Assembly (NCBI GenBank): GCA_029939995.1
Contig: JAOZRW010000005.1
Location: 8,730-72,729, forward strand
Reading direction: 5' to 3'
Length of the DNA: 64,000 nucleotides
Origin: Acidimicrobiia bacterium
GTDB taxonomy: Bacteria; Actinomycetota; Acidimicrobiia; Spongiisociales; UBA5794
The notes under the pieces: model-generated
Seen by the model: only the letters and a program-made list of their open reading frames with translations
Databases searched by the model: none
What the model was told of the DNA's origin: nothing
Program-made: the position numbers and the translations under genes
Part shown: piece after piece, positions 1-64,000 of the stretch
Layout: each line of letters starts with the position of its first letter
Numbering within the stretch: position 1 is the stretch's first letter

Positions 1-1302
1 CTCGAGCGCCGACCACAGGTCATCCCCGTCGGTGTTCCCGTAGGCGTGCTCCTTCAAGTAGTTGCTCACGCCCAGTCGGAATGCCTCCTCACCCAGGTAC
101 TGCTCGAGCATGCGGAGGACGGATGCACCCTTCTCGTAGGTGAGCGAGTCGAACATGGCGTTCGCCTCTTCGGGCGAAGCCACCGGGAACTCGATGGGCC
201 GGGTCGACGCCAACGCGTCGGTCTCCATCGAGTGGGCCCGATCGCTGCTGAAGGTGAGCCACACCTTCCACTCGGGCCGCCAGGCGTCGACGCACTTCAT
301 CGACGCGAACGTGGCGAACGCCTCGTTGAGCCAGATGCCGTTCCACCACTTCATCGTGACGAGGTCGCCGAACCACATGTGCGCGATCTCGTGGGCGATC
401 ACTTCGGCAACTCGCATCATCTCGGTCTGTGTCGCCTTGTTCACGTCGACGAGCAACGCGGTCTCGCGGTAAGTGACCGCACCGAGGTTCTCCATCGCTC
501 CCCACGCGAAGTCGGGGATCGCGATCTTGTCCATCTTCCCGCCCGGATACGGGATGTCGTAGTACTGCGCGTAGTAGCGCAGCGAGTGGGCGGCGATGTC
601 GAGGGCGAACGCCGTGAGATCGCCCTTCCCCGGCGGGTAGGCGATCCGGAGCGGGATCCCGTCGACGTCGACGGTCTCGGTGACCTCGAGCTCGCCGACG
701 ATGAACGCCACGAGGTAGGTGGACATCTTCATCGTGTCGGCGAACCGCACGGCGACCTTGCCGTCGCCGGCCGGGGCCCGTTCGGCCTCCGGGCCGTTCG
801 AGATCACCGTGAGGCCGTCGTCGACGACGAGCGTTATCCCGAAGGTCGCTTTGAGGTCGGGCTCATCCCAGCACGGGAACGCCCGCCGGGCCTCCGTCGC
901 CTCGAACTGCGTCGTCGCGATCGTCTTCTCGTTCCCGTCGGGGTCGGTGTACACGGAGCGATAGAAGCCGCGGAGATCGTCGTTGAGGATCCCGTCGAAA
1001 GAGATCTCGAGCTTCCACGCTCCCGGCTCGATGGCGCCGGGCAAGGTCAGCGTCGAGCGCTCCGCCTCCTCGTCGGTCTCGATGCTCGCCGAGAGACGTT
1101 GACCGGCGTCGTTGAACACCGATGCCGAATGAAGGGTCAGCTCCGCCGTGTTCAAGACGATGTCGGACACGGCTTCGTGAACGTCGATGTCGATGACGAC
1201 GTGGCCACCGAAGCCGGTGGCGTCGAGGTCCGGGGTGAGCGTCAGGTCGTAGTGACTCGGGATGACGGTACGGGGCAGGCGGTAGTCGGCTTCAGACGCC
1301 AC
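1..1302 (-). CDS. pepN: Aminopeptidase N (M1 family metallopeptidase), N-terminal part; gene continues beyond the window's left edge
   Basis: Minus-strand translation gives ...VIAHEIAHMWFGDLVTMKWWNGIWLNEAFATF... (HEXXH + E zinc motif of M1 peptidases) and GAMEN-like GAMENLG motif; GTG start about 1300-1302 with AGGAG 7 nt upstream. The + strand ORF 46..1398 is the antisense artefact. Confidence 0.85.
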   Translation of the reverse strand, partial: MASEADYRLPRTVIPSHYDLTLTPDLDATGFGGHVVIDIDVHEAVSDIVLNTAELTLHSASVFNDAGQRLSASIETDEEAERSTLTLPGAIEPGAWKLEISFDGILNDDLRGFYRSVYTDPDGNEKTIATTQFEATEARRAFPCWDEPDLKATFGITLVVDDGLTVISNGPEAERAPAGDGKVAVRFADTMKMSTYLVAFIVGELEVTETVDVDGIPLRIAYPPGKGDLTAFALDIAAHSLRYYAQYYDIPYPGGKMDKIAIPDFAWGAMENLGAVTYRETALLVDVNKATQTEMMRVAEVIAHEIAHMWFGDLVTMKWWNGIWLNEAFATFASMKCVDAWRPEWKVWLTFSSDRAHSMETDALASTRPIEFPVASPEEANAMFDSLTYEKGASVLRMLEQYLGEEAFRLGVSNYLKEHAYGNTDGDDLWSALE

Positions 1303-1398
1303 AGGTGTGCTCCTCTTCGATGGGTGAACGGTCGAATGGTAACGCCGGTCGGTACCCCGCCCGTTGTCGTGCAGCCACGGGAAGTCCGCTTCCGATAG

Positions 1399-2844
1399 TT
1401 ACGCGGGAACGGAAGGAGCCGGGGTGGCGACGAGATCGAACGTCCGATCGCTCACGTCGATCGTCGCCGAGACTCGATGGGTTCCATTCGTCCACGTCAT
1501 CTCGATCGTGTGGTCGGGTCCGCTACCGAGCACGAACTCCCCGGCGAACGCCGGATGGCCGGTTCGTAACCGCACCAGTTCGAGGATCCGGGCGACGACG
1601 GGTCGCCGGATGGCCCGATCGATCTCCGCGGGAGTGAGAGACGGCCGGTTGATGTCGCGGCCGACGCCGGTTCGCTCGAGGAGCGCCACGTCGTTGGGCG
1701 CTGCGAGCAGGCCGGCGTAGTAGATCTGCGGGACTCCGGGGCTCATGAGTTGGATGAGCCGGGCGATCACGTACGCGTCGTCGTCGCAGCCGAGTGCCGA
1801 GTAGAACGTCGTGTTGACCTGGTAGAGATCGAGGTTGGATGCGGCCGCTCCGGTCGACAGGCGACTCTCACCGTTCGAATGCGCATGGATCTCCTCGACG
1901 AGCGCATCCACCTCCCCGACGGTGAGGAGCCCGGGTCGGGGACCGTCCGGCCCCACGTCGATGATCCCGATGCCGTCGTGGGTGTCGAGGACGGTCACGG
2001 CGTTGCGCGGAGCGACCGTCAGCCACCGGCGCAGCGCACCGGCGGATCCCGTGTAGAGCGTGTGGAGCACGAGGGGTGGGAGGGCGAAGTCGTAGACACG
2101 GTCCACCCGCCGGGCAACGTCTATCTGCGTCTCGTAGTGGGCGTGGATCTCGACGAGCACCTCCATCCCCCGGTCGTGGATCCGCTCGGAGAGGTCGTCG
2201 ATGAACTCGAACGTCTCGGGCGTCATGAAGCAACTCGTCCCCGGCGTCTTGACCGCGTACCCCACCGCGTCGAGACGAACCTGAGCGATGCCGGCGGCGG
2301 CGAGCCGATCGAGGATTCGATCCAGATAGGCGGCACCGGCGGCCGAAGCGACGTCGATGTCGACCTGATGGTCGGTGAACGTGGTCCAGAGGAGTCGTTC
2401 CGCTCCCGCGATCGTGAAGGTCGTGAACGGAGACGTGGGTCTCGGCCGGTAGATGGCGGCCCGTCCCCGGCCGGTCGGTCCGTGCGGGAACACCCCGGCG
2501 ACGTCGAGGAAGAGACCGGCGTAGGGAGATGTATCCCCTCGGATCGCGAAGTCGAGAAACTCTGGAGACTCCGACGACACGTGGTTGACGATGAGGTCGG
2601 CGGTCACGTCGTACGACGCGGCGAGATCGGCCACGTCGAGCCAGGTGCCGAGTCGCGGATCGACCGTCTCGTGGCTCACGGGATCGAAACCGGCGTCGGC
2701 TCCGTCGTACGGCGTGTAGAACGGCAGGAGGTGGATCCCGGTGAAGAGGCCGCCGAACGGCCCGTCCAGCATCGTCCGAACGCCGCGAACGGTTCCGTCA
2801 CCGAACCGGTCGGCGTAGGCGATCAGTTGGGCGCCGTTCCTCAT
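1399..2844 (-). CDS. GH13 sucrose phosphorylase-family glycoside phosphorylase (sucrose / glucosylglycerate phosphorylase-like)
   Basis: 481 aa; N-terminus LIAYADRFGDG...LLPFYTPYDGADAGFDP and overall GH13_18-like layout; substrate cannot be assigned from sequence. Confidence 0.7.
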   Translation of the reverse strand: MRNGAQLIAYADRFGDGTVRGVRTMLDGPFGGLFTGIHLLPFYTPYDGADAGFDPVSHETVDPRLGTWLDVADLAASYDVTADLIVNHVSSESPEFLDFAIRGDTSPYAGLFLDVAGVFPHGPTGRGRAAIYRPRPTSPFTTFTIAGAERLLWTTFTDHQVDIDVASAAGAAYLDRILDRLAAAGIAQVRLDAVGYAVKTPGTSCFMTPETFEFIDDLSERIHDRGMEVLVEIHAHYETQIDVARRVDRVYDFALPPLVLHTLYTGSAGALRRWLTVAPRNAVTVLDTHDGIGIIDVGPDGPRPGLLTVGEVDALVEEIHAHSNGESRLSTGAAASNLDLYQVNTTFYSALGCDDDAYVIARLIQLMSPGVPQIYYAGLLAAPNDVALLERTGVGRDINRPSLTPAEIDRAIRRPVVARILELVRLRTGHPAFAGEFVLGSGPDHTIEMTWTNGTHRVSATIDVSDRTFDLVATPAPSVPA

Positions 2845-2902
2845 GGTCCAGAGCGTAGAGGGAGGTCCGGTCTCGCCGGCGGCCGGTGTCGCTCGGTCGC
2901 CG

Positions 2903-4945
2903 CTACTCGGCGTCCGTGGGGAGTTCCGGCAACCGGAGGATCCACAGGCCGGTGTTGAGATCCGACACGTAGATCAGGTCGTTCTGCACGAACGCCGACC
3001 AGGCGAGCGGCATCGCGATGTTGCCGTTCGGCGCCGCGATCTGCCGACGCGGATCGACCCGGGTGGGGGGCATGAACGACGCAACCTCAGCCGGATGTTC
3101 GGGATCCGAGAGGCTCACGACCCGCAGCCCGCCGGAGAGCCAGACGGCGTAGAGATAGCCGTCGGCGATCACCGCGTCCTGAGGCGCGTAGAGACCGGAG
3201 AGCTCGAGACGACCCTCGGGATCGGGGCGGGCGGCTTCGACGGAGTACGTCGAAACCAGTGTCGGGTCGCCGTCGGTTCCGGATTCGAGGATCACATCGA
3301 CCCCCCACGCCGGCGCGTCGGGCTCGCCCTCGAGGGGATCGACGTCGCGGTGGCCGACGACGAGGAGCTGCCGCTCCCGGTCGTACGCCGTCACGCCGGC
3401 TTGGCCCTCTTGATATCCCATCGAGGCGTCGCGCCCGATGAACTCGGGATGTGACGGGTCGGACAGTTCGAGTACCACGACGCCCGCGTTCCAGTTCGCC
3501 ACGAAGACGCGTTCGCCGTCCGGGTCGATGGTGATGCCCTGGGCTCTGAAGTCTCTCGGATCGTCGCCGTCGAGCACGGCCTCGCGAATCGAAGCCGGGG
3601 CGTCGCGGCGGAAATCCCAGGTTGCGAGTTCGAGCGGCGTCGTGGGAAGGGTGACGTCGATGATCCGCACGTCGCCGCGTGCGTCCGGGTGATCGATGAA
3701 CGAGTTGGGGACCGCGGCGATCACGACGACCCGGTCATCGCCGTTCCACACGTCGAAGCTCGACACGCCGCCCGTCCCGGGGCCGGTCGGGTAGACACCG
3801 AGCGGCATCGGCTCCGCCGGATCGGTCACGTCGTAGAGCACCAAACCCCGGAACGCATCGGCGTCGGCCGTGTCGCAGACCGCGTGTGCAACGATCGCCA
3901 GATCCCCGGAGAATCCGACGGTGTCCACCGCTCCGACCCAGATGGCCTCCGTGCGGGTGCCCGGGCGATCATCGGAGATGGGCGGCAGTTCCACCGGTTC
4001 GGCCGGGTCGGCGACGTCGTATCGACGGACCCCCGTCGATGGGCAGACTTCCGCGTTTCCGTAGGTCCCGAGATAGGCGATGCCGCGATGGGCCGCCACG
4101 GCTGCGTTGAACCCATCGCCCGGATCGATGTGGCCGACGACGTCGAGCCTTGCCGTCACGGGTTCGTCGGTGACCTCGGGGAGGACGTACAACGTGGTGG
4201 GGCTCGACTTCCCCGTCAGCAGGGGGTATGGATTCACGGGTGTCCCATCCGGCATCCGCACCTCGAAGTGGAGATGGGGCGCCGTGGTGGCGGCGTTGCC
4301 GCTCGTGCCGACGAAACCGATCACGTCGCCCGCCGACACGCTGGATCCGACGTCGAGGTCTTCGGGGATCCCCGTCGTCGGCTGCGGGACCGCTTCGTCC
4401 GGACCCGAATCGTCCGGGTCTGCCTCTTCCACGGCGGCCTCATCCGATACGGCGGCCTCATCCGTCACGGCCGCATCGGTCCCGTCGGAGACCGCAGCGT
4501 CGTCCGAGGCTTCATCGGAGACGGCGGCGTCATCCGATGCCGGGGGCGGCGGAGGCGGCGGCGTTTCGTCGTTGTTCAGATGCAGATACCGGGTCGTCCA
4601 TCCGTCGGCGTGGAGGACCTCGATGTACAGACCGGCGAGTCGTCCGGTGTCGATGCGTGAGATGACCCCGTCGGCGGCTGCGAGAACCGGGGTTCCCTTC
4701 GGGGCGCCGATGTCGTTGCCCTGGTGAAGACGTTCGCCCCCGTCGCGGATCGCCCCGAACGTGTCGGAGAACCCGTGGCTCCCCTCCACCGGGAACGTGA
4801 GGCTGAACGGCGGCGTGTAGAGGGAGGGGTCCGCACCTGGGTACCCGTCCGGTTCCTCGGCCGACGCCGGGACGGCGAGCGCCGTGACCATGAGCGCGGA
4901 CGCACCGATCATCGAGAGAGCGCGGACGCGCGCGGACCACTTCAT
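2903..4945 (-). CDS. Secreted M23 (LytM-type) metallopeptidase fused through a Pro/Asp/Ala-rich low-complexity linker to a C-terminal LVIVD-repeat beta-propeller
   Basis: Signal peptide (ALMVTALAVPASA); M23 motifs HQGNDIGAPKGTPV ... PHLHFEV; linker PPPPPPPASDDAAVSDEASDDAAVSD...; C-terminal repeats of type vVvLelSDPshPefiG / LRVVSLSDPEHP typical of LVIVD propellers. Confidence 0.75.
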   Translation of the reverse strand: MKWSARVRALSMIGASALMVTALAVPASAEEPDGYPGADPSLYTPPFSLTFPVEGSHGFSDTFGAIRDGGERLHQGNDIGAPKGTPVLAAADGVISRIDTGRLAGLYIEVLHADGWTTRYLHLNNDETPPPPPPPASDDAAVSDEASDDAAVSDGTDAAVTDEAAVSDEAAVEEADPDDSGPDEAVPQPTTGIPEDLDVGSSVSAGDVIGFVGTSGNAATTAPHLHFEVRMPDGTPVNPYPLLTGKSSPTTLYVLPEVTDEPVTARLDVVGHIDPGDGFNAAVAAHRGIAYLGTYGNAEVCPSTGVRRYDVADPAEPVELPPISDDRPGTRTEAIWVGAVDTVGFSGDLAIVAHAVCDTADADAFRGLVLYDVTDPAEPMPLGVYPTGPGTGGVSSFDVWNGDDRVVVIAAVPNSFIDHPDARGDVRIIDVTLPTTPLELATWDFRRDAPASIREAVLDGDDPRDFRAQGITIDPDGERVFVANWNAGVVVLELSDPSHPEFIGRDASMGYQEGQAGVTAYDRERQLLVVGHRDVDPLEGEPDAPAWGVDVILESGTDGDPTLVSTYSVEAARPDPEGRLELSGLYAPQDAVIADGYLYAVWLSGGLRVVSLSDPEHPAEVASFMPPTRVDPRRQIAAPNGNIAMPLAWSAFVQNDLIYVSDLNTGLWILRLPELPTDAE

Positions 4946-4998
4946 GGCGTCATCGTACTCTCCGGAGCGGCGGATGGCCGCGAAATGGGCCGGGTCGT

Positions 4999-5580
4999 TC
5001 AGCCCTTCTCGGTCTCGCCGGTCTTGACGGAATCGATGTCCTCACCGAGCAGGACCTGGTCGATCGTGGCGGTGAGGAGTTCGAAGGTGACCGGTCCGAT
5101 GACCTTACCCACGACGATTCCCTCTTGATTCACGAAGAACGTCTCCGGGAGCCCGGCGACGCCGTATGCGAACGCACCGCTGGAGTCGTACTCGATGCCG
5201 TAGGTCGTCACCGGGCTTTGTCCGAATCGGTCGAGGAATTCGAGCGCCAGGCCCTTCTCATCGAGCGTGTTCACCTCGAAGAACGTGACACCGAAGTCGG
5301 CGTACCGGGCCGCAGCCTCGGTCAATGCTGGATGCTCCTGACGACATCCGGTGCACCAGGAGGCCCAGAAGTTGACGACGGTGACATCTCCCAGATGATC
5401 GGAGAGCCGAACCTCGCCGTCACCAACCAGGTTCTCCATGACGAGCTCCGGTGCGGGTTTGTCGATCAGCGCGGAGCCCGTGACCGTTGGATCGGTACCG
5501 AGCGTTCCGGCGAGGGCGACCCCGATGACCATGATCACAAGGCCGACGCCGATAACGAGCCAGACGATCCGGTTACTCAC
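4999..5580 (-). CDS. ccmG: Thiol:disulfide interchange protein CcmG/DsbE (TlpA-like thioredoxin fold) for cytochrome c maturation
   Basis: N-terminal TM anchor, then NFWASWCTGCRQEHP (compare E. coli DsbE WATWCPTCRAEH); GTG start overlaps the stop of the upstream ccmI-like gene (GTGA). Confidence 0.8.
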   Translation of the reverse strand: MSNRIVWLVIGVGLVIMVIGVALAGTLGTDPTVTGSALIDKPAPELVMENLVGDGEVRLSDHLGDVTVVNFWASWCTGCRQEHPALTEAAARYADFGVTFFEVNTLDEKGLALEFLDRFGQSPVTTYGIEYDSSGAFAYGVAGLPETFFVNQEGIVVGKVIGPVTFELLTATIDQVLLGEDIDSVKTGETEKG

Positions 5581-6387
5581 GACCGTGCTTCCTCGAGCAT
5601 GGCCGTCGCCTCGGTCCGAACCTCGTCGGGGATCTCCGCGAATGCGAGGAGAGCCTCGAGCGGCTCGATCGCCCCGGCCTTGTTCCCCATGTCGAACCGG
5701 ACGTTCGCGAGGAACCAATACGCCTGGGGGAAGTCGGGGTCGATAGACAGTGCCTTTTCGAAGAACGGCTCCGCCAGCGCAGGCTCATCTGCGATCGATG
5801 TCAGCCACCCGACCCGTACGAGCGCTTCCGTGTTCTCGGGTTCTTGCTCGAGGATGATCATGTAGTGCTCGAGCGCCTTCGAGGTGTTCCCCTCTTCCAG
5901 ATAGAGCTCGGCGAGCGCCATCCGCATGCCGATGACTTCGGGGTTCTCGGCGACCACCGCCTCCATCTCCGCCGCCGAGACCGAGGACATGCCGGGACCG
6001 CTGCCGCCTCCTGCGACCTGCCCTTCCAAGACGTCGGTAGCGATACCGTCCGTCACGTCGGACGCCGGCGTCTGCTCCTGGAGAGAAACAACGGCGATAA
6101 CGGCGATAACGAGCGCTGCCGCACCGACCAGGATGGTGCCGATGATCGCACGACTCTTGGACCGGGGCGCGGCCGCGTCGTTCACGCGGATGACCGAGTC
6201 GTCGGCCGCCTCACTCTCATCGAGTTCGGCCAGTTGCTTCTCGAGCCCGCTTCGCTCCGAGCGATACGACACGCGGAGGCGTTCGGCGGTCGCTTCGTCG
6301 AGTTCACCGACCTCTACCTGTTCATCGATCTCTGCGAGGTCGCGGTCGACCTGAGCGATCTGCTCGGCGATTCGTTCGGATTTCACT
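5577..6387 (-). CDS. ccmI: CcmI/CycH-like cytochrome c biogenesis protein (coiled coil, one TM helix, TPR repeats)
   Basis: GTG start at 6385-6387 with AGGAG 8 nt upstream, overlapping the ccmH stop (GTGA); TM AIIGTILVGAAALVIAVIAVVSL followed by TPR-like ALAELYLEEGNTSKALEHY...ALSIDPDFPQAYWFLANVRF. The longer ORF-track N-terminus (to 6776) is not coding. Confidence 0.55.
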
Positions 6388-6823
6388 GTTTGTCTCCTAC
6401 GGGTTCGGTGTTCTTGCGGCGGAGTCCGAAAATGGCGGCTGCGCCGATGATGAGGACTGCGACCGGGAGGGCCCACAACATGACGCCCCATCCCGTACTC
6501 GGTGGGTCGAGTAGCACCTGCTCTCCGTACGCCGCGACGAAGGAGTCGATGATTTCCTCGTCCGTCCGTCCTGCGGCGATCTCCGCGTCGATTCGGGCTC
6601 TCAAGTCCTTCGCGAGGTCCGTCTGCGATCCGGCGAGGGACTCCCCGGCGCAGATCGGGCATTTCAGGGAGATGGCCAGGTTGTACGCCCGGGCCTCCGG
6701 ATCCTCGGGCCCCGTCTCGCCGGGCCAGAGGCTGACGACGAGCACACCGAGGGCGATCACGGGCACGATCAGCCATACGAGCCCACGGCGGCGTTCAGAC
6801 ATCTGCGTTCTCTCGGTGTGCAC
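6383..6823 (-). CDS. ccmH: Cytochrome c-type biogenesis protein CcmH
   Basis: LKCPICAGESLAGSQTDLAKDLR matches CcmH LRCPxCxxxSIADS motif; N- and C-terminal TM segments. Alternative ATG at 6802 (MSERRR) would overlap the ccmF stop by 8 nt instead of 29 nt. Confidence 0.8.
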   Translation of the reverse strand: MHTERTQMSERRRGLVWLIVPVIALGVLVVSLWPGETGPEDPEARAYNLAISLKCPICAGESLAGSQTDLAKDLRARIDAEIAAGRTDEEIIDSFVAAYGEQVLLDPPSTGWGVMLWALPVAVLIIGAAAIFGLRRKNTEPVGDKQ

Positions 6824-8836
6824 GATCCTTTGACGTCACGGACCGCCTGCCGGGTTTCCTCCCGAACGCGAGAACTCCACCGGCAACGATCGTGAGGCCG
6901 CCCAGCCACAACAGCCACTGCAGCGGGAAGATCAAGACCTTCAGTCGAATCCCGTCCTCGTCGATGGCGGCGATGTTCAGGTAGACGTCGTCGATCCACG
7001 TCGTCCAGACCTGGGGCGTCGCGATCGTCTGCCCGAACTTCGGGTATTCGTGGAGCCGCGGTTCGAGGATCGCTCTCGTCGTCGTACACGACGAATCGAG
7101 GATCGCCACCCTGGCGCCCTGGACGCTCCGCGTCGGCTCCGAGCGCGTGAACGGCTCGATGTAGCCGATGCAGTAGCCCTCGACGACGGCGGTCTCCCCG
7201 ACGGCGAGTGGCACCTCGGTGCGGATCGCGAGGACGGACGTCGTAGCGATCGCCACGGCGACGAGGGCGAAACCGATGTGCGCGACCTGGCCGCCCCAGA
7301 ACCCCATGTCGTTGCGGATCGTCGACCCGAGTGCCGACGGCCACGCCTTCCCCCCTCGGTGGGCCCGATTCGACTGGTGCCCGTAGAACGCGAGGATGTT
7401 CCCGATCACGAATCCGGCGAGTCCGACGGCTGCAACCACGGTGACCGAACGGACCCCGACGAGGACGGTGACGGCTGCTGCGACGAGGCCGACGTTCAAC
7501 CCGACCCGCGTCCGCTCCCAGATGACCTTGCCGGTCGCGACCCTCCACGGCGCGGTCGATCCGAACCCCAACGCGAGGAGAACCAGGAACGCGATCGGCA
7601 CGGCGATGCGGTCGAAGAAGGGCCGACCGACGGCTACCTCCCTCCCGGTGAACGCCTCGACGAGAAGCGGGTACAGGGTTCCGAACATGACGGTGAACCC
7701 GAACAGTGTCATCAGCAGGTTGTTGAGCAGGATGAAGCCTTCGCGCGACACGAGCGAATCGAGCCGTGGAGACGACGCGACCGTGCTCGCTCGCACCGCG
7801 AACAACGCCAGCGACCCGAAGACGATGATCCCGAGGAACAGCAGCAGCAACGGCCCCACAGCGGAGACGCTGAAGGCGTGTACCGAGGCGATCACGCCCG
7901 AGCGCGTGAGGAAGGTCCCGAATATGGTGAGAGCGAACGTGATGATGACCAGCACGAAGTTCCATGCCTGGAGCATCCCCCTCCGACGCTGAACGATCGC
8001 TGAGTGGATGAATGCCGTCCCGGCCGCCCATGGAAGCAGGGCAGCGTTCTCCACCGGGTCCCACGCCCAGTAGCCGCCCCAGCCGAGGACCTCATAACTC
8101 CACCACGCTCCGAGGAGGATGCCTGCGGTCAGAAAGACCCAGGCCACGAGCGACCATCGATGGGTCCGTCCGAGCCAGACGCTCCCTCTCTCCGACCGGA
8201 AGAGCGCCGCGATCGCAAAGGCGAACGGCACGGTGAAGCCGACGTAGCCGACGTAGAGCAGCGGAGGGTGGACGGCCATCAGGATGTGGTTCGCGAGAAG
8301 CGGGTTCGGACCGATTCCGTCCAACGGCGCGGCCGTCTGGACGAACGGCAGCCACGATGTCGCGCCGCAGAAGCCGCCTGCGACGTCGGTGCAGACCTCG
8401 AACGGATTCGCGGCGGTGGCCATCAGGCCGAACCAGAACACGGCAACGGCCCCCATGACGCCGAGAGCGAGCACGCCGAGGCCGTCGCCGTTCGTGACAC
8501 CGCGCCAAACGAGCCACGTGAAGATCGCGAGCATGAGCCCCCAGAGCACGACGCTCCCGGCGAGGGCTGCCCATCCACCGGCGAGGAGGAACACGAACGG
8601 CGTATCGAGCGCCGTGTTCTTCGCGACGTACGTGATCGAGAAATCGTGCGTCAAGATCGCGAATTCGAGCAGAACGAACGCCGAGATGCCGCCGATCGTC
8701 AGGCCGATGACCGGGATCTTGAGTCGAGACGGGTCGGGGTCCGGCATTCTCGAGACCCGCCAACCCTGGATGGCGAGGGCAACGGATGATGCGAGAGCGA
8801 CGAGGATCGAGACGAATCCGGCGGAGGCGATCACGC
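6795..8836 (-). CDS. ccmF: Cytochrome c-type biogenesis heme lyase CcmF
   Basis: About 680 aa polytopic membrane protein with CcmF/NrfE-like WWD region (GWGGYWAWDPVENAALLPW) and conserved His; GTG start at 8834 overlaps the ccmE stop (GTGA). The ORF-track N-terminal 135 aa are out-of-gene read-through. Confidence 0.9.
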
Positions 8837-9250
8837 CTGGTCCGATCCGTCCCCGAAGGGGTGCTCGGGATCGTACGTGCCCTCGTCGGTGCTGTACGTC
8901 TCGTCGTGTTTGACGAGCATCGTGTCGGAGTGGAACAAACTCCCGTCCCACGTGCCTTCGACCACGACGCCGATGCCCTCCTGGAAGAGCTGTTGAGGCG
9001 CCCCGACGTACACGACGTCGACGGTCTCGCGCCCGTCGGTCACCTCGAAGGTCACGCCCGTCGTCGTGTCGGCCACGGTTCCCGGAACGACCTGTCCGCC
9101 GAGGCGGAGCCGCGCATCGGTCGGCCCTTGCTCGGTCAGTTCGGTCGGCGTGTTGAAGTACACGAGGCTCGAACTGAGGCTGACGACGAGAACGGCGATC
9201 ACCACGACGACGACGCCCGCGGGCACGATGAACTTCCAATAGCGCTTCAC
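8831..9250 (-). CDS. ccmE: Heme chaperone CcmE
   Basis: 139 aa, N-terminal TM anchor then OB-fold FNTPTEL...RLGGQVVPGTV...FEVTDG...VVYVGAPQQLFQEGIGVVVEGTW, characteristic CcmE; GTG start overlaps the ccmD stop (GTGA). Confidence 0.9.
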   Translation of the reverse strand: MKRYWKFIVPAGVVVVVIAVLVVSLSSSLVYFNTPTELTEQGPTDARLRLGGQVVPGTVADTTTGVTFEVTDGRETVDVVYVGAPQQLFQEGIGVVVEGTWDGSLFHSDTMLVKHDETYSTDEGTYDPEHPFGDGSDQA

Positions 9251-9369
9251 TCAGCGTCTCCGATGCTCTTCCGGGCGTTCCTGATCCGTATCGCTATCGA
9301 CGTTGCATACACCGCGAGGCTCCCGTAGGCGACTCCGTAGGCGAACGCCACCCATCCCCATTCGCTCAT
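9247..9369 (-). CDS. ccmD: Heme exporter protein CcmD (40 aa)
   Basis: MSEWGWVAFAYGVAYGSLAVYATSIAIRIRNARKSIGDAE: single TM helix small protein in the canonical position between ccmC and ccmE; ATG shares one nt with the ccmC stop (TGATG). Confidence 0.6.
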   Translation of the reverse strand: MSEWGWVAFAYGVAYGSLAVYATSIAIRIRNARKSIGDAE

Positions 9370-10103
9370 CAAGTGGCCCCCAGTTCTGGAGCGGTGACGG
9401 CCTCCCCGGCGACGGGTCGTTCGATCGACTGCTCGATCTGGAGGCGCCGTTCGTCGAGGTGTATCAACTCGATACGCTTCACCATCAGGGCGACGTACAC
9501 AACGGTGAACGCGATCACACCGATGATCAGCGCGGTGAGCATCAGCGGATCCTGGATCGCCGGGCCGTCCGGCTTGATGAGCGACGGCGGTTGGTGGAGC
9601 GTGCGCCACCACACGACGGAGAAGTGAACGAGCGGGATCTGGATCGCCCCGAGCACACCGAGCACCGACGACCTCGATGCTCTGGCGATCGGATCGTCGG
9701 TCGTCCTCCGCAAAGCGAGGTATCCGAGGTAGACGAAGAACATGATGAAGGTGAACGTGAGCCGGGCGTCCCAGGTCCACCAGACACCCCACGTCGGCTT
9801 CGCCCAGATCATCCCGAGGGAGAGCGCGAGGCCGGTGAAGTAGACGCCGATCTCCGCGCTGGCTGCGGCGATCCGGTCCCACTTGAGATTCTTGGTCACG
9901 AGGTAGGCGACGCTTCCGACGAACGTCACGAAGAACGCGGTGTAGGCGAGCCACGCGGATGGGACGTGCACGTACATGATCCGGACCAGATCACCCTGGA
10001 CCGAGTCCGCGGGGCTGATCATCGAGAGCGTGAACGCCACGGCCAGCGAGAGCGCTATCACCACCCAGGGCCACCGTCGAATTCGCACCTGCGGCTCCAT
10101 CAT
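9369..10103 (-). CDS. ccmC: Heme exporter protein CcmC
   Basis: 244 aa, starts MMEPQVRIRRWPW...; WWD domain WGVWWTWDARLTFTF; ATG overlaps the ccmB stop (ATGA). Confidence 0.9.
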   Translation of the reverse strand: MMEPQVRIRRWPWVVIALSLAVAFTLSMISPADSVQGDLVRIMYVHVPSAWLAYTAFFVTFVGSVAYLVTKNLKWDRIAAASAEIGVYFTGLALSLGMIWAKPTWGVWWTWDARLTFTFIMFFVYLGYLALRRTTDDPIARASRSSVLGVLGAIQIPLVHFSVVWWRTLHQPPSLIKPDGPAIQDPLMLTALIIGVIAFTVVYVALMVKRIELIHLDERRLQIEQSIERPVAGEAVTAPELGAT

Positions 10104-10768
10104 GTCTCCTGTAGGGGTCTGGCCGTCAACACCCCGATGATGGCCACGACGAGGACAACGGCAACCATCAACAACACCCAGGACAGGATACCGTATCCCC
10201 CCTGCAAACCGTCGTAGGTCTGGGTGGCTCCGAGCAGTAGCGGAACCGACAGCGGGGCGACGAGAAGGGGGACGAGGGCCGTGCCCGCGCTCGAGCTGTT
10301 GACGATCGCGGCGGTCAGTGTTCCGAGGAGCGCGAGGCCTGCTGCGACGAGCAGCAGGGTCAGCGCGAGCCACCCGATTCCGATGATCGAGATGTCGTAG
10401 AGGCCTATGGCGACGATGCCGACGACGGCCTCGAAGATCAGCAGGAATATCGCTGAGGAGACCGTTCTGCCGACGAAGCCGGCCGCCGGGTCGAGGCCGA
10501 GCAACGCAGACGCATCCTGCTGCGGAAGCGTCTCGCGCGACGCCCGACTGACGGCGACGAGGACCCCGAACAGCATCACGATGACCCAGTACATGCCGGG
10601 TCCGATCTCCCGTAGGAGAACGGCGTCGGTTCCGATAGCGAGGGGGATGAGGAGCAGCGCGATCGCGCCGAACGGGATGGTGATCCAGAGCATGTCGCCC
10701 TGGCGCCGCTCGCGAAGGAGATCGCGATCGACAACGGCGCGCACCTGGTGCCAGAATCCGGTGATCAC
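10100..10768 (-). CDS. ccmB: Heme exporter permease CcmB
   Basis: 222 aa, six predicted TM helices; GTG start overlaps the ccmA stop (GTGA). Confidence 0.85.
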   Translation of the reverse strand: MITGFWHQVRAVVDRDLLRERRQGDMLWITIPFGAIALLLIPLAIGTDAVLLREIGPGMYWVIVMLFGVLVAVSRASRETLPQQDASALLGLDPAAGFVGRTVSSAIFLLIFEAVVGIVAIGLYDISIIGIGWLALTLLLVAAGLALLGTLTAAIVNSSSAGTALVPLLVAPLSVPLLLGATQTYDGLQGGYGILSWVLLMVAVVLVVAIIGVLTARPLQET

Positions 10769-11406
10769 GTCAGCGTCCCCCCGACGAGGTCGACGGTGCG
10801 ATGCGCGATGGCCCCGACCCGGTCGCGGTCGTGGGAGACGACGATGACCGCGCCCCCCTCCGCGGCCTTCCTCTCGATGAGACCTTCGACGAGATCGACG
10901 GCGTCCCGATCGAGTGCCGAGTGGGGTTCGTCGAGGAGCAGGAGCGATCGATCGATCATCAGCTCCCTGGCGAACTCGGTCCTGCGCTGCATGCCGTGCG
11001 AGGCGGCACCGGCGGGTCGATCGGCGGCGCCGGCCAACCCCACGGCGGCGAGCGCCCCCGCGACCCGATCGGTCGACACGCCGGCGACACGTGCGGCGTA
11101 CCGGAGGTTCTCGGCGAGGGTCAGTTCGGGGAAGATCCCGGGCACGTGACCGATCATTCCGATTCGCCTGCGCACGTCGTAGCGCTCCGCCGACGACAGG
11201 TCGGCACCGAGAACCGTGCCGCTCCCCTGTGCCGGCCGGATCAACGTCGCGATCAGGCGCAATGCCGTGGTCTTCCCTGCACCGTTGGCGCCGAAGAGAC
11301 CGACGACCTCGCCCGCCTCGATCTCGAGGTCGACGTCCCGCAGGATCTGACTGGATCCGATGCGTACGCCGACACCGCTGAGTTCGACGAGGGGTGCTCC
11401 GCTCAC
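10765..11406 (-). CDS. ccmA: Heme exporter ATP-binding protein CcmA (ABC ATPase)
   Basis: Walker A GANGAGKTT, ABC signature and Walker B LLLLDEP, H-loop VSHD; first gene of the ccm operon. Confidence 0.9.
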   Translation of the reverse strand: MSGAPLVELSGVGVRIGSSQILRDVDLEIEAGEVVGLFGANGAGKTTALRLIATLIRPAQGSGTVLGADLSSAERYDVRRRIGMIGHVPGIFPELTLAENLRYAARVAGVSTDRVAGALAAVGLAGAADRPAGAASHGMQRRTEFARELMIDRSLLLLDEPHSALDRDAVDLVEGLIERKAAEGGAVIVVSHDRDRVGAIAHRTVDLVGGTLT

Positions 11407-11481
11407 AATCGGGAAGTGTATGGACCTCCGTGTTGTTGAAGAACGGAACCCCGGGAAGCTCCGGGAACGTCGAAAGTAGAA

Positions 11482-11497
11482 ATACCCCCAGGGGTAT
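11482..11497. promoter_or_regulatory. Perfect palindrome ATACCCC-CA-GGGGTAT in the ccmA / thioredoxin divergent promoter region; candidate operator
   Basis: 7-bp inverted arms with a 2-bp spacer, read directly; sits 45 bp upstream of the trx ATG and about 75 bp upstream of the ccmA start. Confidence 0.3.
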
Positions 11498-11541
11498 TAT
11501 CGTTGGCAGAGCGAAACACACCGAAACGGAGATCCAACCCA

Positions 11542-11961
11542 ATGGCAACCGTCAACCTCACTAAGGACACCTTCGAGGAGACCATCCTCAACAACGACAT
11601 CGTGCTCGTCGACTTCTGGGCCGAATGGTGCGGACCGTGCAAGTCGTTCGCGCCCAACTACGCGGCCGCGTCCGAGAAGCATCCGAACATCGTGTTCGGC
11701 AAGGTCGACACCGAAGCAGAGCCCGAGCTCGCCGGCTACTTCCAGATCCGCTCGATCCCGACGCTCATGGCGTTCAAGGAGCAGATCGGTGTCTTCTCGC
11801 AGCCCGGCGCCCTCCCGGAGAACGTCCTTCTGGATCTCATCGGCCAGATCGAAGCCCTCGACATGGACGCCGTCCGCAAGGAGATCGAGAGCGAAGGCGA
11901 AGGCGAAGGTCACGACCACGACCACGACCACGACCACTCTGAGGCTCCGGCGAGCAGCTGA
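11542..11961 (+). CDS. trxA: Thioredoxin with a C-terminal EGEGEG-HDHDHDHDH tail
   Basis: VLVDFWAEWCGPCKSFAP canonical WCGPC active site; ATG at 11542 preceded by GGAG; C-terminal (HD)4 repeat encoded by a gaccac microsatellite. Confidence 0.85.
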   Translation: MATVNLTKDTFEETILNNDIVLVDFWAEWCGPCKSFAPNYAAASEKHPNIVFGKVDTEAEPELAGYFQIRSIPTLMAFKEQIGVFSQPGALPENVLLDLIGQIEALDMDAVRKEIESEGEGEGHDHDHDHDHSEAPASS

Positions 11962-11984
11962 CCGCAGCTCCGGACCATGTGTCG

Positions 11985-12018
11985 AAGGACCCGGGACTTC
12001 CCGGGTCCTTCTTCATTG
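11985..12018. terminator. Bidirectional intrinsic terminator hairpin between convergent trx and the DUF2007 gene
   Basis: Perfect 13-bp inverted repeat GAAGGACCCGGGA-CT-TCCCGGGTCCTTC followed by TTCATTG. Confidence 0.55.
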
Positions 12019-12058
12019 CCGCACGAACGAGTCCGCGAACACGACGCGGCTTCGCGAC

Positions 12059-12271
12059 CTATCGGTTCACGAGGTCCGCGATGAGCCGCTGAGCCTCGTC
12101 CAGATCCTTGCGATACACCATGACGTTCAGCCGGTACGCGCCGACCATGCCCGGTTCGGTGATCACCGACGCCGGGATGTCCGCATCCATGAGCCGCCCC
12201 CATGCCTCATCGGCCACATCGCGGTCGGTGAAGAGCGCCGCTGCTACGAGATCGTCGGGTTTCGCCATCAT
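12059..12271 (-). CDS. Small DUF2007-like protein (putative signal-transducing protein fold)
   Basis: 70 aa MMAKPDDLVAAALFTDRDVADEAWGRLMDADIPA...; GGAGGG RBS; ATG overlaps the pmbA stop (ATGA). Confidence 0.5.
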   Translation of the reverse strand: MMAKPDDLVAAALFTDRDVADEAWGRLMDADIPASVITEPGMVGAYRLNVMVYRKDLDEAQRLIADLVNR

Positions 12272-13599
12272 CCCTCCGCCCCGCCGGTGAAGTTCCACGA
12301 TCCGAGGTGCATCGTCGGAACGATCGTGATGCCGGGCCCGAACTCCGAATCCGCGAACCGGGCGTCGTCGCCGAGTCCGAGGATCTTCCCGTCACCGAGT
12401 GCGTCGACGAACGACTGCGTGAACCGCATGTTCGTCACGGCGTCGGTGATGCGTCCGTTCTCGATCATGAACGTCCCGTTCCTCGTGAGACCGGTGACGA
12501 CCATCGTCTTCGGGTCGAGGATCCGGCAGTAGTTGAACGTCGAGACGTAGATCCCGCGCTCGACGTCCGCGATGAGATCGCCGACCGTCTTGTCCCCGCC
12601 GCCGATGAACAGGTTCGTCGGGATCGGGCCCCATCCCTCGGCTCCGGGGACGTTGTTGCCGTTCGGTTCGACGCCCGCCTTCTTCGCCGTCTTGCGGTTG
12701 TGGGCAACGGCACGCGTGACGCCGTCCTCGACGAGTTCCAGGCGCCGTTTCGGCGTCCCCTCGGTGTCGAACGGGACACCGAGGGCTCGCGGATCGGTGA
12801 CGTCGTCCCAGAAACGGAACCGTTCGTCGAACTGCTTCGTGCCGAGATCCACGAACGACTGCCCCTCCTCGAGCATCTTGCCGTTGAACCCGTAGAAGGC
12901 GAGGAAGATCGCGATCGTGCCGACGGCCTCGGGGGCGAGGATGACCTCGTACTCCCCCGGTTTCGCATCGAACGGCGTCGCCGAGTCGATGGCCCGCTGC
13001 GCCGCGATGCGGCCGATGACGGCTCCGTCGAGGTCCCCGATGGCCGCTGATGCTGCATGGCCCGTGCCGGCCGACGTGGCCGTCTGGTGGATGCCGTCGA
13101 CGATGGCGTTCGTCTGGCGCCCCTCGGCGGCCTGGCCCGCGGAGTTCGCGAACGCGATGGATCGCCCTTCGGTCTGGCAGTAGCCGGCGGCGAGCATGCC
13201 GGGACCCGAGTCGACGAAGTCCTTGACGATGGCCGCCCGCGCCTGAGGCGACGCGTCGTAGGTGGCGTCGTCGGCGTGGACCACGTCCGGCACCGCACGC
13301 GGCGGTGCAAGGCCCGGCCAGTCCTCATCGACCGGCTGGAGCGCCGCGGTCTCGAGCGCCCCGTCGACGAACGCGGCGAGGGTCTCCGACCCGGTGGTCG
13401 TCGTCTTCGCGGAGGCCACCCGTCCGTCGACGGCGACACGCAGGCTCACGGCTTCGCCGACCTCCGCGACGTTCTGATGGATGAAGGAGTTGGCGAATCG
13501 CGTCAAGGCGAGATTGCCGGTCGACGCGACCACTTCGGCCTCGGCCCGATCGCCGACGAGATCGAGCACCTGCTCGGTGAGTTGCGACGCCCGGCTCAT
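12268..13599 (-). CDS. pmbA: PmbA/TldE metalloprotease-family protein (TldD/PmbA family)
   Basis: About 443 aa from MSRASQLTEQVLDLV...; TldD/PmbA fold; start overlaps the tldD stop (ATGA). Confidence 0.8.
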   Translation of the reverse strand: MSRASQLTEQVLDLVGDRAEAEVVASTGNLALTRFANSFIHQNVAEVGEAVSLRVAVDGRVASAKTTTTGSETLAAFVDGALETAALQPVDEDWPGLAPPRAVPDVVHADDATYDASPQARAAIVKDFVDSGPGMLAAGYCQTEGRSIAFANSAGQAAEGRQTNAIVDGIHQTATSAGTGHAASAAIGDLDGAVIGRIAAQRAIDSATPFDAKPGEYEVILAPEAVGTIAIFLAFYGFNGKMLEEGQSFVDLGTKQFDERFRFWDDVTDPRALGVPFDTEGTPKRRLELVEDGVTRAVAHNRKTAKKAGVEPNGNNVPGAEGWGPIPTNLFIGGGDKTVGDLIADVERGIYVSTFNYCRILDPKTMVVTGLTRNGTFMIENGRITDAVTNMRFTQSFVDALGDGKILGLGDDARFADSEFGPGITIVPTMHLGSWNFTGGAEG

Positions 13600-15035
13600 C
13601 CTCGCACCCCCACACGCACGTTCTTGAATCGGCCCGGACCGGCGGAGTGCCCCGTATGGGCGACCTGTATCGGCTGCCCCTTGCCGCAGTTCGGCGTGCC
13701 CCAGTGGATCCACTCGTCGTCCCCTGCGAGCCGGTCGAGACTCCCCCAGAAAACCGGGCCGATCCCCGTATAGGTGGGGTTCTTCAGCATGCGGCCCCGC
13801 TTGCCGTTCTTGATCTCCCACGCGATCTCCGTACCGAACTGGAAGTTGAGGCGCTTGTCGTCGATCGACCACGACCGGTTGGTCGCCATGTACACCCCGT
13901 CCTTCGTGTCGGCGATGATCTCGTCGAGCGACGAATCACCGGGGAGGAGGCCGACGTTCGTCATCCGGACCATCGGCAGGCGGTTGTAGCCGTCGCCGCG
14001 GACCATGCCGCCGGGCGGCAGGCCGGCGATCGCGGCGGAGTCCCGCCCGGAGAGGACACCGACCCAGGTGCCGTGATCGACGATCGGAACCCGCTGAGCC
14101 TTCGTCCCCTCGTCGTCGTAGCCGAAGGTCCCGAGCGCACCGGGGAGCGTCGCGTCGGCGGTGATGTTCATCAGGTCCGACCCGAACCGGAAGCTACCGA
14201 GCTTCGGAAGCTGAAGATGGGACGTGCCGGCGAACGCCGCCTCCCATCCGAGGATCCGATCGAGTTCGATGGCGTGACCGACCGACTCGTGGATCTGGAG
14301 CGCGAGCTGGGAGCCCTCGAGGATGAGGTCGGTCTCCCGCTCATCCAACTCGTCGGCGGTGAGCAGAGCGACCGCTTCCTCGGCGACCCGTCCGGCGTTC
14401 GCAGCGAAGTCCCACTTGCGGATTACCTCGTAACCACCCGTCTCGTACTGGCCGAACGACTGGGGGTAGGACCGGCGCTGGCTCTCGCGCTCTCCGAGCG
14501 CCGTCGCGTCGAACCCGCCTCCCGACTCGACGAGATGCTGGTGGATGCGGTGCCCCTGCGATGAGACGAACCATTTGTTCGTGTCGTAGAACGTGAGGTT
14601 GCCGGTAGCGATCGCGATCCCGTCCACGCCCTGCATGGTCTTCGTCACACCGATGAGCAGATCGACCTTCTCGGAGAGGGGGATCGTGAGCGGGTCCTCG
14701 ACGAACGGTGTCTCGTAGGTGTCCCGGACCACGTCGACGTCGGCGAACTCGATCGGATCACCCGGCACGATGGCGCTGGCGCGTGCGATCTCGGCCGCAC
14801 GCTCACCCGCGGCGGCGGCCGACCGGCGTGAGATGTCGGCGGTCGCGAAGAACCCCCAGGAGGATCCGATGAGCGCCCGGACGCCGATCCCGGCCTGCTC
14901 CGTGCGATCGAGGGACCGGACCGCCTGATTCTGCACGTCGATCGATTCCTGTTTGCTCACGACGGCCCGAGCATCGGCGTATGTGGCGCCGGCGGCGAGG
15001 GCGCCTTCAACGGCTGCTGTTGCATATTCGAACAT
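13596..15035 (-). CDS. tldD: TldD family metalloprotease
   Basis: About 479 aa from MFEYATAAVEGALAAGATYADARAV...; HESVGHAIELDR (TldD HExxxH-type motif) and the C-terminal GxC...GxG region typical of TldD. Confidence 0.85.
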   Translation of the reverse strand: MFEYATAAVEGALAAGATYADARAVVSKQESIDVQNQAVRSLDRTEQAGIGVRALIGSSWGFFATADISRRSAAAAGERAAEIARASAIVPGDPIEFADVDVVRDTYETPFVEDPLTIPLSEKVDLLIGVTKTMQGVDGIAIATGNLTFYDTNKWFVSSQGHRIHQHLVESGGGFDATALGERESQRRSYPQSFGQYETGGYEVIRKWDFAANAGRVAEEAVALLTADELDERETDLILEGSQLALQIHESVGHAIELDRILGWEAAFAGTSHLQLPKLGSFRFGSDLMNITADATLPGALGTFGYDDEGTKAQRVPIVDHGTWVGVLSGRDSAAIAGLPPGGMVRGDGYNRLPMVRMTNVGLLPGDSSLDEIIADTKDGVYMATNRSWSIDDKRLNFQFGTEIAWEIKNGKRGRMLKNPTYTGIGPVFWGSLDRLAGDDEWIHWGTPNCGKGQPIQVAHTGHSAGPGRFKNVRVGVRG

Positions 15036-15168
15036 GCAGTCAGAGTAGCGACTCCCACTGCTGGATCCATCCGCCAGAGATGACAAGTGCCCAACTAGGG
15101 AATTATGGCCCTGGTGGTCGAGCGCGCGAGCCTCGATACTCGCAGAGGTAGTTGAGAGTGGGAACTCA

Positions 15169-15735
15169 GTGAAGAACTGGTGGAAGAATCAGTCCGGTTC
15201 GAGAAAGGCGCTGGTCGTCATCGGCGGCGTCGTTTTCTTGTTCCTTGCTCTCGTCGTGTTTCCGGCCGCGGCCTGGTACGTCGGTACCGAAGGCATCATC
15301 GCTACCTCCGATGCCGAGTACTGCAGTGGATGCCACACGATGGAGCAGTTCGTCAATGCCAACGCGGACAGCGTGCACGGCGGCGACAACCAGTGGGGAA
15401 TCAGAGCTGAGTGCGTCGACTGCCACCTCCCCCACAACAACGCCTTCAACTATCTCATCTCGAAGATCAGGCGGGGCAGCTACGACATCTGGTACGAGGT
15501 GTTCCACGACACGTCGAACATCGACTGGAAAGCCAAAGACGATGCCCGGGAGGAGTTCGTCTTCGATTCAGGATGCATGACCTGCCACGACAAGTTGCAC
15601 ACGGCGACCCAAGGATTCCCGCCGCACGACAACTACTTCGCCGGTGTGACCGACTCGAAGTGCGTGACGTGCCACAACGACATCGGCCACTCCAACGTGA
15701 ACATGTATCAACTCGAGCACAAGTACAAGCATTGA
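15169..15735 (+). CDS. nrfH: NapC/NirT/NrfH-family membrane-anchored tetraheme cytochrome c (quinol dehydrogenase)
   Basis: N-terminal TM helix and four CxxCH motifs (CSGCH, CVDCH, CMTCH, CVTCH) in 188 aa. Confidence 0.85.
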   Translation: MKNWWKNQSGSRKALVVIGGVVFLFLALVVFPAAAWYVGTEGIIATSDAEYCSGCHTMEQFVNANADSVHGGDNQWGIRAECVDCHLPHNNAFNYLISKIRRGSYDIWYEVFHDTSNIDWKAKDDAREEFVFDSGCMTCHDKLHTATQGFPPHDNYFAGVTDSKCVTCHNDIGHSNVNMYQLEHKYKH

Positions 15736-15769
15736 AACGCGAACAGCGCACGATCCAAGGAGGAGTTCG

Positions 15770-17098
15770 GTGAAACGGCACAGATGGCAGACGGGACTCT
15801 GGGCCGCTGCATTGATCATGATCCTTGCCCTCATCGCGGTGGGGTGCAGCGGCGACGCCTCGGGTGAGGAAGGAGAGGTGGCGGGTGATCCGCTCGCCAA
15901 CCTCACCGAAGAGGCGAAGGCTTGTGTGGAGTGCCACGCCACCGAAACTCCGGGCATCGCCGCCGATTGGGATGCCAGCGTCCACGCGCAGGAGGCGGTG
16001 TCGTGCGTCGACTGCCACGAAGTAGCCGCCGACTCGCCGCTGGCCATCCCCGACATCGAAGGCCACGAGGACGTCACGATCGCAGTCGCTTCGCTCGTCC
16101 AGCCGAACACGTGCGCCGAGTGCCACGAGGACCAGGTCGCCGAGTTCAACGCGAGCGGCCACTACCGGGCGGCCCTCCAGATCGAGCCGAAAGCCGGCCT
16201 CCAGGCGCTCAAGTTCGTCCATGAGGGGCAGAACCACCCCGAGGTGAGCGGCGCGTCGGACGAGACCGGATGCGTGCAGTGCCACGGCACACGCCTGGAG
16301 GTCGAGAACGGCCGGCCCACCGCGGCGACCTATCCGTCCGCCGGCATCGGGACGATCTGGCCCGACGGATCCGTCGGCAACTGCGCCGTATGCCACACGC
16401 GGCACTCGTTCGAGATGGCCGAAGCCCGCAAGCCCGAAGCGTGCGCCAGTTGCCACCTCGGACCGGACCATCCGGACATCGAGATCTACAAGGACACGAA
16501 GCACGGGCAGATCTACGACACCGAGGGCGATGAGTGGACGTGGGACAGCCCCTCCGGCGAGTGGGAGCCGGGCGACTACCGGGCACCGACGTGTGCGACC
16601 TGCCACATGAGCGGCATCGGCGATCTCGAAACGACGCACAACATCTCCGAGCGCCTGTACTGGAACCTCTGGGCTCCTCGGTCCGAGGTCCGCAACGTGC
16701 AAGATCCGATGTCCGGACTCAACGGCGATGGGCCCGCCGGCCGGGCGTTGATGGAGCAGGTCTGCTCCGAATGCCACTCCGGCGACCACACCGAGAAGTA
16801 CTTCTCGAGCGGCGACGACGCCGTCCAGCTGTACAACGAGTCCTACTACGACCCGGCGATCGCGATGAAGACGGAGCTCGCGGACAAGGGTCTCCTCAAG
16901 GAGAACCCGTGGGCCGACGAGTTCCAGATCCTGTACTACCACCTGTGGCATCACGAGGGACGCCGTGCCCGGCAGGGCGCGATGATGGGCGGTCCCGACT
17001 ACGCCCACTGGCACGGGTTCTTCGAGCTCCAGCAGGATCTCTACCGGATGCAGGACATCTACAACCTGAGGCTCGAGACCGGAGAGATCGAAAGCTGA
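15770..17098 (+). CDS. Octaheme c-type cytochrome lipoprotein (HAO / octaheme multiheme cytochrome c-like), partner of NrfH
   Basis: Lipobox LIAVGC; eight CxxCH motifs (CVECH, CVDCH, CAECH, CVQCH, CAVCH, CASCH, CATCH, CSECH) in 442 aa. Confidence 0.85.
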   Translation: MKRHRWQTGLWAAALIMILALIAVGCSGDASGEEGEVAGDPLANLTEEAKACVECHATETPGIAADWDASVHAQEAVSCVDCHEVAADSPLAIPDIEGHEDVTIAVASLVQPNTCAECHEDQVAEFNASGHYRAALQIEPKAGLQALKFVHEGQNHPEVSGASDETGCVQCHGTRLEVENGRPTAATYPSAGIGTIWPDGSVGNCAVCHTRHSFEMAEARKPEACASCHLGPDHPDIEIYKDTKHGQIYDTEGDEWTWDSPSGEWEPGDYRAPTCATCHMSGIGDLETTHNISERLYWNLWAPRSEVRNVQDPMSGLNGDGPAGRALMEQVCSECHSGDHTEKYFSSGDDAVQLYNESYYDPAIAMKTELADKGLLKENPWADEFQILYYHLWHHEGRRARQGAMMGGPDYAHWHGFFELQQDLYRMQDIYNLRLETGEIES

Positions 17099-17123
17099 CG
17101 AGTCTCCCACCGACACGACGGTC

Positions 17124-17150
17124 CCCGCTCCCCCCGGCGGGGTTCCGTCG
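17124..17150 (+). terminator. Candidate GC-rich terminator hairpin after the octaheme cytochrome gene
   Basis: CCCCGC-TCCCCCCG-GCGGGG then TTCC; no strong U tract (common in high-GC genomes). Confidence 0.3.
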
Positions 17151-17258
17151 CGTACGGCCCCCGTTGCGCCGATCCCGTGCACATCGACCGGATCACGACG
17201 TTCATGGAACCAGGGTCGGATACCGAGCGTTGTCCCCTTACGCGACCGGGAGCACCGC

Positions 17259-18092
17259 ATGTGCCGTCTCTATGGATTCCGAGCCACCGATCCCACCCTC
17301 ATCGAGTGCAGTCTCGTCGAGGCGCAGAACGCGTTGCTCAAGCAGAGCGACCGGGACACCCGCGGCGTCACGAACCCCGATGGTTGGGGAATCGCGACGT
17401 GGGGCACCGACGGCCTGCAGATCGAGCGGCGCACCCGCTCCGCCGCCGACGATCTGGTCTTCACCCAGGTGGCGGCGGGGGCCCGTCCGACGACCGCGAT
17501 CGCCCATGTGCGGGCGGCGACCGTCGGCGGCCCGACGCCCGGCAACACGCATCCGTTCCGCTTCGGACCGTGGGTCTTCGCCCACAACGGAACCCTGACG
17601 GCGTTCGACCGCGTCGCGCCGCTCCTCGACACCGGACTGTTCCCACCTTCGGGAACCACCGACTCGGAGCACATCTTCATGTGGATGCTCCGCCGGATGC
17701 CCGAATTCGGACTCGACCCGAGACGGCCCGCCGATTCCCCCCGGCCGATCGAACATCTCCTCACCGCCGCCATCGCCGATCTCGACGCCACGGCGGCGGC
17801 CGTCGGCGCTCGCACATCTCCGAAGCTGAACTTCCTCATCTCCGACGGTGCGAACCTCGTCGCGTCGAGGTGGGGGAACACGCTCTACTGGACCTTCCGG
17901 GACTCGGTCCCCGACTGTGCCGTCTGCGGGCTCCCGCACTGTGACGAGGTGGCAGACCGGTACCGTGCGGTCGCGATCGCTTCAGAGCCGATCACGTCGG
18001 AACAGTGGACGGAAGTGCCGGAGGGATCCATCGTGTCAGTCGACCGGTCGGTATCGGTGACGACGAGCGACCTGCTCGCACGCGCCGCCTGA
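17259..18092 (+). CDS. Class II (Ntn, N-terminal Cys) glutamine amidotransferase-domain protein (YafJ/EgtC-like)
   Basis: Starts MCRLYGF (Cys2 nucleophile), ...NPDGWGIATW..., HNGTL motif typical of GATase class II domains. Confidence 0.65.
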   Translation: MCRLYGFRATDPTLIECSLVEAQNALLKQSDRDTRGVTNPDGWGIATWGTDGLQIERRTRSAADDLVFTQVAAGARPTTAIAHVRAATVGGPTPGNTHPFRFGPWVFAHNGTLTAFDRVAPLLDTGLFPPSGTTDSEHIFMWMLRRMPEFGLDPRRPADSPRPIEHLLTAAIADLDATAAAVGARTSPKLNFLISDGANLVASRWGNTLYWTFRDSVPDCAVCGLPHCDEVADRYRAVAIASEPITSEQWTEVPEGSIVSVDRSVSVTTSDLLARAA

Positions 18093-18120
18093 ATTCGGCC
18101 GACTTGCACGACCGGGGTCG

Positions 18121-19332
18121 ATGGTGGAAACTCGGCCGATGGATCGCACGACGCTGTTCGAACTGTACGAAGCGCACGTCAACGCAGGCAAGATCGCCAC
18201 CTATGAACGCTACGGCATCGAAGCCGTCATGGGTCGCCGCGAGGGAGTCCGCTTCTGGGACGCCTACGAGGACCGGTCCTGGATCAACTGTCACTGCAAC
18301 GGCGGCGTGTTCAACCTCGGGCACCGCAACCCTCAGGTGCTCGCCGCGGTCCGCTCATCTCTGGACGACCGCGACATCGGGAACCACCATCTCCCGGCCG
18401 TCTCCCGGACGGAGCTGGCGCGGCGTCTGGTCGAAACGACGAGCGGCCTCCTTCCCGGCGTGGTGTTCGGCGTCGGCGGGGGCGAGGCCGTCGACCTCGC
18501 CATCAAGGTGAGTCGCGCCGCGACCGGGCGAACCGGGATCGTCAGCGCCCGCGGCGGGTTCCACGGACATACGGGGCTCGCTCTCGCCGCCGGTGACCCG
18601 GCCTATCGCGACCCGTTCGGACCGAACCCGCCCGGCTTCACCCAGGTTCCCTTCGACGACCTCTCCGCGATGAACGCTGCCGTCGGCGACGACACCGCAG
18701 CCGTCATCCTCGAGCCGGTCCCCGCCACCCTCGGGATGCCGATTCCCGACCCCGGGTACCTGCCCGCCGTGCAGCGCATCTGCAGGGAGCGTGGGGCGAA
18801 GCTGATCCTCGACGAGGTGCAGACGGGTCTGGGGCGAACGGGGAAGATGTGGGCCTACGAGCACTGGGGCCTGGAACCGGACGTGGTCGTGACGGGCAAG
18901 GGGCTCTCGGGCGGCATCTACCCGATCTCGGCGACGTTGATGACCCGCGAGATCCACGCGCTGTTCGACACGGAGCCGTTCATCCACATCTCGACGTTCG
19001 GTGGGGCCGAACCGGGCGCCGCAGCGGCCCTCGCCGTCCTCGACGTCGTGGAGAGCCCGGGGTTCCTCTCCCACGTTGCCGAGCTCGAAGATCGCTTCGT
19101 AGCGGGCTTCGACGGGATGCCGTTCACGCTGCGGCATCTCGGGCTCATGATGGCGCTCGCGTTCCCCGTTCCCGATGCGGGCATGTTCGCGACGAAGCTC
19201 CTGTTCGACGCCGGGATCTTCGCCGTCTACGCCAACAACGACACGTCGGTGCTCCAGTTCCTCCCACCGCTCGTCACGACGGACGAGGAGGCGGACGAGA
19301 TCATCGGCATCGTCGGGTCGGTGTTCGGATGA
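18121..19332 (+). CDS. Class III pyridoxal-phosphate aminotransferase (ornithine / acetylornithine / omega-amino acid aminotransferase-like)
   Basis: About 400 aa; GxHGHT, DEVQTGLGRTG and PLP lysine in VVTGKGLSGG typical of AT-III enzymes. Confidence 0.85.
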   Translation: MVETRPMDRTTLFELYEAHVNAGKIATYERYGIEAVMGRREGVRFWDAYEDRSWINCHCNGGVFNLGHRNPQVLAAVRSSLDDRDIGNHHLPAVSRTELARRLVETTSGLLPGVVFGVGGGEAVDLAIKVSRAATGRTGIVSARGGFHGHTGLALAAGDPAYRDPFGPNPPGFTQVPFDDLSAMNAAVGDDTAAVILEPVPATLGMPIPDPGYLPAVQRICRERGAKLILDEVQTGLGRTGKMWAYEHWGLEPDVVVTGKGLSGGIYPISATLMTREIHALFDTEPFIHISTFGGAEPGAAAALAVLDVVESPGFLSHVAELEDRFVAGFDGMPFTLRHLGLMMALAFPVPDAGMFATKLLFDAGIFAVYANNDTSVLQFLPPLVTTDEEADEIIGIVGSVFG

Positions 19333-20195
19333 GGGAAGCGCTCGAGAATCTCGAACGCCGCGTGTCCCGGGCGCTCGCCACGGACGACCAGTCCCGGATC
19401 GACGTTCTCGGATACGGCGAGATCTCGACGGTCCTTCGCCTCGACGTCGACGGCCGATCGTACGCGTGCAAGCGGCTCCCCCCGTTCCCCGAATCCGCGA
19501 TCGAGCCCTACCGGACGGCGTGCACCGCCTATCTCGCTGCGCTCGGCGAGCGGGGCGTGAGGACCGCGTCATCCACGATCGAGATCGTCCCGACCGGGGG
19601 CGAACCGGCGGTCTACTGCGTTCAGCCGATCGAAGATCGGCTCCTCGTCGATCATCTCAGAACGACCGGTCGGAACGACGTGGCCGCCCTCGCAGAGCGC
19701 CTCGTCTCCCTGGTCTCGAGCACCATCGACGACCGGCTCGGTCTCGACGCCCAGATCTCGAACTGGGCCCTCGACGACGACGGCGAGTTCGTCTACATCG
19801 ACGTCACCACGCCGCTCATCCGCGACGCGAACGGCACCGAGATGCTCGACACGGATCTCTTCATCGCCTCGCTCCCGGCGTTCCTCCGACCGGTCGTCCG
19901 CCGGTTCCTGCTCGGTGAAATCCTCAGCCACTACTACGACGCCCGGGCGGCACTCCTCGACCTCATCGCGAACTTCAAGAAGGAGCGACTCGATGAGGCC
20001 ATACCGCTGTTCCTCGAGGTCGCGAACGGCACGGTCGAGCCACCCATCACGCGCAAGGAGGTGGACCGCTACTACCGCAGCGACGCCGTGATGTGGGAGG
20101 TTCTCCAGCGTCTCCGACGAACCGACCGATCGTGGCAGCGTAGGATTCGGAGACGGGGCTACCCGTTCCTGCTCCCCGGGAAGGTGGATCGCTGA
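19329..20195 (+). CDS. Hypothetical protein with protein-kinase-like / phosphotransferase-like signatures
   Basis: ATG overlaps the aminotransferase stop (ATGA). G-loop-like LGYGEISTV, Lys in YACKRL, catalytic-loop-like DAQISNWALDDDGEFVYIDVTTP; fold assignment by inspection only. Confidence 0.45.
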   Translation: MREALENLERRVSRALATDDQSRIDVLGYGEISTVLRLDVDGRSYACKRLPPFPESAIEPYRTACTAYLAALGERGVRTASSTIEIVPTGGEPAVYCVQPIEDRLLVDHLRTTGRNDVAALAERLVSLVSSTIDDRLGLDAQISNWALDDDGEFVYIDVTTPLIRDANGTEMLDTDLFIASLPAFLRPVVRRFLLGEILSHYYDARAALLDLIANFKKERLDEAIPLFLEVANGTVEPPITRKEVDRYYRSDAVMWEVLQRLRRTDRSWQRRIRRRGYPFLLPGKVDR

Positions 20196-21388
20196 TGTGT
20201 GACACGATCGTCGTCGTGCGGCCCGACGGTGTGCTGTTCGCGAAGAACTCGGACCGGGATCCGAACGAGGCGCAGATCCCGGAATGGCATCCCGCCGCGG
20301 ATCACGGAGAGGGAGCGACGGTGCAGACGACCCGTCTCGAGATCCCGCAGGTCGCCCACACCCATGCGACGCTCCTGAGCCGACCGTTCTGGATGTGGGG
20401 AGCCGAGATCGGGGCGAACGAGCACGGCGTCGCGATCGGCAACGAGGCCGTGTTCACCGACCAGCCCTACGCCGATGAGGGCCTCACGGGGATGGACATG
20501 ATCCGTCTCGCGCTCGAACGGGCCGCGAGTGCCGAGGACGCCGTCGCGGTCATCGTCGACCTCCTCGAACGCTACGGACAGGGCGGCGGCGCCGGATACG
20601 AGCATCCGGAGTTCACCTATCACAACTCGTTCATCGTCGCCGATCCCACCGACGCCTGGGTGCTGGAGACGGCCGGTTCGCTCTGGGCGACCGAGCAGGT
20701 CACGTCGGGTGTGCGGACGATCTCCAACGGGTTGACGATCCCCGGCTTCGCCGACGACCACCGGGAGCCGCTGAGGGTCAAGACGAAAGTCTCGGCCTGC
20801 GACATCCGGACGAGACTCACCGCCGGTTCGGCCTCCGGCGCGACCGGACCCGGAGATCTGATGGCGACGCTCCGCTCGCACGGCCCGGACCGCTGGCCTC
20901 GCTACAAGGTGCTCAACGGCACGCTGTCCATCCCCTGCATGCACGGCGGCGGTGTCGCCGCCTCGTCGTCGAGCGTCGCCGGATGGATCTCCGACCTGTC
21001 GAGCGGAACCCACTGGATCACCGGCACCTCTGCACAGTGTCTCGCCCTGTTCAAACCGGTTCGGGTCGACGAACCGGTCGACATCGGCCCGATCCCCGAC
21101 GGTCACGACGACGGCGCGAGCCTCTGGTGGCGGCACGAGCGCATGGCACGCACCGTCATGCGCGACCCGGACCGGCTCGCGAACCTGTTCCTCGACGAAC
21201 GCGACGCCGTCGAAGCCCGCTGGCTGAGCGAACCGCCGACCGGACAGTCGGCGTTCGACGAAGGCTCGGCGCTCCTCGACCGGTGGGCACGAGCGGTGGC
21301 TGAGGCCGCCGGCGACGAGGACGTACGGCCGCTGTGGGCCCGGAGCTACTGGAAGAAACGGGACCGGACGGCGCGGCTCGGCGCGTAG
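20195..21388 (+). CDS. Peptidase C69 / secernin-like Ntn-hydrolase (N-terminal Cys nucleophile)
   Basis: MCDTIVVVRPDGVLFAKNSDRDPNEAQ matches the secernin/C69 N-terminus (CDTFVA...GKNSDRP); start shares one nt with the upstream stop (TGATG). Confidence 0.6.
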   Translation: MCDTIVVVRPDGVLFAKNSDRDPNEAQIPEWHPAADHGEGATVQTTRLEIPQVAHTHATLLSRPFWMWGAEIGANEHGVAIGNEAVFTDQPYADEGLTGMDMIRLALERAASAEDAVAVIVDLLERYGQGGGAGYEHPEFTYHNSFIVADPTDAWVLETAGSLWATEQVTSGVRTISNGLTIPGFADDHREPLRVKTKVSACDIRTRLTAGSASGATGPGDLMATLRSHGPDRWPRYKVLNGTLSIPCMHGGGVAASSSSVAGWISDLSSGTHWITGTSAQCLALFKPVRVDEPVDIGPIPDGHDDGASLWWRHERMARTVMRDPDRLANLFLDERDAVEARWLSEPPTGQSAFDEGSALLDRWARAVAEAAGDEDVRPLWARSYWKKRDRTARLGA

Positions 21389-21397
21389 GATCGGTCC

Positions 21398-21631
21398 ATG
21401 GCACGAGCGATCCAGGAGATGCCCGACGATGTCCGCGCCGAGATCGCTGAGCGGGATCTGACGGACGCCTACGAGACGCGTCCGTTCTACCAGCGCAACG
21501 ACTACCTCGCCTGGATCGGACGAGCGAAACGCCCCGAGACACGGCGGAAGAGAATCGACCAGATGCTCGACGAGCTCGACCGTGGCGGCGTCTACATGGG
21601 GATGGACCACCCACCGAGCCGGAGGCAGTGA
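21398..21631 (+). CDS. Small YdeI/OmpD-associated-family-like protein
   Basis: 77 aa; ...YLAWIGRAKRPETRRKRIDQMLDELDRGG... resembles the conserved C-terminal motif of YdeI-family proteins. Confidence 0.4.
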   Translation: MARAIQEMPDDVRAEIAERDLTDAYETRPFYQRNDYLAWIGRAKRPETRRKRIDQMLDELDRGGVYMGMDHPPSRRQ

Positions 21632-21742
21632 CCGCCGGCCACCGGGAACTGTCGTAACTCCGACACGTCGGGGACGGAACTCGCGGTCCTCTCGTTGAAC
21701 CATGCGTAGACATCGAGCAGGCGACCGGGAGCTCAGAACACC

Positions 21743-22960
21743 ATGAGAACATCGAGACTGGCATTCTTCGTCGTCGCGACGGCCCTCGTCGCCGCCGCAT
21801 GCGGGGCGAGCAGCGGCGACGACGACGCGACCACGGAAGCCGCTCCGACGACGTCCACGACGATCGTTTCATCCACGACGGGCCCGTCGACCGGCAGCCT
21901 CCCCGAAGGCCCGTCGGCCCTCGAAGACCGCTACGACGCATCGTTCCCGACGCCGCTCATCGATCCGGACGACATCCTCTCCGGAGGCCCGCCGCCGGAC
22001 GGCATCCCACCGATCGACGATCCCAAGTTCGTCTCCGTGGCCGAGGCCGACGAGTGGCTCAACGATCAGGAGCCGGTGCTGGTGGTGGACGTCGACGGTG
22101 ACGTTCGCGCGTACCCGATCCAGATCTTGATGTGGCACGAGATCGTCAACGACACGGTCGGCGGCGTTCCCGTCGCGGTGACGTACTGCCCGCTGTGCAA
22201 CTCGGCGATCACGTTCGAACGGACCGTGCGAGGCGTCGAGACGACGTTCGGCACCTCGGGGAGCCTGTACTTCGCCAACCTCGTGATGTACGACCGGGCC
22301 ACGGAGAGCCTGTGGAACCAGCTCAACGGCGCCGCCGTGGTCGGCGTCCTGACCGGAGAGACGCTCAACCAGATCCCCTCGTCGATGGTGTCCTGGAAGG
22401 ACTTCAAAGAGGACCGGCCGGAAGGGAAGGTGCTCGACCGGAACCGCACGGGAGCGAACCGCCGCTACGGCACGAACCCGTACACGGGCCTCGACGATCC
22501 GAACGGACAGCCGTTCCTCTTCCAGGGAGACGTCGACGTTCGCGCGAAGGCGATGCAACGGGTCGTCGCCATCGACGGCGACGGCGAAGCGGCAGCCTGG
22601 GCGCTCGATGCGCTCGTCGAGGGAGAAGCCGCGGTCACCGAAGCCGAGTTCGACGGCGAGCCGATCGTCATCTTCTGGAAGAACGGCCAGGCATCGGCGC
22701 TCGACACGTCGGATATCGCCGCCGGGCGCGACATCGGCACCGTCGGCGTGTTCTCCCCCATCCTCGACGGCCGGGAGTTGACCTTCAGCGCCGAGGGGAC
22801 GACGTTCGTCGACGCAGAGACGGGAACGACCTGGAACGTGCTCGGCGATGCGGTCTCCGGACCGCTGGAAGGGCAGGCGCTCGAACCGGTCACGTTCGTT
22901 CGTACGTTCTGGTTCTCCTGGGCGGCGTTCCGCCCCGACACGGTGCTCTACGAGAGCTGA
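21743..22960 (+). CDS. DUF3179 domain-containing secreted lipoprotein
   Basis: Lipobox LVAAAC, Thr/Ser-rich linker, then PPIDDPKF...RAYPIQILMWHEIVNDTVGGVPVAVTYCPLCNS, the DUF3179 signature. Confidence 0.7.
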   Translation: MRTSRLAFFVVATALVAAACGASSGDDDATTEAAPTTSTTIVSSTTGPSTGSLPEGPSALEDRYDASFPTPLIDPDDILSGGPPPDGIPPIDDPKFVSVAEADEWLNDQEPVLVVDVDGDVRAYPIQILMWHEIVNDTVGGVPVAVTYCPLCNSAITFERTVRGVETTFGTSGSLYFANLVMYDRATESLWNQLNGAAVVGVLTGETLNQIPSSMVSWKDFKEDRPEGKVLDRNRTGANRRYGTNPYTGLDDPNGQPFLFQGDVDVRAKAMQRVVAIDGDGEAAAWALDALVEGEAAVTEAEFDGEPIVIFWKNGQASALDTSDIAAGRDIGTVGVFSPILDGRELTFSAEGTTFVDAETGTTWNVLGDAVSGPLEGQALEPVTFVRTFWFSWAAFRPDTVLYES

Positions 22961-22987
22961 CGCCCGGGGATGCCGTGGCGTCGGGCC

Positions 22988-23302
22988 TCACTCGGAGACG
23001 GGCTCGTGCACCGGCATGGGGAGCGTCCGGTCGATGACCAGCGAATAGGTTGCGGGGACGTCGACGATGAACGGGCACTCGTCGAGACCGACGCAGGTCG
23101 TGCCGCAGGCGACGCCCGAACATGCCACGGTCTCGCCGGGGCCCGGATCGGACGGCGAATCGAGGATGCCCTTGTCCGCGAGCACCCCGATCATCCCGGT
23201 GAGCGCCGAGTCGGAGACCCCGATGCGACGGGCCAGATCGCTCGACCGGATCGGTCCCCTGGCGGCCCGGAGCTCGTCGAGCAGGTGATCGAGGATCGTC
23301 AT
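22988..23302 (-). CDS. feoC: FeoC-like winged-helix protein with a C-terminal Cys cluster
   Basis: MTILDHLLDELRAARGPIRSSDLARRIGVSDSALTGMIGVLADKGIL then CSGVACGTTCVGLDECP; ATG overlaps the feoB stop (ATGA). Confidence 0.6.
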   Translation of the reverse strand: MTILDHLLDELRAARGPIRSSDLARRIGVSDSALTGMIGVLADKGILDSPSDPGPGETVACSGVACGTTCVGLDECPFIVDVPATYSLVIDRTLPMPVHEPVSE

Positions 23303-25005
23303 CCGAGACCCACCAGTTTCCCGATCTGGAACACGACGACGGCCATCACCCACGCGAGGGCCGTCTGTCCGACGATGCTCGACCACATCCACCGGGAGCC
23401 GATCTCGTGGCGGATCGCACCGACGGCGGCCACGCACGGGGTGTAGATGAGGATGAACACCATGAACGCGAGAGCGGCTGCGGCCCCGTGCCCTCCGCTG
23501 CTCTCCTCGAACCCGTCGCGGATCGATGCCGACAACCCGCCCGAAGGCCCCTCCTCCGCATCGGACCCGAGGTTGATCCCGACGATGGATGGGATCGACT
23601 CGACGGCTCTGACGGTCGCCGTACCGAATCCGGTGAAGATGCTGCCGATCGATGCGGCGAGACCCGGCTCGTCCGCCGTCTCGACCTCCTCCACCCCGTA
23701 CACCTGCGCCATGGTCGACACGACCACCTCTTTCGCGACGAGGCCGGACATGAGCGCCCCCGCCGCCTCCCACGAACCGAACCCGGCGGGGCTGAGCACG
23801 GGAGCGACGACCCCGGAGACGGCGGCGAATGCGGAGTCGTCGACGTCGGTGTTCCCGAACGACCCGCTTCCCCCCACCGGTATCGCCATGAAGAACCACA
23901 CGACGATCGTCGTGATGAAGATGATCGAACCGGCCTCTTTCAGGAACGCCTTCGTGCGCGTCGACGTCTGGAACCACATCGTGCGAACGGTCGGCAGTCG
24001 ATAGGGCGGCATCTCCATGATCGCCGGGAGCGGGTCCGTCACGGGGAGGACGGATCGTTTCAGAACGAACCCGACCGCCAGGGCGACGACGATGCCCAGC
24101 AGGTACATGGCGAACACGGCGAGTCCGGCGTACCGGGGGAAGAAGACCGACGCCATCACCACGTAGACGGGAAGCCGGGCCCCGCAGCTCATGAATGGAA
24201 CGAGCAGGGTCGTCAAGATCCGGTCGCGCTCGTTCTCGAGCGTCCGGGTGGCGTAGATCGCGGGGACCGTGCATCCGAAGCCGACGAGCATCGGAAGGAA
24301 GCTCTTGCCCTGGAGCCCGACGCCGCGCATGACCCGGTCCATGACGAACGCCGCCCTGGCCATGTACCCGCTGTCCTCGAGGAGCGCCAGGGCGAAGTAC
24401 AGCGAGAACAGCACCGGGATGAACACGAGCACCGCGCCGATACCCGCCACGACACCGTCGGCGAACAGGCCCTCGACCCATGTTCCCCCCAGTCCGATCG
24501 CCGACATCAAGCTCCGGACGAGGTGGTCGATCGGACCGGCGATCGAGCCGTCGATCCAGTCGAGGAACGCGCCGGCGACGTCGGTCGTGATCTTGAAGAC
24601 GATCCACATCAGGGCGAGGAAGATCGGGATGCCGAGGAACCGGTTCGTGACGACCGAGTCGATCCGATCGGTTCGGGTTCCGTCCCGGCGACCGCTCGTG
24701 TCGGTGACCGCCCGGGCGATGTCGTTGACCGCCTGGAAGCGGGCGCCGGCGATCGCCGTCTCGGATGACGTTCCCATGGTGGCCCGAAGCTCGGAGACCA
24801 GCCGGTCGCGCTCCCGGAGGATCCGGTTGCCTCCGTCGAACGAAGCGATCTGCTCCGGTATGCCGGCGTCCTCGTCGATGAGCGCGACGGCGAGCCACCG
24901 CGTGTCGAATCGCTCGGCGACCTCCGGGGCGGCTTCGATCTCCCTCGTCAGACGTGCGATCGCCGACTCGACGTCGGGCCCGTAGTCGATCCTGAAGTCG
25001 CTCAC
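23299..25005 (-). CDS. feoB: Ferrous iron transporter FeoB, membrane portion (GDI-like domain + gate/core TM domains) encoded separately from the G domain
   Basis: 568 aa polytopic membrane protein with FeoB C-terminal motifs (LPMLVGFGCTVPAIYATRTLENERDR, IYTPCVAAVGAIRHE); GTG start overlaps the stop of the G-domain ORF (GTGA). Confidence 0.8.
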   Translation of the reverse strand: MSDFRIDYGPDVESAIARLTREIEAAPEVAERFDTRWLAVALIDEDAGIPEQIASFDGGNRILRERDRLVSELRATMGTSSETAIAGARFQAVNDIARAVTDTSGRRDGTRTDRIDSVVTNRFLGIPIFLALMWIVFKITTDVAGAFLDWIDGSIAGPIDHLVRSLMSAIGLGGTWVEGLFADGVVAGIGAVLVFIPVLFSLYFALALLEDSGYMARAAFVMDRVMRGVGLQGKSFLPMLVGFGCTVPAIYATRTLENERDRILTTLLVPFMSCGARLPVYVVMASVFFPRYAGLAVFAMYLLGIVVALAVGFVLKRSVLPVTDPLPAIMEMPPYRLPTVRTMWFQTSTRTKAFLKEAGSIIFITTIVVWFFMAIPVGGSGSFGNTDVDDSAFAAVSGVVAPVLSPAGFGSWEAAGALMSGLVAKEVVVSTMAQVYGVEEVETADEPGLAASIGSIFTGFGTATVRAVESIPSIVGINLGSDAEEGPSGGLSASIRDGFEESSGGHGAAAALAFMVFILIYTPCVAAVGAIRHEIGSRWMWSSIVGQTALAWVMAVVVFQIGKLVGLG

Positions 25006-25559
25006 GACGTCGTCTCCCGGGCGGCGACACGGACCACGGCGTCCTTCAGCGCTTCGATGCCCGTGCCGCTCCGTGCCACCATCGGCACGACCGGGATGCC
25101 GAGACGCTCCGCGAGCGCGCCGTCGTCGACCTGGAGCCCGCGGGAAACCGCCACGTCGGTCATGTTGAGAACGAGGACCGTCGGCACACCGGTCTCGAGC
25201 ACCTGGAGGGCGAGATACAGGTTCCGTTCCAGGTTCGCGGCGTCCACCACGATGATGACGGCGTCCGGTTCACCGCTCACGAGGTAGTCGCGGGCGATCA
25301 TCTCTTCGGGGGACGCGGCGTTCAGGCTGTAGGTGCCGGGGAGATCGACGATCTCGACGGTGTAGCCGTGGTGGGTGAACGATCCGTGCGTCCGGGACAC
25401 GGTCTTTCCGGGCCAGTTCCCGACATGCTGCTTGGCACCTGTGAGGAGGTTGAAGATCGACGACTTCCCGGTGTTCGGATTCCCGGCGAGCGCCACGGTC
25501 AGGTCGCCGGGGATCGGCTCGACGATCCCCTCGCCGCCGCACTCCTCGCACCCGCCCAT
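25002..25559 (-). CDS. feoB: FeoB G-domain (small GTPase) as a stand-alone 185-aa protein with a Cys-rich N-terminal extension
   Basis: MGGCEECGGEG..., G1 GNPNTGKSS, G2/G3 DLPGTYSL, G4 NMTD; ends exactly where the membrane-domain ORF begins. Confidence 0.75.
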   Translation of the reverse strand: MGGCEECGGEGIVEPIPGDLTVALAGNPNTGKSSIFNLLTGAKQHVGNWPGKTVSRTHGSFTHHGYTVEIVDLPGTYSLNAASPEEMIARDYLVSGEPDAVIIVVDAANLERNLYLALQVLETGVPTVLVLNMTDVAVSRGLQVDDGALAERLGIPVVPMVARSGTGIEALKDAVVRVAARETTS

Positions 25560-25798
25560 CAGCCGTCCCTCCGCACAACGACGAGATCGGCGTCTTCGCG
25601 GCGGATCGCGACGCGGGATTCCATGACCGCGTACTCGATCGGATCTCCGAGGGGGGCGGCGCGCACCGCCGTCACCCGCGCTCCCGGGACGAATCCCATC
25701 TCGGCGAACCGTCGGACGGCGGCTTCGTCGGCGAATCCGACGACGACGCCGTCGGCGCCGATCGGCAGGTGCCCGAGGGGGATCGTGTCGCCGTTCAC
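25559..25798 (-). CDS. feoA: FeoA (SH3-like ferrous iron transport protein A)
   Basis: 79 aa, GTG start with GGAGG RBS; PLGHLPIGADGVVVGF...GFVPGARVTAV...PIEYAV typical FeoA; overlaps ideR stop (GTGA) and the feoB start (TGATG). Confidence 0.75.
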   Translation of the reverse strand: MNGDTIPLGHLPIGADGVVVGFADEAAVRRFAEMGFVPGARVTAVRAAPLGDPIEYAVMESRVAIRREDADLVVVRRDG

Positions 25799-26466
25799 TG
25801 TGCCTCCACCAGGATCCCGTCGGCCAGTTCGCTCGCGAGGTCGAGGCTCGATCCGTCGATGGAGACGAGCCGCTCGCCTCGCCTGCCGATGCCGAGCACT
25901 TCGATGGGCACGCCGGGTGCCAGGCCCTGATCGGCGGCGAACGCGGCGAGCGGCGGAGCGAGCTCGATCGCAGCGATCACCCGGTGTGCACCGGCCGGAA
26001 CCGCGGACAACGCCTCGACCCTGACCGCCGGCGCCGAAGCGTCGCCCGATGGGATGGCGCGGCCGCGCGGGCCGGCCATGGGGTCGCCGAGAAAGCCCGA
26101 CAGCAGGTCGGCGACGTCGTCGGGGGTCACGTGTTCGAGATCGCATGCGATCGTGTCGGCCCGTCGAGCGCTCAAGCCGAGATGCTGTGAGAGGAACACG
26201 CCCCACAGTCTGCGTCGCCGCAGGATCGACGAAGCGACCGACCGGCCGGCGCCCGTCAACGTGACTCCCCGGTACGGCTCGTAGTCGACGTAGCCGCGCG
26301 CGGCGAGCTTGCGGACCATCTGGTTCGCCGAGACTCCCGAGACGTCGAGGCACTTGGCGATGTGGGAGACGGGGATCGGCTCGCTCCGGCCGTCCTCGAC
26401 CGCGGTCGCGATGGTGATGAGGTACATCTCTTCGGCTTCGGACGTCGCCTCGATGTGCTGAACCAT
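25795..26466 (-). CDS. ideR: DtxR/IdeR-family metal-dependent transcriptional regulator with a C-terminal FeoA/SH3-like domain
   Basis: N-terminal wHTH and metal-site region (EMYLITIATAVEDG...HIAKCLDVSGVSANQMVRKLAARGYV...), C-terminal SH3-like domain. Confidence 0.8.
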   Translation of the reverse strand: MVQHIEATSEAEEMYLITIATAVEDGRSEPIPVSHIAKCLDVSGVSANQMVRKLAARGYVDYEPYRGVTLTGAGRSVASSILRRRRLWGVFLSQHLGLSARRADTIACDLEHVTPDDVADLLSGFLGDPMAGPRGRAIPSGDASAPAVRVEALSAVPAGAHRVIAAIELAPPLAAFAADQGLAPGVPIEVLGIGRRGERLVSIDGSSLDLASELADGILVEAQ

Positions 26467-26491
26467 GACTATGTACGCCTTCGGAAAATGT

Positions 26492-26510
26492 TTAGGTCGT
26501 CCTTATCTTA
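26492..26510. promoter_or_regulatory. Candidate iron-box-like operator (TTAGGTCGTCCTTATCTTA) immediately upstream of ideR
   Basis: 12 of 19 positions match the DtxR/IdeR consensus TTAGGTTAGGCTAACCTAA; about 25 bp upstream of the ideR start; weak. Confidence 0.25.
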
Positions 26511-26609
26511 GTGTGACTCTTCGTGTCTCGATCCGCCGTCGCCCAATTTCGGCCGATCCACCGATAGCCTGGTTCGGGCAGGGATTCACCACCAACCGGG
26601 AGTCACCAC

Positions 26610-27008
26610 ATGCGACAGTTCCTCCGCTCGAAGATCCACCGGGCGACGATCACTCAAACGGACCTCCACTACGAGGGTTCGCTCACGCTCGACCGGGATC
26701 TCATGGATGCGGCGTCGATCGCCGACCACGAAGTCATCCACGTCGTCAACGTGAACAACGGCGAGCGATTCACAACGTACGCGATCGAAGGCGATCGAGG
26801 CTCCGGAATCGTCGGTCTCAACGGTGCGGCCGCCCGTCTCGGCATGCCGGGAGATCTCGTCATCATCATGACCTTCCACTTCGCAGACGTCGCCGACGGG
26901 GAGGCCCCTCCGGAACCGCTCGTCGTGGCCGTCGACGACGGCAACAGGGTCGCGCTCCACCGACACCGCACGTCGGAATCGCTACCGGAACGGCCTGCGA
27001 CCGCGTAG
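26610..27008 (+). CDS. panD: Aspartate 1-decarboxylase (pyruvoyl-dependent)
   Basis: MRQFLRSKIHRATITQTDLHYEGSLTLD...; classic PanD N-terminus with the GS cleavage site. Confidence 0.85.
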   Translation: MRQFLRSKIHRATITQTDLHYEGSLTLDRDLMDAASIADHEVIHVVNVNNGERFTTYAIEGDRGSGIVGLNGAAARLGMPGDLVIIMTFHFADVADGEAPPEPLVVAVDDGNRVALHRHRTSESLPERPATA

Positions 27009-27018
27009 GGTCGATGCA

Positions 27019-27510
27019 ATGAACGACCTCATCGGAACCTGGCGACTCGTCGAATGGACGTTCACCGTGAACGGCTCTCGACCGACCCGCCCGTGGGGCG
27101 GCAACCCGACGGGGCTGCTCACCTACACGGAGGACGGCAGGATGAACGCGTCGCTCATGAGCCACGCCCGGCCACCCGCCGCTACCCGCACACTCAGTGC
27201 GGCCCCGGTCGACATCCGGGCGGCCGCGGCCGCCGGTTACCTCACGTACGCCGGGTCCTACTCGTTCGACGGTGACGACGTTCTGCATCACATCGAACTC
27301 AGCCTCATGCCGAACTGGGTCGGCACGACCGAGCGACGTCACGTCGATTGGGTCCCGGCCGGGGACACGATGGATCTCGTCCTCTCGACGCCGCCGACGC
27401 CGACGGACGGCGGGCGCCTGGCTGTGAATCGTCTGCGATGGGCGCTGCTTCTCCCCGCCGGGGACGGGTCGAACGGCGAAATTCGCACGAGCCGGACCCG
27501 CGGCCGGTAG
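27019..27510 (+). CDS. Lipocalin-like domain protein
   Basis: LIGTWRLVEWTF motif (GxWxLxxW) typical of the bacterial lipocalin-like domain. Confidence 0.45.
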   Translation: MNDLIGTWRLVEWTFTVNGSRPTRPWGGNPTGLLTYTEDGRMNASLMSHARPPAATRTLSAAPVDIRAAAAAGYLTYAGSYSFDGDDVLHHIELSLMPNWVGTTERRHVDWVPAGDTMDLVLSTPPTPTDGGRLAVNRLRWALLLPAGDGSNGEIRTSRTRGR

Positions 27511-27546
27511 CCTCAACGAAGTCTCACCGCCTCGATCGGGGGAGTT

Positions 27547-28773
27547 ATGGCGAGATCCAGCGGAAGAACTTCGATCCCACAGCCCTTCGTGAAGAAGCGG
27601 AGAATCGGGCCGGGCAAACTCGTCTTCGGCATCGTCCTGCTGCTCGCGCTCATCGTCCTCGCCTTCTACGGATTCGGCGGCTGGTACTTCTCGAACGAGA
27701 TCTACTCGACCGCGTTCGAGGTACACCCGCCCACGGAACCCGAGTTCGACATCACACTCGACCGGAGCGAAGCCGATGCGATCGTCCTGCGCGGCGAACC
27801 CGATTCCGCCTACCTGACCGCCGACGGCGAGTTCGGCCTCGTCTCGGACATCGGCTCCAGCCTCATCGGAGGGATCGTCGGCGCCGAGACTTCGAACGGG
27901 ATCAGCATCGTCCGCAGGGCACGCATCGGCGATGAGCCGGTCCCGGCACCCGGCTCCCCCGTCCGGCTCGACCCGTTCGTATGGCCCGGGGATCCGGAAT
28001 CGGCGCTCGGGATCCGGTTCGAGGAGATCCAGTTCGACGTCGAGGGCGGCAGGGCGGATGCCTGGTACGTCGAGGGCCGATCCGACACGTGGATGATCTT
28101 CGTCCACGGCAAGGGCGCGTCGCGTCGCGAGGCGTTGCGCATGTTGCCGATCGCCGTCGAACGCGGCTACCACGCCATGGTGATCGACTACCGGAACGAC
28201 CCCGGAGCACCGGCCGACCCCTCGGGCACCTACCAGTACGGATTGACCGAGTGGAAGGACGTCGCCGCCGCGGCGCTCTACGCCCGCACGAGAGAGGGAC
28301 GGAACCTCATCTTCGTCGGGCTCTCGATGGGCGGCTCGAACGTGATGTCGTACCTCCTCGAGTCCCCGCTGAGGAACCAGACGGTCGCGGCCATCCTCGA
28401 CAGCCCGATGCTCGACTTCGACGCGACGGTCGATCACGGCGCGGAGCAGACCACGCTGCCGTTCACGTCGATCCCGCTTCCGGAGAGTCTCACCGCCGTC
28501 GCGAAGCAGATCGCCACCTGGCGTTTCGACATCGATTGGGAAGGGCTCGACTACGTGGAACGATGGCGGGATCTCCATACGCCGACCCTCATCATCCAGG
28601 GCACGGCGGATTCGACCATCCCGGTGGATCCCGCCCACGAGTTGGCGCGAATCCGACCCGACCTCGTGACGCTGGTGACGCCGTCCGGCATCGGGCACGT
28701 CGTCTCGTGGAACGCCGACCCCGACGCCTACGACACGCTCGTGAACTCGTTCCTCGACGGTCTCGGCGTCTGA
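27547..28773 (+). CDS. Membrane-anchored alpha/beta hydrolase
   Basis: N-terminal TM helix; core IFVHGKG...HAMVIDYRN...VGLSMGGS (GxSxG nucleophile elbow), downstream Asp/His. Confidence 0.7.
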   Translation: MARSSGRTSIPQPFVKKRRIGPGKLVFGIVLLLALIVLAFYGFGGWYFSNEIYSTAFEVHPPTEPEFDITLDRSEADAIVLRGEPDSAYLTADGEFGLVSDIGSSLIGGIVGAETSNGISIVRRARIGDEPVPAPGSPVRLDPFVWPGDPESALGIRFEEIQFDVEGGRADAWYVEGRSDTWMIFVHGKGASRREALRMLPIAVERGYHAMVIDYRNDPGAPADPSGTYQYGLTEWKDVAAAALYARTREGRNLIFVGLSMGGSNVMSYLLESPLRNQTVAAILDSPMLDFDATVDHGAEQTTLPFTSIPLPESLTAVAKQIATWRFDIDWEGLDYVERWRDLHTPTLIIQGTADSTIPVDPAHELARIRPDLVTLVTPSGIGHVVSWNADPDAYDTLVNSFLDGLGV

Positions 28774-28810
28774 GGATCCGACGACCGGCGACCCGCGCCG
28801 GGCACCAGGG

Positions 28811-30082
28811 TCAGCGCTTTCGCACCAGCCAGAGATCGGCGACGTTCGTCCCGGTCGGTCCGGTGACGATCAGGTCCCCGGTCGCGGAGAGATACGGGTA
28901 GGCGTCGTTGTCGTCCAGGGCCTCCCCGGCGTCGAGGCCGAGGGCCCGTCCCCTGCGGACCGTCTCACCGTCCACGATGCCGCCGGCGGCGTCCGTCGGA
29001 CCGTCGATCCCGTCGGTGCCCGCGGCGAGGAACGTGACGTCGCGCCCTTCGATCTCGATGGCCGCGGCGAGTGCCGCTTCCTGATTCCGACCGCCCCTCC
29101 CCGAACCGGTCACCGTGACGGTCGTCTCACCGGCGAATATCTGCACTTCGCCCCGCTCCCCGCCTCCCGCAGCCGCCGCGGATGCGGCCGCTCTCGCCTC
29201 CCCCGCGAGCCGGGTCGTGACGATGCGCCCGGCCACGCCGCGAGACCGGAGGAACGCTGCTGCAGCCGCTGCCGCGACCGCCCCGCTTCCGATGATCTCG
29301 ATCTCATGGTGCGGATGCGGTCGTTTCGGCGTCTCCGGCACGGATCCTCGCAACCCGCTCTCGAGATGGGACACGACGGAGCCGGGGAGCCTCCCCTGCA
29401 GGTCGTAGCGGGCCACGACACCGAGAGCGTCGTCGAACGTCGTCGGGTCGGGAACCGTCGGCCCCGAAGCGATGACGTCGAGAGGGTCGCCGACGACGTC
29501 CGACAGCACGAGCGTGACGAGGTGGGCACGGCTCGCCGCCGCCGCCAGGCCGCCGCCCTTGATCCGGGACAGGTGCTTCCTCACGGTGTTCGTCTCCACG
29601 ATGTCCGCGCCACACGCGAGCAGCGCCCGGTTCGTCTCCCGGAGGTCGGAGAGCGTGACGCCGTCGACCGGTGCCGCCAGGAGGGCGGACGCTCCACCGG
29701 AGATGAGACACACGACCGTGTCCCCGGGTTCGGCAGACGACGCGATCTCGAGGGCCCGCGTCGCCCCGGCGACGCTCCCCTCGTCGGGAACGGGATGTCC
29801 ACCGACGATCACGGGGATGGAGCACTCCCCTGATGCAGGCGCAACGACGATGCCTCGGTCGACACGCCCGGCGTCGACCAGGCCTCCGGTCATCGCGAGA
29901 GCCGCCTTGCCGGCCGCGACGACGAGCACCCGCCCCCGGGACCCGATCGACGGTCGCCGCGCGGCCGCGGCCGTCGCGACGCGAGGATCGACGGCATCGA
30001 CGGCTGCGAGAAACGCATCGAGGAGGAGGGAGCGGTCGCCCATGGCTCCAGTATCGATCACGCGGTGCACGGCGCCCGTCAT
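28811..30082 (-). CDS. Glycerate kinase, MOFRL family (glycerate 2-kinase / TtuD-like)
   Basis: VLVVAAGKAALAM ... VVCLISGGASALL ... FLAAGTDGIDGPTDAAG ... signatures of MOFRL glycerate kinases. Confidence 0.8.
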   Translation of the reverse strand: MTGAVHRVIDTGAMGDRSLLLDAFLAAVDAVDPRVATAAAARRPSIGSRGRVLVVAAGKAALAMTGGLVDAGRVDRGIVVAPASGECSIPVIVGGHPVPDEGSVAGATRALEIASSAEPGDTVVCLISGGASALLAAPVDGVTLSDLRETNRALLACGADIVETNTVRKHLSRIKGGGLAAAASRAHLVTLVLSDVVGDPLDVIASGPTVPDPTTFDDALGVVARYDLQGRLPGSVVSHLESGLRGSVPETPKRPHPHHEIEIIGSGAVAAAAAAAFLRSRGVAGRIVTTRLAGEARAAASAAAAGGGERGEVQIFAGETTVTVTGSGRGGRNQEAALAAAIEIEGRDVTFLAAGTDGIDGPTDAAGGIVDGETVRRGRALGLDAGEALDDNDAYPYLSATGDLIVTGPTGTNVADLWLVRKR

Positions 30083-30130
30083 TTTCCTCCCGCGCCCACC
30101 CGCCGCCGGCGATCGGTCGCCCGCAGCGAT

Positions 30131-31468
30131 CTACGTCGACGGGAGTTCGAAACCGACGGTCGCACCGCCGCCATCGGTGGATTCGACGAACACCGCCCCA
30201 CCGTGGGCGTCCACCACTTGCTTCACGATCGAGAGCCCCAGACCCGAGCCCGGCGTCGATCGTGCAGACGGCGAGCGGTAGAAGCGGTCGAAGATGCGCT
30301 CACGGTCCGATTCGTCGATCCCCGGGCCGTGATCGCGAACCGACACGCGGCCGTTCTTCACGGTGACGTCGACCGTCCCCCCATCCGCTCCCCACTTCAC
30401 GGCGTTGTCGAACAAGTTGTCGATCGCGCGGGTCAGAGCGGACGACCGTCCCCGGACCGGCGTCGGCTCGGCATCGACACGAACCTGGACGTCGGTACGC
30501 CGCTCGGCGCGTTCGGCGCACGCCTCGACGATCTCGTCGAGCATCAGATCCTCCAGAGGCTCCTCCGCATACCGGTCGGACGCGAGATCGACCACCTCGC
30601 CGACGAGAGCGGACAGCTCCTTCACTTCGGCTTCGGCGGCTTCGATGAGCTCCGCACGCTGCTCGTCGCTGTAGCTGCTTGCCCGTCCGAGCAACTCGAT
30701 GTTGGTCCGCAGCGCCGTGAGCGGTGTGCGCAGCTCGTGGCCCGCGTCCCGGACGAGACGCTGCTGCTGATCCCGGCTCTGCTCCAGGGCCGCCAGCATC
30801 GCGTTGAACCGCGCCGCCAACCTGCCGACCTCGTCGTTCGTCACGATGTCGATCCGCGCTTCGAGATCCTGGGTCTCCGCGACGTGCTCAGCGGCCTCAG
30901 CCAGATCGTCGATCGGTTTGAGAGCGCTCCTCGCGACGAGCAGTCCCGCCAAGGCGGCCAGCAGCACCCCGACGAGGCCGAACACCAGCAGCGCGACGGC
31001 GAGGCCGGCAAGCGTTGCATCCACTTCGGTGAGCGGCCGGGCGATCTGCACGACTCCGAGCAGATCGGAGCTGAACGCGATCATCCGCACGTGCACGCCG
31101 TCGACGTACACGTCCTCGAGCGACGGGTGCTCGACGGCGACGTCGGTGTCGACGATCGGGAGCGGCGGCTGGTCGGTCGGGACGAGCACCTCCCCCGTGG
31201 GCAGCGTCACCTGGTAGTAGACGGTGTCGAAGGTCGACCCGCGGCCTCCGAGCAGGCCGAGGGGCGGCCGCATCGGCCCGTCGGTGCCGAGGATCCCCTT
31301 CGGATCGTCCGCGAGACGCTGGATGACCACAGCCCGGTCGATGAGGCTCTCGTCGATGGAGGACCGCAGCTCCCGCCGCGCCGCGAGGAACGCTGCGGCG
31401 GAGACGAGGACGACGGCCACCGCCACCGCCACGGCGGCCACGAGCGCGATCCTCGTCCTCAGTTTCAC
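30131..31468 (-). CDS. Sensor histidine kinase (HAMP + HisKA + HATPase), MtrB/MprB-like
   Basis: Two TM segments, HAMP, H-box AGHELRTPLTAL, N/G boxes DNAVKW ... GLGLSIV. Confidence 0.85.
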   Translation of the reverse strand: MKLRTRIALVAAVAVAVAVVLVSAAAFLAARRELRSSIDESLIDRAVVIQRLADDPKGILGTDGPMRPPLGLLGGRGSTFDTVYYQVTLPTGEVLVPTDQPPLPIVDTDVAVEHPSLEDVYVDGVHVRMIAFSSDLLGVVQIARPLTEVDATLAGLAVALLVFGLVGVLLAALAGLLVARSALKPIDDLAEAAEHVAETQDLEARIDIVTNDEVGRLAARFNAMLAALEQSRDQQQRLVRDAGHELRTPLTALRTNIELLGRASSYSDEQRAELIEAAEAEVKELSALVGEVVDLASDRYAEEPLEDLMLDEIVEACAERAERRTDVQVRVDAEPTPVRGRSSALTRAIDNLFDNAVKWGADGGTVDVTVKNGRVSVRDHGPGIDESDRERIFDRFYRSPSARSTPGSGLGLSIVKQVVDAHGGAVFVESTDGGGATVGFELPST

Positions 31469-31487
31469 GACACGCTCCGGCGATCGC

Positions 31488-32171
31488 TCATGAGTCGTCG
31501 CGCAGCACGTAGCCGACCCCTCGAACCGTGTGGATCAGACGGGGCCGGCCGCCGGTCTCGGTCTTCCTCCGCAGGTACCCGACGTAGACGTCGAGCGAAT
31601 TGGAGGACGTCTCGAAGTCGAATCCCCACACGTCGCGGTAGATCTGGTCCCGGGTCACGACCCGATCCCCGGCTCGCATCAGCACCTCGAGAAGATCGAA
31701 CTCGGTCTTCGTCAACGGGATCGGCTCGCCGTCCCTCGTGACGATACGGGTGGCCCGATTCATCTCGAGATCGCCGAACGACAGGATCTCCGATACGTCA
31801 CCGCTCGCTCGTCGAAGCAGCGAGCGGATCCTCGCCAACAGTTCTTCGAGGGCGAAGGGCTTCACGAGATAGTCGTCGGCCCCCGCGTCGAGCCCGTCGA
31901 CCCGGTCGGACACCTCGCCGAGGGCCGTCAGCATCAGGATCGGCGTCTCGTCGCCCCGGGCCCGGAGGCGCCGGCACATCTCGAGACCGTCGACGAACGG
32001 CATCATCACGTCGAGCACGATCACGTCCGGCGGATTCTCGGAGACCGCCTCGAGACCCCGCCCCCCGTCTTCGGCGACGGAGACGTCGTACCCTTCGTAG
32101 GAGAGGGCACGCTGCAGGGCGGCCCGGACGTTCGGGTCGTCCTCGACGATCAATACGTTGGCGGGGTCCAT
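31488..32171 (-). CDS. OmpR-family response regulator
   Basis: Starts [13 protein letters not shown] (GGAGG RBS), receiver Asp in [10 protein letters not shown]-terminal winged helix ...TVRGVGYVL. Confidence 0.85.
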
Positions 32172-32379
32172 GGCTCCTCCTGCCCGGCACGATACGCCTG
32201 TCCCGTGAGAACGGCGTGAAGCGAAGATAAGAGCCTCCTGAGAGTGTGCGTCCACCGTGGGCGAGCGTCGCCCCCGGCGCTTCTCAGCAGGTTCTTAGGA
32301 GACGTACACACGAGATTCACACACGGCTGATTGACTATGGGGCAAGATTGAGATCCTTCCCCGATCACCGGAGGCCAAC

Positions 32380-32967
32380 ATGAAGTCCAAGATCGTCATC
32401 CCCCTGCTCCTCGCGTTCGGCCTGCTGGCTGCTGCATGCAGCAGCGGAGCCTCCGACACGGGTGTTGCATCGCTCGAAGGCGGAGATGCAGGCGTGCAGG
32501 CCCAAGAGGCCGACACGGCTTCCGTCTCACAGGAGGACGCCGTCATGGCGTTCACCGTCTGCCTCCGGGATGAGGGGCTCGACGTCGAGGACCCCGTCGT
32601 CGACGACCAGGGGAACCTGCGCCCGCCCCGGATCCGCGATCTGTCGGAAGTCGATCGGGAGAACGCCGGCGCCGCCTTCGAAGCATGCGCGTCGCACCTC
32701 GAAGGTGTGACCTTCGGAATCGAGTCCGAGGACCGCACCGAGCGGGAGGATGATCTTCTCGCCTTCGCGGCGTGCGCCAGGGAGAACGGATACGACATGC
32801 CCGACCCCGACTTCTCCAACGCCGGTACCCCCGGCTCCGGCCGCGGCGGGCCGTTCGCCGGGATCGACAAGGACGATCCCGCCTTCCAGGCTGCACTCCA
32901 GGCCTGCAGCGGCGTGTTCGGCGCGGGGAGCCCGATTCCCGGCACCGGCGGTGGAGGTCGGGGATGA
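32380..32967 (+). CDS. Lipoprotein of unknown function with four Cys-containing repeats (AFxxCxxxxG)
   Basis: Lipobox LLAAAC; repeats AFTVCLRDEGLDVEDP / AFEACASHLEG / AFAACARENGYDMPDP / AQACSGVFG. Confidence 0.55.
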   Translation: MKSKIVIPLLLAFGLLAAACSSGASDTGVASLEGGDAGVQAQEADTASVSQEDAVMAFTVCLRDEGLDVEDPVVDDQGNLRPPRIRDLSEVDRENAGAAFEACASHLEGVTFGIESEDRTEREDDLLAFAACARENGYDMPDPDFSNAGTPGSGRGGPFAGIDKDDPAFQAALQACSGVFGAGSPIPGTGGGGRG

Positions 32968-34556
32968 CCACCGAGACCGACGACACGACCGCCGATGACT
33001 CGACGAGCGGCGACGTCAACGCATCGAACCCGCCCGCCGATCCGGCTTCTTCCACGAAGCCGTGGTGGCGACGTGTCACGACGTGGGCCGTCGTCGTCGC
33101 CGTCGTCGTGTCCGGAGGGGTCGCCTTCTGGCTCCTGTCGAGCGACGACGCATCGACGACGGCCGACACGACCGAAACGCTGAACTTCGTCGAGGTCGAG
33201 CGGACGACGCTCGAGGACGTGACGACGCTCGACGGCACGCTCGGCTTCGTCGCAGGCGAGCCGCTGATCTACGCCGGCTCGCCCGACGGCATCGTGTCGA
33301 TCTCGGCGGGAGCGCCCGGCACCATCACCTGGCTCCCGGAAGCCGGCTCGACCATCGAGGAAGGAGGTGTGCTGTTCACCATCGACGAGCAGCCCGTCAT
33401 CGCCTTCTACGGAGAGATCCCGGCATACCGGACGCTCAGCACCCGGTCCTCCGACGGGAACGACGTGCTCCAGCTCGAAGAAGCCCTCACCCGCCTCGGA
33501 TACGACGAGGACGGGGACCTCAGCCTCGACGGTGACTTCACCTACGACACGAAGGCCGCCATCCAGGCGCTCCAGGAGGACCTCGGCATCGACGACACCG
33601 GTGTGCTCCAGCAGGGATCGTACGTGTTCGTCGACGGACCGGTGTTCGTAGCCGAGACCACCGTCGACGTCGGTTCGTCGGTGAACCCCGGCACGCCGGT
33701 GATCGCCACGTCGACGACGCCGTCGGGCACCGTCACCGCAGTCGCCGGCGAGGGCGACGTTCTCGACCACGGGGACACGATGTTCGCCCTCGAAGGCGAC
33801 CCCGTCACCTTGTTCGTCAGCGACGTCCCCTTCTACCGCACCCTGAGCGTCGGGTCCGCCGGCGACGACGTGCGCGTCCTCGAAGAGACGCTTTCGGAGT
33901 TCGGGTTCGACGCCGGCGGTGACCTCGCCGTCGACGGCACGTTCGACGATGCCACCAGGGAAGCGCTCGTCGCGTGGCAGCGGTCCAACGGGGCACCGGT
34001 GGACGGCGTCCTCAACATCGGCGAGGTGATGGTCACCGAAGACCCGATCCGCGTCGCTCAGACCCACATCAGCATCGGAAGCGCCGTCCAGCGGGGAACC
34101 CCGATCTTCACACCGTCGACGTCGACCTCGGTCGTGTCGGTCCGACTCCCGGCGGAGGACCAGGATCTTCTCGTTCTCGGAGACTCCGTCAACGTCGTGA
34201 TGCCGAACTCGGACGTGGAACCGGCCACGGTGACCTCCGTCGGGACGGTCGCCATCCGGAGCCAGGAGTTCGGAACCTACTTCGAAGTCGAGATCACGCT
34301 CGAGAGGCAGGGTGCCGCCACCGGCCTCGACGAAGCGCCGGTCGACGTCGAGGCGATCAACGATCGCGCCGAGAACGTCCTCGCCGTGCCCGTCACCGCG
34401 CTCCTCGCTCTCGCAGAGGGCGGTTACGCGGTCGAGGTCGACGACGGCAACGGCGGGACGACCCTCGTCGCCGTCGACGTCGGGATGTACGCGGACGGGT
34501 CGGTCGAGATCACGTCCGAGAACCTCGAGCCCGGCACCCGGGTGGTCGTACCGTGA
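32964..34556 (+). CDS. Efflux periplasmic adaptor (HlyD/MFP-like) carrying two peptidoglycan-binding (PG_binding_1) domains
   Basis: ATG overlaps the lipoprotein stop (ATGA); N-terminal TM anchor; two LxxLGYD...DGxFxxxTxxAxxAxQ PG-binding repeats; barrel/MP-domain-like C-terminus. Confidence 0.7.
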   Translation: MTTETDDTTADDSTSGDVNASNPPADPASSTKPWWRRVTTWAVVVAVVVSGGVAFWLLSSDDASTTADTTETLNFVEVERTTLEDVTTLDGTLGFVAGEPLIYAGSPDGIVSISAGAPGTITWLPEAGSTIEEGGVLFTIDEQPVIAFYGEIPAYRTLSTRSSDGNDVLQLEEALTRLGYDEDGDLSLDGDFTYDTKAAIQALQEDLGIDDTGVLQQGSYVFVDGPVFVAETTVDVGSSVNPGTPVIATSTTPSGTVTAVAGEGDVLDHGDTMFALEGDPVTLFVSDVPFYRTLSVGSAGDDVRVLEETLSEFGFDAGGDLAVDGTFDDATREALVAWQRSNGAPVDGVLNIGEVMVTEDPIRVAQTHISIGSAVQRGTPIFTPSTSTSVVSVRLPAEDQDLLVLGDSVNVVMPNSDVEPATVTSVGTVAIRSQEFGTYFEVEITLERQGAATGLDEAPVDVEAINDRAENVLAVPVTALLALAEGGYAVEVDDGNGGTTLVAVDVGMYADGSVEITSENLEPGTRVVVP

Positions 34557-34561
34557 GCACC

Positions 34562-35299
34562 ATGGGTTCCGTCGTCCCGGCGGTCGAGCCCGTCGACACG
34601 CGAACCGTGCTCGCCCTCGCCGGGGTGACGAAGACGTACCCCGGCACTCCCCCGGTTCATGCGCTGCGCGGCGTCGATCTCGCCATTCACTCCGGTGAGC
34701 TCGTCGCGATCGTCGGACCGTCCGGTTCCGGCAAGTCCACGCTGCTTCACGTGATCGGGACGCTCGACCGGGCGTCCACGGGGACGGTCTCCGTGGCCGG
34801 TTTCGACGTCGACGACCTCAACGACAAGCAGCTGTCGTCGCTTCGGTCTCGTCACATCGGGTTCGTGTTCCAGCAGTTCTTCCTCCTCGCCGGTGAGAGC
34901 GCCCTGGACAACGTCGCCGACGGGCTCCTCTACACGGGCATGGCGCTCAGCGATCGTCGCCTGCTCGCCGAAGAGGCGCTCGAGCAGGTGGGTCTCGCCT
35001 CGCGGATGAACCATGAAGCGACGAAGCTCTCCGGCGGCGAGCGGCAGCGGGTCGCGATCGCCAGGGCGCTGATCGGGACGCCCGACATCATCCTCGCCGA
35101 CGAACCGACGGGGAATCTGGACAGCAAGTCCGGCGAGGACGTCGTCCGGCTCATCGAGGATCTCAACACCCGCGGCACCACGATCGTCGTCATCACACAC
35201 GACCGGCAGATCGCCGCACGCTTTCCCCGGCGCGTCTCCCTGCTCGACGGCAGGATCATCGAAGACACCGGTGTCGTAGCCGGAGGCCCGGTCCGATGA
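34562..35299 (+). CDS. ABC transporter ATP-binding protein (MacB/LolD-type)
   Basis: Walker A GPSGSGKST, Q-loop, signature LSGGERQRVAIARAL, Walker B ILADEPTGNLD; in-frame GTG at 34553 would give a GTGA overlap with the adaptor stop. Confidence 0.9.
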   Translation: MGSVVPAVEPVDTRTVLALAGVTKTYPGTPPVHALRGVDLAIHSGELVAIVGPSGSGKSTLLHVIGTLDRASTGTVSVAGFDVDDLNDKQLSSLRSRHIGFVFQQFFLLAGESALDNVADGLLYTGMALSDRRLLAEEALEQVGLASRMNHEATKLSGGERQRVAIARALIGTPDIILADEPTGNLDSKSGEDVVRLIEDLNTRGTTIVVITHDRQIAARFPRRVSLLDGRIIEDTGVVAGGPVR

Positions 35300-36495
35300 A
35301 GGCTTCACTCGATCCGTCCCGGCTCGCACCGGCCGACATGTTCCGGGCCTCCCTCATCGGGCTCCGGACACGTCGCCTCCGGTCGATCCTGTCGGGGCTC
35401 GGCATCGTCATCGGGATCGCAGCGATGGTCGGCGTCCTCGGTCTCTCTGAATCCTCCAAGTCCGATCTGCTCGCCCAGCTCGATCAGCTCGGGACCAACA
35501 TGCTGCGCATCGAGGCCGGGTCGGGCATCGGGATCGGGACCGGTGAACTCCCCGACGAATCGGTTGCGATGGTCGGCCGCATCGCTCCGGTCGAGCAGGT
35601 CGCGTCCATCAGCGAAGTCGACGCGAGCGTGTACCGGAACGATCTCGTCCCCGCAGGCCAGACCGGAGGGATCACGGTCAAGGCCGTCGACACGAATCTC
35701 CTCGCGACGCTCCAGGGCCGGATGGCGTCCGGCGTCTTCCTCGACGAGGCGGCGAGCGATCTCCCCGTCGTCGTCCTCGGATCGGTCGCAGCGCAACGCC
35801 TCGGTGTCGCCGATGGATCGAGCGGCACCATCATCTGGCTCGGCGACGAGTGGTTCTCCGTCGTCGGCGTCATGGAGACGCTCGACCTGTCTCCCGACCT
35901 CGACCGCGCGGCGCTCGTGAGCTACCCGACGTCCGAGGCTTTCCTCGATCACGACGGCGTGCCGAGCACGATCTACGTGCGATCCGACCCGGACGACATC
36001 GACGCCGTCCGATCGGTCCTGCCCGCCACCGTCAACCCCGAGAGCCCGGATGAGGTCGAGGTCACACGCCCGTCCGACGCGCTCGAGGCCAAGGAAGCGG
36101 CCGATCAGGCCTTCACCAACCTCCTCCTCGGCCTCGGCGCCGTCGCGCTCCTGGTCGGCGGTGTCGGCATCGCGAACGTGATGGTCATCTCGGTTCTCGA
36201 ACGGCGCGGCGAGATCGGCTTGCGACGTGCCCTGGGCGCGACGAGGCGACACATCTCGATCCAGTTCCTCGGCGAGTCGCTCATCCTCGCGACCCTCGGA
36301 GGGCTCGGGGGCGTCGCTCTCGGGTCGGCGGTCACGGCCCTCTATGCGTGGTCGCAGGGATGGGGCGTCTTGATACCGACCGTCGCCGTCGTCGGAGGCA
36401 TGGCCGCTGCGCTCATCATCGGCGTGGTCGCCGGCCTGTATCCGGCGATGCGTGCCGCGCGGGTCAGCCCCACCGAAGCCCTCCGGACCCTGTAG
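35296..36495 (+). CDS. ABC transporter permease, MacB/FtsX family
   Basis: N-terminal TM, large periplasmic domain, C-terminal FtsX-type four-TM bundle; start overlaps the ATPase stop (ATGA). Confidence 0.85.
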   Translation: MKASLDPSRLAPADMFRASLIGLRTRRLRSILSGLGIVIGIAAMVGVLGLSESSKSDLLAQLDQLGTNMLRIEAGSGIGIGTGELPDESVAMVGRIAPVEQVASISEVDASVYRNDLVPAGQTGGITVKAVDTNLLATLQGRMASGVFLDEAASDLPVVVLGSVAAQRLGVADGSSGTIIWLGDEWFSVVGVMETLDLSPDLDRAALVSYPTSEAFLDHDGVPSTIYVRSDPDDIDAVRSVLPATVNPESPDEVEVTRPSDALEAKEAADQAFTNLLLGLGAVALLVGGVGIANVMVISVLERRGEIGLRRALGATRRHISIQFLGESLILATLGGLGGVALGSAVTALYAWSQGWGVLIPTVAVVGGMAAALIIGVVAGLYPAMRAARVSPTEALRTL

Positions 36496-36506
36496 CGTGC
36501 CACCCC

Positions 36507-37406
36507 GTGAGCTGGAACATCGAGGGCCGGACCGTGGTGGTCACCGGCGGCAATTCCGGGATCGGTTTCGCTACCGCATCCGAACTCGCCCGCCGGGGCG
36601 CAGACGTGATCCTCGCGACACGGGACCCGGACCGTGGGAGGGCGGCGGCTGATCGCATCAGAGACGAGATCGGCGGGACGGCCCGGTCGGAAACACTCGA
36701 TCTCGCGTCGTTCTCCTCGATCCGCTCGTTCGCCGATCGGCTCCTCGGACACGGCGGCGGGCCGGACGTCCTCATCAACAACGCCGGCGTCTTCATCGGC
36801 TCCGAACGGTTCGCCGCGGACGGCTTCGAGTGGACCATGCAGGTCAACCACCTCGGCCCGTTTCTCCTCACATGCCTTCTCGCGTCGCACCCCGGGACGA
36901 AGCCGGAACGCATCATCACCGTCGCATCGGAGATGCAGAAGAGGACGCGTCGAGACCCGGGCTTCGAACGGCTGACGATGCCCGGCCGGTACCGGGCCAC
37001 AGAGACCTACGCCCGATCGAAGCTGGCGAACGTCCTGTTCACCCGGGAGTTGGCCGCACGACTCGCCGGAACGGGGGCCGCGGCGTTCGCCGCCCACCCG
37101 GGCATGGTCGCCACGCGGATCGCCCAGGATGGAGACAGCCGCCTCGGCGCCCTCGTGTGGAAGGTCGCGGCCCGGCGGATGCGTACGCCGGAGGAGGGTG
37201 CGGCGACGCCGGTGTACCTGGCGACCGAACCCGGGATCGAGCATCTGAGCGGCGGCTACTTCGCGGATCGCCGGCTCATCGATCCGGGGATGGCCGGCAG
37301 CGACGACCGGGCAGCCGCCCGGCTCTGGAATCTGAGCGCGGCCGCCACCGGATGCGACGTCGGGCATCCCACCCCTGCCGACGGCGGTACGGTACGGCCG
37401 CGATGA
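36507..37406 (+). CDS. Short-chain dehydrogenase/reductase (retinol-dehydrogenase / WWOX-like SDR)
   Basis: TGGNSGIG Rossmann motif, NNAG, catalytic YxxxK in YARSK. Confidence 0.8.
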   Translation: MSWNIEGRTVVVTGGNSGIGFATASELARRGADVILATRDPDRGRAAADRIRDEIGGTARSETLDLASFSSIRSFADRLLGHGGGPDVLINNAGVFIGSERFAADGFEWTMQVNHLGPFLLTCLLASHPGTKPERIITVASEMQKRTRRDPGFERLTMPGRYRATETYARSKLANVLFTRELAARLAGTGAAAFAAHPGMVATRIAQDGDSRLGALVWKVAARRMRTPEEGAATPVYLATEPGIEHLSGGYFADRRLIDPGMAGSDDRAAARLWNLSAAATGCDVGHPTPADGGTVRPR

Positions 37407-38518
37407 CCGATCCACTCGAATCCGACGCCGGCGGCGCGGCGATCCCGAAGGCACCCAAGACACCGATGTGGAGGCGCCTGCTCCAAACCGGTGTCACGAT
37501 CGCGGTGCTCGCGCTGGTCTTCGGCTTCGTTCTCCCGAAACTGGCCGACTACGGAACCGTCCTGGACCTCGTCGGGGACATCTCCACGGGCCAGTGGGCC
37601 GTGCTGGCCGTCTCGGCGGGGTGGTTCCTCGTCGCCTACGTGTTCGTGTTCCTCGCGACCCTGCCCGGGCTGCGATTCCGGGAGGGTTTCGTCGTCCAAA
37701 CGACCGCAACCGCGATCAACAACTCGCTCCCGGCGGGCGGCGCCATCGCTCTCCCGATCACGTACACGCAGTTCCTGTCGTGGGGTTTCACGCCGGAAGC
37801 GGTGACGGCGGCGCTCCTCACCGCCGGAGTGTGGGACCAACTGGCCAGGTTGGCCCTCCCCGTCCTGGCCGTCGCCCTGATCGCTCTCACGGGGGACGCG
37901 ATCTGGTGGATGTGGCTCGTATCGTTCGGCGGCGTCGTGGTCGTCGTCGGTGCCGTTTGGCTCGTCGCTCTCGTGCTCCGTTCGGAGGCTGCCGCGATCG
38001 GTCTGGGCACGTGGCTCGACAAGATCGCCAACTGGGGTCTCCGGAAGATCCATCGCGACCCGGTCGACATGGTCTCCGCCACACTGCAGTTCCGGGACAA
38101 CGTCCGCCACGTCGCCCGGTTCCGTTGGAAGTGGGTGACGATCGCAACGGTCGCGAACCACGCCTCGATGGCGACGCTCTTCTACGCGTCGGTCAGGGCG
38201 GTCGGCATCTCGAGCGCGGACGTGTCGGCTCCCTGGATCCTCCTCGCGTTCTCCCTCGGACGTCTGCTGGTGATGATCCCGGTGAGCCCCGGCGGGCTCG
38301 GCCTCGTCGATCTCGGTTTCATCGGCCTTCTCTCGTTGGGATGGGGGGTCGGCGCCGACGCCGACCTGATCGCGGCGGGCGTGCTGCTCTACCGGGCTCT
38401 GTCGTATCTGCCGCCGATCGCGGTCGGTCTCGGCTCGTGGATCTTCTGGCGGGTCAACCGGAGCTGGCGACGGGATTGGAAGACCGACCGCCGCGGCGAA
38501 GCCCCCACCACCCCCTGA
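37403..38518 (+). CDS. Lysylphosphatidylglycerol-synthase TM-region-like (UPF0104 / flippase-like) membrane protein
   Basis: 372 aa, about 8 TM helices; ATG overlaps the SDR stop (ATGA). Confidence 0.65.
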   Translation: MTDPLESDAGGAAIPKAPKTPMWRRLLQTGVTIAVLALVFGFVLPKLADYGTVLDLVGDISTGQWAVLAVSAGWFLVAYVFVFLATLPGLRFREGFVVQTTATAINNSLPAGGAIALPITYTQFLSWGFTPEAVTAALLTAGVWDQLARLALPVLAVALIALTGDAIWWMWLVSFGGVVVVVGAVWLVALVLRSEAAAIGLGTWLDKIANWGLRKIHRDPVDMVSATLQFRDNVRHVARFRWKWVTIATVANHASMATLFYASVRAVGISSADVSAPWILLAFSLGRLLVMIPVSPGGLGLVDLGFIGLLSLGWGVGADADLIAAGVLLYRALSYLPPIAVGLGSWIFWRVNRSWRRDWKTDRRGEAPTTP

Positions 38519-38639
38519 CGTCACGAACCCAGGGTTCTCTGCGTTGTATATGCCGTCTCCGGCCCGCGGTTCGCGAGGCCGCTCCATACCGCGGGCTCAG
38601 GACGTCAAATAGGGCGCAGAGAACCCTGGGTTCGTGACG
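38519..38639. repeat. 121-bp palindromic repeat element, copy 1
   Basis: Perfect 25-bp terminal inverted repeats CGTCACGAACCCAGGGTTCTCTGCG / CGCAGAGAACCCTGGGTTCGTGACG, each containing the 13-bp palindrome GAACCC(A/T)GGGTTC; begins 1 nt after a TGA stop, between convergent genes. Confidence 0.85.
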
Positions 38640-38647
38640 GGGTGGGG

Positions 38648-39202
38648 TTAGAAGATCGCGGCGATGACGATCGACACGGCCTGCTGCAGGGCGATCCACA
38701 CGACCCAGCCGCCGAGCGCGGTGCCGATCGCGCGACCGGTGGTGAAGTCCAGGCCTTCGCGGAGAGCGACCACCGACGCCGCCAGCACCCACACGGCGGC
38801 AACCGGACCGAGGAACGGGATGATGCCGATGACCCGCGGCGCCTGGGCGAACCCCAACACGCGCAGCATCTCCCCCATGTCGGTCGTTCCCCGGAAGATC
38901 CGGGTTCCGATCAACGACGTCGTGGCGGCCCACACGATCCAACCGCCGACGGCGAGCACGACGCCGGCCCCGACCATGAAGAGGACACCGCCGTCGCTCG
39001 GGATCGGGAAGTCACCGGGTCCGAGCCACCGCCTGATGGAGTTCCAAAGGTCCTCGCCGACGGTGTTCTCGTACCCGATCCAGGATCCGACGGCGGCGAG
39101 CGCATTGGCGAGCACGACCACGCCGAACGCCTGGAGGTTCAGCGCCGGGGCGTGCTCGGCGTGATTGAAGAACGCAACGTCGAGCGATGCCGCTTTGATC
39201 AT
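38648..39202 (-). CDS. Yip1-family membrane protein
   Basis: About 184 aa from MIKAASLDVAFF...; five TM segments with the Yip1 domain pattern. Confidence 0.6.
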   Translation of the reverse strand: MIKAASLDVAFFNHAEHAPALNLQAFGVVVLANALAAVGSWIGYENTVGEDLWNSIRRWLGPGDFPIPSDGGVLFMVGAGVVLAVGGWIVWAATTSLIGTRIFRGTTDMGEMLRVLGFAQAPRVIGIIPFLGPVAAVWVLAASVVALREGLDFTTGRAIGTALGGWVVWIALQQAVSIVIAAIF

Positions 39203-39251
39203 GTTCCGGATCACGAACGTCCTCCGATCGGTGCCGCAACCATAGGTGCCG

Positions 39252-40109
39252 TCAACGACTTTCGATCCACCGACGGAGGGCGGCGCCGATGTCACCGGGA
39301 GCGTCTTCCTGGATGAAGTGCGTGCCGGTAACCGTCACCTCGATCTGGTTCGGCCACGTCCGGCAGAACGCTCGTCGGGCCCCCACGAGGATCGCCCCGG
39401 GGTCGGCGTTGACGAACAGTTTGGGAACCTCACTCTGAGCGAGCCACTCCCCGTAGCTCTCGACGATGCCCGCGACGTCGGCCGGTTCGCCATCGATCGG
39501 GATCTCCCTGGGCCAGGTCAGCGTCGGCCGCCGGCCTTCACCGGGGTTGAGATACGGGCGGCGGTACTCGGCCATCTCTTCGTCGGAGAGGGTGCGCAGG
39601 ATCGAGGCCGGAAGAATCCGCTCGACGAAGACGTTCTTCTCCAACACGATCTCCTCACCGGCCGGCGAACGCATCGCTTCGAAGATGGCACGGGACGGCT
39701 GCGGCCACTCGTCCCACGTCACAGGGCGAACGATGGCTTCCATGTACGCGATCCCGGCAACGGCGTCGCGATGCCGGTTCGCCCAGTCGAACCCCAGGCC
39801 GGAGCCCCAGTCGTGGACGACGAGCGTCACCGACTCGTGGATGCCGACGGCGTCGAAGAACGCGTCCAGATACCTCCGGTGGTCTGCGAACCGGTACGCC
39901 AGATCTGCGACCTTGTCCGAGTCGCCCATCCCGATCAGATCGGGAGCGATGCAGCGACCCAGATCGGAGACGTGCGGGATCACGTTCCTCCAGAGATACG
40001 ACGAGGTCGGGTTGCCGTGCAGGAACACGATCGGGTCACCCTCGCCCACGTCCACGTAGGCCATCTCCGATCCGAGCACTCCGACGCGACGCTTCTTCGG
40101 GGTCTCCAT
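39252..40109 (-). CDS. dhaA: Haloalkane dehalogenase, HLD-II subfamily (DhaA-like)
   Basis: Near-identical blocks to Rhodococcus DhaA: PIVFLHGNPTSSYLWRNVIPHV, CIAPDLIGMGDSDK, LVVHDWGSGLGFDWA (nucleophile Asp in HDWGS), ...GTHFIQEDAP catalytic His. Confidence 0.9.
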   Translation of the reverse strand: METPKKRRVGVLGSEMAYVDVGEGDPIVFLHGNPTSSYLWRNVIPHVSDLGRCIAPDLIGMGDSDKVADLAYRFADHRRYLDAFFDAVGIHESVTLVVHDWGSGLGFDWANRHRDAVAGIAYMEAIVRPVTWDEWPQPSRAIFEAMRSPAGEEIVLEKNVFVERILPASILRTLSDEEMAEYRRPYLNPGEGRRPTLTWPREIPIDGEPADVAGIVESYGEWLAQSEVPKLFVNADPGAILVGARRAFCRTWPNQIEVTVTGTHFIQEDAPGDIGAALRRWIESR

Positions 40110-40134
40110 CAGTTGGAGAGGCTAGCGAGGACCG

Positions 40135-40869
40135 ATGCCGCGGCTGCGAGCGATAGCATCCCCCCACGTGCCACCTCCCCCCGAGATCATCCGCCGCTCT
40201 CTGCTCGCCGGGGTTCGCGACGTCTCCGGCGCGGTGATCGTGATCGACACGTTTCGCGCGTTCACGACCGCGGCATTCCTCTACGACCGCGGCGTGTCGC
40301 GTATCGTGCTCGCCGAATCCCTCGACGAGGCCCGAGAGATCGCATCGACGATCCCGGGTTCGCTCCTCTGCGGCGAGGAGGCCGGCCGACGACCCGACGA
40401 CTTCTCGCTCGGCAACTCCCCGACCGAAGTCGAACGTGCCGGCGACCTCGAAGGCCGTACCGTGGTCATGCGCACTTCGTCGGGAACGAGAGCCGTCGTC
40501 GGAGCTCTCCGCTCGGGGGCCGACCCCGTTTACGCCGCAGGCCTCGTCGTAGCGGGCGCCACAGCAGCGGCCGTGCGCCGCTACGCCCGGGTCACGATCG
40601 TCGCGTCGGGACTCGGAGGAGCGGCCACCGCCGATGAGGATGAGGAAACAGCCGGCCTCATCGCCGGACGCATCGTCGGACATGCGGATGATCCGCACGT
40701 GATCGACCGGATCCGGGCAGGAAGCGGGGCCGACCGGCTGCGAACGACGGCGTGGATCGATCCCGGCGATCTGGACCGATGCCTCGAGACGGATCGCTTC
40801 CCGTTCGCGCTCGCCGCATCGGCGGAGGCGGGGCTCGTCGTACTACGCCGGGTGACACCGTCTCCGTAA
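40135..40869 (+). CDS. comB: 2-phosphosulfolactate phosphatase family protein (ComB-like)
   Basis: VIVIDTFRAFTTAAF and ...LCGE... motifs of the ComB family. Confidence 0.7.
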   Translation: MPRLRAIASPHVPPPPEIIRRSLLAGVRDVSGAVIVIDTFRAFTTAAFLYDRGVSRIVLAESLDEAREIASTIPGSLLCGEEAGRRPDDFSLGNSPTEVERAGDLEGRTVVMRTSSGTRAVVGALRSGADPVYAAGLVVAGATAAAVRRYARVTIVASGLGGAATADEDEETAGLIAGRIVGHADDPHVIDRIRAGSGADRLRTTAWIDPGDLDRCLETDRFPFALAASAEAGLVVLRRVTPSP

Positions 40870-40875
40870 GCGGCG

Positions 40876-41103
40876 ATGGTGACGGCGCTCAAGATTCGGT
40901 CCCGCGATGCCGATACTCAACCCATGTTGTGGAAGAGACGGCGCGACGAGGGTCAAACACGAGCCGACCTAGCACGCCATCAAGAGGCAACGGCAACGCG
41001 GTTGAAGGGCGTTCTCTCCCGCGAGTACGACTTCTCGGATCAGGACCCGAAAGAGGTCGAAGCCCGCCTCAGGAACATGGTCTACGGAACCAGCCGCCGG
41101 TAG
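40876..41103 (+). CDS. Small hypothetical protein (75 aa)
   Basis: ORF only; charged, no recognisable motif. Confidence 0.2.
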   Translation: MVTALKIRSRDADTQPMLWKRRRDEGQTRADLARHQEATATRLKGVLSREYDFSDQDPKEVEARLRNMVYGTSRR

Positions 41104-41123
41104 TCACCGATGCGCCGGTCCGC

Positions 41124-41633
41124 TCAGGATCCGGCGCTTTCACGCGGGTGGAAGAAGGCGGCGATCTGCGCTGCCGCGGCGACGAGCCCGCCTGCAACGA
41201 TCGCAGCCCCGACCGCACCGTTGAGCGCCGTATCGATTCCGATCACGGCGTCGAGGGAGAAGGCCCCCGGGCCGCCGATCGCGATCGCCGCGCCGACGCT
41301 GCCGAGCACGAGAACGTACTCCCACCCTTCGTCGGGACGTGCCGTGACCCAGAACCCCACAGCCCGGTGAACGGTCCAGAACGCCACGAACATCACCGCT
41401 ACGAGACCGGCCGCGGCGAGCGACGTTCCGAGACCGACGATGAGGAGCACTCCGACGCCGATCTCGGTTGCCGTCGATGCGAACCACTGCAGCTGCGGTG
41501 CGCGGAATCCGATGCTTCCGAACCAGTTGCTCGTCTTCGCGCGACCCCGCGCGTGCTTGATCCCGTGCACCAGGATCACGGCTCCCGCTACAGCGCGTAG
41601 CAAGGCCATCGCCCAGTCGGTTGCTTCGAACAT
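41124..41633 (-). CDS. DoxX-family membrane protein
   Basis: About 169 aa from MFEATDWAMALLRAVAGAVILVHG...; four TM helices. Confidence 0.7.
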   Translation of the reverse strand: MFEATDWAMALLRAVAGAVILVHGIKHARGRAKTSNWFGSIGFRAPQLQWFASTATEIGVGVLLIVGLGTSLAAAGLVAVMFVAFWTVHRAVGFWVTARPDEGWEYVLVLGSVGAAIAIGGPGAFSLDAVIGIDTALNGAVGAAIVAGGLVAAAAQIAAFFHPRESAGS

Positions 41634-41831
41634 GTTCCCATCCCTTCGTCCCATGCGGCGGAAGCACCGACCCGGCTGCCGGTGCGATTCAACTCCGGTG
41701 CGGTCGTGTCTTCTCTCGTTCTGTAGGGGGAACAGTGACTAGCCCGTTTCTTGTTCCCAGGTTGACCCTGTACGCAGCGCCGACGTACCGGTACGATCGC
41801 CATGGGCAACGAATGATGGGAAGGAAGATCC

Positions 41832-42773
41832 ATGAACCTCGAGGCGATCGATGTGGAAGAGAAGACGTTCGACGTCGTTCGCCGCGGTTACGACCAGATG
41901 CAGGTGGCCGAGTTCCTGAAGAAGGTCGGCGACGCGATGGCCCGTCTCGAAGATCGAATCAAGATCGCCGAGGTGCGTTCCGAGCATCTCGACCGGGAAC
42001 TTCGCGACGTGCGAACCCGGGCGGAATCGACCATCCAGGAAACCGTCCTCGCTCGCGCCGAGCTCATCAAGGCTGCCGCAGAAGGCTCCCCTTCGACCGG
42101 CGGTGGGGTCGCGCAGGCCCCATCGGTGGAGCTCTCGACCATCGAAGCCCAGCAGATCATCGAACAAGCAACGCGCCATGCTGCAGCGATCCAGGCCGAA
42201 GCCGAGGCCGTCTTGCAGGGAGCGCTCTCCACGTCGTCGAAGATCAACGAAGATCGAGACGAGCTGCTGGGGTCGGTCGAAGCGGAACGGCTCGCGCTCC
42301 TCGCAGCGGCTGAGGCGGAAGCGGAAGCGATCAGAGCCGCAGCCAGGGAAGAGGCCGAGAGCGCACGAGCGCACGGAGCGATGCGAGCACGTGAGATCCG
42401 CAGCGAAGCCGAGGCCGAAGCCGAAGCGATGATCCTGATGGCCGAGAAGCGCTCATCTGAGATCGTGGCGGCGGCGGAACGCAAGTGGAGCGAGTCGGTT
42501 TCCGAAGCCCCGATGTCGTCTCTGGAAGCCCGGGTGGCCCGGGGAGAAGCTGAGTCGAAGCCCGACGAGCCGGCCGCGGAGAAAGCCGGGAGCGACGATG
42601 CCGAAGAGCTGACCGTTGATCTGCGGGAGGAGAAGCGATCTCGAACGCCGGAACCTGCCGGACGGGCTACGAGAACGTCCCGGTACAAGTCGCGGTCGGC
42701 GAATCTGCCGCGGCTCGGGGACGACGCGTCATCGGTGATCGGCTCGCTCGACTCGCTCCGATCCAAGGAGTAG
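41832..42773 (+). CDS. DivIVA-domain coiled-coil protein
   Basis: N-terminal FDVVRRGYDQMQVAEFL, the DivIVA signature, then a long Ala/Glu-rich coiled coil. Confidence 0.8.
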   Translation: MNLEAIDVEEKTFDVVRRGYDQMQVAEFLKKVGDAMARLEDRIKIAEVRSEHLDRELRDVRTRAESTIQETVLARAELIKAAAEGSPSTGGGVAQAPSVELSTIEAQQIIEQATRHAAAIQAEAEAVLQGALSTSSKINEDRDELLGSVEAERLALLAAAEAEAEAIRAAAREEAESARAHGAMRAREIRSEAEAEAEAMILMAEKRSSEIVAAAERKWSESVSEAPMSSLEARVARGEAESKPDEPAAEKAGSDDAEELTVDLREEKRSRTPEPAGRATRTSRYKSRSANLPRLGDDASSVIGSLDSLRSKE

Positions 42774-42811
42774 CCGGACGCGGGAATCGGTGTCCCCCGC
42801 CCGACGCCGCT

Positions 42812-45800
42812 TCATGACAGAAGGCTGCCCACCTGCCGTATGGCCACGACCATCGCCGCGGTGTCCGACACGCCGTCCTTCCTGAGAAGGCTCATGAGCC
42901 GTGAGAGCCGTTCCTGAGCGACGGACGTGTCGGCCACGAACACGGTGAAGCCGTGCTCGACGTCACCGTCACCGGCTGCTTCGAGCACCCGCTCGACGAT
43001 CGCGCGGCGGAGGCTCATCAACTCCTGCTCGAGGCTGAGCGTCGCCCACCGTTGCCACCGGGTCTGCGATGGGAGGCTCTCGATCTGGCGCTCCAGCCAG
43101 TCGATGTGGAACACGTGGCCGACCCGGTAGAAGGCCGTTCCTGCTTCGAGAAGCGACCGTCCGGTGTTCGCCGCCACGTCGATGATGTCCGGTGCGTGCA
43201 CGAGCTCGACCTGGTAGATGTGATCCACGGCGATCCGTTCGGGGACACCCTTGTCGGTGAGCCGCCGCACCTTGCGCTCGAGACGGTTCTTCCACTGCTT
43301 CGGCCCCATCGTCCGGATCTCCTGCGAGATCTCCTCGAAGCCCGTCCCGTACCGATCGATCAGAGCGATGATCCCGCCGGTCTCGCCCCGGGCGATGAAC
43401 CAGCGGGTGAGCGTCTCGACGAGTTGGTCGACGCCGGCGAGGAGATCGATGACCACGTCGGCCGCGACCGAGCCGGCGAGCGCCTCGATCTCGCGCCAGC
43501 GCCGCGACGCACCGGCAACGCCCCGTGCCGCCCGGTACGCGCTGACGATCTCGGCCGCGCCCGCGCCCGTCTCCGCCTGCACGCGCGACACGAACGTGAT
43601 CCCCTGGGAGTTCAGCATCTCGTTCGCCACGATCGTGGCGATGAGTTGCCGTCGCAGCGGGTGCTCGAGAATCTGGGCCTGGAACCGGTTCGCGATCTCC
43701 TCCGGGAAGTACCCGGTCAGGAGGTCCTCGAAGAAGGCCATCTCCGGCAGCTCCGAATCGACGAGCTCGTCGACGAGGTGCCGTTTCGCGTACGCGAGCA
43801 GAACGGCCAGCTCCGGTCGCGCCATCCCCCGCCCGGCGCGCATGCGATCGAAGATCACCTCGGTCGAGGGAAGCACCTCGATCTCCCGGTCGAGCCCCGC
43901 TTCCGCCTCGAGACGTGCCATGAGGTCTTCGTACGCTTCCATGCGCCCGCTCGACACGGCCGCTTCCTGCGAGAGGATCTGCGCCTGTTGGAAGTTGTCG
44001 TACACGATCGCCGCGACCACGTCGTCCGATACCGATCCGATGAGCGTGTTGCGCTCCTCGCGCGTCAACTCCCCGGATCGCTCGGCCATCCGGAGCAGGA
44101 TCTTCAGATTGACCTCCCGATCCGAACAGTGCACGCCTCCGCTGTTGTCGATGAAATCGGTGAAGATCCGCCCGCCGGCCCGGTCGTACTCGATGCGACC
44201 CGCCTGGGTGAATCCGAGGTTCCCTCCCTCGCCGACGACCCGGCACCGGAGCTCGCGGCCGTTGACGCGAACGGCGTCGTTCGACCGGTCTTGCGCGTCT
44301 TCGTTCGTCTCCGTCGACGCCTTGACGTAGGTTCCGATACCGCCGTTCCAGAGCAGATCGACGGGTGCGAGCAGGATCGCGGAGATGAGTTCGGTCGGTG
44401 TCATCGCGTCGTCGGTGGTGCCCAGAGCGGATTTCATCTCGTCGGTGAGATCGATCCGCTTCAGCGACCGGGGGAACACGCCTCCACCCGGGGAGATCAC
44501 GCTCCGGTCGTAGTCGTCCCATGAGGAACGTCCGAGCGCGGCGAGCCGCTCGCGCTCGGCGAACGAACGCTCGGGATCGGGGTCGGGATCGATGAAGATG
44601 TGCCGGTGATCGAACGCGGCGATCAGCTTGATCGTGCGGGACAGGAGCATCCCGTTGCCGAAGACGTCGCCCGACATGTCCCCGACGCCGACGACCGTGA
44701 ACGGATCCGTCTCGATGTCGAGGTCCAGATCCATGAAGTGCCGGCGAACGGATTCCCATGCTCCGCGCGCCGTGATGCCGAGCGCCTTGTGGTCGTACCC
44801 GGATGACCCGCCCGACGCGAACGCGTCGTCGAGCCAGAAGTCGACGTCGGCGGCGATCGCGTTCGCCATGTCCGAGAACGTGGCCGTCCCCCGGTCCGCC
44901 GCTACGACGAAGTAGGGGTCGTCACCGTCGAGCACCCGGACGCCCGTGGGGTGCACGACGTTGCCGCCGTCGAGATTGTCGGTGATGTCGAGCAGCGACC
45001 GGATGAACGTCCGGTATCCGCTCTTCACTTCGTCGAACGTCGGACCGGTCGAAGGGTCGGCCACGGTGCGTATCACGAACCCGCCCTTCGCCCCCGTTGG
45101 GACGATCACGGCGTTCTTCGTCATCTGCGCCTTCATGAGGCCCAGCACTTCGGTGCGATAGTCCTCCCGTCTCACCGACCAGCGGATCCCTCCGCGGGCT
45201 ACCGGTCCGCCGCGGAGATGGACGCCGGCGACGGCGGGAGCGAAGACGAAGATCTCGTACATCGGCCGCGGGTCCGGGATGTCCGGGACCCGGTCCGACA
45301 GGAACTTGAACGCGATCGCTCCGTTGCCGATGAACGCGGTCGTTCGGACCGTGGCATTGATCAAACCGAGGAACGCCCGGAGGATCCGGTCTTCATCGAG
45401 CGAAGCGACCGCATCGAGACGTTCGATCAACGAGCCTCTGAGCTCCTCCTCCTCCGTCTCGTCCGCATCGGGACCGAACCTCAACTCGAACAGCCGGACG
45501 AGATCACCGGTGATGTCGGGATGCGCCGCGAACGCCGCAGCGACGTAGGGCTTCGAGAACGCCGGGTTCACCAGGTGCCAGTACGAACGGTACGCCCGCA
45601 GGATGTTGATCTGACGGTGGTCGAGATCGGTCAGTATCAGCAGCCTGCTGAGACCATCCGACTCGGTTTCACCCAGGAGCGCCGCGGTGAGCGCCGCGGC
45701 GACCCGGACCCCGCAGGCGTCGACGTCGACCTGATTCCCGTCGGATCCGAGAACGCCGAAGTCGTGCAGGTACATCTCGTCGTCACCGTCGCCCGACAGG

Positions 45801-47527
45801 CGCGTGGGAATCTCCTCGACGACACGCAGCCCCATGTTCTCGACGAGCGGCAGCATCTCGGAGAGGTCCCGCTTCCCCTCCCTGCTGTAGATCATGATCC
45901 GGGTGAGGCGCTCCTCCGACTCCGTCTCGTTGCGGATCCCGATCCGGATGGGATCGCGGCTCGACAGGATGGCGTCCACGTCGAGGACGGAGCTCGCTGC
46001 GCCCTCGAGGGAAGTCGACGACTTGAAGTACGCCGGGTAGCGGTGAGCGTGCGTGTCGATCAGCGCCCGCGCCGCCGGTTGGCCCATCGTCTGCGCCAGC
46101 AACCGGCAGACCCGATCCTCCCACGTTCGTGTCAGCGAGTAGACGTCCCGCTCGAGATCGTCGAGAGAGACGGTAGGAATCGCACCCTCGAGCCAGACCG
46201 TGAAATGGATCCGCGCATCCCCCGTCTCGCCGAGCGTCAGCTGGTAGTCGATCGACGCGCCGCCGTACCTCTCGAGGAAGAGATCCTGGAGGTTCTTGCG
46301 AAGGTTCGTGTCGAATCGATCCCGCGGGATCACGACGAGGATGGAGACGTTGCGGTGCAGGACGTCGCGCCGCACGAACAACCGGACGTGCTGATGCTCC
46401 TCCGCTTCGAGAAGACCGACGAGGCTCGTCCGCAAGTCGTCCTGGCTGATGCTGAACAGTTCGTCCTTGGGGAACGATTCGAAGATCTGGCTGATGACCT
46501 TGTAGTCGTGGGATCCCTCGATCAGATCTTCCGCCGACAGCACGTTCGCCAGCTTCCGTCGGAGGATCGGGATGGTGGCGGTCACCGCCATGTACGCCTT
46601 GGACGTGAAGAGACCGACCAGCCGTGCCTCACCTTTCGGCGTTCCGTCGGCGTGGACGCGACGGAGACCGATGTAGTCCATGCGTGCGTCCCGGTGCACG
46701 GTGGATCGGCGGTTGGTCTTCGCGATGACGAGTTGGCGGCCGTGCTCGTATCGATCCCGGAGATCCGGTTCGAGCGAGGCGAGCGGAACCGGCTCGGCGA
46801 ACCGGCTCGCATCGGCATCCTCGAGGATCCCCAGACCGCTGCCCTCTTTCACGGCGATTGCCGGTCCGTCACCGGTGTCGGCGATGTCGTACTCGCGGTA
46901 GCCCAGCAGGATGAAGTTGTCATCGAGAAGCCACTCGAGGAACGCGACCGCTTCTTCGACATCGTCCGGATCGAAGGCCGAGCCGTCTTCGAACGCGTAG
47001 TGCACCATGCGTCGCACGGCGAAACGCATCGGTTCGAAATCCTTGACGGCGGCCCGCACGTCGGCGAGCGTCGCAAGCAGCTCGGTCTCGAGCGTCGACG
47101 CTTCCTCGGAAGAGAGCGTCTCGACGAGCTCGTAGTGCTGCACCGACTCGCGCCGGCTCGCTCCCTTGCCCGCAGCGACCTCGATCAGCGCCCCGTTCTC
47201 GCCGCGGACGGTCCCCACGACCGGGTGGAAGTGCCGGACGGTCGTGTAGCCGAGCCTCGCGAGCCGGGACATGACGGAGTCGACGAGGAACGGCATGTCG
47301 TCGGTGACGATCTCGATGACGGATCCGGGCGTCGAGTAGCCGCAGGTCTCGGGGGTCGGGTCGAAGACTCGTACGGCGAGGGTCGATGCCCCGCGGCCGT
47401 CGAGGAAGCCGTACGCGCAGCTGATCTCCGCCGAGAGCTGATCGGGTCCGATCGTCGGTTCCTCGTCGTCCGGAACCCGGTGCAGATAGGCGCTGGCGAA
47501 CGCTTCGAGGGATTCAGAGCGACCCAT
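42812..47527 (-). CDS. gdhB: NAD-specific glutamate dehydrogenase, large (about 1,570 aa) GdhB / Bac_GDH type
   Basis: Full-length match in architecture to the L-180 NAD-GDH class; likely ATG at 47527 with AAGGAG 8 nt upstream (ORF track extends to 47593). Confidence 0.9.
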   Translation of the reverse strand: MGRSESLEAFASAYLHRVPDDEEPTIGPDQLSAEISCAYGFLDGRGASTLAVRVFDPTPETCGYSTPGSVIEIVTDDMPFLVDSVMSRLARLGYTTVRHFHPVVGTVRGENGALIEVAAGKGASRRESVQHYELVETLSSEEASTLETELLATLADVRAAVKDFEPMRFAVRRMVHYAFEDGSAFDPDDVEEAVAFLEWLLDDNFILLGYREYDIADTGDGPAIAVKEGSGLGILEDADASRFAEPVPLASLEPDLRDRYEHGRQLVIAKTNRRSTVHRDARMDYIGLRRVHADGTPKGEARLVGLFTSKAYMAVTATIPILRRKLANVLSAEDLIEGSHDYKVISQIFESFPKDELFSISQDDLRTSLVGLLEAEEHQHVRLFVRRDVLHRNVSILVVIPRDRFDTNLRKNLQDLFLERYGGASIDYQLTLGETGDARIHFTVWLEGAIPTVSLDDLERDVYSLTRTWEDRVCRLLAQTMGQPAARALIDTHAHRYPAYFKSSTSLEGAASSVLDVDAILSSRDPIRIGIRNETESEERLTRIMIYSREGKRDLSEMLPLVENMGLRVVEEIPTRLSGDGDDEMYLHDFGVLGSDGNQVDVDACGVRVAAALTAALLGETESDGLSRLLILTDLDHRQINILRAYRSYWHLVNPAFSKPYVAAAFAAHPDITGDLVRLFELRFGPDADETEEEELRGSLIERLDAVASLDEDRILRAFLGLINATVRTTAFIGNGAIAFKFLSDRVPDIPDPRPMYEIFVFAPAVAGVHLRGGPVARGGIRWSVRREDYRTEVLGLMKAQMTKNAVIVPTGAKGGFVIRTVADPSTGPTFDEVKSGYRTFIRSLLDITDNLDGGNVVHPTGVRVLDGDDPYFVVAADRGTATFSDMANAIAADVDFWLDDAFASGGSSGYDHKALGITARGAWESVRRHFMDLDLDIETDPFTVVGVGDMSGDVFGNGMLLSRTIKLIAAFDHRHIFIDPDPDPERSFAERERLAALGRSSWDDYDRSVISPGGGVFPRSLKRIDLTDEMKSALGTTDDAMTPTELISAILLAPVDLLWNGGIGTYVKASTETNEDAQDRSNDAVRVNGRELRCRVVGEGGNLGFTQAGRIEYDRAGGRIFTDFIDNSGGVHCSDREVNLKILLRMAERSGELTREERNTLIGSVSDDVVAAIVYDNFQQAQILSQEAAVSSGRMEAYEDLMARLEAEAGLDREIEVLPSTEVIFDRMRAGRGMARPELAVLLAYAKRHLVDELVDSELPEMAFFEDLLTGYFPEEIANRFQAQILEHPLRRQLIATIVANEMLNSQGITFVSRVQAETGAGAAEIVSAYRAARGVAGASRRWREIEALAGSVAADVVIDLLAGVDQLVETLTRWFIARGETGGIIALIDRYGTGFEEISQEIRTMGPKQWKNRLERKVRRLTDKGVPERIAVDHIYQVELVHAPDIIDVAANTGRSLLEAGTAFYRVGHVFHIDWLERQIESLPSQTRWQRWATLSLEQELMSLRRAIVERVLEAAGDGDVEHGFTVFVADTSVAQERLSRLMSLLRKDGVSDTAAMVVAIRQVGSLLS

Positions 47528-47654
47528 TTCGAGGTCTCCTTGGATGGCGAGAAGATGAGGATACCCCTGTGAGCAGCGAGCCTCTGTTGCCACGCCGGGC
47601 GAATCTTGCGAACCGTCGGCCCTAATCTCTCACGCCCCGACCCAAGGAGGGCCG

Positions 47655-48419
47655 ATGGCGAACCCCGCGCTCGGGCGGCAGTTCGGAAGCACCGGCTCCG
47701 CTGCCACGATCGATGCTGCATCATCGGCGCGTGCGATACCGGCCGGTTTCGGCGAAGACCGGATGACGATCGGCGGCACCGCTGCGGATACGGGGCTGAT
47801 GCTCGTGCTGCTCGTCATCGCCGGCGCCTGGGGATGGGCCGTTTCCTCACCGACGGGCGCCCTCCCCCTCTGGAGCATCGGGGTGCTCCTCGTCGCGTTC
47901 GTGCTCGCCATCGTGACGATCTTCAATCCGAAGATCGCGATCATCACGACCCCGATCTACACCGCTGCCCAGGGGGTGTTCCTCGGAGCGATGAGCAAGG
48001 CGTACGAGAACGCCTGGGGCGGGATCGTCATCACCGCCGTTCTGGCCACCGTCGCCGTGTTCGTCGTGATGCTCGTCCTGTTCGTCACCCGGACGATCGC
48101 CGTGACGAACAAGCTCCGTTCCGTGATCATCGGCGCCACGTTGGGAATCGCGCTGTTCTACTTCGCCTCGTTCCTCCTCGCGCTCTTCGGGGTCCAGATG
48201 CCCTTCGTGTGGGAGGGGGGGATCGGCGGCATCCTCTTCAGCGTGTTCGTCGTCGGGATAGCGGCGCTGAATCTCCTTCTCGACTTCGACTCGATCGAGC
48301 GGGGTGTCGCGATGGGTGCGCCGAAGTACATGAACTGGTACGGCGCGTTCGGCCTCATGATCACGATCATCTGGCTCTACATGGAGATCCTGCGGCTGCT
48401 CGGCAAGGCGCGAAGCTAG
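47655..48419 (+). CDS. Bax inhibitor-1/YccA-family membrane protein
   Basis: Seven TM segments, C-terminal LLDFDSIERG...ILRLLGKARS typical of BI-1 family proteins. Confidence 0.8.
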   Translation: MANPALGRQFGSTGSAATIDAASSARAIPAGFGEDRMTIGGTAADTGLMLVLLVIAGAWGWAVSSPTGALPLWSIGVLLVAFVLAIVTIFNPKIAIITTPIYTAAQGVFLGAMSKAYENAWGGIVITAVLATVAVFVVMLVLFVTRTIAVTNKLRSVIIGATLGIALFYFASFLLALFGVQMPFVWEGGIGGILFSVFVVGIAALNLLLDFDSIERGVAMGAPKYMNWYGAFGLMITIIWLYMEILRLLGKARS

Positions 48420-48446
48420 AGATTCAACCGCCCGGTCCCGGCCGGA

Positions 48447-48890
48447 TCACGGCACGACCAGCACGGGGCACGGAGCCTCCTGAACGACGTGGTTCGCCAC
48501 GGACCCGACGACGAGACGACGGAGCAGGCCCGCTCCGCGTCGACCGACGACGAGCAGGTCGGCTCCCGTCTCGCTGCACACGCTCACGAGACGCGATGCC
48601 GGCTCGCCGATCTCCTCCTGCGTCTCGTACTCGACATCGGTGAGGTCCGCCGATCGGAGCACGAGGTCGAGGATGTCGCGTTGCGCCTGGGTCAGCGAAT
48701 CGCCCAGCGCCTCTGCCGTCGGCGGCGAACCGACGATGCCCCACCACCCTTCCGGCGGCCGGACGACCGTCACGATGATCAGCTTCGCCGACTGGGAGCG
48801 AGCCAGATCGACGGCCACCTTCGTTGCATCGATCGACTCAGGCGATCCGTCGACGCCCACGACGACGGTTTTCGGTTCCCACAAGCTCAC
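48447..48890 (-). CDS. uspA: Universal stress protein (UspA family)
   Basis: VVVGVDGSPES ... LLVVGRRGAGLLRRLVVGSVANHVVQEAPCPVLVV. Confidence 0.8.
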   Translation of the reverse strand: MSLWEPKTVVVGVDGSPESIDATKVAVDLARSQSAKLIIVTVVRPPEGWWGIVGSPPTAEALGDSLTQAQRDILDLVLRSADLTDVEYETQEEIGEPASRLVSVCSETGADLLVVGRRGAGLLRRLVVGSVANHVVQEAPCPVLVVP

Positions 48891-49099
48891 ATCGCCACCT
48901 CCTCATGCTCTTCCCCGAGCCTATCGGAAGCACGGCGATCCGTGAAGGGGCGAAGGCCCGTGAATCTGTGGCTACCGCGAGCATTGTTCTACCGTTCGGG
49001 CTCCGGGGACGGAGTCATCGGTTCTCGCGTGCACTGCAGCCAATACCAGCCTCATCTCCGACACGCTCGGACGAGCGAGGCGTCGTTTCGGAGGAAGCG

Positions 49100-49990
49100 A
49101 TGTATCCCATCCTGGAAGCGGAATCCATTGCCCCGGACGTTCGCCGCATCGTCATCGAGGCGCCGAAGATCGCGAAGAAGCACCGGGCGGGTCAGTTCGT
49201 CATCGTCCGGGTCACTCCCGAGGGGGAACGGATCCCGCTGACGATCGCCGAGTCCGACGCGGAGGCCGGGTCGATCACCTTGTTCGTGCAGGCGATCGGC
49301 CGCACGACCCGGCTGATGAGCGAGCTGGAAGCCGAGGATTGCCTCGTCGACGTCGCAGGACCGCTCGGCCGGGCTTCGGAGATCAACCGCTACGACGGAG
49401 CCGCCGTGGTCGTCGGGGGCGGCGTGGGAACCGCCATCGCCTATCCGATCGCATGCGCCCTCGCGGCCAAGGGGAATCGCGTCGTCGCCATCATCGGCGG
49501 CCGCACCAGGGAGTACGTCCTCCTGGAGAACGAGTTGCGGGACCACGGCATCGAAGTGATCCCGTGCACCGACGACGGCTCCTACGGCAGGAAAGGCTTC
49601 GTCACCGAGGCGCTCGCCGACGTGGTCGCCGACGAGGAGGTCGGCGTCGTGTTCACGATCGGCCCCGTTCCGATGATGAGCGCGGTCGCCGACGTCACCA
49701 GGCCGGGTGAGATCGAAACGATCGCGTCCCTGAATCCGATCATGGTCGACGGCACCGGAATGTGCGGCGGCTGCCGCGTCGAAGTGGGGGGCGAGACGAA
49801 GTTCGCTTGCGTCGACGGCCCCGAGTTCGACGCTCATGAAGTCAACTTCCGACTCCTCCAGCGGCGCAACACGTCGTATCGGGCCTTCGAGTCCCGTCAG
49901 CTGAGCAGCCTCGAGTCCCTCGATCACGAGCATCACGAGCAGCTGCTCGCACCGGTCCGAGGTGCGTGCGCGAGAAGGGCGATGTCATGA
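49100..49990 (+). CDS. nfnA: NfnA / sulfide-dehydrogenase-beta / PyrK-like FAD and [2Fe-2S] ferredoxin-NADP reductase subunit
   Basis: ATG at 49100 with GGAGG RBS; FAD/NAD binding folds and C-terminal MCGGCRVEVGGETKFACVDGPEF Fe-S cluster motif. Confidence 0.75.
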   Translation: MYPILEAESIAPDVRRIVIEAPKIAKKHRAGQFVIVRVTPEGERIPLTIAESDAEAGSITLFVQAIGRTTRLMSELEAEDCLVDVAGPLGRASEINRYDGAAVVVGGGVGTAIAYPIACALAAKGNRVVAIIGGRTREYVLLENELRDHGIEVIPCTDDGSYGRKGFVTEALADVVADEEVGVVFTIGPVPMMSAVADVTRPGEIETIASLNPIMVDGTGMCGGCRVEVGGETKFACVDGPEFDAHEVNFRLLQRRNTSYRAFESRQLSSLESLDHEHHEQLLAPVRGACARRAMS

Positions 49991-51438
49991 TCAAGGTTTC
50001 CCGACGCGCACTGCTGAAGCTCGATCGCATCGACATGCCGGCTCGTGATCCGCTCGAGCGGGCCACCTGCTTCGATGAGGTCAACATCGGGCTCACCCCG
50101 GAAGAAGCGACCGTCGAAGCGATGCGGTGTCTGCAGTGCAAGACGCCGACATGCATCGACGGCTGCCCGGTGAACATCCAGATCGATCAGTTCATCGATC
50201 GCGTCGCCGTGGGTGACATCCGGGGGGCCGCCGACGTCATCCGGATGGACAGCCTCCTCCCGGCGATCTGTGGACGGGTGTGCCCGCAGGAGGCGCAGTG
50301 CGAAGGTGCCTGCGTCCTCGACAAGAAGCACAAGCCGATCGCCATCGGGCATCTCGAGCGCTACGTTGCCGACACGATCCGCAACTACGGGCTCGAACCG
50401 CCGGTCGAGCCGGTCGAGCCGAGCGGCAAGAGCGTCGCGATCGTCGGGAGCGGACCGGCGGGTCTCGCGTGCGCCGCCGACCTCGCCAAGAGTGGCCACC
50501 GGGTGCGCGTCTTCGAGGCACTCCACAAGCCGGGCGGCGTGCTCATCTACGGCATCCCCGAGTTCCGCTTGCCGAAGAGCATCGTCCAGTCCGAGATCGA
50601 CGGGCTCAAGGAACTCGGCGTCGAGTTCGAGATGAACGCGATCATCGGCCGGACGATCACCATGGAAGAGCTCCTCACCGAGGAGGGATTCGACGCCGTC
50701 TTCGTGGGAGTCGGCGCGGGGCTGCCCCGGTTCCTCAACATCGAAGGAGAGAACCTGATCGGTGTCTACTCGGCGAACGAGTTCCTCACACGCGTCAACC
50801 TGATGGGGGCGTTCCACGAGAACACGGAGACGCCGATCCTCGACCTCACCGGCAAGCGGGTCGTCGTGTTCGGCGGTGGAAACACGGCCATGGACAGCGC
50901 CCGGACGCCGCTCCGTCTCGGAGCAGGAGAGGTTCGCGTGGCCTACCGCCGCACCGAGGCCGAGATGCCCGCCAGGGTCGAGGAGATCCACCATGCGAAG
51001 GAGGAGGGGATCGTGTTCGACTTCCTCGTCTCGCCGCTCGAGCTGCTCGGCAACGACGAGGGATGGCTGACCGGTGTGCGGTTCCAGCGCATGGAACTCG
51101 GTGAGCCCGACGACTCGGGCCGCCGCCGACCGATCCCGATCGAAGGCGACGTCTTCGACCTCGATGCGGATGTGGCGATCGTCGCGATCGGCAACTCCCC
51201 GAACCCCCTGCTGCCCGCAACCGAGCCGCATCTCAAGCAGACGCGGTGGGGCACGCTCGAGGTCGACGAGACGACCGGCCGTACGACGATGCGGGGCGTG
51301 TTCGCCGGTGGAGACATCACGACGGGTGGAGCGACCGTGATCCTGGCGATGGGCGCCGGCCGGGTCGCCGCGGCGTCGATCAACGAGTACCTCGAGACGG
51401 GCGTCTGGTCGGAAACCCCCGAACCGGCCCTCACCTAA
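49987..51438 (+). CDS. nfnB: NfnB / GltD-like NADPH-dependent glutamate-synthase small-subunit-family oxidoreductase (two [4Fe-4S] + FAD)
   Basis: CLQCKTPTCIDGCPV and CGRVCPQEAQCEGAC Fe-S motifs, two Rossmann GxGxxG (IVGSGPAGLACA, VFGGGNTAMD); start overlaps the nfnA stop (ATGA). Confidence 0.85.
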   Translation: MIKVSRRALLKLDRIDMPARDPLERATCFDEVNIGLTPEEATVEAMRCLQCKTPTCIDGCPVNIQIDQFIDRVAVGDIRGAADVIRMDSLLPAICGRVCPQEAQCEGACVLDKKHKPIAIGHLERYVADTIRNYGLEPPVEPVEPSGKSVAIVGSGPAGLACAADLAKSGHRVRVFEALHKPGGVLIYGIPEFRLPKSIVQSEIDGLKELGVEFEMNAIIGRTITMEELLTEEGFDAVFVGVGAGLPRFLNIEGENLIGVYSANEFLTRVNLMGAFHENTETPILDLTGKRVVVFGGGNTAMDSARTPLRLGAGEVRVAYRRTEAEMPARVEEIHHAKEEGIVFDFLVSPLELLGNDEGWLTGVRFQRMELGEPDDSGRRRPIPIEGDVFDLDADVAIVAIGNSPNPLLPATEPHLKQTRWGTLEVDETTGRTTMRGVFAGGDITTGGATVILAMGAGRVAAASINEYLETGVWSETPEPALT

Positions 51439-51440
51439 CC

Positions 51441-51561
51441 CGTCACGAACCCAGGGTTCTCTGCGTTGTATATGCCGTCTCCGGCCCGCGGTTCGCGAGG
51501 CCGCTCCATACCGCGGGCTCAGGACGTCAAATAGGGCGCAGAGAACCCTGGGTTCGTGACG
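51441..51561. repeat. 121-bp palindromic repeat element, copy 2 (identical to copy 1)
   Basis: Same sequence as 38519..38639 over its full length as read by eye; begins 2 nt after the nfnB TAA stop, between convergent genes. Confidence 0.85.
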
Positions 51562-51565
51562 GGAG

Positions 51566-51985
51566 CTATTGGAGGGTTCGGAGGAAGGCCACGATGTCGT
51601 TCAGATCGTCGTCGGTGAGCCTCGGGTTGCCCCCGTACCGCGGCATGGCCACACCCGTCTCGTTGTCCGGATCGTTGTTCGCCCGGCCTTCCTTGATGAA
51701 CTCGACCAGGTCGGCGTCGCTCTCGCTCTGGATGAATTCGCTGTCGAAGAACGATGGGCCGAGACCGCTCACACCGTTGAAGTCGGTGCCGTGACAGGCA
51801 GCGCACGACTCGACGACGAGCTGCTTGCCGTGGTTGACCGCCGGATCGGAGCTCTCAGGCACCGTCTCGGAGGTGGATCCACCGCCACATGCAGCGGCCA
51901 CCAGGGCGATGACGACACCGCCGAGGATCAAGGCCGAACGGGTCCGAATCCGCGAGAACCCCACCGATGTCTGACGTCCCATCAT
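51566..51985 (-). CDS. Mono-heme class I cytochrome c lipoprotein
   Basis: Start MMGRQTS... with GGGAGG RBS; lipobox LVAAAC; single CAACH heme motif and a downstream Met ligand region. Confidence 0.7.
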   Translation of the reverse strand: MMGRQTSVGFSRIRTRSALILGGVVIALVAAACGGGSTSETVPESSDPAVNHGKQLVVESCAACHGTDFNGVSGLGPSFFDSEFIQSESDADLVEFIKEGRANNDPDNETGVAMPRYGGNPRLTDDDLNDIVAFLRTLQ

Positions 51986-52052
51986 CTGCCTCCCGGAATC
52001 GTGGTCCTTGTCGACGATACCCAGTCCCGACGCACACGGCCACACGCTTCGC

Positions 52053-53036
52053 TCACGGAAGCGCGGGGACGACTTCCCTCGAGAACAGCTCCAGGCTCGT
52101 CGTGTCGTAGGCCGCATCCGGGAAGTAGCCGATCGAGTACGTCATGCCGGCCGACACCCATGGGCGAAGCTGTTCGACGATCTGGTCCGGTGTTCCGACG
52201 AGTCCGATCTTGTCGAGGCTCGCACGCGCCGCCTCACCCTTGTCTTCTCCCGCGACGGCGCTGATCCTGGCCACGTACTCGTCGACCTTCTCGGCAACAC
52301 CCGCCTCGGTGTCGCCGATGATGATCGTGAACAGCGACGAACGGACGATCTCGTCGAACTCCCGGCCGACGACGCCCATGTGCCCGGCGAGAACCTCGCT
52401 CTTGTGGGCGAACTCCTCGACCGAGGACCCGAAGTTCGTGTAGTCGGCGAACCGGGCGGCAACGCGAAGCGTCAGCTTCTCTCCACCGCCCGCGATCCAC
52501 AGGGGGATGGTCTGCTGAACCGGTTTCGGGCGACTGATCGCTCCTTGCAGGTGGTAGTAGCGCCCGTCGTAGTGCACCTCGTCCTCGGACCACATCCGCC
52601 GCATGATCTCGACGCCTTCTTCGAGCTGTCCGATCCGCACCGACGGCTTCGGGAACTCGTAGCCGTAGCCGAGATACTCGTGCTCGTACCATCCCGCTCC
52701 GATCCCCATCTCGAGACGACCGTTCGAGATCACGTCGATGTCGGCGGCGACCTTGGCGAGGTAGGCCGGGTTCCGGTACCCGTTCGACGTGCACATCTGA
52801 CCCAGCCGGATCGTGTCGGTCGTCGGCGCCAGCGCCGCCATCAGCGTCCACGCCTCGTAGCTGGACTCCTGGGTAGGAACGGGAACGGTGTGGAAGTGAT
52901 CGAAGACCCACGCCGACTCGTAGCCGAGGGATTCGATCGTTCGCGCGACGCCGAGCATCGTCGGCCACTGGTCCGCCCGGTCGATCCCGACGAGGTCGAG
53001 ACGCCAGCCCTGGGGAATGAAAGCTCCGTACCGCAT
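52053..53036 (-). CDS. Luciferase-like monooxygenase (LLM) class, F420-dependent oxidoreductase-like
   Basis: 327 aa TIM-barrel LLM family; ...AWVFDHF... and GxGxGW motifs typical of F420-dependent LLM oxidoreductases. Confidence 0.75.
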   Translation of the reverse strand: MRYGAFIPQGWRLDLVGIDRADQWPTMLGVARTIESLGYESAWVFDHFHTVPVPTQESSYEAWTLMAALAPTTDTIRLGQMCTSNGYRNPAYLAKVAADIDVISNGRLEMGIGAGWYEHEYLGYGYEFPKPSVRIGQLEEGVEIMRRMWSEDEVHYDGRYYHLQGAISRPKPVQQTIPLWIAGGGEKLTLRVAARFADYTNFGSSVEEFAHKSEVLAGHMGVVGREFDEIVRSSLFTIIIGDTEAGVAEKVDEYVARISAVAGEDKGEAARASLDKIGLVGTPDQIVEQLRPWVSAGMTYSIGYFPDAAYDTTSLELFSREVVPALP

Positions 53037-53046
53037 GGGTGCAACG

Positions 53047-53283
53047 CTACCGCACGCTCCGCCCGAACCCGATCTTCCCGGTCAACTTCCACAGCCCCAA
53101 TCCGGTGGCGATTCCAGCGACGACGGCGAGAACGGCCGACGCGATCAGCAGCCCCGGTTCGGCGTAGCCCGGCCACGGGTCGTCGCCGAACACGTACAGC
53201 CAGAACACGCCCGCGCCGAAGACGACGGAGCCGGCGCCGACGGCCGCCGCGGCGGCAAGTCCGCCGAAAGCGACGATGAACAT
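53047..53283 (-). CDS. Small two-TM membrane protein (hypothetical)
   Basis: MFIVAFGGLAAAAAVGAGSVVFGAGVFWLYVF...LLIASAVLAVVAGIATGLGLW; 10 nt upstream of the LLM gene. Confidence 0.35.
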   Translation of the reverse strand: MFIVAFGGLAAAAAVGAGSVVFGAGVFWLYVFGDDPWPGYAEPGLLIASAVLAVVAGIATGLGLWKLTGKIGFGRSVR

Positions 53284-53352
53284 TCGAAGGATTTTCACAC
53301 CGACGAGCCTATTGCCGGATTCTGGGGCCGTGAGAGTTGGTAGCGTGGCGGT

Positions 53353-54240
53353 ATGGAACTCTATGCACGCGTCAATATCCTCGACGGCAAAGCCGTCCGC
53401 CTTCCGCACGGAACCCTCGACGAGGTCATCTACCTCGACGCCGACCCGGTCGCCCGGTCGCTCGGGTGGATCGCTCAGGGCGCCGATCGCCTCCACATCG
53501 TGGACCTCGACGCCGCCATCAACGGCGACTACAAGAACCGGCCGCTCATCCGCGAGATCATCGCCGAGATCGGAGTTCCCGTGCAGGTCGGCGGAGGCGT
53601 TCGCTCCCACCTCGAGGTCGATCGCCTCCTCGATGCCGGGGCCTGGCGGGTCGTCATGGGAACCGTGGCCGTCACCGACCAGGTGCTCTTCTGGGAGATC
53701 TGTCGGGCACATCCGGGAAGGATCGCCGTCAGCCTGGACGTCAACGAAGAGCTCGAACTGGTGACGCAGGGATGGCAGCACGGATCGGGACGCTACCTCG
53801 AGGAAACGCTGATCGAACTCGCTTCGGCCGGAGCCGCGGCCTATCTCATCGCCGAGGTCGGTCGCGATGCGCTCGCCGAGTCCCCCAACTTCGAAGCGCT
53901 TCGCATCGCAACGTCGCTCGTCGACGAGGACGTCGTCGCCGCCGGCGGTGTGCGCGACCTCGATGACATTCGCGAACTGCTGAAGATCAAGGAGCACGAC
54001 AAGCGGGTCGCCGGGCTGATCGTCGGGCGCGAGGTCACGTCCGGCCGCTTCACCGTGGAGGACGCTCAGGCTCTGATGAAGGGCGCGGCGAAAGATCTCG
54101 GCCCGTGGTCCCTCGAGCAACTCGAGGAAGAAGTGGCCGCGTATCAGCGGATCCTCGCCGACGCCGGGGATCACGACGTCGCGATGACGATCGAGCACGT
54201 CGAAGGGTTCGTCCGCTGGTTGAGCGGCGGCACGCCCTGA
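53353..54240 (+). CDS. HisA/PriA-family (beta-alpha)8 isomerase-like protein with a C-terminal extension
   Basis: MELYARVNILDGKAVRL...VIYLDAD...LHIVDLDAA...VQVGGGVRS matches the HisA/HisF fold N-terminus; about 50 extra C-terminal residues. Confidence 0.7.
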   Translation: MELYARVNILDGKAVRLPHGTLDEVIYLDADPVARSLGWIAQGADRLHIVDLDAAINGDYKNRPLIREIIAEIGVPVQVGGGVRSHLEVDRLLDAGAWRVVMGTVAVTDQVLFWEICRAHPGRIAVSLDVNEELELVTQGWQHGSGRYLEETLIELASAGAAAYLIAEVGRDALAESPNFEALRIATSLVDEDVVAAGGVRDLDDIRELLKIKEHDKRVAGLIVGREVTSGRFTVEDAQALMKGAAKDLGPWSLEQLEEEVAAYQRILADAGDHDVAMTIEHVEGFVRWLSGGTP

Positions 54241-54249
54241 CGGGGTCGG

Positions 54250-54472
54250 TGCCCGCGACTACGTCGAAACGAACCGCGCCGCCTGGGACGTCCAGGCTGA
54301 TCGGTACGCCGATGCCGGAGCCCACCGGTGGACGGCCGGTCGGCCTCGACAACTCGCCTGCGCAGTTGACGACCGCCCGCCTGAAGGAACCGAGACCGGT
54401 TACCCGTTCGTCACAACAGATCGGGCGCGGCGCCGGCCCGCCGAAGAAGTGTGGCGAGCGAGGAGGCAGTAG
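54250..54472 (+). pseudogene. Possible remnant of a class I SAM-dependent methyltransferase N-terminus
   Basis: Frame reads ARDYVETNRAAWDVQADRYADAGAHRW..., resembling the conserved MTase start (NRxxWD...A..Y), then degenerates to a stop; lies in a 250-bp non-coding gap. Confidence 0.2.
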
Positions 54473-54493
54473 CGGCGTCCGTCGGCTCGAGGT

Positions 54494-57400
54494 TCATCCG
54501 CCGGCTCCCGGCGGCACCAACTCCTGCCATGTCGGAACGTGAATCTCCCCGGCGATGATCCGTGCCTTCATCGTCTCGAGATCGGCAACGATGTCGTCGA
54601 TGTAGCCGCCGCTCGTTGAGTAGCCGACGCCGTCGTTCGCCAGGTTGAAGATTCGCTTGCCGGGTGTGAACGTTCCATTCGCGTAGTCCTCGAGCGCCAC
54701 ATACATCGCCGTGTCGGTTCGCTTCAGCATCGAGGACAACACATGTGGCTGCAGCTCCACGAGCCTCTTGGGTTCATAGGGCGGCAGCACGTCGGTGAGC
54801 CACATCACCCCCGGGTCGCTCCAGTTCAGATACGAGTCGGCGTCGACCCCGATCATCCACCGGTGAACTCCGGTCTCATCGGTCACGTCTTTCGCCGTGT
54901 ATGCGACGCCGATGCCCGAATCCCCCGCTGCCGGGTAGATCACGTCGACTCCGCTCTCGTAGAGTTCCCGGGCGTGGATCGCCGCAAGCGCCGGAGACTG
55001 GTAACCGGATATGTCCGGCCACTGGGTGAGGTAGATCGACGTGATCTCGATCGTCGGATCGACGTATCTGGCGCCCGCTTCGAAGCCCGCCCGGAAATCC
55101 CAGATCGGCGGCATATCGACCCCGCCGATGAACCCGATCTTGCCCGTCTCGGTCTTCAACGCGGCGATCGCTCCGACGAGGAACGAACCCTCGTTGGCCG
55201 CGAAGACGGCGAACGACACGTTCGGTCGCGCGTCGATCAACTCCTGGTCGGGTTCGATGTCGAGTACGACGAAGTCGATCTCCGGATGATCGAGGGCCGT
55301 TTGCATCGAACTGTCGGTGAGAAGTCCTCCCCATCCGAGCAGTGCGAGATCCGGGCTGCTTTCGACGATCTCGTTCAGTCCGAGTCCGATATCCGCGGCC
55401 GCCACGACTCCGTGCTCGATGCCGAAGTCCGCTGCTGCACGCTCGACGCCGGAGAGCATCTGGACATCCCAAGCGCCACCCTTCCCCTCGTAGCCGAACA
55501 TGACGGACGGAGGACGGTTCGCGATCGCCGTGACGACAACGAACGTGATGACCGCAGCGAGAGCAACGACGGCAGCGAGCATGCCCCAGAGCCTCACCCG
55601 CGCGCGCCGTGCGGCCTTCGACTCCCGTTCTCGGCGCTGAGCTTCTGCTCGATCAGCTTCGATTCGGGCCGCCGTGCTCGTCGCCAGGTATGTAGAAGCG
55701 CTCGGAGGCAGGGCGATCGAAGACGATTCGTGCCACGCCTCGTAGTCCGCCAATCGTGCTCCGGTGAGGAGGTAGCCGGGGGCGCGTCCGGCCGTCTCCC
55801 ATTCCATGGCACTCGCTAGCAGTCCGTCGAGTTGCACAAGGTCGAACCGTGCTTCTTCGAGCCAGCCCGCGAGACGGCTCCACGCGGAGAGCAGCGCCTC
55901 GTGGGACACCTCGACGGTCGCCGCACCGGTCTGCGAGTCCCGGTCGAAGGTGAGGAGCCTCTCCGCTCCGAACCGCGTGAGGATGGTCGACACCCGCACG
56001 GCCTCTCCCATGGATTCGAGTTCGAGCACCGGCACCGGACGGCGCGTATGTCGACCACCGGCGGGTTTCACGAGACGGAGGAACACGTCACGAGCGGTCT
56101 CTTGCTCGTCCGGATCGAGCGATTCGTACACCGCGTCCGCTCGTCGACCGAGTGCACCGGCGAGGCCCCCGACGTGGCGGTATCCGTCGAGCGTCATCAC
56201 CGAGTTGTCGCGTCCGTCGAAGAGTTCGGTCAGCGTGTACTGGAAGAGCGGCAGCGCACCGGGTTGGTCCGTCATGTCTGAAACCAGTTGAGCGAGTAGG
56301 TCGGGAGCGAATCCAACCCCGACTCGCTGGGCCGGTTCCACGGCGGCGGCTTCGATTCCGGCGGCGGTCAGAGGGAGCACGTTGACCACGTTCTCGGCGA
56401 ACAGCTTTGCGAACTCCGGGTAGAGCAAGGGCCGGTCGTAGAAGTCGGCGCGGACCGTCACCAGGACCCTGATACGTCCCCGTGGCTCTTCAGCGGCGGT
56501 AATCAGATTCCTCAGGAACGCCCGACGGGACGCTTCATCGGTGAGCGTGAAGAGCTCCTCGAACTGGTCGACGACGAGCAGCATCAGCCCGGTGTCGGTC
56601 CGGATCGATCGCAGGATCGATCGCGTGATCGAAGCGTCGTCGGTCGGATCGCTCGCTGATGTCGCCGACCCGGCCGCATCCCGCATCGCGGCGTCGAACG
56701 CGGCGAACGGGTACCGGCCCGGCATGAGCACCGCGATCGTCCAATCATGTGACCCGCTGCGCTCCCCCGCACGCAGAGCCGGGATGAGACCGGCGCGCAC
56801 GGCGCTCGATTTCCCCGATCCGCTCGGCCCCACAACCGCGGTGAAGGGCGCGGTCGTCGCGTCGAGAAGTCTCCGGATGAGCCGGTCACGGCCGAAGAAG
56901 TCGGTCGCATCGGCTTCACCGAACGCTCGCAGGCCCTTGTAAGGATTCCGTTCTGCACCCCGTCGGGCCGATGTCGTCGCCGTCGGCGTGGCCAGTGAAG
57001 GGTCTCTGAGCAGGATCTGCTCTTCGAGACGCAGCAACTCCGGGGACGGCTCGAGGCCCGTCTCCTCGGCGAGCGTGTCTCGATAGTCCCGGAAGACGCG
57101 CAACGACTCGGCCTGCCGACCACCTGCGAACAGCGCGAGCATCAGCAGTCGTCTCGGTTCTTCACTCAAGGGGTCGCGAGCCACCGCATCGCGCAGCATG
57201 GCTACCGCCTCGAGCGGTGTCCCCGCCTGAACCTGCGATTCGCACAGGATCGCCACCGCCCGCTGTCGCATCTCCTCGAGACGCCGGATCTCACGCTGGG
57301 CGAACTCGTCGTAAGCGAAGTCCGCGAGGGGTGGACCCCGCCACAACGCGATCGCCTCGGCCGCCAGGGACGCAGCCGTCTCTCGATCGCCGCCGCGCTG

Positions 57401-57733
57401 CGCATCGGCTGCGTCACCGACGAGACGCTCGAACCTGCGGGCATCAACCTCCTCGGAGTCGACCCGAAGCTCGTATCCGGGGCGGCGAGTGAGTATGACT
57501 TCGCCGTCATCGTCGAGCGCTTTTCGCAGTTCGGAGACGTAGATCTGGACGGAGTGTCCCGCCGTGCGGGGCGGACTCTCTCCCCAGATGAGTTCAATCA
57601 GGCGATCGGTGGAGATGACTTCGTTCGCGTGGAGGATCAGGACGGCCAGGAGCGCTCGCTGCTTGGGGGCTCCGAGCTCGATCGGAACCCCGTCGTCCAT
57701 GACCTCGATCGGACCGAGGATCCGGAACTCCAT
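54494..57733 (-). CDS. Membrane-spanning one-component regulator: SARP (winged-helix + BTAD) + STAND-type P-loop NTPase + single TM + extracytoplasmic BMP/PnrA-family ligand-binding domain
   Basis: ATG at 57733. N-terminal FRILGPIEV...RALLAVLIL... (OmpR/SARP wHTH) and BTAD; Walker A AVVGPSGSGKSSAVRAGLIPAL; TM LWGMLAAVVALAAVITFVVVTAI; C-terminal BMP motifs NEGSFLVGAIAA, KIGFIGGVDMPPI, VDVIYPAAGDSGIGV, WMIGVDADSY, LSSMLKRTDTAMY. Confidence 0.8.
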   Translation of the reverse strand: MEFRILGPIEVMDDGVPIELGAPKQRALLAVLILHANEVISTDRLIELIWGESPPRTAGHSVQIYVSELRKALDDDGEVILTRRPGYELRVDSEEVDARRFERLVGDAADAQRGGDRETAASLAAEAIALWRGPPLADFAYDEFAQREIRRLEEMRQRAVAILCESQVQAGTPLEAVAMLRDAVARDPLSEEPRRLLMLALFAGGRQAESLRVFRDYRDTLAEETGLEPSPELLRLEEQILLRDPSLATPTATTSARRGAERNPYKGLRAFGEADATDFFGRDRLIRRLLDATTAPFTAVVGPSGSGKSSAVRAGLIPALRAGERSGSHDWTIAVLMPGRYPFAAFDAAMRDAAGSATSASDPTDDASITRSILRSIRTDTGLMLLVVDQFEELFTLTDEASRRAFLRNLITAAEEPRGRIRVLVTVRADFYDRPLLYPEFAKLFAENVVNVLPLTAAGIEAAAVEPAQRVGVGFAPDLLAQLVSDMTDQPGALPLFQYTLTELFDGRDNSVMTLDGYRHVGGLAGALGRRADAVYESLDPDEQETARDVFLRLVKPAGGRHTRRPVPVLELESMGEAVRVSTILTRFGAERLLTFDRDSQTGAATVEVSHEALLSAWSRLAGWLEEARFDLVQLDGLLASAMEWETAGRAPGYLLTGARLADYEAWHESSSIALPPSASTYLATSTAARIEADRAEAQRRERESKAARRARVRLWGMLAAVVALAAVITFVVVTAIANRPPSVMFGYEGKGGAWDVQMLSGVERAAADFGIEHGVVAAADIGLGLNEIVESSPDLALLGWGGLLTDSSMQTALDHPEIDFVVLDIEPDQELIDARPNVSFAVFAANEGSFLVGAIAALKTETGKIGFIGGVDMPPIWDFRAGFEAGARYVDPTIEITSIYLTQWPDISGYQSPALAAIHARELYESGVDVIYPAAGDSGIGVAYTAKDVTDETGVHRWMIGVDADSYLNWSDPGVMWLTDVLPPYEPKRLVELQPHVLSSMLKRTDTAMYVALEDYANGTFTPGKRIFNLANDGVGYSTSGGYIDDIVADLETMKARIIAGEIHVPTWQELVPPGAGG

Positions 57734-57879
57734 GTGGTGTCCCCTCGATCTCTCCGGTATCGGTGGTTCCAACCCTACGCGCCCTGCCACACGTCTCCAG
57801 GACCTATTCGCGTTCGTCGGTCACGTCGCCCGGACGCGACGGAGAGGCCCGCCGGAACGGGCCCCTCCGTGTTCGCCCG

Positions 57880-58614
57880 TCAACCGCCGAGGCTCTCCCG
57901 GTAGAGACCCTCGTAGTGGTCGACCATCGCGGCCGCCCTTCGCGCAGCGATCTGCTCGGGCGAGTCCGCCCATGCTGCTTCATGCAACGCCGGCAACTCC
58001 GCGCCGCGCAGGGCCGCGATTCCCTCGGGCGTCCCTGCGAACTGCGCTGCGTACAAGGCCGGCAGTTCGGCGAACCGCAACTGGGCGATGTCCACGGCGG
58101 ACGGTTCGTACGCCGCGGCATGCAACGCCGGCAACTCCGCAGCCCGTGCGCCTGCGATGCCCTCCGGTGTCGCGAGCCACTCGGCTCGGAAGTGGTCGAC
58201 CATGGCTTCGGCCCTCATGTAGGCGATACCTTCAGGGGACGAAAGCCAGCCGGCCTCGTGGAGAGCCGGCAGCTCGGCGGCCCGCATGACGGCGACGCCT
58301 TCCGGTGTGGAGGCGAACCCGGTCTCGTAGAGACCCGGCAGTTCCGCGGCTCGCAGTGCGGCCACGTTGGCCGGATCGGCGAGCCAGCGGGATTCCTCGT
58401 AGGCCACCATGTCGGCCGCCCGGATCGAAGCGATGTCCGACGCACTCAACGTGTTGGCTGTTTCATTCGGGTTCAACACGAGATAGGCGATCCATCCGGC
58501 GACGACACCGATGACGACGGCTCCCAACACGCTCGCGACGCGTCGACCCGTGCTGAGTCTCCGTGCCGGGCGCGTAATCGCCGTGTCTCCGATCTGATGT
58601 TGGAGTGTTCTCAC
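57880..58614 (-). CDS. Membrane-anchored tandem-repeat protein (about 8 repeats of about 20 aa, core AELPALHEAxWxxSPEGIA)
   Basis: GTG start with AGGAGG RBS; N-terminal TM helix, then degenerate repeats ...AALRAAELPGLYETGFASTPEGVAVMRAAELPALHEAGWLSSPEGIA... Confidence 0.5.
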   Translation of the reverse strand: MRTLQHQIGDTAITRPARRLSTGRRVASVLGAVVIGVVAGWIAYLVLNPNETANTLSASDIASIRAADMVAYEESRWLADPANVAALRAAELPGLYETGFASTPEGVAVMRAAELPALHEAGWLSSPEGIAYMRAEAMVDHFRAEWLATPEGIAGARAAELPALHAAAYEPSAVDIAQLRFAELPALYAAQFAGTPEGIAALRGAELPALHEAAWADSPEQIAARRAAAMVDHYEGLYRESLGG

Positions 58615-58707
58615 GTCCGCCTCCTTCCGATTGCTCCGGCGGTCTGCCCCGAACATCGCGTACCGTCCTCAAGGAAGCCTGAAGACCCGCTCTAGTTCCG
58701 CTCTACC

Positions 58708-58821
58708 CGACACGAACCCTGGGTTCTCTGCGTCCTATGTGCCGTCTCCGGCCCGCGGTTCGCCGGGCGCGTTGAACCGCGGGCCGGAGACGGCACATAC
58801 GGGGTCACGAACCCTGGGTAT
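58708..58821. repeat. Palindromic repeat element, copy 3 (divergent variant with a perfect 24-bp internal hairpin)
   Basis: Left end CGACACGAACCCTGGGTTCTCTGCG (2 substitutions vs copies 1-2), shared core TGCCGTCTCCGGCCCGCGGTTCGC; internal perfect inverted repeat TGTGCCGTCTCCGGCCCGCGGTTC / GAACCGCGGGCCGGAGACGGCACA; right end CACGAACCCTGGGTA. Confidence 0.75.
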
Positions 58822-58847
58822 GGCGATCGGGGGGATACGCTTGCCGC

Positions 58848-60671
58848 ATGTCCTCCCCCTCCTTTCGGAACGTCGCGCTGATCGCGCACGTCGATCACGG
58901 CAAAACCACCCTCGTCGATGCCATGCTCGGCGCCACCGGTGTGTTCGGTTCGCACGAGACCCGCGTCGATCGGGTCATGGATTCGAGCGATCAGGAGCGC
59001 GAACGCGGTATCACCATCCTCGCCAAGGCGGCGTCGGTGACCTGGAGGGGCACGAAGATCAATCTCGTGGACACTCCGGGGCACGCCGACTTCGGCGGTG
59101 AGGTCGAACGCGCCCTCACGCTCGTCGACGGTGTCCTCCTCCTCGTCGACGCGGCGGAAGGCCCGATGCCGCAGACGCGATACGTCCTGTCGAAGGCGCT
59201 CGACCAGGGTCTCCCCGCGGTCGTCGTGATCAACAAGGTCGATCGATCGGACGCTCGCATCGACGAGGTCGTCGACGAGATCTACCAGCTGTTCTTCGAT
59301 CTGGACGCCGAGGACCGGCACATCGAGTTCCCCATCATCTCCTCGATCGCCCGCTTCGGGCGCTCGATGGTCGGCACCGGGATCCCGGGAGAGGACACGG
59401 ATCTCGCCCCGCTCCTCGACGCGATCGTCGAGACGATCCCCGAACCGTCGGGCGACCCCACGGCCCCGCTCCAGGCGCTCGTGACCAACCTCGACGCCTC
59501 CGAGTATCTGGGTCGGCTCGCCATCGGGAGGGTCGTGCAGGGGACGTTGAAAGCCGGAACCCAGGTCGCGTTGTGCCATGCGAATGACGAAGAGCCCCCG
59601 ATCAAGCGGCGGCTCAGCCAACTGATGGGTTTCGAAAATCTCGGCCGGGTCGAGGTCGACGACCGCGTCGCGGGGGACCTCTTCGTCGTCGCCGGTTTCC
59701 CCGAGGTCGAGATCGGAGACACGATCGCCGACGCGATGGACCCGCAGCCGCTTCCGCGGCTTCAGGTCGACGAGCCGGTGCTGCGCATGACGTTCGGCGT
59801 GAACACATCACCTCTCTCCGGAAGAGACGGCCGCTTCGTGACGTCCCGCCAGATCAAGGAGCGTCTCGATCGCGAAGTGCTGGGCAACGTCTCGATCCGT
59901 ATCGGGGCAACCTCCTCCCCGGAGATCATCGAGGTCGCCGGGCGGGGCGAGCTTCAGCTCGCCGTCTTGATCGAATCCATGCGCCGGGAAGGCTACGAGC
60001 TCCAGGTCTCCCGACCCGAGGTGATCATCCGCGAGGTCGACGGACGTCCTCACGAACCGGTCGAGCGGGCCGTCGTCGACGTGCCGAACGAGCACGTCGG
60101 CACCGTCACCCAGGCGGCGGCGCCGCGCAAGGGGCAGATCACGGATCTCCGCCCGGGTGACACCGGTCGGACCATCGTGACGCTGACCGCCCCGGCACGC
60201 GGACTCCTCGGTTTCCGCTCGCTCCTCATGACCGCCACCCGCGGCACCGCCCTCATCCATCAGCATCACGCCGGCTGGATGCCCTGGGCGGGAGAGTTGC
60301 CCCATCGCCAGGGCGGAGCCATGGTCGCCGACCGGATCGGGACGTCGACGGGGTTCGCCCTCGACAACCTCCAGAAACGCGGCGAGCTGTTCATCGGCCC
60401 CAACACCGACGTCTATGAGGGGATGATCATCGGCGAAGCGTCCCGTCCCGAGGACATGCAGGTCAATCCGACCAAGACCAAGCAACTCACGAACATCCGG
60501 ACACACTCCACCGACGAGGCCATCAAGCTGAAGCCACCGCGGGAGATGACCCTCGAACTCGCGATCGAATGGATCTCCGGTGACGAACTCGTCGAGATCA
60601 CGCCGAAGGCTATCCGCGTGCGGAAGCGCTACCTGACCGAGGGCGAACGCAAACGACGGAAGAAGCTCTGA
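58848..60671 (+). CDS. typA: Translational GTPase TypA/BipA
   Basis: [40 protein letters not shown]; 607 aa. Confidence 0.95.
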
Positions 60672-60738
60672 GAGCGCCCGGAGCGAACGATCTTGTTCGA
60701 TCCGGCTGTCTAGGGTCGACGCCTCAAGGCGGAGGACC

Positions 60739-61437
60739 GTGAGCGACAATCACAATCAGCGCCGGAGCGGCACTCTGGACGGCGCCGGGGCCGTCGCCCC
60801 GATGCTCATCGGTGTGATCCCGTTCGGTCTCGTCTTCGGGATCGTCGCCGCCGGTTCGGCTCTCGGGCCGCTCCTCGGCGGAGCCACCTCCGTCATCATC
60901 TTCGCCGGCGCGGCACAGCTCGCGATGGTCGACCTCATCGACTCCGGGGCGGCGGCCGTCGTCGTGATCGCGACCGCGCTGATCATCAACGCCCGGCACG
61001 TCATGTACAGCGCGGCGCTCGCCCCCCACTTCCGGGACTTCCCGACACCGGCCCGTTTCGCCCTCCCGTACGTCATGACCGACCAGGCGTTCGCCGTGTC
61101 GATCATTCGCTACAGCGACGTCGACGACCCGGTGTACAAGCGGTGGTACTTCACCGGGGCGGCGGTGACGCTGTGGATCGTCTGGCAGCTCTCGACGATC
61201 GCCGGCATCGTCGTCGGGGCACAGGTCCCGGACTCCTGGTCGCTCGACTTCGCGATCCCCCTCGTCTTCCTCGTACTGCTCGTGCCCGCCGTGAAGAGTC
61301 GCCCCGAACTCGTCGCAGCGATCATCGGCGGCGGCATCGCGGTCGCGGCGGCCGGTGCACCGTACGGCCTCGGTCTCATGATCGGAGCGGTGTGCGGGAT
61401 CATCGCCGGCGTCGTGGCCCATCGGACGATGCGATGA
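60739..61437 (+). CDS. azlC: AzlC-family branched-chain amino acid exporter
   Basis: About 232 aa polytopic membrane protein with AzlC pattern (GVIPFGLVFG...AQLAMVDL...). Confidence 0.75.
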   Translation: MSDNHNQRRSGTLDGAGAVAPMLIGVIPFGLVFGIVAAGSALGPLLGGATSVIIFAGAAQLAMVDLIDSGAAAVVVIATALIINARHVMYSAALAPHFRDFPTPARFALPYVMTDQAFAVSIIRYSDVDDPVYKRWYFTGAAVTLWIVWQLSTIAGIVVGAQVPDSWSLDFAIPLVFLVLLVPAVKSRPELVAAIIGGGIAVAAAGAPYGLGLMIGAVCGIIAGVVAHRTMR

Positions 61438-61751
61438 CGAACGTCGCCATCGTCTTCATCGTCGGAATCGGGACCTACCTGATCCGCCTGTCGTTCGTGG
61501 CCGCCGTCGGCCGAAAGACGATGCCCGAATGGGCGCTCGTGCCCCTCCGGTTCGTGGCGCCTGCGGTCCTCGCCGCCCTCGTCGCCCCGGCCGTGCTCCT
61601 CCACAACGGAGGGTTCGATCTCGCCCCATCGACGAACCCCCGCGCCCTGGCCGCCTTGATCGCGATCCTGATCGCGTGGAAGACGAAGAACACCGCACTC
61701 GTCATCGTCGCCGGCATGTCGGTCGTCTGGTTCCTCCAGGCCGTGGCGTAG
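61434..61751 (+). CDS. azlD: AzlD-family branched-chain amino acid transport protein
   Basis: 105 aa, starts MTNVAIVFIVGIGTYLIRLSF; overlaps the azlC stop (ATGA). Confidence 0.75.
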   Translation: MTNVAIVFIVGIGTYLIRLSFVAAVGRKTMPEWALVPLRFVAPAVLAALVAPAVLLHNGGFDLAPSTNPRALAALIAILIAWKTKNTALVIVAGMSVVWFLQAVA

Positions 61752-61789
61752 GGGACAGAGAACCCCGGAATCGACGTACCATCTCTCGA

Positions 61790-62641
61790 ATGCGAAAGCT
61801 CCTCATCCCCCTGATCCTCCTCGGTGTCGCAGCAGTAGCCGCGCCCCGCCTGTTGAAGCGCGCCTTCACCCCGCCGAAGCGCGACGTCGGCCAGACGCCC
61901 GACGACTTCGGCCTGGATGCAACGACGATGTGGATCGACGGGCCGAACCGGAAGCGTCTGCACGCATGGTGGATCCCCGTCGAAGGGACCGCTCCGGCAG
62001 TCATCGTCCTCCACGGGTGGGGCGGCACGGCCGCCGACATGCTGCCGATCGGACCTGGCTTGCACCGGTCCGGGTTCCACGCTCTGTTCGTCGATGCTCG
62101 CAAGCACGGGCGCTCCGACAACGAGGACTTCATGTCGATGCCTCGCTTCGCAGAGGACCTCGACGCCGCGATCGCCGCGCTCCGGTCTCGCGACGACGTG
62201 ACCGGCATCGGTGTGATCGGACACTCGGTCGGCGCGTCGGCGTCGCTGTACACGGCCGCCGTCTCGGCGACGCCGGACGCCGTCGTCGCCGTCGCCTCAT
62301 TCGCCCACCCGGGCGAGATGATGAAGGAGAACTTCCCGTTCCCGGCGCCCATCACATGGCTCATACTCCAGGTCGTCGAACGGATGATCGGACATCGGTA
62401 CGATGAGATCGCTCCCCGGAACCGCGTCGGAGACATCACCGTTCCCGTCCTGTTCATGCACGGCGAGGATGACGTTGTGATCCCGGTGACGGACTCGATC
62501 GAACTTCACGAACGCCTGCCGGGGAGCCGTCTCATCGTCGTTCCGGACGGGACGCACTCGGATCTCGACCGGTTCGAACCGTACTTCGACGACGTCGATG
62601 CGTTCCTTCGCATCTCTCTGGCGGAGACACGTCCGGCCTGA
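61790..62641 (+). CDS. Secreted/membrane-anchored alpha/beta hydrolase (S9/dienelactone-hydrolase-like)
   Basis: N-terminal signal/TM; VIVLHGWGG; nucleophile elbow GHSVGAS; C-terminal Asp/His (HGEDDVVIP...GTHSD). Confidence 0.75.
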   Translation: MRKLLIPLILLGVAAVAAPRLLKRAFTPPKRDVGQTPDDFGLDATTMWIDGPNRKRLHAWWIPVEGTAPAVIVLHGWGGTAADMLPIGPGLHRSGFHALFVDARKHGRSDNEDFMSMPRFAEDLDAAIAALRSRDDVTGIGVIGHSVGASASLYTAAVSATPDAVVAVASFAHPGEMMKENFPFPAPITWLILQVVERMIGHRYDEIAPRNRVGDITVPVLFMHGEDDVVIPVTDSIELHERLPGSRLIVVPDGTHSDLDRFEPYFDDVDAFLRISLAETRPA

Positions 62642-62685
62642 TCGACACCTGATCCCTACAGTGCGGCCCTGACGAGCGAGGAGCC

Positions 62686-63756
62686 ATGGAGAATAGCAAC
62701 GAACCGTCCACCGCAGATCCGACGCACATCGCCACAACTCCGATCGCGACGATCTGGGGAAAGATCCGTGAACGCGAGGATTGGACCGACGAGGAGCGAG
62801 AAGAAGTTCTCGACGAGTTGTACCCCGCCGATCACCGGATCATCCCGTATACGAAGCGTTTCGCAACGCTGCTCATCCTCTCGACGACCATCGCCGCGTT
62901 CGGCCTGATCTCGAACTCCGCCGCCGTCGTGATCGGAGCGATGCTGGTTGCGCCGTTGATGACCCCGATGCTCGCGCTGGCCGCGTCGCTCATGTACGCG
63001 CAGATGAAGCGATTCGCCGGATCGCTCGTCCTCATCGTCGTCGGTACGGCAGGAGCGATCGCGACCGGTTGGCTGGTCGCCAAGATCGCCGGAGGGTCAC
63101 TGACGTCGCATCTGACGCCGCAGCTCGCGTCGAGAACGGCCCCGAGCCTGCTCGATCTCGGGATCGCGGTCGCCGCCGGTCTCGCCGGTGGCTACGTCCT
63201 CACGCACAAGGGTTCGAGCTCATCGCTTCCCGGGGTCGCGATCGCCGTGGCACTCGTCCCGCCCCTCGCCACCGTCGGCGTCGCCCTCGAAGTCGGGGAT
63301 CGCACCGCTGCGGGTGGAGCGCTGCTGCTGTACGGAACCAACTTGATCGCGATCGTCCTCTCTGCATCGATCGTCATGCTCGTGTCCGGGTTCGTCCCGG
63401 ACTACATCCGCCAGCTCGCCAAGGGTCAGATCGGCCTGCGCCTCCTCCCCTGGGGCATCGCGCTCATCCTGATCGCCATGCCCCTCGCCGCTCACACGCG
63501 CGACGCCCTCATCAACGAGAGGTTCGTACGCAACGTCACCGACGCGGTCGAGGAGTGGGATCCCCAGGCGTCGCTCATCAGCATCGACGCCGAGCGCAAC
63601 GGTGATCGCGGAACGGTCTCGATGACCGTCGCTACCACCGCCGAGCATCAACCGGCCTGGAAGCTCGCGCAAGCGATCACGATGCAGCACGACGTCAACA
63701 TCGATCTGAACATCAACTACCAGCGGGAAATCACCGATGCGTCTTCGACGAGCTAG
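62686..63756 (+). CDS. DUF389 domain-containing membrane protein
   Basis: Gly/Ala-rich TM core VIGAMLVAPLMTPMLALAASLMY typical of DUF389 (TIGR00341) followed by a soluble C-terminal domain. Confidence 0.65.
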   Translation: MENSNEPSTADPTHIATTPIATIWGKIREREDWTDEEREEVLDELYPADHRIIPYTKRFATLLILSTTIAAFGLISNSAAVVIGAMLVAPLMTPMLALAASLMYAQMKRFAGSLVLIVVGTAGAIATGWLVAKIAGGSLTSHLTPQLASRTAPSLLDLGIAVAAGLAGGYVLTHKGSSSSLPGVAIAVALVPPLATVGVALEVGDRTAAGGALLLYGTNLIAIVLSASIVMLVSGFVPDYIRQLAKGQIGLRLLPWGIALILIAMPLAAHTRDALINERFVRNVTDAVEEWDPQASLISIDAERNGDRGTVSMTVATTAEHQPAWKLAQAITMQHDVNIDLNINYQREITDASSTS

Positions 63757-64000
63757 CGCCATCATCGCCATCGTCGTGTCGATCCTGGCGGCTGCGTGCG
63801 CGAAGAGCGACAGCGCGCCGACCGGCCCCATCGTCACCGTCTTCGGCGGCTACCGGGGCGTCGAGGCGCAACGCTTCGCCGCGTCGCTCGTCCCGTTCGA
63901 GGAAGAGACGGGGATCGACGTTCGCTACGTAGGGACCGGCTCGTTCGCCAAGGCGATCGAGGAACGCATCGCGAACGCCGACTATCCGGACGTCGCCATG
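63737..64000 (+). CDS. ABC transporter extracellular solute-binding lipoprotein (5' part; continues beyond the window)
   Basis: MRLRRASAIIAIVVSILAAACAKSD lipobox signal; ...VTVFGGYRGVEAQRFAASLVPFEEETGIDVRYVG... resembles family-1 SBPs; overlaps the DUF389 3' end by 20 nt. Confidence 0.55.
   Translation, partial: MRLRRASAIIAIVVSILAAACAKSDSAPTGPIVTVFGGYRGVEAQRFAASLVPFEEETGIDVRYVGTGSFAKAIEERIANADYPDVAM

Follow-up and report, generated by a model that had tools for sequence, protein, structure and literature searches.

We identified a two-gene module in a 64-kb stretch of DNA from an Acidimicrobiia genome (hereafter, the window), in which an NrfH-like tetrahaem cytochrome c (ORF A) is followed by an octahaem cytochrome c (ORF B) that we assign to the epsilon-Hao type (HaoA). 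We consider it likely that the two proteins form a quinol-linked, haem-only reductase complex at the outer face of the cytoplasmic membrane that reduces nitrite and hydroxylamine, with ammonium as the most likely product. Enzymes of this type, with such a partner and gene arrangement, were already described between 2009 and 2017, and the module involves no new mechanism; the Acidimicrobiia genome is a new host for a known, widespread module, not the source of a new kind of system.

Organization of the gene pair

ORF A occupies positions 15169..15735 and ORF B positions 15770..17098, both on the forward strand. Each gene starts with GTG, and the products are 188 and 442 aa long, with four and eight CxxCH motifs, respectively; the initial annotation had described both sets of motifs and the lipobox of ORF B correctly. 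The gap between the genes is 34 nt, one less than first reported, indicating a single transcript, and we conclude that ORF A and ORF B are one operon. A ribosome-binding site for ORF B, AAGGAGGAG (15757..15765, forward strand), can be read from the sequence, with AGGAGG at 15758-15763, 6 nt before the GTG. An inverted repeat 19 nt past the ORF B stop codon gives a GC-rich stem-loop that lacks a U tract (17117..17149, forward strand). Folding of the RNA from 17099 to 17175 yielded -33.4 kcal/mol (z = -1.8), with 6 of 200 shuffled sequences at least as stable, a weak hint that the stem-loop is possibly a terminator. Two terminator-like hits from a terminator scan both lie inside ORF A and were discarded as noise; a promoter scan found no sigma-70-like promoter for the module.

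Across all six frames of the window there are 13 CxxCH motifs: four in ORF A, eight in ORF B, and one in a monohaem cytochrome c (51566-52117). Because 12 of the 13 fall in the gene pair, a chance origin of these motifs is excluded. The GC3 values of ORF A and ORF B (0.84 and 0.87) are as in real genes of this DNA, and identical proteins are called for both on NCBI MAG contigs. We rejected an antisense ORF of 597 aa (15467-17260, reverse strand) as a high-GC artefact. In 74 of 82 related loci, the gene directly upstream of hao, in the same orientation, is an NrfH-like homologue; most exceptions are contig ends. The gene pairing noted in the initial annotation is thus a conserved one.

ORF A is closest to NrfH

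The hydrophobic helix of ORF A (approximately residues 14-36) is its single, N-terminal membrane helix. The CxxCH motifs are at residues 52, 82, 136 and 165, the first being CSGCHTM (CxxCHxM), and a motif scan of the translation detected neither CxxCK nor a spare Cys. ORF A matched Pfam PF03264 (Cytochrom_NNT) at 7.3e-27, above the cut-off. Its best NCBIfam match was NrfH (TIGR03153), with a score of 73.2 bits that falls below the equivalog cut-off of 134.2. Alignment with Desulfovibrio vulgaris NrfH (2j7a_C) showed that the CxxCHxM and CxDCHxPHN motifs, one Lys and one Asp are kept, such that the features of the NrfH/NapC-NirT group (membrane helix, four CxxCH, CxxCHxM at haem 1, Lys and Asp) are all present. 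We take the CxxCHxM, Lys and Asp to have the quinol-site roles that they play in the D. vulgaris NrfH structure. By these matches we assign ORF A to the NapC/NirT/NrfH superfamily, as a member closest to NrfH that is not an NrfH orthologue, in agreement with its earlier description as an NrfH/NapC-type tetrahaem protein. ORF A is predicted to be a membrane-anchored menaquinol dehydrogenase, the counterpart of Nautilia CycB.

ORF B is assigned to the HAO family

The eight CxxCH motifs of ORF B are at residues 52, 79, 115, 168, 205, 225, 275 and 332. They contain 16 of the 17 Cys residues, the last being the lipobox Cys26, and a motif scan of ORF B found neither CxxCK nor any motif with a longer Cys spacer. 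The N-terminus consists of a basic segment (MKRHRW), a hydrophobic stretch (LWAAALIMILALIA) and VGC, with LIAVGC as the lipobox; based on these three elements, we predict that ORF B is a bacterial lipoprotein.

ORF B matched Pfam PF13447 at 2.3e-30 (family cut-off 21.9 bits). Its PDB matches were 4qo5 (2e-43), 6h5l (1e-26) and the hydroxylamine oxidoreductase of Nitrosomonas europaea (NeHAO; 7e-24), with NrfA reaching just 3e-3 to 7e-3. Aligning the ORF B family profile with NeHAO using hhalign gave 99.8% probability and placed all eight haem motifs in register, so the haem spacing, which the initial annotation had suggested comparing with HAO, matches. In the PDB match to NeHAO, ORF B D233-H234 pairs with NeHAO D267-H268 ('VDH'; numbering checked against 4fas), and the distal Asp-His pair is invariant in 18 ORF B relatives. 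The fourth motif (C168-H172) is predicted to bind the catalytic haem. Helices are predicted in the C-terminal part, the region that builds the homotrimer in HAO proteins, at residues 338-372, 384-405 and 411-437. An AlphaFold2 monomer of ORF B, built from an 18-sequence alignment, was poor (mean pLDDT 59, pTM 0.43; residues 205-301 below 50), and the active-site geometry is therefore taken from alignment alone. Together, the profile, structure and motif matches assign ORF B to the HAO family. An NrfA or ONR identity is ruled out by the lack of CxxCK and by the NrfA E-values, and the earlier view that ORF B is not a classical NrfA stands. We also rejected an OTR or MccA identity: neither 1sp3 nor 4rkm was matched at E<=1 (single sequence) or E<=0.01 (profile), and ORF B has no haem motif with an extra Cys spacer.

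Placement in the epsilon-Hao subfamily

Identity between ORF B and the Hao proteins of Campylobacter, Arcobacter, Helicobacter and Sulfurimonas is 45-53% by tblastn, and 52-55% over the mature part, compared with 29.6% for NeHAO, an oxidative HAO. A neighbor-joining tree placed the retrieved relatives of ORF B, from every phylum, in one tight group. The C-terminal region of ORF B contains the motif M406-GGPDYAH-W414, in which M406 and W414 are invariant among the 18 relatives; the ORF B segment AMMGGPDYAHWHG corresponds to ALMGGPDYSHWHG of Campylobacter Hao, and Met-x7-Trp is also found in the Arcobacter, Helicobacter and Sulfurimonas sequences. In the wording that PMC8940962 quotes from Haase 2017, the epsilon-Hao signature is a Trp that occupies the Tyr position or lies close to it and is preceded, eight residues earlier, by a Met. 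Epsilon-Hao is reported to reduce nitrite and hydroxylamine (Haase 2017, cited in PMC8042395 and PMC8940962); according to PMC8042395, it barely oxidises hydroxylamine, and these activities are established for just four epsilonproteobacterial enzymes. The substrate of the module had been called unknown, which overstates the matter given 52-55% identity to such nitrite- and hydroxylamine-reducing proteins.

We found no conserved cross-linking Tyr (NeHAO Tyr467; KsHOX 'NQTYG') in ORF B, a residue that the initial annotation had suggested looking for, under any of three registers. MAFFT pairs ORF B Tyr411 with NeHAO Tyr467; an ungapped register (anchors M406/V460, aromatic at +5, Gly at +10, QDxY) sets Tyr467 against His413; and the literature register, as far as it is quoted from Haase et al., sets Trp414 at the Tyr position. 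The register about residues 411-414 is thus uncertain by 1-3 residues, and the HMMER and hhalign alignments end at approximately residue 400. Most relatives carry Trp at position 411, and even in the closest ones the residue can be either Tyr or Trp (Trp in P0002); a Tyr equivalent to Tyr411 is also present in Campylobacter epsilon-Hao. Based on the identities, the tree and the C-terminal motif, we place ORF B in the epsilon-Hao subfamily, without the cross-link Tyr.

Comparison with characterized systems

The epsilon-Hao systems of Campylobacter, Nautilia and Caminibacter (Haase et al. 2017, Mol Microbiol; PMC3701875), in which Hao has a NapC/NrfH-type partner, share with the module the order of the eight CxxCH motifs and the level of identity given above; they likewise have Met-x7-Trp, no cross-link Tyr and an upstream NrfH-like gene. 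Unlike those systems, the module described here belongs to a single-membraned host, its octahaem subunit is a predicted lipoprotein rather than a soluble periplasmic protein, there is no nap cluster nearby, and its activity is a prediction. The best structure match is IhOCC, the membrane-associated octahaem protein of Ignicoccus hospitalis (4qo5), at 2e-43 with the single sequence and 8e-55 with the profile, and this match takes in the C-terminal helices and the conserved Met. IhOCC is not known to have an established physiological role. An HAO-clade enzyme that lacks P460 (PMC9250108), it differs from ORF B in being archaeal and longer (521 residues), with matches confined to three local stretches, and has Thr or Phe where the family of ORF B has His413 and Trp414. 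Kustc0458/0457 of Kuenenia stuttgartiensis (6h5l; PMC8042395) is a nitrite-reducing member of the HAO family that also lacks the Tyr cross-link, but its dihaem partner is not of the NrfH type, its product is NO, and the match to ORF B is local (residues 203-374). NeHAO (1fgj / 4fas) shares the fold family, the eight motifs in register and the Asp-His pair, but has the Tyr467 P460 cross-link, with ~17 extra residues before Tyr467, and runs in the oxidative direction, partnered by cytochromes c554 and cM552. The NrfHA complex of D. vulgaris (2j7a) follows the same logic, with a tetrahaem NrfH quinol dehydrogenase feeding a multihaem nitrite reductase, whereas the subunit predicted to be catalytic in our module is an octahaem protein that lacks CxxCK and matches NrfA only at E ~3e-3.

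Hosts and the lipoprotein form

The family as a whole abounds in metagenomes, where it makes up 5806 clusters, and species-representative genomes contain it in at least 596 stretches. The nearest relatives of ORF B group with it in a small clade that lies within lipoprotein forms from Chloroflexota, and all 18 sequences of the Actinomycetota and Chloroflexota clade keep the lipobox Cys. In double-membraned bacteria, the proteobacterial and campylobacterial homologues have ordinary, AxA-type signal peptides in place of the lipobox. A lipobox regular expression over-called by accepting Cys residues of haem motifs and signal peptides, and the taxon pattern was therefore taken from N-termini inspected by eye. 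The host, represented by a MAG, is an actinobacterium of the class Acidimicrobiia, consistent with the actinobacterial-type genome recognized in the initial annotation; a literature search for hydroxylamine oxidoreductase in Acidimicrobiia or Actinobacteria found nothing specific.

Genomic neighborhood

A full System I cytochrome c maturation locus, ccmH-F-E-D-C-B-A, lies at 6383..11406 on the reverse strand (Pfam matches of called genes; tblastn coordinates), confirming an earlier reading of the sequence, and is likely to be the machinery that attaches the 12 haems of ORF A and ORF B. The relatives of its CcmF in the 60-87% identity range are, without exception, named as Actinomycetota or Acidimicrobiia, indicating that the locus is native housekeeping in Acidimicrobiia; the expectation that lineages of this kind use System II fails in this class. 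We found ccm near hao in just 2 of ~80 other loci, and the proposed link between them is not specific. The 64-kb window contains no nap, nar, hcp, nor or other nitrogen-oxide genes, and a nitrate-to-ammonium pathway is therefore unsupported for this host; amo-like genes are likewise absent from the window. The module sits amid housekeeping genes here and in a related locus, L083. A Feo ferrous-iron uptake cluster lies near the module, and directly adjoins hao in another related locus, L085.

Proposed function

We propose that ORF A, held in the membrane by its single helix, would take electrons from menaquinol at haem 1, the NrfH-type CxxCHxM site, and that these would pass through the four haems of ORF A to ORF B. 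ORF B would be tethered by its N-terminal lipid, which we propose reflects a single-membraned host with no closed periplasm, and is probably a trimer, by analogy with other HAO-family proteins. Seven bis-His haems of ORF B would deliver electrons to a five-coordinate haem 4, at which nitrite would be reduced beneath Asp233-His234 without a Tyr cross-link; in HAO, the cross-link tunes the enzyme toward oxidation. Hydroxylamine and probably NO would also be reduced by ORF B, with ammonium the most likely product.

The sequence of ORF B does not by itself specify the product: NO is what the Tyr-less Kustc0458 makes (PMC8042395), and hydroxylamine is the product proposed in the Nautilia model (PMC3701875).

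The same complex could instead stop short of ammonium, converting nitrite to NO, as does Kustc0458, or to hydroxylamine, as in the 'reverse-HURM' model of Nautilia profundicola, with other enzymes finishing the reduction. We regard this as a minority possibility, albeit the strongest of the alternatives. Kustc0458, which makes NO without the Tyr (PMC8042395), is the second-best PDB match of ORF B, and release of hydroxylamine by HaoA is part of the reverse-HURM proposal (PMC3701875); however, ORF B is far nearer to the Campylobacterota enzymes (52-55% identity) than to Kustc0458, to which the match is local, and no hcp or nor gene is nearby. The Campylobacterota enzymes, moreover, are said to form ammonium, in 2017 work by Haase.

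Somewhat less probable is a mainly detoxifying role at the cell surface, in which the complex would remove hydroxylamine, NO or nitrite without energy conservation. NrfH-type proteins are not electrogenic in themselves when they oxidise quinol, and the window without a nitrate reductase and the housekeeping surroundings here and in L083 fit such a role. Nevertheless, the chemistry and the parts would be those of the ammonium-forming reductase that we favor, the difference being one of physiological role only, and the Nautilia HaoA and CycB pair is induced on nitrate and supports growth on it (PMC3701875).

A non-nitrogen substrate (sulfite, tetrathionate or an extracellular metal), or a function as a mere electron shuttle, is improbable. 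Multihaem enzymes are promiscuous in vitro, and the nearby Feo cluster, with its direct contact with hao in L085, might suggest a connection to iron, but the Feo genes and hao point toward each other rather than in one direction, neither OTR nor MccA is a significant PDB match of ORF B, ORF B lacks the additional Cys that an MccA-type motif would need, and the HAO-type distal Asp-His pair is invariant.

Least probable, and very unlikely, is an oxidative HAO that passes hydroxylamine electrons into the quinone pool (forward HURM), for example within ammonium oxidation: Tyr411 lies 2-3 residues off the candidate cross-link position and is the MAFFT partner of Tyr467, but it varies between Tyr and Trp among the closest relatives, its equivalent occurs in Campylobacter Hao (the epsilon-Hao enzymes reported to be oxidase-negative came from other strains), the ungapped register puts His413 in its place, identity to NeHAO is low, and the window has no amo-like genes. 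Iron-dependent ammonium oxidation has reportedly been attributed to an Acidimicrobiaceae isolate; we give equally little credence to the idea that in Acidimicrobiia the module oxidises hydroxylamine to feed menaquinone in an unrecognised ammonium-oxidising metabolism, with Tyr411 replacing the canonical Tyr.

If nitrite and hydroxylamine reduction to ammonium is indeed the function, then marine or sediment Acidimicrobiia, and many more Chloroflexota with the lipoprotein form, would ammonify nitrite or hydroxylamine without NrfA, and surveys that use nrfA only would overlook part of the nitrite-ammonifying community. The analysis also exposes an annotation problem, in that public records leave members of the ORF B family unnamed, call them 'hydroxylamine dehydrogenase', or mis-name them 'beta-ketoacyl-ACP synthase'.

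An NrfH-like cytochrome and an octahaem HAO-family lipoprotein form a conserved gene pair

We found both genes as the initial annotation had described them: ORF A (15169-15735, + strand), encoding a 188-aa NrfH-like protein with an N-terminal hydrophobic helix and CxxCH motifs at residues 52, 82, 136 and 165, and ORF B (15770-17098, + strand; GTG start), encoding a 442-aa octahaem protein with CxxCH at residues 52, 79, 115, 168, 205, 225, 275 and 332. The ORF B N-terminus is MKRHRWQTGLWAAALIMILALIAVGC, and its 17 cysteines are the 16 in CxxCH motifs plus lipobox Cys26; a motif scan of the 442-aa protein agreed with the annotation in finding no CxxCK. The genes are closely adjacent as claimed, at a measured spacing of 34 nt rather than 35 bp, with AGGAGG 6 nt 5' of the ORF B GTG. 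Third-position GC is 0.84 in ORF A and 0.87 in ORF B, typical of real genes in the host genome; we rejected a long antisense ORF (15467-17260) whose third-position GC is unlike that of such genes. A scan detected no sigma-70-type promoter, a result that is uninformative for a high-GC actinobacterium, and a GC-rich hairpin 3' of the ORF B stop codon (17117-17149) constitutes weak evidence (z = -1.8). Six-frame translation gave 13 CxxCH motifs in the window, 12 of them within ORF A and ORF B; the other lies in a 183-aa monohaem cytochrome c (PF00034; 51566-52117, - strand), whose gene is next to that of a luciferase-like monooxygenase (52053-53036, - strand) and seems to overlap with it.

ORF B matched the HAO-type multihaem family PF13447 (2.3e-30). 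Its best solved-structure match was the Ignicoccus octahaem cytochrome IhOCC (4qo5, 2e-43), with further matches to Kustc0458, the reductive HAO of Kuenenia (6h5l, 1e-26), to Nitrosomonas HAO (7e-24), and to Kuenenia HOX and HDH. In a profile-profile alignment of the ORF B family with Nitrosomonas europaea hydroxylamine oxidoreductase (NeHAO; reference sequence 100% identical to chain 4fas_A), all eight haem motifs paired in order (99.8% probability). Asp233-His234 of ORF B, invariant in 18 relatives, aligned with NeHAO Asp267-His268, the distal pair above catalytic haem 4. We rejected NrfA as an identity for ORF B, given the lack of CxxCK and a match of just 3e-3, and likewise OTR and MccA, neither of which appeared in single-sequence or profile searches of solved structures.

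ORF A matched Pfam Cytochrom_NNT (7e-27), and its nearest NCBIfam model was NrfH, at 73 bits, under the equivalog cut-off of 134. Alignment with Desulfovibrio NrfH (2j7a_C) shows that CxxCHxM at haem 1 and CxDCHxPHN are conserved, together with one Lys and one Asp that we take to line the menaquinol site in that structure. In 74 of 82 loci, hao, the ORF B-type gene, is directly preceded on its own strand by an ORF A homologue; in most of the other loci the contig stops at hao. The pair thus constitutes a conserved module, in line with the proposed quinol-linked NrfH/NapC-type and octahaem pairing. Haase et al. reportedly also noted a HaoA and CycB/NapC-type pair, and the module corresponds to the HaoA and CycB/NapC pair proposed in Nautilia (PMC3701875). 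In another locus (L083; GCA_054027315.1, 9439-11323), a 72%-identical module is surrounded by cell-division and FHA genes (FhaA, FtsW) and one for a nickel superoxide dismutase, and the neighbourhood lacks ccm (System I cytochrome c maturation) genes, indicating that the module acts as a self-contained cassette in varied contexts.

ORF B groups with epsilon-Hao and lacks the canonical cross-linking tyrosine

Species-representative genomes contained at least 596 stretches encoding ORF B-like proteins; the best 80 of these came from Chloroflexota, Gammaproteobacteria, Desulfobacterota, Verrucomicrobiota and Nitrospirota, and from Campylobacterota, among them Campylobacter concisus, Arcobacter, Helicobacter and Sulfurimonas. 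Over its mature part, the ORF B protein shares 64-72% identity with Chloroflexota forms, 60-64% with gammaproteobacterial forms and 52-55% with Campylobacterota Hao, as against 29.6% with NeHAO. In a neighbour-joining tree it formed one tight group with the retrieved relatives, on a long branch from NeHAO, and this group is the epsilon-Hao subfamily. Metagenomes contain the octahaem family in great abundance (5806 clusters at E below 1e-5), and epsilon-Hao is abundant in hypersaline mats (PMC8940962).

NeHAO has ~17 extra residues ahead of the loop carrying Tyr467, its P460 cross-linking residue (AHVNPGGWTYTEGWG; Kuenenia HOX equivalent, AHMSMYNQTYGNG; ORF B C-terminal loop, AMMGGPDYAHWHGFF), and automated aligners therefore stop short of it. 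In an ungapped register anchored by M406/V460, an aromatic at +5 (Y411/W465), Gly at +10 (G416/G470) and the downstream QDxY, Tyr467 stands opposite His413. The register of Haase et al., as quoted in PMC8940962, places a Trp at the Tyr position and a conserved Met eight residues before it, here Trp414 and Met406; this Met-x7-Trp epsilon-Hao signature is present and invariant. MAFFT paired Tyr467 with Tyr411, which we rejected as a conserved cross-link Tyr: most relatives, the 83%-identical P0002 among them, have Trp at this position, and the same PDY occurs in Campylobacter Hao. The canonical residue is missing under all three registers. An oxidative role for ORF B is very unlikely. Four recombinant epsilon-Hao enzymes reduced nitrite and hydroxylamine and hardly oxidised hydroxylamine, according to a summary of Haase et al. 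2017 in PMC8042395.

ORF B and 17 of 17 aligned Actinomycetota and Chloroflexota relatives share an invariant lipobox Cys with a low-complexity linker after it, whereas gammaproteobacterial, desulfobacterotal and campylobacterial homologues have AxA-type signal-peptide cleavage sites instead, as judged by eye from N-termini. Actinomycetota and Chloroflexota are single-membraned, and a lipid tether, as predicted here, is the expected means of keeping a periplasmic enzyme that would otherwise be soluble on the membrane, beside its NrfH-like partner. The initial reading as a quinol-linked octahaem module was essentially right, but the system was already known: an epsilon-Hao/NrfH-type module, here in a host class new for it and in a lipoprotein form common to many Chloroflexota.

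We infer that the NrfH-like subunit would oxidise menaquinol at the outer face of the membrane and, through a putative subunit contact, pass electrons from its four haems to the lipid-anchored, presumably trimeric epsilon-Hao, where seven bis-His haems would relay them to haem 4. There nitrite, and likewise hydroxylamine and probably NO, would be reduced, with ammonium the most likely product. Epsilon-Hao has been proposed to serve as nitrite reductase in Nautilia (PMC3701875), in a model where hydroxylamine is released, and in Caldithrix (PMC5317091); the product of Kustc0458 is NO (PMC8042395). No nap, nar or hcp genes were found within the 64-kb window. A physiological role in nitrite ammonification, missed by nrfA-based surveys, would give the module its ecological meaning. 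Annotation clean-up is a second reason for interest in the family: octahaem proteins P0055, P0078, P0099 and P0109 are labelled 'beta-ketoacyl-ACP synthase' in NCBI records, evidently a misannotation propagated among Chloroflexota MAGs.

Host and genomic context

The translational GTPase TypA (58848-60668) is 83-88% identical to NCBI 'Acidimicrobiia bacterium' and 'Actinomycetota bacterium' proteins, and CcmF relatives show the same taxonomic pattern. On this basis the host is an uncultured member of class Acidimicrobiia, which upholds the claim of an actinobacterial-type genome. Proteins identical to ORF A and ORF B also occur on NCBI MAG contigs, in GCA_029935855.1 and on a contig of 100 kb, and in a Logan assembly. 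Unlike TypA and CcmF, each with a deep series of Acidimicrobiia relatives, ORF B groups with P0002 and P0004 in a small clade that lies within the Chloroflexota sequences of the neighbour-joining tree, a pattern that points to lateral acquisition of the module without proving it. In L085, the locus of a 77%-identical relative, the module lies directly beside the ferrous-iron uptake (Feo) cluster found 6 kb downstream in the window (22988-26466, - strand; in L085 at 1989-5278, directly downstream of hao and convergent), and has therefore been passed on vertically within the lineage for some time. In the window this cluster holds a split FeoB (a 185-aa G-domain ORF and a 568-aa membrane ORF), FeoA, a small MarR/FeoC-like protein and an IdeR/DtxR-type regulator.

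A complete System I locus, ccmH-F-E-D-C-B-A (6383-11406, - strand), with a TPR protein beyond it (~5580-6386, - strand), is the obvious machinery for attaching the module's 12 haems. The locus stands as annotated but does not count as part of the module: L003 and L018 are the only other loci with ccm genes no more than 6 kb from hao, so that coincidence or a loose clustering best accounts for the adjacency. The statement that such lineages normally use System II did not hold for Acidimicrobiia: the CcmF relatives that carry a name, at 60-82% identity, come without exception from MAGs of Actinomycetota or Acidimicrobiia, which makes System I the normal machinery of this class, unlike in better-known actinobacteria.

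Between the ccm locus and a TldD/PmbA metalloprotease pair lies a thioredoxin (WCGPC; 11503-11961, + strand) with an unusual C-terminal tail, GEGEGHDHDHDHDHSEAPASS, that may bind metal; having no membrane anchor, it was rejected as CcmG. The TldD/PmbA genes (12268-15086, - strand) diverge from the hao operon across a shared 82-bp intergenic region, an arrangement not conserved in other loci. Genes for ammonium assimilation, ~26-34 kb from the module, encode a 1593-aa NAD-specific glutamate dehydrogenase (42812-47593, - strand) and a glutamate synthase small-subunit-like protein (49966-51438, + strand).

Follow-up and report, generated by a model that had tools for sequence, protein, structure and literature searches.

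What kind of element can be repeated without a single change 13 kb apart in a bacterial genome, and what keeps its copies uniform? In the 64-kb stretch of Acidimicrobiia DNA analysed here (the window), two identical palindromic elements lie between convergent genes, and a third, remodelled copy lies upstream of typA. The initial annotation read them either as evidence of recent, MITE-like mobility or as the product of strong selection on a protein-binding site or transcript-end structure. Short palindromic repeat families of the REP, BIME and TRIT kind are common, yet how they arise and are maintained has been explained only in cases with a RAYT transposase. By following the three copies into related genomes and metagenomes, we find that all of them are probably members of a large, lineage-restricted, REP/BIME- or REPIN-like intergenic family with a candidate nuclease partner.

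Anatomy of the window copies

The sequence at 38519-38641 (copy 1) recurs at 51441-51563 (copy 2) with 100% identity over 123 nt, so that the identity extends slightly beyond the 121 bp originally described. Both copies have the perfect 25-nt terminal inverted repeat CGTCACGAACCCAGGGTTCTCTGCG with its embedded palindrome at both ends, as had been claimed (copy 1, 38519-38543 and 38615-38639; copy 2, 51441-51465 and 51537-51561), and the palindrome of copy 2 is two bases longer (CCCGTCACG...CGTGACGGG, 51439-51563). The 13-mer GAACCCWGGGTTC has five exact occurrences in the window, where 0.08 would be expected, and a sixth, truncated copy, GAACCCTGGGTAT, stands at 58809 in copy 3. The proposed relationship of copy 3 (58706-58821) to the other two is borne out by alignment: its left end and core are common to copies 1 and 2, with 65% identity when aligned without gaps and a mean column identity of 85% in a gapped three-way alignment. 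Because they are built as inverted doublets, all three copies fold into one long hairpin each (-95.2 and -86.7 kcal/mol; z = -12.5 and -8.3). The features of the three sites are:

38516-38518, + strand: TGA stop codon of the LPG_synthase_TM gene, abutting copy 1 directly
38519-38641, no strand assigned: copy 1, an inverted doublet of two ~57-nt half-units, occupying the entire spacer between convergent genes
38519-38543, + strand: left terminal repeat of copy 1, CGTCAC followed by the core GAACCCAGGGTTC (38525-38537) and TCTGCG
38615-38639, - strand: right terminal repeat of copy 1, with the core GAACCCTGGGTTC (38621-38633)
38648-38650, - strand: TAA stop codon of the Yip1 gene, 8 nt from the 121-nt element and 6 nt from the 123-nt identity
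51436-51438, + strand: TAA stop codon of the GltD-like gene, 2 nt ahead of copy 2
51439-51563, no strand assigned: copy 2, an inverted doublet equal to copy 1 over 51441-51563, its palindrome reaching CCC...GGG
51447-51459, + strand: left core of copy 2, GAACCCAGGGTTC
51543-51555, - strand: right core of copy 2, GAACCCTGGGTTC
51566-51568, - strand: TAG stop codon of the cytochrome c gene, 4 nt past the 121-nt element and 2 nt past the 123-nt identity
58706-58821, no strand assigned: copy 3, a remodelled doublet in the divergent region upstream of typA, with a truncated right end (GAACCCTGGGTAT, 58809-58821)
58736-58761, + strand: left half of the perfect 26-nt inner arm of copy 3 (loop 58762-58773)
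58774-58799, - strand: right half of the same inner arm
58836-58850, + strand: putative -10-like box TACGCT (TANNNT), 6 nt and the ATG of typA, read from the sequence, 14 nt downstream of copy 3

The gene contexts are those first annotated. Copy 1 lies between the LPG_synthase_TM gene (+) and the Yip1 gene (-), whose stops face it, with a G-rich spacer on the Yip1 side; copy 2 lies between the GltD-like gene (+) and the cytochrome c gene (-); and copy 3 is flanked by a 258-aa gene with no assigned function (-) and by typA/bipA (+), whose starts face it. Two details of the earlier description need adjustment. The statement that copies 1 and 2 begin 1-2 nt past a stop codon is correct for copy 2, which starts 2 nt after a TAA, and not for copy 1, which starts 0 nt after a TGA, and the inner stem of copy 3, given as 24 bp, is 26 bp long.

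A lineage-restricted repeat family

The elements are far more numerous than the window alone suggests. When one genome per species was scanned with the exact 20-mer terminus, 43 loci were located, 40 of which belong to a single MAG, Acidimicrobiia bacterium bin30015 (JANTHO01); one of the others lies in a second Acidimicrobiia MAG, and the two isolated matches in unrelated bacteria look like chance. The window and the JANTHO01 MAG are distinct but related genomes, with 82-89% nucleotide identity over syntenic stretches. The genome-wide copy count that the initial annotation had proposed, made in this related MAG, yielded the 20-mer about 58 times and 61-63 units in about 45 clusters, a number that disposes of a private operator or terminator for three loci. 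A relaxed pattern, GAACCCWGGGTTC-N20-30-GCCCGCGG, run on metagenome contigs, matched at least 120 of them, with 225 units among the matches listed, and many of the listed contigs show synteny to the MAG or the window, with a nucleotide identity of 69-83%. The exact 20-mer gave zero matches in JGI metagenomes and viral contigs, because this terminus is genome-specific. The family is restricted to one uncultured marine Acidimicrobiia clade.

The basic module is a half-unit of ~57 nt, which consists of a 6-nt leader (CGWCAC or CGCYRC), GAACCCWGGGTTC, a TATA-centred mini-palindrome, and GCCCGCGG with a few further bases. With all ends in the MAG taken together, the half-unit reads CGACAC-GAACCCAGGGTTC-TCTG-CGCCCTATATGGCG-TCCCGGGCCCGCGG-(TTCG/WATGG), and these ends place the breakpoints of half-units at the doublet centre. 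Half-units are found singly, in direct arrays that repeat every ~60 nt, or paired as inverted doublets whose outer ends face outward. Of the 183 clusters in all data, including the metagenome matches listed, 84 are singles, 58 inverted doublets, 35 direct arrays and 6 mixed, and the opposite inverted arrangement, with outer ends inward, was never seen among them; the JANTHO01 MAG holds ~27 singles and ~18 inverted doublets. Doublet elements are 109-135 nt long and display a consistent left/right asymmetry.

The units are non-coding and non-autonomous. A scan of the whole window against Rfam 15 returned nothing at gathering score, and relaxed thresholds gave only generic long-hairpin matches to miRNA precursors, far below gathering. 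Integron attC sites, dif/Xer sites and CRISPR are excluded by the anatomy of the units, which stand in core housekeeping contexts and have neither R'/R'' motifs nor unique spacers. The repeat family is not described in the searchable literature on the 13-mer and on REP or MITE elements in Acidimicrobiia. The repeats break metagenome assemblies and create spurious ORFs, and are therefore worth masking in the annotation of these genomes.

Position of the units relative to genes

The outer ends of the units are flush with a gene boundary, which is either a stop codon or a -10 box. Stop trinucleotides peak at exactly -9 from the core, corresponding to a stop, the 6-nt leader and the core, in 43 of the 171 listed metagenome units and 14 of the 61 MAG units, over a background of 1-3 per offset elsewhere. 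The stops that abut units are TAA in 17 of 24 cases, while TAA accounts for 11 of the 289 stops of other genes in the same loci (TGA 210, TAG 68, TAA 11), an excess with an odds ratio of 61 (p = 1.2e-15). The GltD-like gene, which ends in TAA ahead of copy 2, has TGA or TAG at this position in relatives that lack an abutting unit. The '+4 = C' context is not a sufficient cause of the excess, since other genes with C after the stop have TAA in only 8 of 107 cases; the abutting stop may be co-converted together with the unit, or read-through into the unit may be selected against.

At many of the ends that do not meet a stop codon, the sequence outside the unit runs through a G-rich spacer to a TANNNT box, with a start codon 6-9 nt beyond it, as in the TACGCT-N6-ATG of typA. 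The tetranucleotide GTAG occurs outside about 9 MAG ends at variable distance, where it coincides with the G-run and TAG of the -10-like boxes, and it is absent at stop-type ends. The gene contexts of 135 clusters, metagenome matches listed included, are convergent in 54, co-directional in 65 and divergent in 16, so that the convergent share is 40% where roughly 25% is expected and the divergent share is 12%; the MAG clusters alone divide into 13 convergent, 15 co-directional and 14 divergent. Between co-directional genes the units show no preferred orientation (24 versus 17), and the sense strand folds no better than its complement (12 versus 9). Of an intrinsic terminator the hairpin is present and the U-tract after it is absent, and a terminator scan found 0 terminator-like sites at copy 1.

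The ends themselves are ragged, with 0-12 C/G-rich bases. No direct duplication was found where doublets, or the gene-carrying module described below, meet the adjoining DNA, nor at the flanks of the window copies, where the initial annotation had suggested looking for one. A TA or YTAR target-site duplication was considered, as 'CTA' precedes many ends, and was rejected: TA stands on both sides in ~1/3 of the doublets, and the motifs are inverted, not direct.

Persistence of sites and homogenisation of sequence

The three window sites can be recognised in related genomes and metagenome loci, where their states are:

Copy 1 site: occupied in JANTHO L027 (doublet), L069, L050/L156 (doublets of other subtypes) and L044 (degenerate half-unit); no empty site seen
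Copy 2 site: occupied in L044 (degenerate half-unit); empty or otherwise filled in L046 (44-nt spacer) and L045 (GCTGTCA tandem repeat)
Copy 3 site: occupied in JANTHO L021 (ordinary doublet) and L045 (half-unit); empty or otherwise filled in L044 and L046

Syntenic presence in relatives, which the initial annotation had named as pointing away from a mobile element, is therefore seen for copies 1 and 3, and for copy 2 only as the degenerate half-unit in L044. At the copy 3 site, both JANTHO L021 and L045 carry the truncated end of copy 3, GAACCCTGGGTATGG. Orthologous sites are occupied in 31 of 39 cases, often by another form (a single, 2-3 tandem units or an inverted doublet), in a sample that favours occupancy: the metagenome loci were fetched via the repeat itself, which inflates the rates. 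Loci L044-L046, which are free of that bias, include both occupied and empty sites.

The sequences of the units behave quite differently from their sites. Measured on the 30 variable positions that the search pattern leaves free, unit identity is 0.554 between orthologs, 0.798 between paralogs of the same genome and 0.522 between random foreign units, while the flanks of orthologous units are 77.6% identical. The unit sequences are genome-specific, which is concerted evolution; the sites are stable over long evolutionary times while the sequences that occupy them are homogenised genome-wide. The perfect identity of copies 1 and 2, first taken as a sign of simple recent insertion, is better explained by this within-genome homogenisation. 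The perfected stem of copy 3 has plausibly arisen in the same way, by concerted evolution via template switching within the quasi-palindrome. True mobility is not demonstrated: among the loci compared, no unit was seen to have been inserted or excised de novo, and no filled site could be paired cleanly with an empty one across a defined junction.

A nuclease gene bracketed by units

One gene of ~305 aa recurs between paired inverted units, with which it forms a module of ~1.15 kb. The JANTHO01 representative (L008:1533-2483) encodes 316 aa with weak Pfam matches to AbiEi_4, MTES_1575 and DUF559. Homologs in the repeat-derived loci, from the MAG and the metagenome matches listed, are flanked by units in 8 of 8 cases. 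Homologs were then retrieved by protein and their contigs fetched, which removes the bias of repeat-based retrieval; all seven of the lineages so obtained (P0139, P0163, P0193, P0211, P0235, P0237 and P0239), 50-72% identical to the query, are bracketed by inverted units, and the bracketing units are 55-60 nt long and 79-90% complementary. The module occupies five flank contexts:

Context 1: sigma70-CBS / gene / DUF87
Context 2: sigma70 / gene / OpuAC
Context 3: serA / gene / pgpA
Context 4: proC / gene / Macro
Context 5: ADH / gene / FtsH

Sequences from different contexts are homologous exactly from the outer end of one unit to the outer end of the other, and the unit core co-varies with the nuclease protein (GAACCCWGGGTTC, ...GGGCTC, GAGCCCTGGGCTC). 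The gene seems to be single-copy and to keep its synteny inside each clade, which leaves some of the seven lineages non-independent; a sigma-70 gene adjoins both context 1 and context 2. Many homologs lie on contigs of ~1 kb, which would be expected if repeats on both sides break assemblies. The initial remark that no transposase is nearby is true of the window, and the 64 kb also contain no AbiEi/DUF559-type gene; in related genomes, units of this type serve as the terminal inverted repeats of a nuclease gene. The gene could also be a passenger, moved into or with a pre-existing doublet. A partnership of DUF559/MTES_1575 proteins with inverted repeats is not described in the searchable literature.

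The DUF559-type motif D...ExD...H is invariant in this protein. PF18741 matches the MAG protein with E = 4e-7 and 30.4 bits, below the 38.2-bit cut-off, and appears as a precomputed annotation on nearly all homologs. A fold search with an AlphaFold model (pLDDT 89.9) aligned the N-terminal ~200 residues with AbiEi (6y8q, E = 2.6e-5) and the C-terminal domain with the I-Bth0305I catalytic domain (3r3p) and NGO0050 (3hrl), with a target TM-score of 0.78 each, and a PDB sequence search with the nuclease returned no relative. The associated protein is thus predicted to consist of an AbiEi-like wHTH region and a Vsr/DUF559-type PD-(D/E)xK nuclease. The unit core contains CCWGG, the Dcm/Vsr sequence, which is only a lead.

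Discussion

The family described here lies near REP/BIME/REPIN, TRIT and the hairpin MITEs, but neither a RAYT nor target-site duplications were found in the loci searched, and it is unrelated to TRIT in sequence. Like the REP, PU and BIME elements of Enterobacteria and the REPIN-RAYT systems of Pseudomonas and other bacteria, it consists of short extragenic palindromes that occur as singlets, inverted doublets and clusters. It differs from REP and REPIN in its longer unit (57 nt) with three mini-palindromes, in a flanked gene that encodes an AbiEi-wHTH plus Vsr/DUF559-type nuclease and not a RAYT/Y1, in the apparent lack of a conserved GTAG leader, in its high-GC actinobacterial host class and in its strong link to TAA stops. 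Enterobacterial PUs are species-specific, and E. coli REP has a conserved 5' GTAG tetranucleotide beside the palindrome. The location at gene ends, the many copies per genome, the vertical persistence, the genome-specific types and the repeat-flanked single-copy gene are all shared with REP, BIME and REPIN (PMC3337134). The direct arrays of the present family, with their ~60-nt period, intergenic position, abutting stops and copy number that varies between relatives, also recall the MIRU-type mycobacterial repeats; the sequences are unrelated, and the present family has in addition inverted doublets and strongly palindromic cores.

Two of the alternatives that have to be weighed invoke conventional transposition. 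REPIN-RAYT is a specific association between a single-copy gene and the repeat type that flanks it, and the doublets and decayed singlets (58 doublets and 84 singles among the 183 clusters, metagenome matches listed included), the hairpin form, the vertical persistence and the genome-specific sequence types all agree with what is described for REPINs (PMC3337134), as they would if the units were strict REPINs mobilised by a RAYT, an IS200-like HUH/Y1 transposase with a gene of about 500 bp, encoded elsewhere in the genome. However, a phmmer search with E. coli RayT against six-frame ORFs of the window, the MAG loci and 856 kb of metagenome contigs gave nothing at E <= 10; RAYTs are normally flanked by their REPINs, and one should therefore have been captured, but the gene that is really flanked by units encodes a PD-(D/E)xK nuclease, which makes this reading very improbable. 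The classical MITE, an internally deleted DDE-type insertion sequence that moves by cut-and-paste and leaves target-site duplications, finds its counterpart in the perfect 25-nt terminal inverted repeats, the small size, the many copies, the identical copies 13 kb apart and the 'CTA' often seen immediately beyond the ends, a hint of a target that contains TA. The likeness to hairpin MITEs (ERIC/IRU of about 127 bp, Correia/NEMIS, RUP and Nezha) extends to a length of 110-135 bp, a whole-element hairpin between terminal inverted repeats, intergenic position and a longer gene-carrying relative with matching ends, here the ~1.15-kb module with its 55-60-nt unit ends in five flank contexts; that module encodes a nuclease for which transposition is not known, and the gene is apparently single-copy. 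Hairpin MITEs do not share the stable orthologous sites, the concerted evolution or the half-unit module of the present family, in which, in turn, no DDE transposase was seen. Set against this, flanking direct duplications are missing, only about 6 of the 19 doublets have TA on both sides, and the ends are ragged. Cut-and-paste does not produce half-units or direct arrays, and different species keep units at corresponding sites. The roughly 320 kb that surround the MAG copies yielded no multi-copy gene, and no full-length IS was seen, although the metagenome loci were read without a general transposase screen. What survives of the recent MITE-like mobility first proposed is a multi-copy, MITE/REP-like family; with no target-site duplication and ragged ends, the MITE mechanism itself has very little chance of being correct.

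The other two alternatives ascribe a regulatory function to the units. TRIT, a palindromic element of Mycobacterium, is present in about 150 copies in one actinobacterial lineage, is mostly bidirectional and keeps a very narrow distance to stop codons (PMC3152330). The present family is likewise palindromic, lineage-restricted and narrowly spaced from stops (peak at stop + 6 nt + core), but the resemblance is functional only: the sequences are unrelated, TRIT overlaps the stop at about -8 whereas the present units begin right after it, and half-units, direct arrays, copies in divergent regions and a gene with ends of identical type set the present family apart. As TRIT-like transcript-end elements, the hairpins after stop codons would be bidirectional, U-tract-independent terminators, 3'-end stabilisers or modulators of translation termination conserved by selection, which agrees with their very strong folding, with a spacing to stop codons as narrow as that reported for TRIT (PMC3152330), with the enrichment between convergent genes, with the long-term occupancy of orthologous sites and with the G·U pairing by which some long doublets pair on one strand only. 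Yet the 84 singles and 35 direct arrays have no long hairpin, neither a U-tract nor a terminator-like site accompanies the units, and in co-directional pairs there is no polarity of orientation or advantage in sense-strand folding; divergent promoter regions, which contain no gene 3' end, hold 12% of all clusters, 14 of 42 in the MAG and copy 3 in the window, relatives cope with empty sites, and functional selection predicts neither genome-wide homogenisation nor units that bracket a nuclease gene. We consider a transcript-end function rather unlikely as an account of the family, and a terminator role for the doublets between convergent genes is possible but unsupported. The protein-binding role suggested in the initial annotation fares no better. 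If the units were operators of a transcription factor that binds GAACCCWGGGTTC and their loci its regulon, it would be fitting that conservation within every unit is highest in the 13-mer and that many ends lie 2-15 nt upstream of the -10-like TANNNT boxes of apparently leaderless genes, typA included; but the 13-mer never occurs apart from the full unit in about 1.3 Mb examined, most copies lie past stop codons or between convergent genes, and the flanking genes are functionally unrelated. The CGAAC-N5-GTTCG spacing also disagrees with the N4 of the actinobacterial LexA box, and in most units just one half of the extended palindrome is present, which speaks against a LexA box; operators in general are highly unlikely.

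Our structural prediction, coupled with the association of gene and repeat, suggests a model for the upkeep of a REP/BIME- or REPIN-like family by a nuclease partner. The candidate partner resembles Vsr-like (EDxHD) homing endonucleases such as I-Bth0305I and DUF559 proteins such as NGO0050 in its C-terminal fold and acidic/His motif, and its gene interrupts what could otherwise be read as a doublet, much as the gene of a homing endonuclease lies within its own target. It differs from them in its fusion to an AbiEi-like wHTH, in a putative target that is a dispersed repeat and not a single allele, and in being known here from sequence and model. We infer an enzymatic role in which the nuclease would act in trans on the palindromes and make breaks there, and a mechanism of homogenisation in which these breaks would be repaired from other copies, resulting in gene conversion. 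Such a repair cycle could interconvert doublets and singles and occasionally spread units, occasional imprecise repair would leave half-units broken at the doublet centre, and the nuclease gene would travel with its two flanking units, in a relationship analogous to that of RAYT and REPIN, or of a homing endonuclease and its target. We propose tentatively that the nuclease may be a new repeat-associated enzyme, either a domesticated homing-type nuclease or a non-canonical transposase, with the CCWGG-centred palindrome as its recognition site. Extra assumptions beyond this nuclease model are needed to account for the link to TAA and for the exact adjacency to stop codons.

If the model is true, cuts by the nuclease would explain the concerted evolution of the units, the interconversion of doublets, singles and arrays, the relocation of the gene and, as hitch-hikers, the TAA stops. 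The system would then be a second, mechanistically distinct partnership of the REPIN-RAYT kind, and would provide the first function for the very widespread actinobacterial 'DUF559' gene class. With this family, both the cause of uniformity in such repeats and the function of AbiEi/DUF559 proteins become directly testable questions.

Architecture of the repeat units

Within a single unit of one related locus (L026:1635-1725), a 35-nt sub-unit comprising the 6-nt leader, the 13-bp core and a TATA mini-palindrome is doubled head-to-tail, showing that the repeat unit is itself modular. In one subtype of long doublet, pairing between the arm GCCCGCGGAATG and CATTCTGTGGGC needs two G·U (G·T) pairs and is possible on one strand only; the other strand would have A·C mismatches at these two positions. 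This asymmetry recurs among the long doublets of the subtype, and a search of the repeat units for a transcription-strand bias found none.

Long doublets with one-strand G·U pairing
L050, L064, L079, L089, L095, L104, L112, L125 and L127

The 13-mer is centered on CCWGG in the window (38525-38537) and in all other cores, the sequence of Dcm methylation and Vsr repair. The protein associated with the units carries a Vsr-like nuclease domain, and the match between core and domain could be a coincidence.

In one relative, the ortholog of the copy 2 site (L045:11500-11625) contains no unit but a tandem array of the heptamer GCTGTCA / GCTGTCC / GCTGTTC.

Surroundings of the nuclease gene

The nuclease gene, the ~305-aa gene bracketed by inverted units, is preceded by a conserved motif, GATCRGACCTCTGG, in the stretch that separates its start from the upstream unit. 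The motif is common to two different flank contexts of this gene and occurs nowhere else, and thus may serve this gene specifically as a promoter or operator.

Loci with the GATCRGACCTCTGG motif
L008:1505-1518
L082, L083, L101, L168 and L178

For dozens of nuclease homologs in the list of homolog matches, the only known contigs measure 1.0-1.3 kb, just enough for the gene and its two flanking units, a sign that the palindromic repeats systematically break metagenome assemblies.

Stop codons and promoter-like boxes at unit ends

Across the MAG loci (L001-L043, from the related bin30015) and the window, TAA accounts for 17 of the 24 stop codons abutting a unit, compared with 11 of 289 in the other genes of the same loci (odds ratio 61). 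The abutting stop is nearly always preceded by C, and the flank reads CCTCTAA at five independent MAG loci.

TAA stop codons near units in the window
38648-38650
51436-51438

Beside typA, the window encodes a 258-aa protein (57880-58656, - strand) of repeated 'AAELPALHEAxWLxxPEGIA'-like segments, which has no Pfam match and is kept adjoining typA in relatives (L044 and L046).

At many unit ends in the MAG, and at 58836-58850 in the window, TANNNT boxes (variants TAGCCT, TAGGGT, TAGGAT and TACGCT) are positioned 6-9 nt upstream of start codons and 2-15 nt outside the unit. This placement suggests that leaderless transcription is widespread, with promoters set directly against the repeats.

Follow-up and report, generated by a model that had tools for sequence, protein, structure and literature searches.

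A gene for a regulatory protein of 1,079 amino acids was identified on the minus strand of the window, as we call the whole 64-kb stretch of DNA that was analysed. The open reading frame is real; it starts with an ATG codon at position 57733, which is preceded by the Shine-Dalgarno-like sequence GAGGGG, and ends with a stop codon at positions 54494-54496. Upstream of the regulator gene were a GC-rich hairpin, a gene for a small membrane protein and a predicted SARP-dependent promoter (Table 1).

Table 1. Features of the regulator locus, in coordinates of the window.
Feature	Coordinates	Strand	Evidence or status
Regulator CDS, SARP-nSTAND1-TM-Bmp, 1,079 aa + stop	54494..57733	-	ORF, Pfam, 120 best homologues alike
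OmpR-type winged-helix DNA-binding domain, aa 22-87	57473..57670	-	Pfam Trans_reg_C 2e-12
BTAD helical activation domain, aa 96-241	57011..57448	-	Pfam 4e-36
nSTAND1 P-loop NTPase, aa 264-652	55778..56944	-	Pfam PF20703 3e-111, 378/379 profile positions
Charged juxtamembrane stalk helix, aa 677-711, running into the TM helix	55601..55705	-	AF2 model
Single transmembrane helix, aa 712-737, LWGMLAAVVALAAVITFVVVTAIANR	55523..55600	-	KD19, flanking charge, position conserved in homologues
Extracytoplasmic (predicted) Bmp/PnrA-type Venus-flytrap domain, aa 755-1068	54530..55471	-	Pfam PF02608 2e-38
GC-rich hairpin, terminator- or attenuator-like, in the gap between the small gene and the regulator gene	57839..57870	-	dG -41.4 kcal/mol, z -3.6
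Small single-pass membrane protein gene, 244 aa, GTG 58614, SD GGAAGGAGG	57880..58614	-	Predicted direct target
Predicted SARP-dependent promoter	58652..58705	-	Repeats and -10-like hexamer, unique in window
Repeats R1 TAGAGCGG, R2 TAGAGCGG and weak R3	R1 58705-58698; R2 58694-58687; R3 from 58683	-	Predicted promoter
Repeat R4 TTGAGGA, 8-nt spacer, -10-like GATGTT	R4 58672-58666; GATGTT 58657-58652	-	Predicted promoter

The original prediction had described a protein of four parts, a SARP module, a STAND NTPase, one transmembrane helix and a Bmp domain, and the Pfam domain calls and the hydropathy profile agree with this description, including the position of the Bmp domain on the C-terminal side of the helix. 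All of the motif strings that had been quoted in its support were found in the translation. The 120 best homologues listed were 44% to 99% identical to the regulator and 1018 to 1320 amino acids long; all of them contained the BTAD, nSTAND1 and Bmp domains, and all except one N-terminally partial entry contained Trans_reg_C. Since these homologues carry the fusion at full length, a frameshift or an assembly artefact was rejected as its source, and the regulator and the Bmp domain belong to one gene rather than to two frameshifted neighbours. The architecture and fold of the regulator are established. It appears to be a conserved actinobacterial protein that senses a small molecule outside the cell and switches on the adjoining gene for a small membrane protein.

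The SARP head and the nSTAND1 NTPase

The N-terminus has the domain order of the SARP family, an OmpR-type winged helix followed by BTAD. In Foldseek comparisons, the winged helix matched AfsR (8k60) with a TM-score of 0.89 and 38% to 39% identity, and sequence matches of the SARP head in the PDB were to AfsR (1e-38) and EmbR (1.5e-35). The base-contacting residues T88 and R92 of AfsR align with I64 and E68 in the regulator. Similarity to CadC was confined to the winged helix (3.5e-05).

AfsR and the other large SARPs of Streptomyces (SARP-NB-ARC-TPR) likewise consist of an OmpR-type winged helix and BTAD, followed by a STAND-class NTPase and a sensor. However, large SARPs are soluble proteins with an NB-ARC domain and C-terminal TPRs, whereas the regulator has an nSTAND1 domain, no TPRs, a transmembrane helix and a predicted extracytoplasmic PBP-type sensor, and it falls outside the large SARPs. 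The NCBIfam AfsR model aligned only to aa 2-294, with a score of 179 against a cut-off of 1430, and the sole TPR match (TPR_19, 0.073) was located inside BTAD. Unlike the genes for AfsR and the large SARPs, the regulator gene lies outside any biosynthetic cluster.

The NTPase domain is full-length and contains a Walker A motif, GPSGSGKSS, at aa 302-310 and a Walker B motif, LLVVDQFEE, at aa 385-393. Both motifs, together with R428 and H611-E612, were invariant across 67 to 121 sequences; the columns of the Walker A motif followed the pattern GPSG[SC]GKSS, and D389 and E392 were likewise invariant. As judged from these alignments, conservation of the NTPase motifs is established. Structural matches of the NTPase in Foldseek were Apaf-1-ADP, CED-4 and ORC/Cdc6, and the NACHT profile gave an E-value of only 0.037. 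The assignment to the STAND class that had been made earlier is thus retained, and the type can be specified as nSTAND1, which is neither NB-ARC nor NACHT.

In relatives of this NTPase the sensor may be WD40, PQQ or SBP_bac_1 and the output a cyclase, a kinase or TIR, and Pfam calls on a sample of 7 proteins placed SBP_bac_1 domains or PQQ propellers at the sensor position of sister proteins. A profile search of genome contigs with the full-length alignment and a generic Walker A pattern recovered at least 10 loci, among which nSTAND1-TM-WD40 relatives surfaced, with no full architecture among the matches listed. The nSTAND1 proteins of conflict systems (Kaur, Iyer, Burroughs and Aravind 2021) belong to the same NTPase clade and share the layout of NTPase, helix and sensor. 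In the described members the effectors serve death or immunity (TIR, caspase, trypsin, EADs) and the sensors are repeats, whereas the output of the regulator is a transcription factor and its sensor a solute-binding domain.

Membrane topology and the Bmp sensor domain

The regulator contains only one hydrophobic segment, with a Kyte-Doolittle 19-residue maximum of 2.84 at aa 719-737. The helix is flanked by 8 K/R residues on the N-terminal side and 2 on the C-terminal side, and the corresponding means over the 120 best homologues listed were 7.05 and 0.99. In the full-length AF2 model, helices were predicted at aa 677-723 and 727-738, with an R/K-rich stretch ahead of the transmembrane segment. 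The confidence of the model was low for aa 716-737 and its pTM was 0.49, so the inter-domain geometry is not given by it. Using local HMMs and hydropathy, a hydrophobic helix was also found after the NTPase in 144 of the 150 closest nSTAND1 representatives, which were the best of 16,900 cluster representatives matching at E <= 1e-30. This indicates that a membrane-spanning STAND arrangement is family-wide and not peculiar to the regulator gene.

From the hydropathy, the charge bias and the lipoprotein relatives of the sensor, we infer an N-in/C-out topology, in line with the extracytoplasmic C-terminal sensor that had been proposed. The regulator might instead be wholly cytoplasmic, with a helix that does not span the membrane and a PBP-fold sensor for an intracellular ligand, as in LacI/GalR. 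We consider this extremely improbable given the length of the apolar stretch (about 26 residues), the strong positive-inside asymmetry across the homologues, the recurrence of the helix in the nSTAND1 representatives, the presence of lipobox-bearing lipoproteins among the nearest relatives of the sensor and the occurrence of SBP_bac_1 at the same position in paralogous architectures.

The sensor has the two-lobe type-I PBP fold of the Bmp family and is 37% to 48% identical to stand-alone Bmp proteins. A search of metagenome contigs with the Bmp alignment returned mostly stand-alone substrate-binding proteins and two full fused loci (L020 and L035), and these served as a comparison set. Lipoboxes were present in all six stand-alone relatives whose N-termini were examined, and all three that were scanned for their surroundings lay in Bmp-ABC operons, one of which also contained a gene for pyrimidine-nucleoside phosphorylase. 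In contrast to these proteins and to the nucleoside-binding ABC lipoproteins PnrA/TmpC, BmpD, BmpA and Lbp, the regulator has no lipobox, no signal peptide and no ABC operon; its Bmp domain is held by an internal transmembrane anchor and fused to a regulator.

The pocket of the sensor also departs from these lipoproteins. D825, F880, D964 and K1004, which match Asp98, Phe151, Asp225 and Lys242 of BmpA (PMC13325309), were nearly invariant and retained in both the fused and the stand-alone proteins. The N-lobe motif D...SFND (D747, S754, F755, N756, D757), on the other hand, was invariant in 20 of 20 stand-alone relatives and lost or variable in the fused family. D747 was kept in none of 20 fused sequences, the query having G at this position, and F755-N756, which is variable across the fused family, is replaced by W-D in the query. 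According to the roles assigned to the residues of the nucleoside pocket (PMC13325309, PMC7093131), the ribose contacts are retained and the motif for base recognition is lost or variable, which makes a canonical nucleoside a doubtful ligand. The same doubt applies to the purine nucleosides named in the original prediction, and the pocket of the fused family could be degenerate rather than retuned.

The similarity of the sensor to genuine ABC substrate-binding lipoproteins is also compatible with a role as a tethered substrate-binding protein. The regulator would then dock on a Bmp-type ABC importer whose genes lie elsewhere and report transport flux instead of free ligand, in the manner of a trigger-transporter or of the co-sensing of CadC with LysP. 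A link of this kind had been presumed from the start, with the importer as the regulatory target. However, neither ABC permease nor ATPase genes adjoined the regulator gene in the window or at any of the nine other independent fused loci examined in detail, there was no further Bmp gene within the window, and the SARP box precedes the gene for a small membrane protein rather than a transporter gene. The importer was therefore rejected as neighbour and target, and we regard docking on a distant importer as quite improbable.

The predicted SARP promoter and the linked small gene

The sequence TWGAGC-N5-TWGAGC had a single occurrence in the window, immediately 5' of the gene for the small membrane protein (expected 0.00), and this was still the sole match when up to one mismatch was allowed (expected 0.26). 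It was found in 12 of the 101 fetched loci, all of which were regulator loci with the site on the strand of the regulator gene; the approximately 74 stand-alone Bmp loci had no match. Every fused locus examined had T(A/T)GAGC direct repeats in phase (0/+11/+33 nt), located 5' of an adjacent gene for a small exported or membrane protein or of the regulator gene itself. At 9 of the 12 sites the repeats started at 0, 11, (22) and 33 nt and were followed by an 8-nt spacer and a NANNNT hexamer, whereas R4 and the -10 hexamer were not recognisable at the other 3 (the upstream site in L005, L099 and L046).

[quoted passage not shown] The predicted promoter follows this spacing in sequence, with phased direct repeats of which the last is 8 bp from the -10 element, as for AfsR and the large SARPs. 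A scan for sigma-70 consensus promoters returned none, as expected for a high-GC actinobacterium and for a SARP promoter that lacks a -35 element. The winged helix was the most conserved domain of the family (mean identity to the query 0.68), which fits the conservation of the SARP box. By its sequence, a conserved SARP-type promoter adjoins the regulator gene, and the gene for the small membrane protein is its predicted target.

In the small protein, a single transmembrane helix precedes about nine repeats of 23 aa, RAAELPxLYxxxxxxTPEGIAxx. Comparable genes for small membrane-anchored proteins were located upstream in L001, L003, L004, L035, L096, L100 and L101. The proteins linked to the regulator in L005 and L046 were unrelated secreted proteins, so the linked proteins are not homologous across all loci, and no Pfam family was found for any of them. 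Hairpins equivalent to that between the two genes in the window were present in L003, L100, L001 and L004, conserved in position and not in sequence, and Rfam gave only sub-threshold chance matches on the palindrome within 57600-58950.

The Bmp domain may have ceased to bind a small molecule. It would instead be an outside module for protein interaction or self-association that binds, for example, the repeats of the small protein, forming a pair with feedback like ToxR/ToxS or VtrA/VtrC. This is unlikely in our view, because the near invariance of D964, K1004, D825 and F880 argues for a kept ligand pocket, the linked proteins differ among loci and only 3 homologues of the small protein in the window were found.

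Several of the fused loci adjoined mobile or defence-like genes (PIN, HNH, restriction-modification, integrase or phage-collar genes), and sister nSTAND1 proteins carry TIR, trypsin and kinase effectors. As nSTAND1 was defined in counter-invader systems (PMC8195603) and the putative induced product is a small single-pass membrane protein, the regulator might sense a cue from an invader and induce a membrane-active protein that arrests or kills the cell. Yet PADLOC gave P-loop-level matches only for the regulator, and an extracytoplasmic solute-binding fold would be an odd phage sensor. Furthermore, synteny of housekeeping genes (bipA, hisF-like, gdh), with 56% to 68% protein identity, is common to the window, L003 and L100, and this implies vertical inheritance. 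A role in defence is thus very improbable.

Proposed mechanism and relation to known regulators

We consider it fairly probable that the regulator is, as a whole, a type-II (N-in, C-out) single-pass membrane receptor with its transcription factor in the same protein. The outer Venus-flytrap domain would bind a small ligand, probably one containing a ribosyl or polyol group and not a canonical nucleoside. Closing of the domain, or a change in its self-association upon ligand binding, would be transmitted through the transmembrane helix and the long charged stalk to the cytoplasmic nSTAND1 domain, where relief of autoinhibition would allow ADP-to-ATP exchange and oligomerisation, as in other STAND switches. 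The oligomer would set several SARP domains side by side, enabling them to fill the four T(A/T)GAGC repeats in helical phase, which stand in for the -35 region of the neighbouring promoter, and to recruit RNA polymerase. The small membrane protein with its presumed extracytoplasmic repeats would be the output, possibly together with the regulator itself by read-through past the hairpin. Of these steps, we infer that a ligand is bound, that the signal is coupled across the membrane, that oligomerisation depends on NTP and that the promoter is activated and not repressed. We know of no precedent for a single transmembrane helix that drives a STAND switch.

ToxR, CadC, TcpP and VtrA similarly have an N-terminal cytoplasmic OmpR-type winged helix, one transmembrane helix and an extracytoplasmic sensor, a target promoter beside the regulator gene and a linked small single-pass partner (compare ToxS and VtrC). 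The regulator differs from them by about 620 additional cytoplasmic residues between head and membrane, which comprise BTAD and the 390-aa STAND NTPase, an enzymatic module that ToxR-like proteins lack; its sensor fold is unrelated and its host is an actinobacterium. The one-component logic originally likened to ToxR, with the winged helix inside and the sensor outside, is borne out, and the regulator works like ToxR-type regulators but is not a member of the group.

Med, deposited as a "transcriptional activator of comK gene", is a Bmp-fold lipoprotein that is a separate protein and works via other regulators, whereas the domain is here covalently joined to the transcription factor. The resemblance to BT1754 and other sensor kinases fused to periplasmic PBPs is an analogy only, as the output is STAND-gated direct DNA binding rather than a kinase or cyclase. 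The same applies to the natriuretic-peptide receptor guanylyl cyclases, which have an extracellular PBP domain and one transmembrane helix.

No paper was found that combined BTAD with Bmp, or SARP with NB-ARC and a transmembrane segment, or that described a membrane-spanning SARP, in agreement with the original prediction that the combination is not a described class, and the nSTAND1 literature found dealt with conflict systems only. A 2024 review of SARPs recognises only the small, medium, large and SARP-LAL classes, and the word "membrane" is absent from it. The combination is already present in public databases under automatic names (JGI: "basic membrane lipoprotein Med.../DNA-binding SARP").

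SARP and STAND regulators have been treated as soluble cytoplasmic proteins, and their activating signals are mostly unknown. The solute-binding sensor can be produced on its own for ligand screening, and the output is a defined promoter adjoining the gene, so that the trigger of a large SARP/STAND protein becomes directly testable. The binding domain, the switch and the SARP box are modular parts that could serve as actinobacterial biosensors. If the mechanism is correct, a single protein would link an extracellular chemical directly to transcription in Actinomycetota and unite ToxR-like logic with ATP-gated oligomerisation.

It is also conceivable, with the balance falling just short of even, that the nSTAND1 proteins overall are transmembrane NLR-like receptors, forming a large class that has gone unrecognised, with an NTP-gated switch inside, a sensor outside and interchangeable outputs. 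The sensors of such a class would be WD40 or PQQ propellers, Bmp and SBP_bac_1, and its outputs SARP, nucleotide cyclase, Ser/Thr kinase, TIR and protease; SARP-nSTAND1-TM-Bmp would be its most tractable member because of its small-molecule-type sensor and readable promoter output. Should the helix indeed cross the membrane, NLR-like switches with sensing outside the cell would be common in bacteria, with a bearing on the evolution of STAND and NLR proteins.

Architecture and membrane topology of the regulator

The original prediction of a four-part regulator was correct in its coordinates, with the gene on the minus strand, and all of the quoted motifs were found in the translated sequence. 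Pfam recovered the domains Trans_reg_C, BTAD, nSTAND1 and Bmp, with one hydrophobic helix located before Bmp, so that the Bmp fold was placed C-terminal to the helix as had been proposed. Since the NTPase was assigned to nSTAND1, it represents neither an NB-ARC nor a NACHT domain. The NCBI AfsR model matched the SARP head only, with a score of 179 against a cut-off of 1430.

Features of the regulator, the adjacent small gene and the predicted SARP boxes (L-numbers refer to fetched homologue and comparison loci)
Feature	Position	Strand	Details
Regulator CDS, 1,079 aa	54494-57733 (ATG 57733, stop 54494-54496)	minus	GAGGGG precedes ATG
Trans_reg_C	aa 22-87		Pfam 2e-12
BTAD	aa 96-241		Pfam 4e-36
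nSTAND1 (PF20703)	aa 264-652		Pfam 3e-111, 378/379 profile positions covered
Apolar run	aa 712-737		Kyte-Doolittle 19-residue maximum 2.84 at aa 719-737
Bmp (PF02608)	aa 755-1068		Pfam 2e-38
Small gene, 244 aa	57880-58614 (GTG 58614)	regulator's strand	SD GGAAGGAGG conserved with L003 and L100
TWGAGC-N5-TWGAGC, window	58689-58705	minus	expected 0.00
SARP boxes, L005	13238-13290; 9893-9911
SARP box, L046	1170-1186

The full-length structural model had a pLDDT of 90.1, with low confidence confined to the linker between the SARP head and the NTPase and to aa 716-737, whereas a pTM of 0.49 means that the relative geometry of the domains is not fixed by the model. Foldseek searches with this model matched the head to AfsR and EmbR (TM-score 0.89), and the NTPase to Apaf-1-ADP, CED-4 and ORC/Cdc6. 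A helix that was continuous from residue 677 to 723, followed by a helix at 727 to 738, appears in the model as a charged stalk running into the apolar helix.

The apolar run was the one strongly hydrophobic segment in the protein, and was preceded by 8 lysine or arginine residues in 20 positions and followed by 2. The position of the helix was kept in 120 homologues, in which the mean number of flanking lysines and arginines was 7.05 on the N side versus 0.99 on the C side. In the most likely reading, the regulator crosses the membrane once in an N-in/C-out orientation and serves as both receptor and transcription factor. Next to this hydropathy and charge asymmetry, and even with the low model confidence at the helix, a non-membrane protein is a very improbable reading.

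A fused family on a modular nSTAND1 scaffold

A search of 5.8 billion proteins yielded homologues of which the 120 best were listed, with 44% to 99% identity and lengths of 1018 to 1320 aa. BTAD, nSTAND1 and Bmp were present in all 120, and Trans_reg_C in all except the N-terminally partial P0022. This common domain set rules out that the fusion is an artefact. The sources of the 120 proteins were MAGs of Actinomycetota, Acidimicrobiia and Actinomycetia, together with cultured Nitriliruptor alkaliphilus. In alignments of the homologues, the Walker A motif (GPSG[SC]GKSS), the Walker B residues D389 and E392, R428 and H611/E612 were invariant, and the wHTH was the most highly conserved domain across the family.

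When aa 264-740 were used in a profile-free search of 1.84 billion cluster representatives, 45,814 matched at E <= 1e-3 and 16,900 at E <= 1e-30. In 144 of the best 150 of these, the NTPase was immediately followed by a hydrophobic helix (KD19 >= 1.6), flanked by 6.7 versus 2.4 lysines and arginines; of the 150, 72 had a SARP head, 33 a Bmp tail and 27 both. The relatives sampled included SARP-nSTAND1-TM proteins with WD40, PQQ_2, SBP_bac_1 or short unknown tails, as well as Guanylate_cyc-nSTAND1-TM-Bmp, and genomic relatives with WD40 tails carried Pkinase+LuxR, SARP+Pkinase, trypsin, TIR or HTH heads. The recurrent helix and the variety of heads and tails indicate that the membrane-spanning STAND layout is a clade-wide modular scaffold, of which the regulator is the SARP/Bmp combination.

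We also noted that the homologous proteins P0125, P0128 and P0154 had the sister architectures adenylate/guanylate cyclase-nSTAND1-TM-Bmp and SARP-nSTAND1-TM-SBP_bac_1, so that outputs and solute-binding sensors are evidently swapped on one scaffold. A protein with SARP, Ser/Thr kinase, nSTAND1 and TM segments was encoded at 4932-8792 of locus L007 (Ilumatobacteraceae MAG); its C-terminal reading frame decays into low-complexity sequence, which may be due to an assembly frameshift.

The sensor pocket

The sensor alignment retrieved 80 loci from metagenomes, and the majority encoded stand-alone Bmp proteins with 37% to 48% identity to the sensor. A lipobox was present in all six stand-alone proteins for which the N-terminus was read, and an ABC ATPase gene was located downstream in the three stand-alone loci scanned, with permease genes confirmed in two; one locus (L059) also contained a pyrimidine-nucleoside phosphorylase gene. 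The regulator differs from such transport proteins in having neither a lipobox nor an ABC operon. Detailed reading of 10 independent fused loci revealed no gene for a Bmp-type ABC permease or ATPase next to the regulator in any of them, and a second Bmp gene was likewise lacking from the window. The suggestion that a neighbouring Bmp-type transporter is the regulatory target was therefore not borne out, and the possibility that the regulator, with its Bmp sensor, acts as a co-sensor with a distant ABC importer appears quite unlikely.

The N-lobe motif D-x-G-G-R-G-x-S-F-N-D was invariant in 20 of 20 stand-alone proteins. In the fused family the Asp at 747 was missing in 20 of 20, position 755 was W, F, I or L, and position 756 was G, N, D or S; the regulator itself has G747, W755 and D756. 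D825, F880, D964 and K1004 were kept in both groups and align with Asp98, Phe151, Asp225 and Lys242 of BmpA, which are conserved pocket residues (PMC13325309; for pocket details of PnrA and BmpD, see PMC7093131). Their retention indicates that the ribose-binding half of the pocket has been kept, whereas comparison of the aligned residues suggests retuning or relaxation of the base-specifying half. It is accordingly doubtful that the ligand is a standard nucleoside, and so is the purine nucleoside originally suggested. The altered N-lobe motif could also reflect a degenerate pocket used for contact with a protein, perhaps, in a ToxS-like arrangement, the small protein encoded upstream; given the retained ribose-contacting residues, this seems unlikely.

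A predicted SARP promoter and its putative target

The genes surrounding the regulator in the window were housekeeping genes (a hisF-like gene, a luciferase-like monooxygenase, cytochrome c, a GltD-like gene, NAD-GDH, bipA and azlC), in a synteny common to L003 (68% identity) and L100 (56%) and absent from more distant homologue loci. The NAD-specific glutamate dehydrogenase (42812-47593, minus strand) is an ordinary protein of 1,593 aa with ACT1-3 domains, conserved in L003. A 383-aa ORF at 53047-54198 on the minus strand had no Pfam match, overlapped the His_biosynth gene (53353-54240, plus strand) and is probably a spurious high-GC ORF.

The recurrent neighbour was a small gene without a Pfam family, located directly upstream on the same strand. 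In its product in the window, an R-rich tail and one TM helix are combined with about nine repeats of 23 aa that follow the pattern RAAELPxLYxxxxxxTPEGIA. Upstream of the regulator in L001, L003, L004, L035, L096, L100 and L101, analogous proteins were encoded that have a single TM helix and a helical ectodomain rich in W and Y. A stable GC hairpin followed the small gene in five of five folded loci (dG -31 to -51 kcal/mol, z -3.2 to -4.8), conserved in position and not in sequence.

Upstream of the small gene in the window the sense strand reads TAGAGCGGaacTAGAGCGGgtcTTCAGGCTtccTTGAGGAcggtacgcGATGTT, and other loci were arranged alike. The match to TWGAGC-N5-TWGAGC was the only one in the 64-kb window, also with one mismatch allowed (expected 0.26). 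The motif was matched in 12 of 101 fetched loci, all with a fused regulator and always on its strand; neither the roughly 74 stand-alone Bmp loci nor the other nSTAND1 loci fetched gave a match. In 9 of 12 sites, two T[AT]GAGC repeats (R1 and R2) were 11 nt apart, followed by a weak R3 at +22, R4 (T[TC]GAG[CG]) at +33, an 8-nt spacer and a hexamer whose second base is A and whose sixth is T. The layout of this predicted box matches the published SARP promoter rule, which requires a distance of 11 or 22 bp between repeats and of 8 bp between the 3' repeat and the -10, with the first 8 bp of an 11-bp repeat being contacted by each protomer (PMC10936776); heptamer repeats have also been described (PMC10972967). 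The base-contacting T88 and R92 of AfsR align with I64 and E68, which fits a different repeat sequence.

The gene order of regulator and putative target varies, since the box in L005 and L046 was located just downstream of the regulator, before a gene for a small protein, which is secreted in L005 (156 aa, signal peptide present) and anchored in L046 (signal peptide and C-terminal anchor). In L099 and at the second L005 site, the box directly preceded the regulator itself. Genes for an ECF sigma factor and a 303-aa single-TM, anti-sigma-like protein without a Pfam family were located immediately upstream of the regulator in L099 (3336-4792), with the box between this pair and the regulator, and the 363-nt gap upstream of the regulator in L005 contained a tRNA-like sequence.

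Immediately upstream of the box in the window was a 109-nt near-perfect palindrome (58711-58819; 46-nt arms, RNA dG -83.9 kcal/mol, z -9.9), and copies of the 14-nt direct repeat CACGAACCCTGGGT flanked it. Its arm recurred with 1 mismatch at intergenic positions 38550-38572 and 51472-51494 (expected 0). The palindrome, which neither of the syntenic loci L003 and L100 contained, resembles a dispersed element of the REP or MITE kind.

The architecture, the fold, the conserved motifs, the asymmetry in charge and hydropathy, and the promoter layout, which occurred exclusively with this family, were observed directly, and the dynamic steps are inferred from them. In the mechanism we consider most likely, ligand binding by the outside flytrap would be relayed to the nSTAND1 switch along the TM and stalk helix, and ADP-to-ATP exchange and oligomerisation would align the SARP heads on the four phased repeats, with strong R1 and R2 upstream and weaker R3 and R4 in place of the -35. 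RNA polymerase would be recruited and the small membrane protein expressed, and the regulator might itself be expressed more strongly through read-through past the hairpin. The nSTAND1 papers found in the literature searches deal with conflict systems only, but such a system, with an output toxic to the membrane, is decidedly improbable for a gene among housekeeping neighbours.

The predicted likeness to ToxR-style one-component devices held for the logic, in that the regulator would work like ToxR and CadC, but the inserted STAND module sets it apart from ToxR-like regulators. It shares its SARP head with AfsR but differs from the large SARPs in lacking NB-ARC and TPR domains and in not being soluble. 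The classes in a 2024 SARP review were limited to small, medium, large and SARP-LAL, with no mention of a membrane, and targeted literature searches gave no description of the SARP-nSTAND1-TM-Bmp combination. The claim of an undescribed combination thus stands for the literature, but the class is not wholly new, since database entries carry automatic names (at JGI, 'basic membrane lipoprotein Med.../DNA-binding SARP') and each module is of a known kind. It is of interest because its sensor and its output both lend themselves to experiment.
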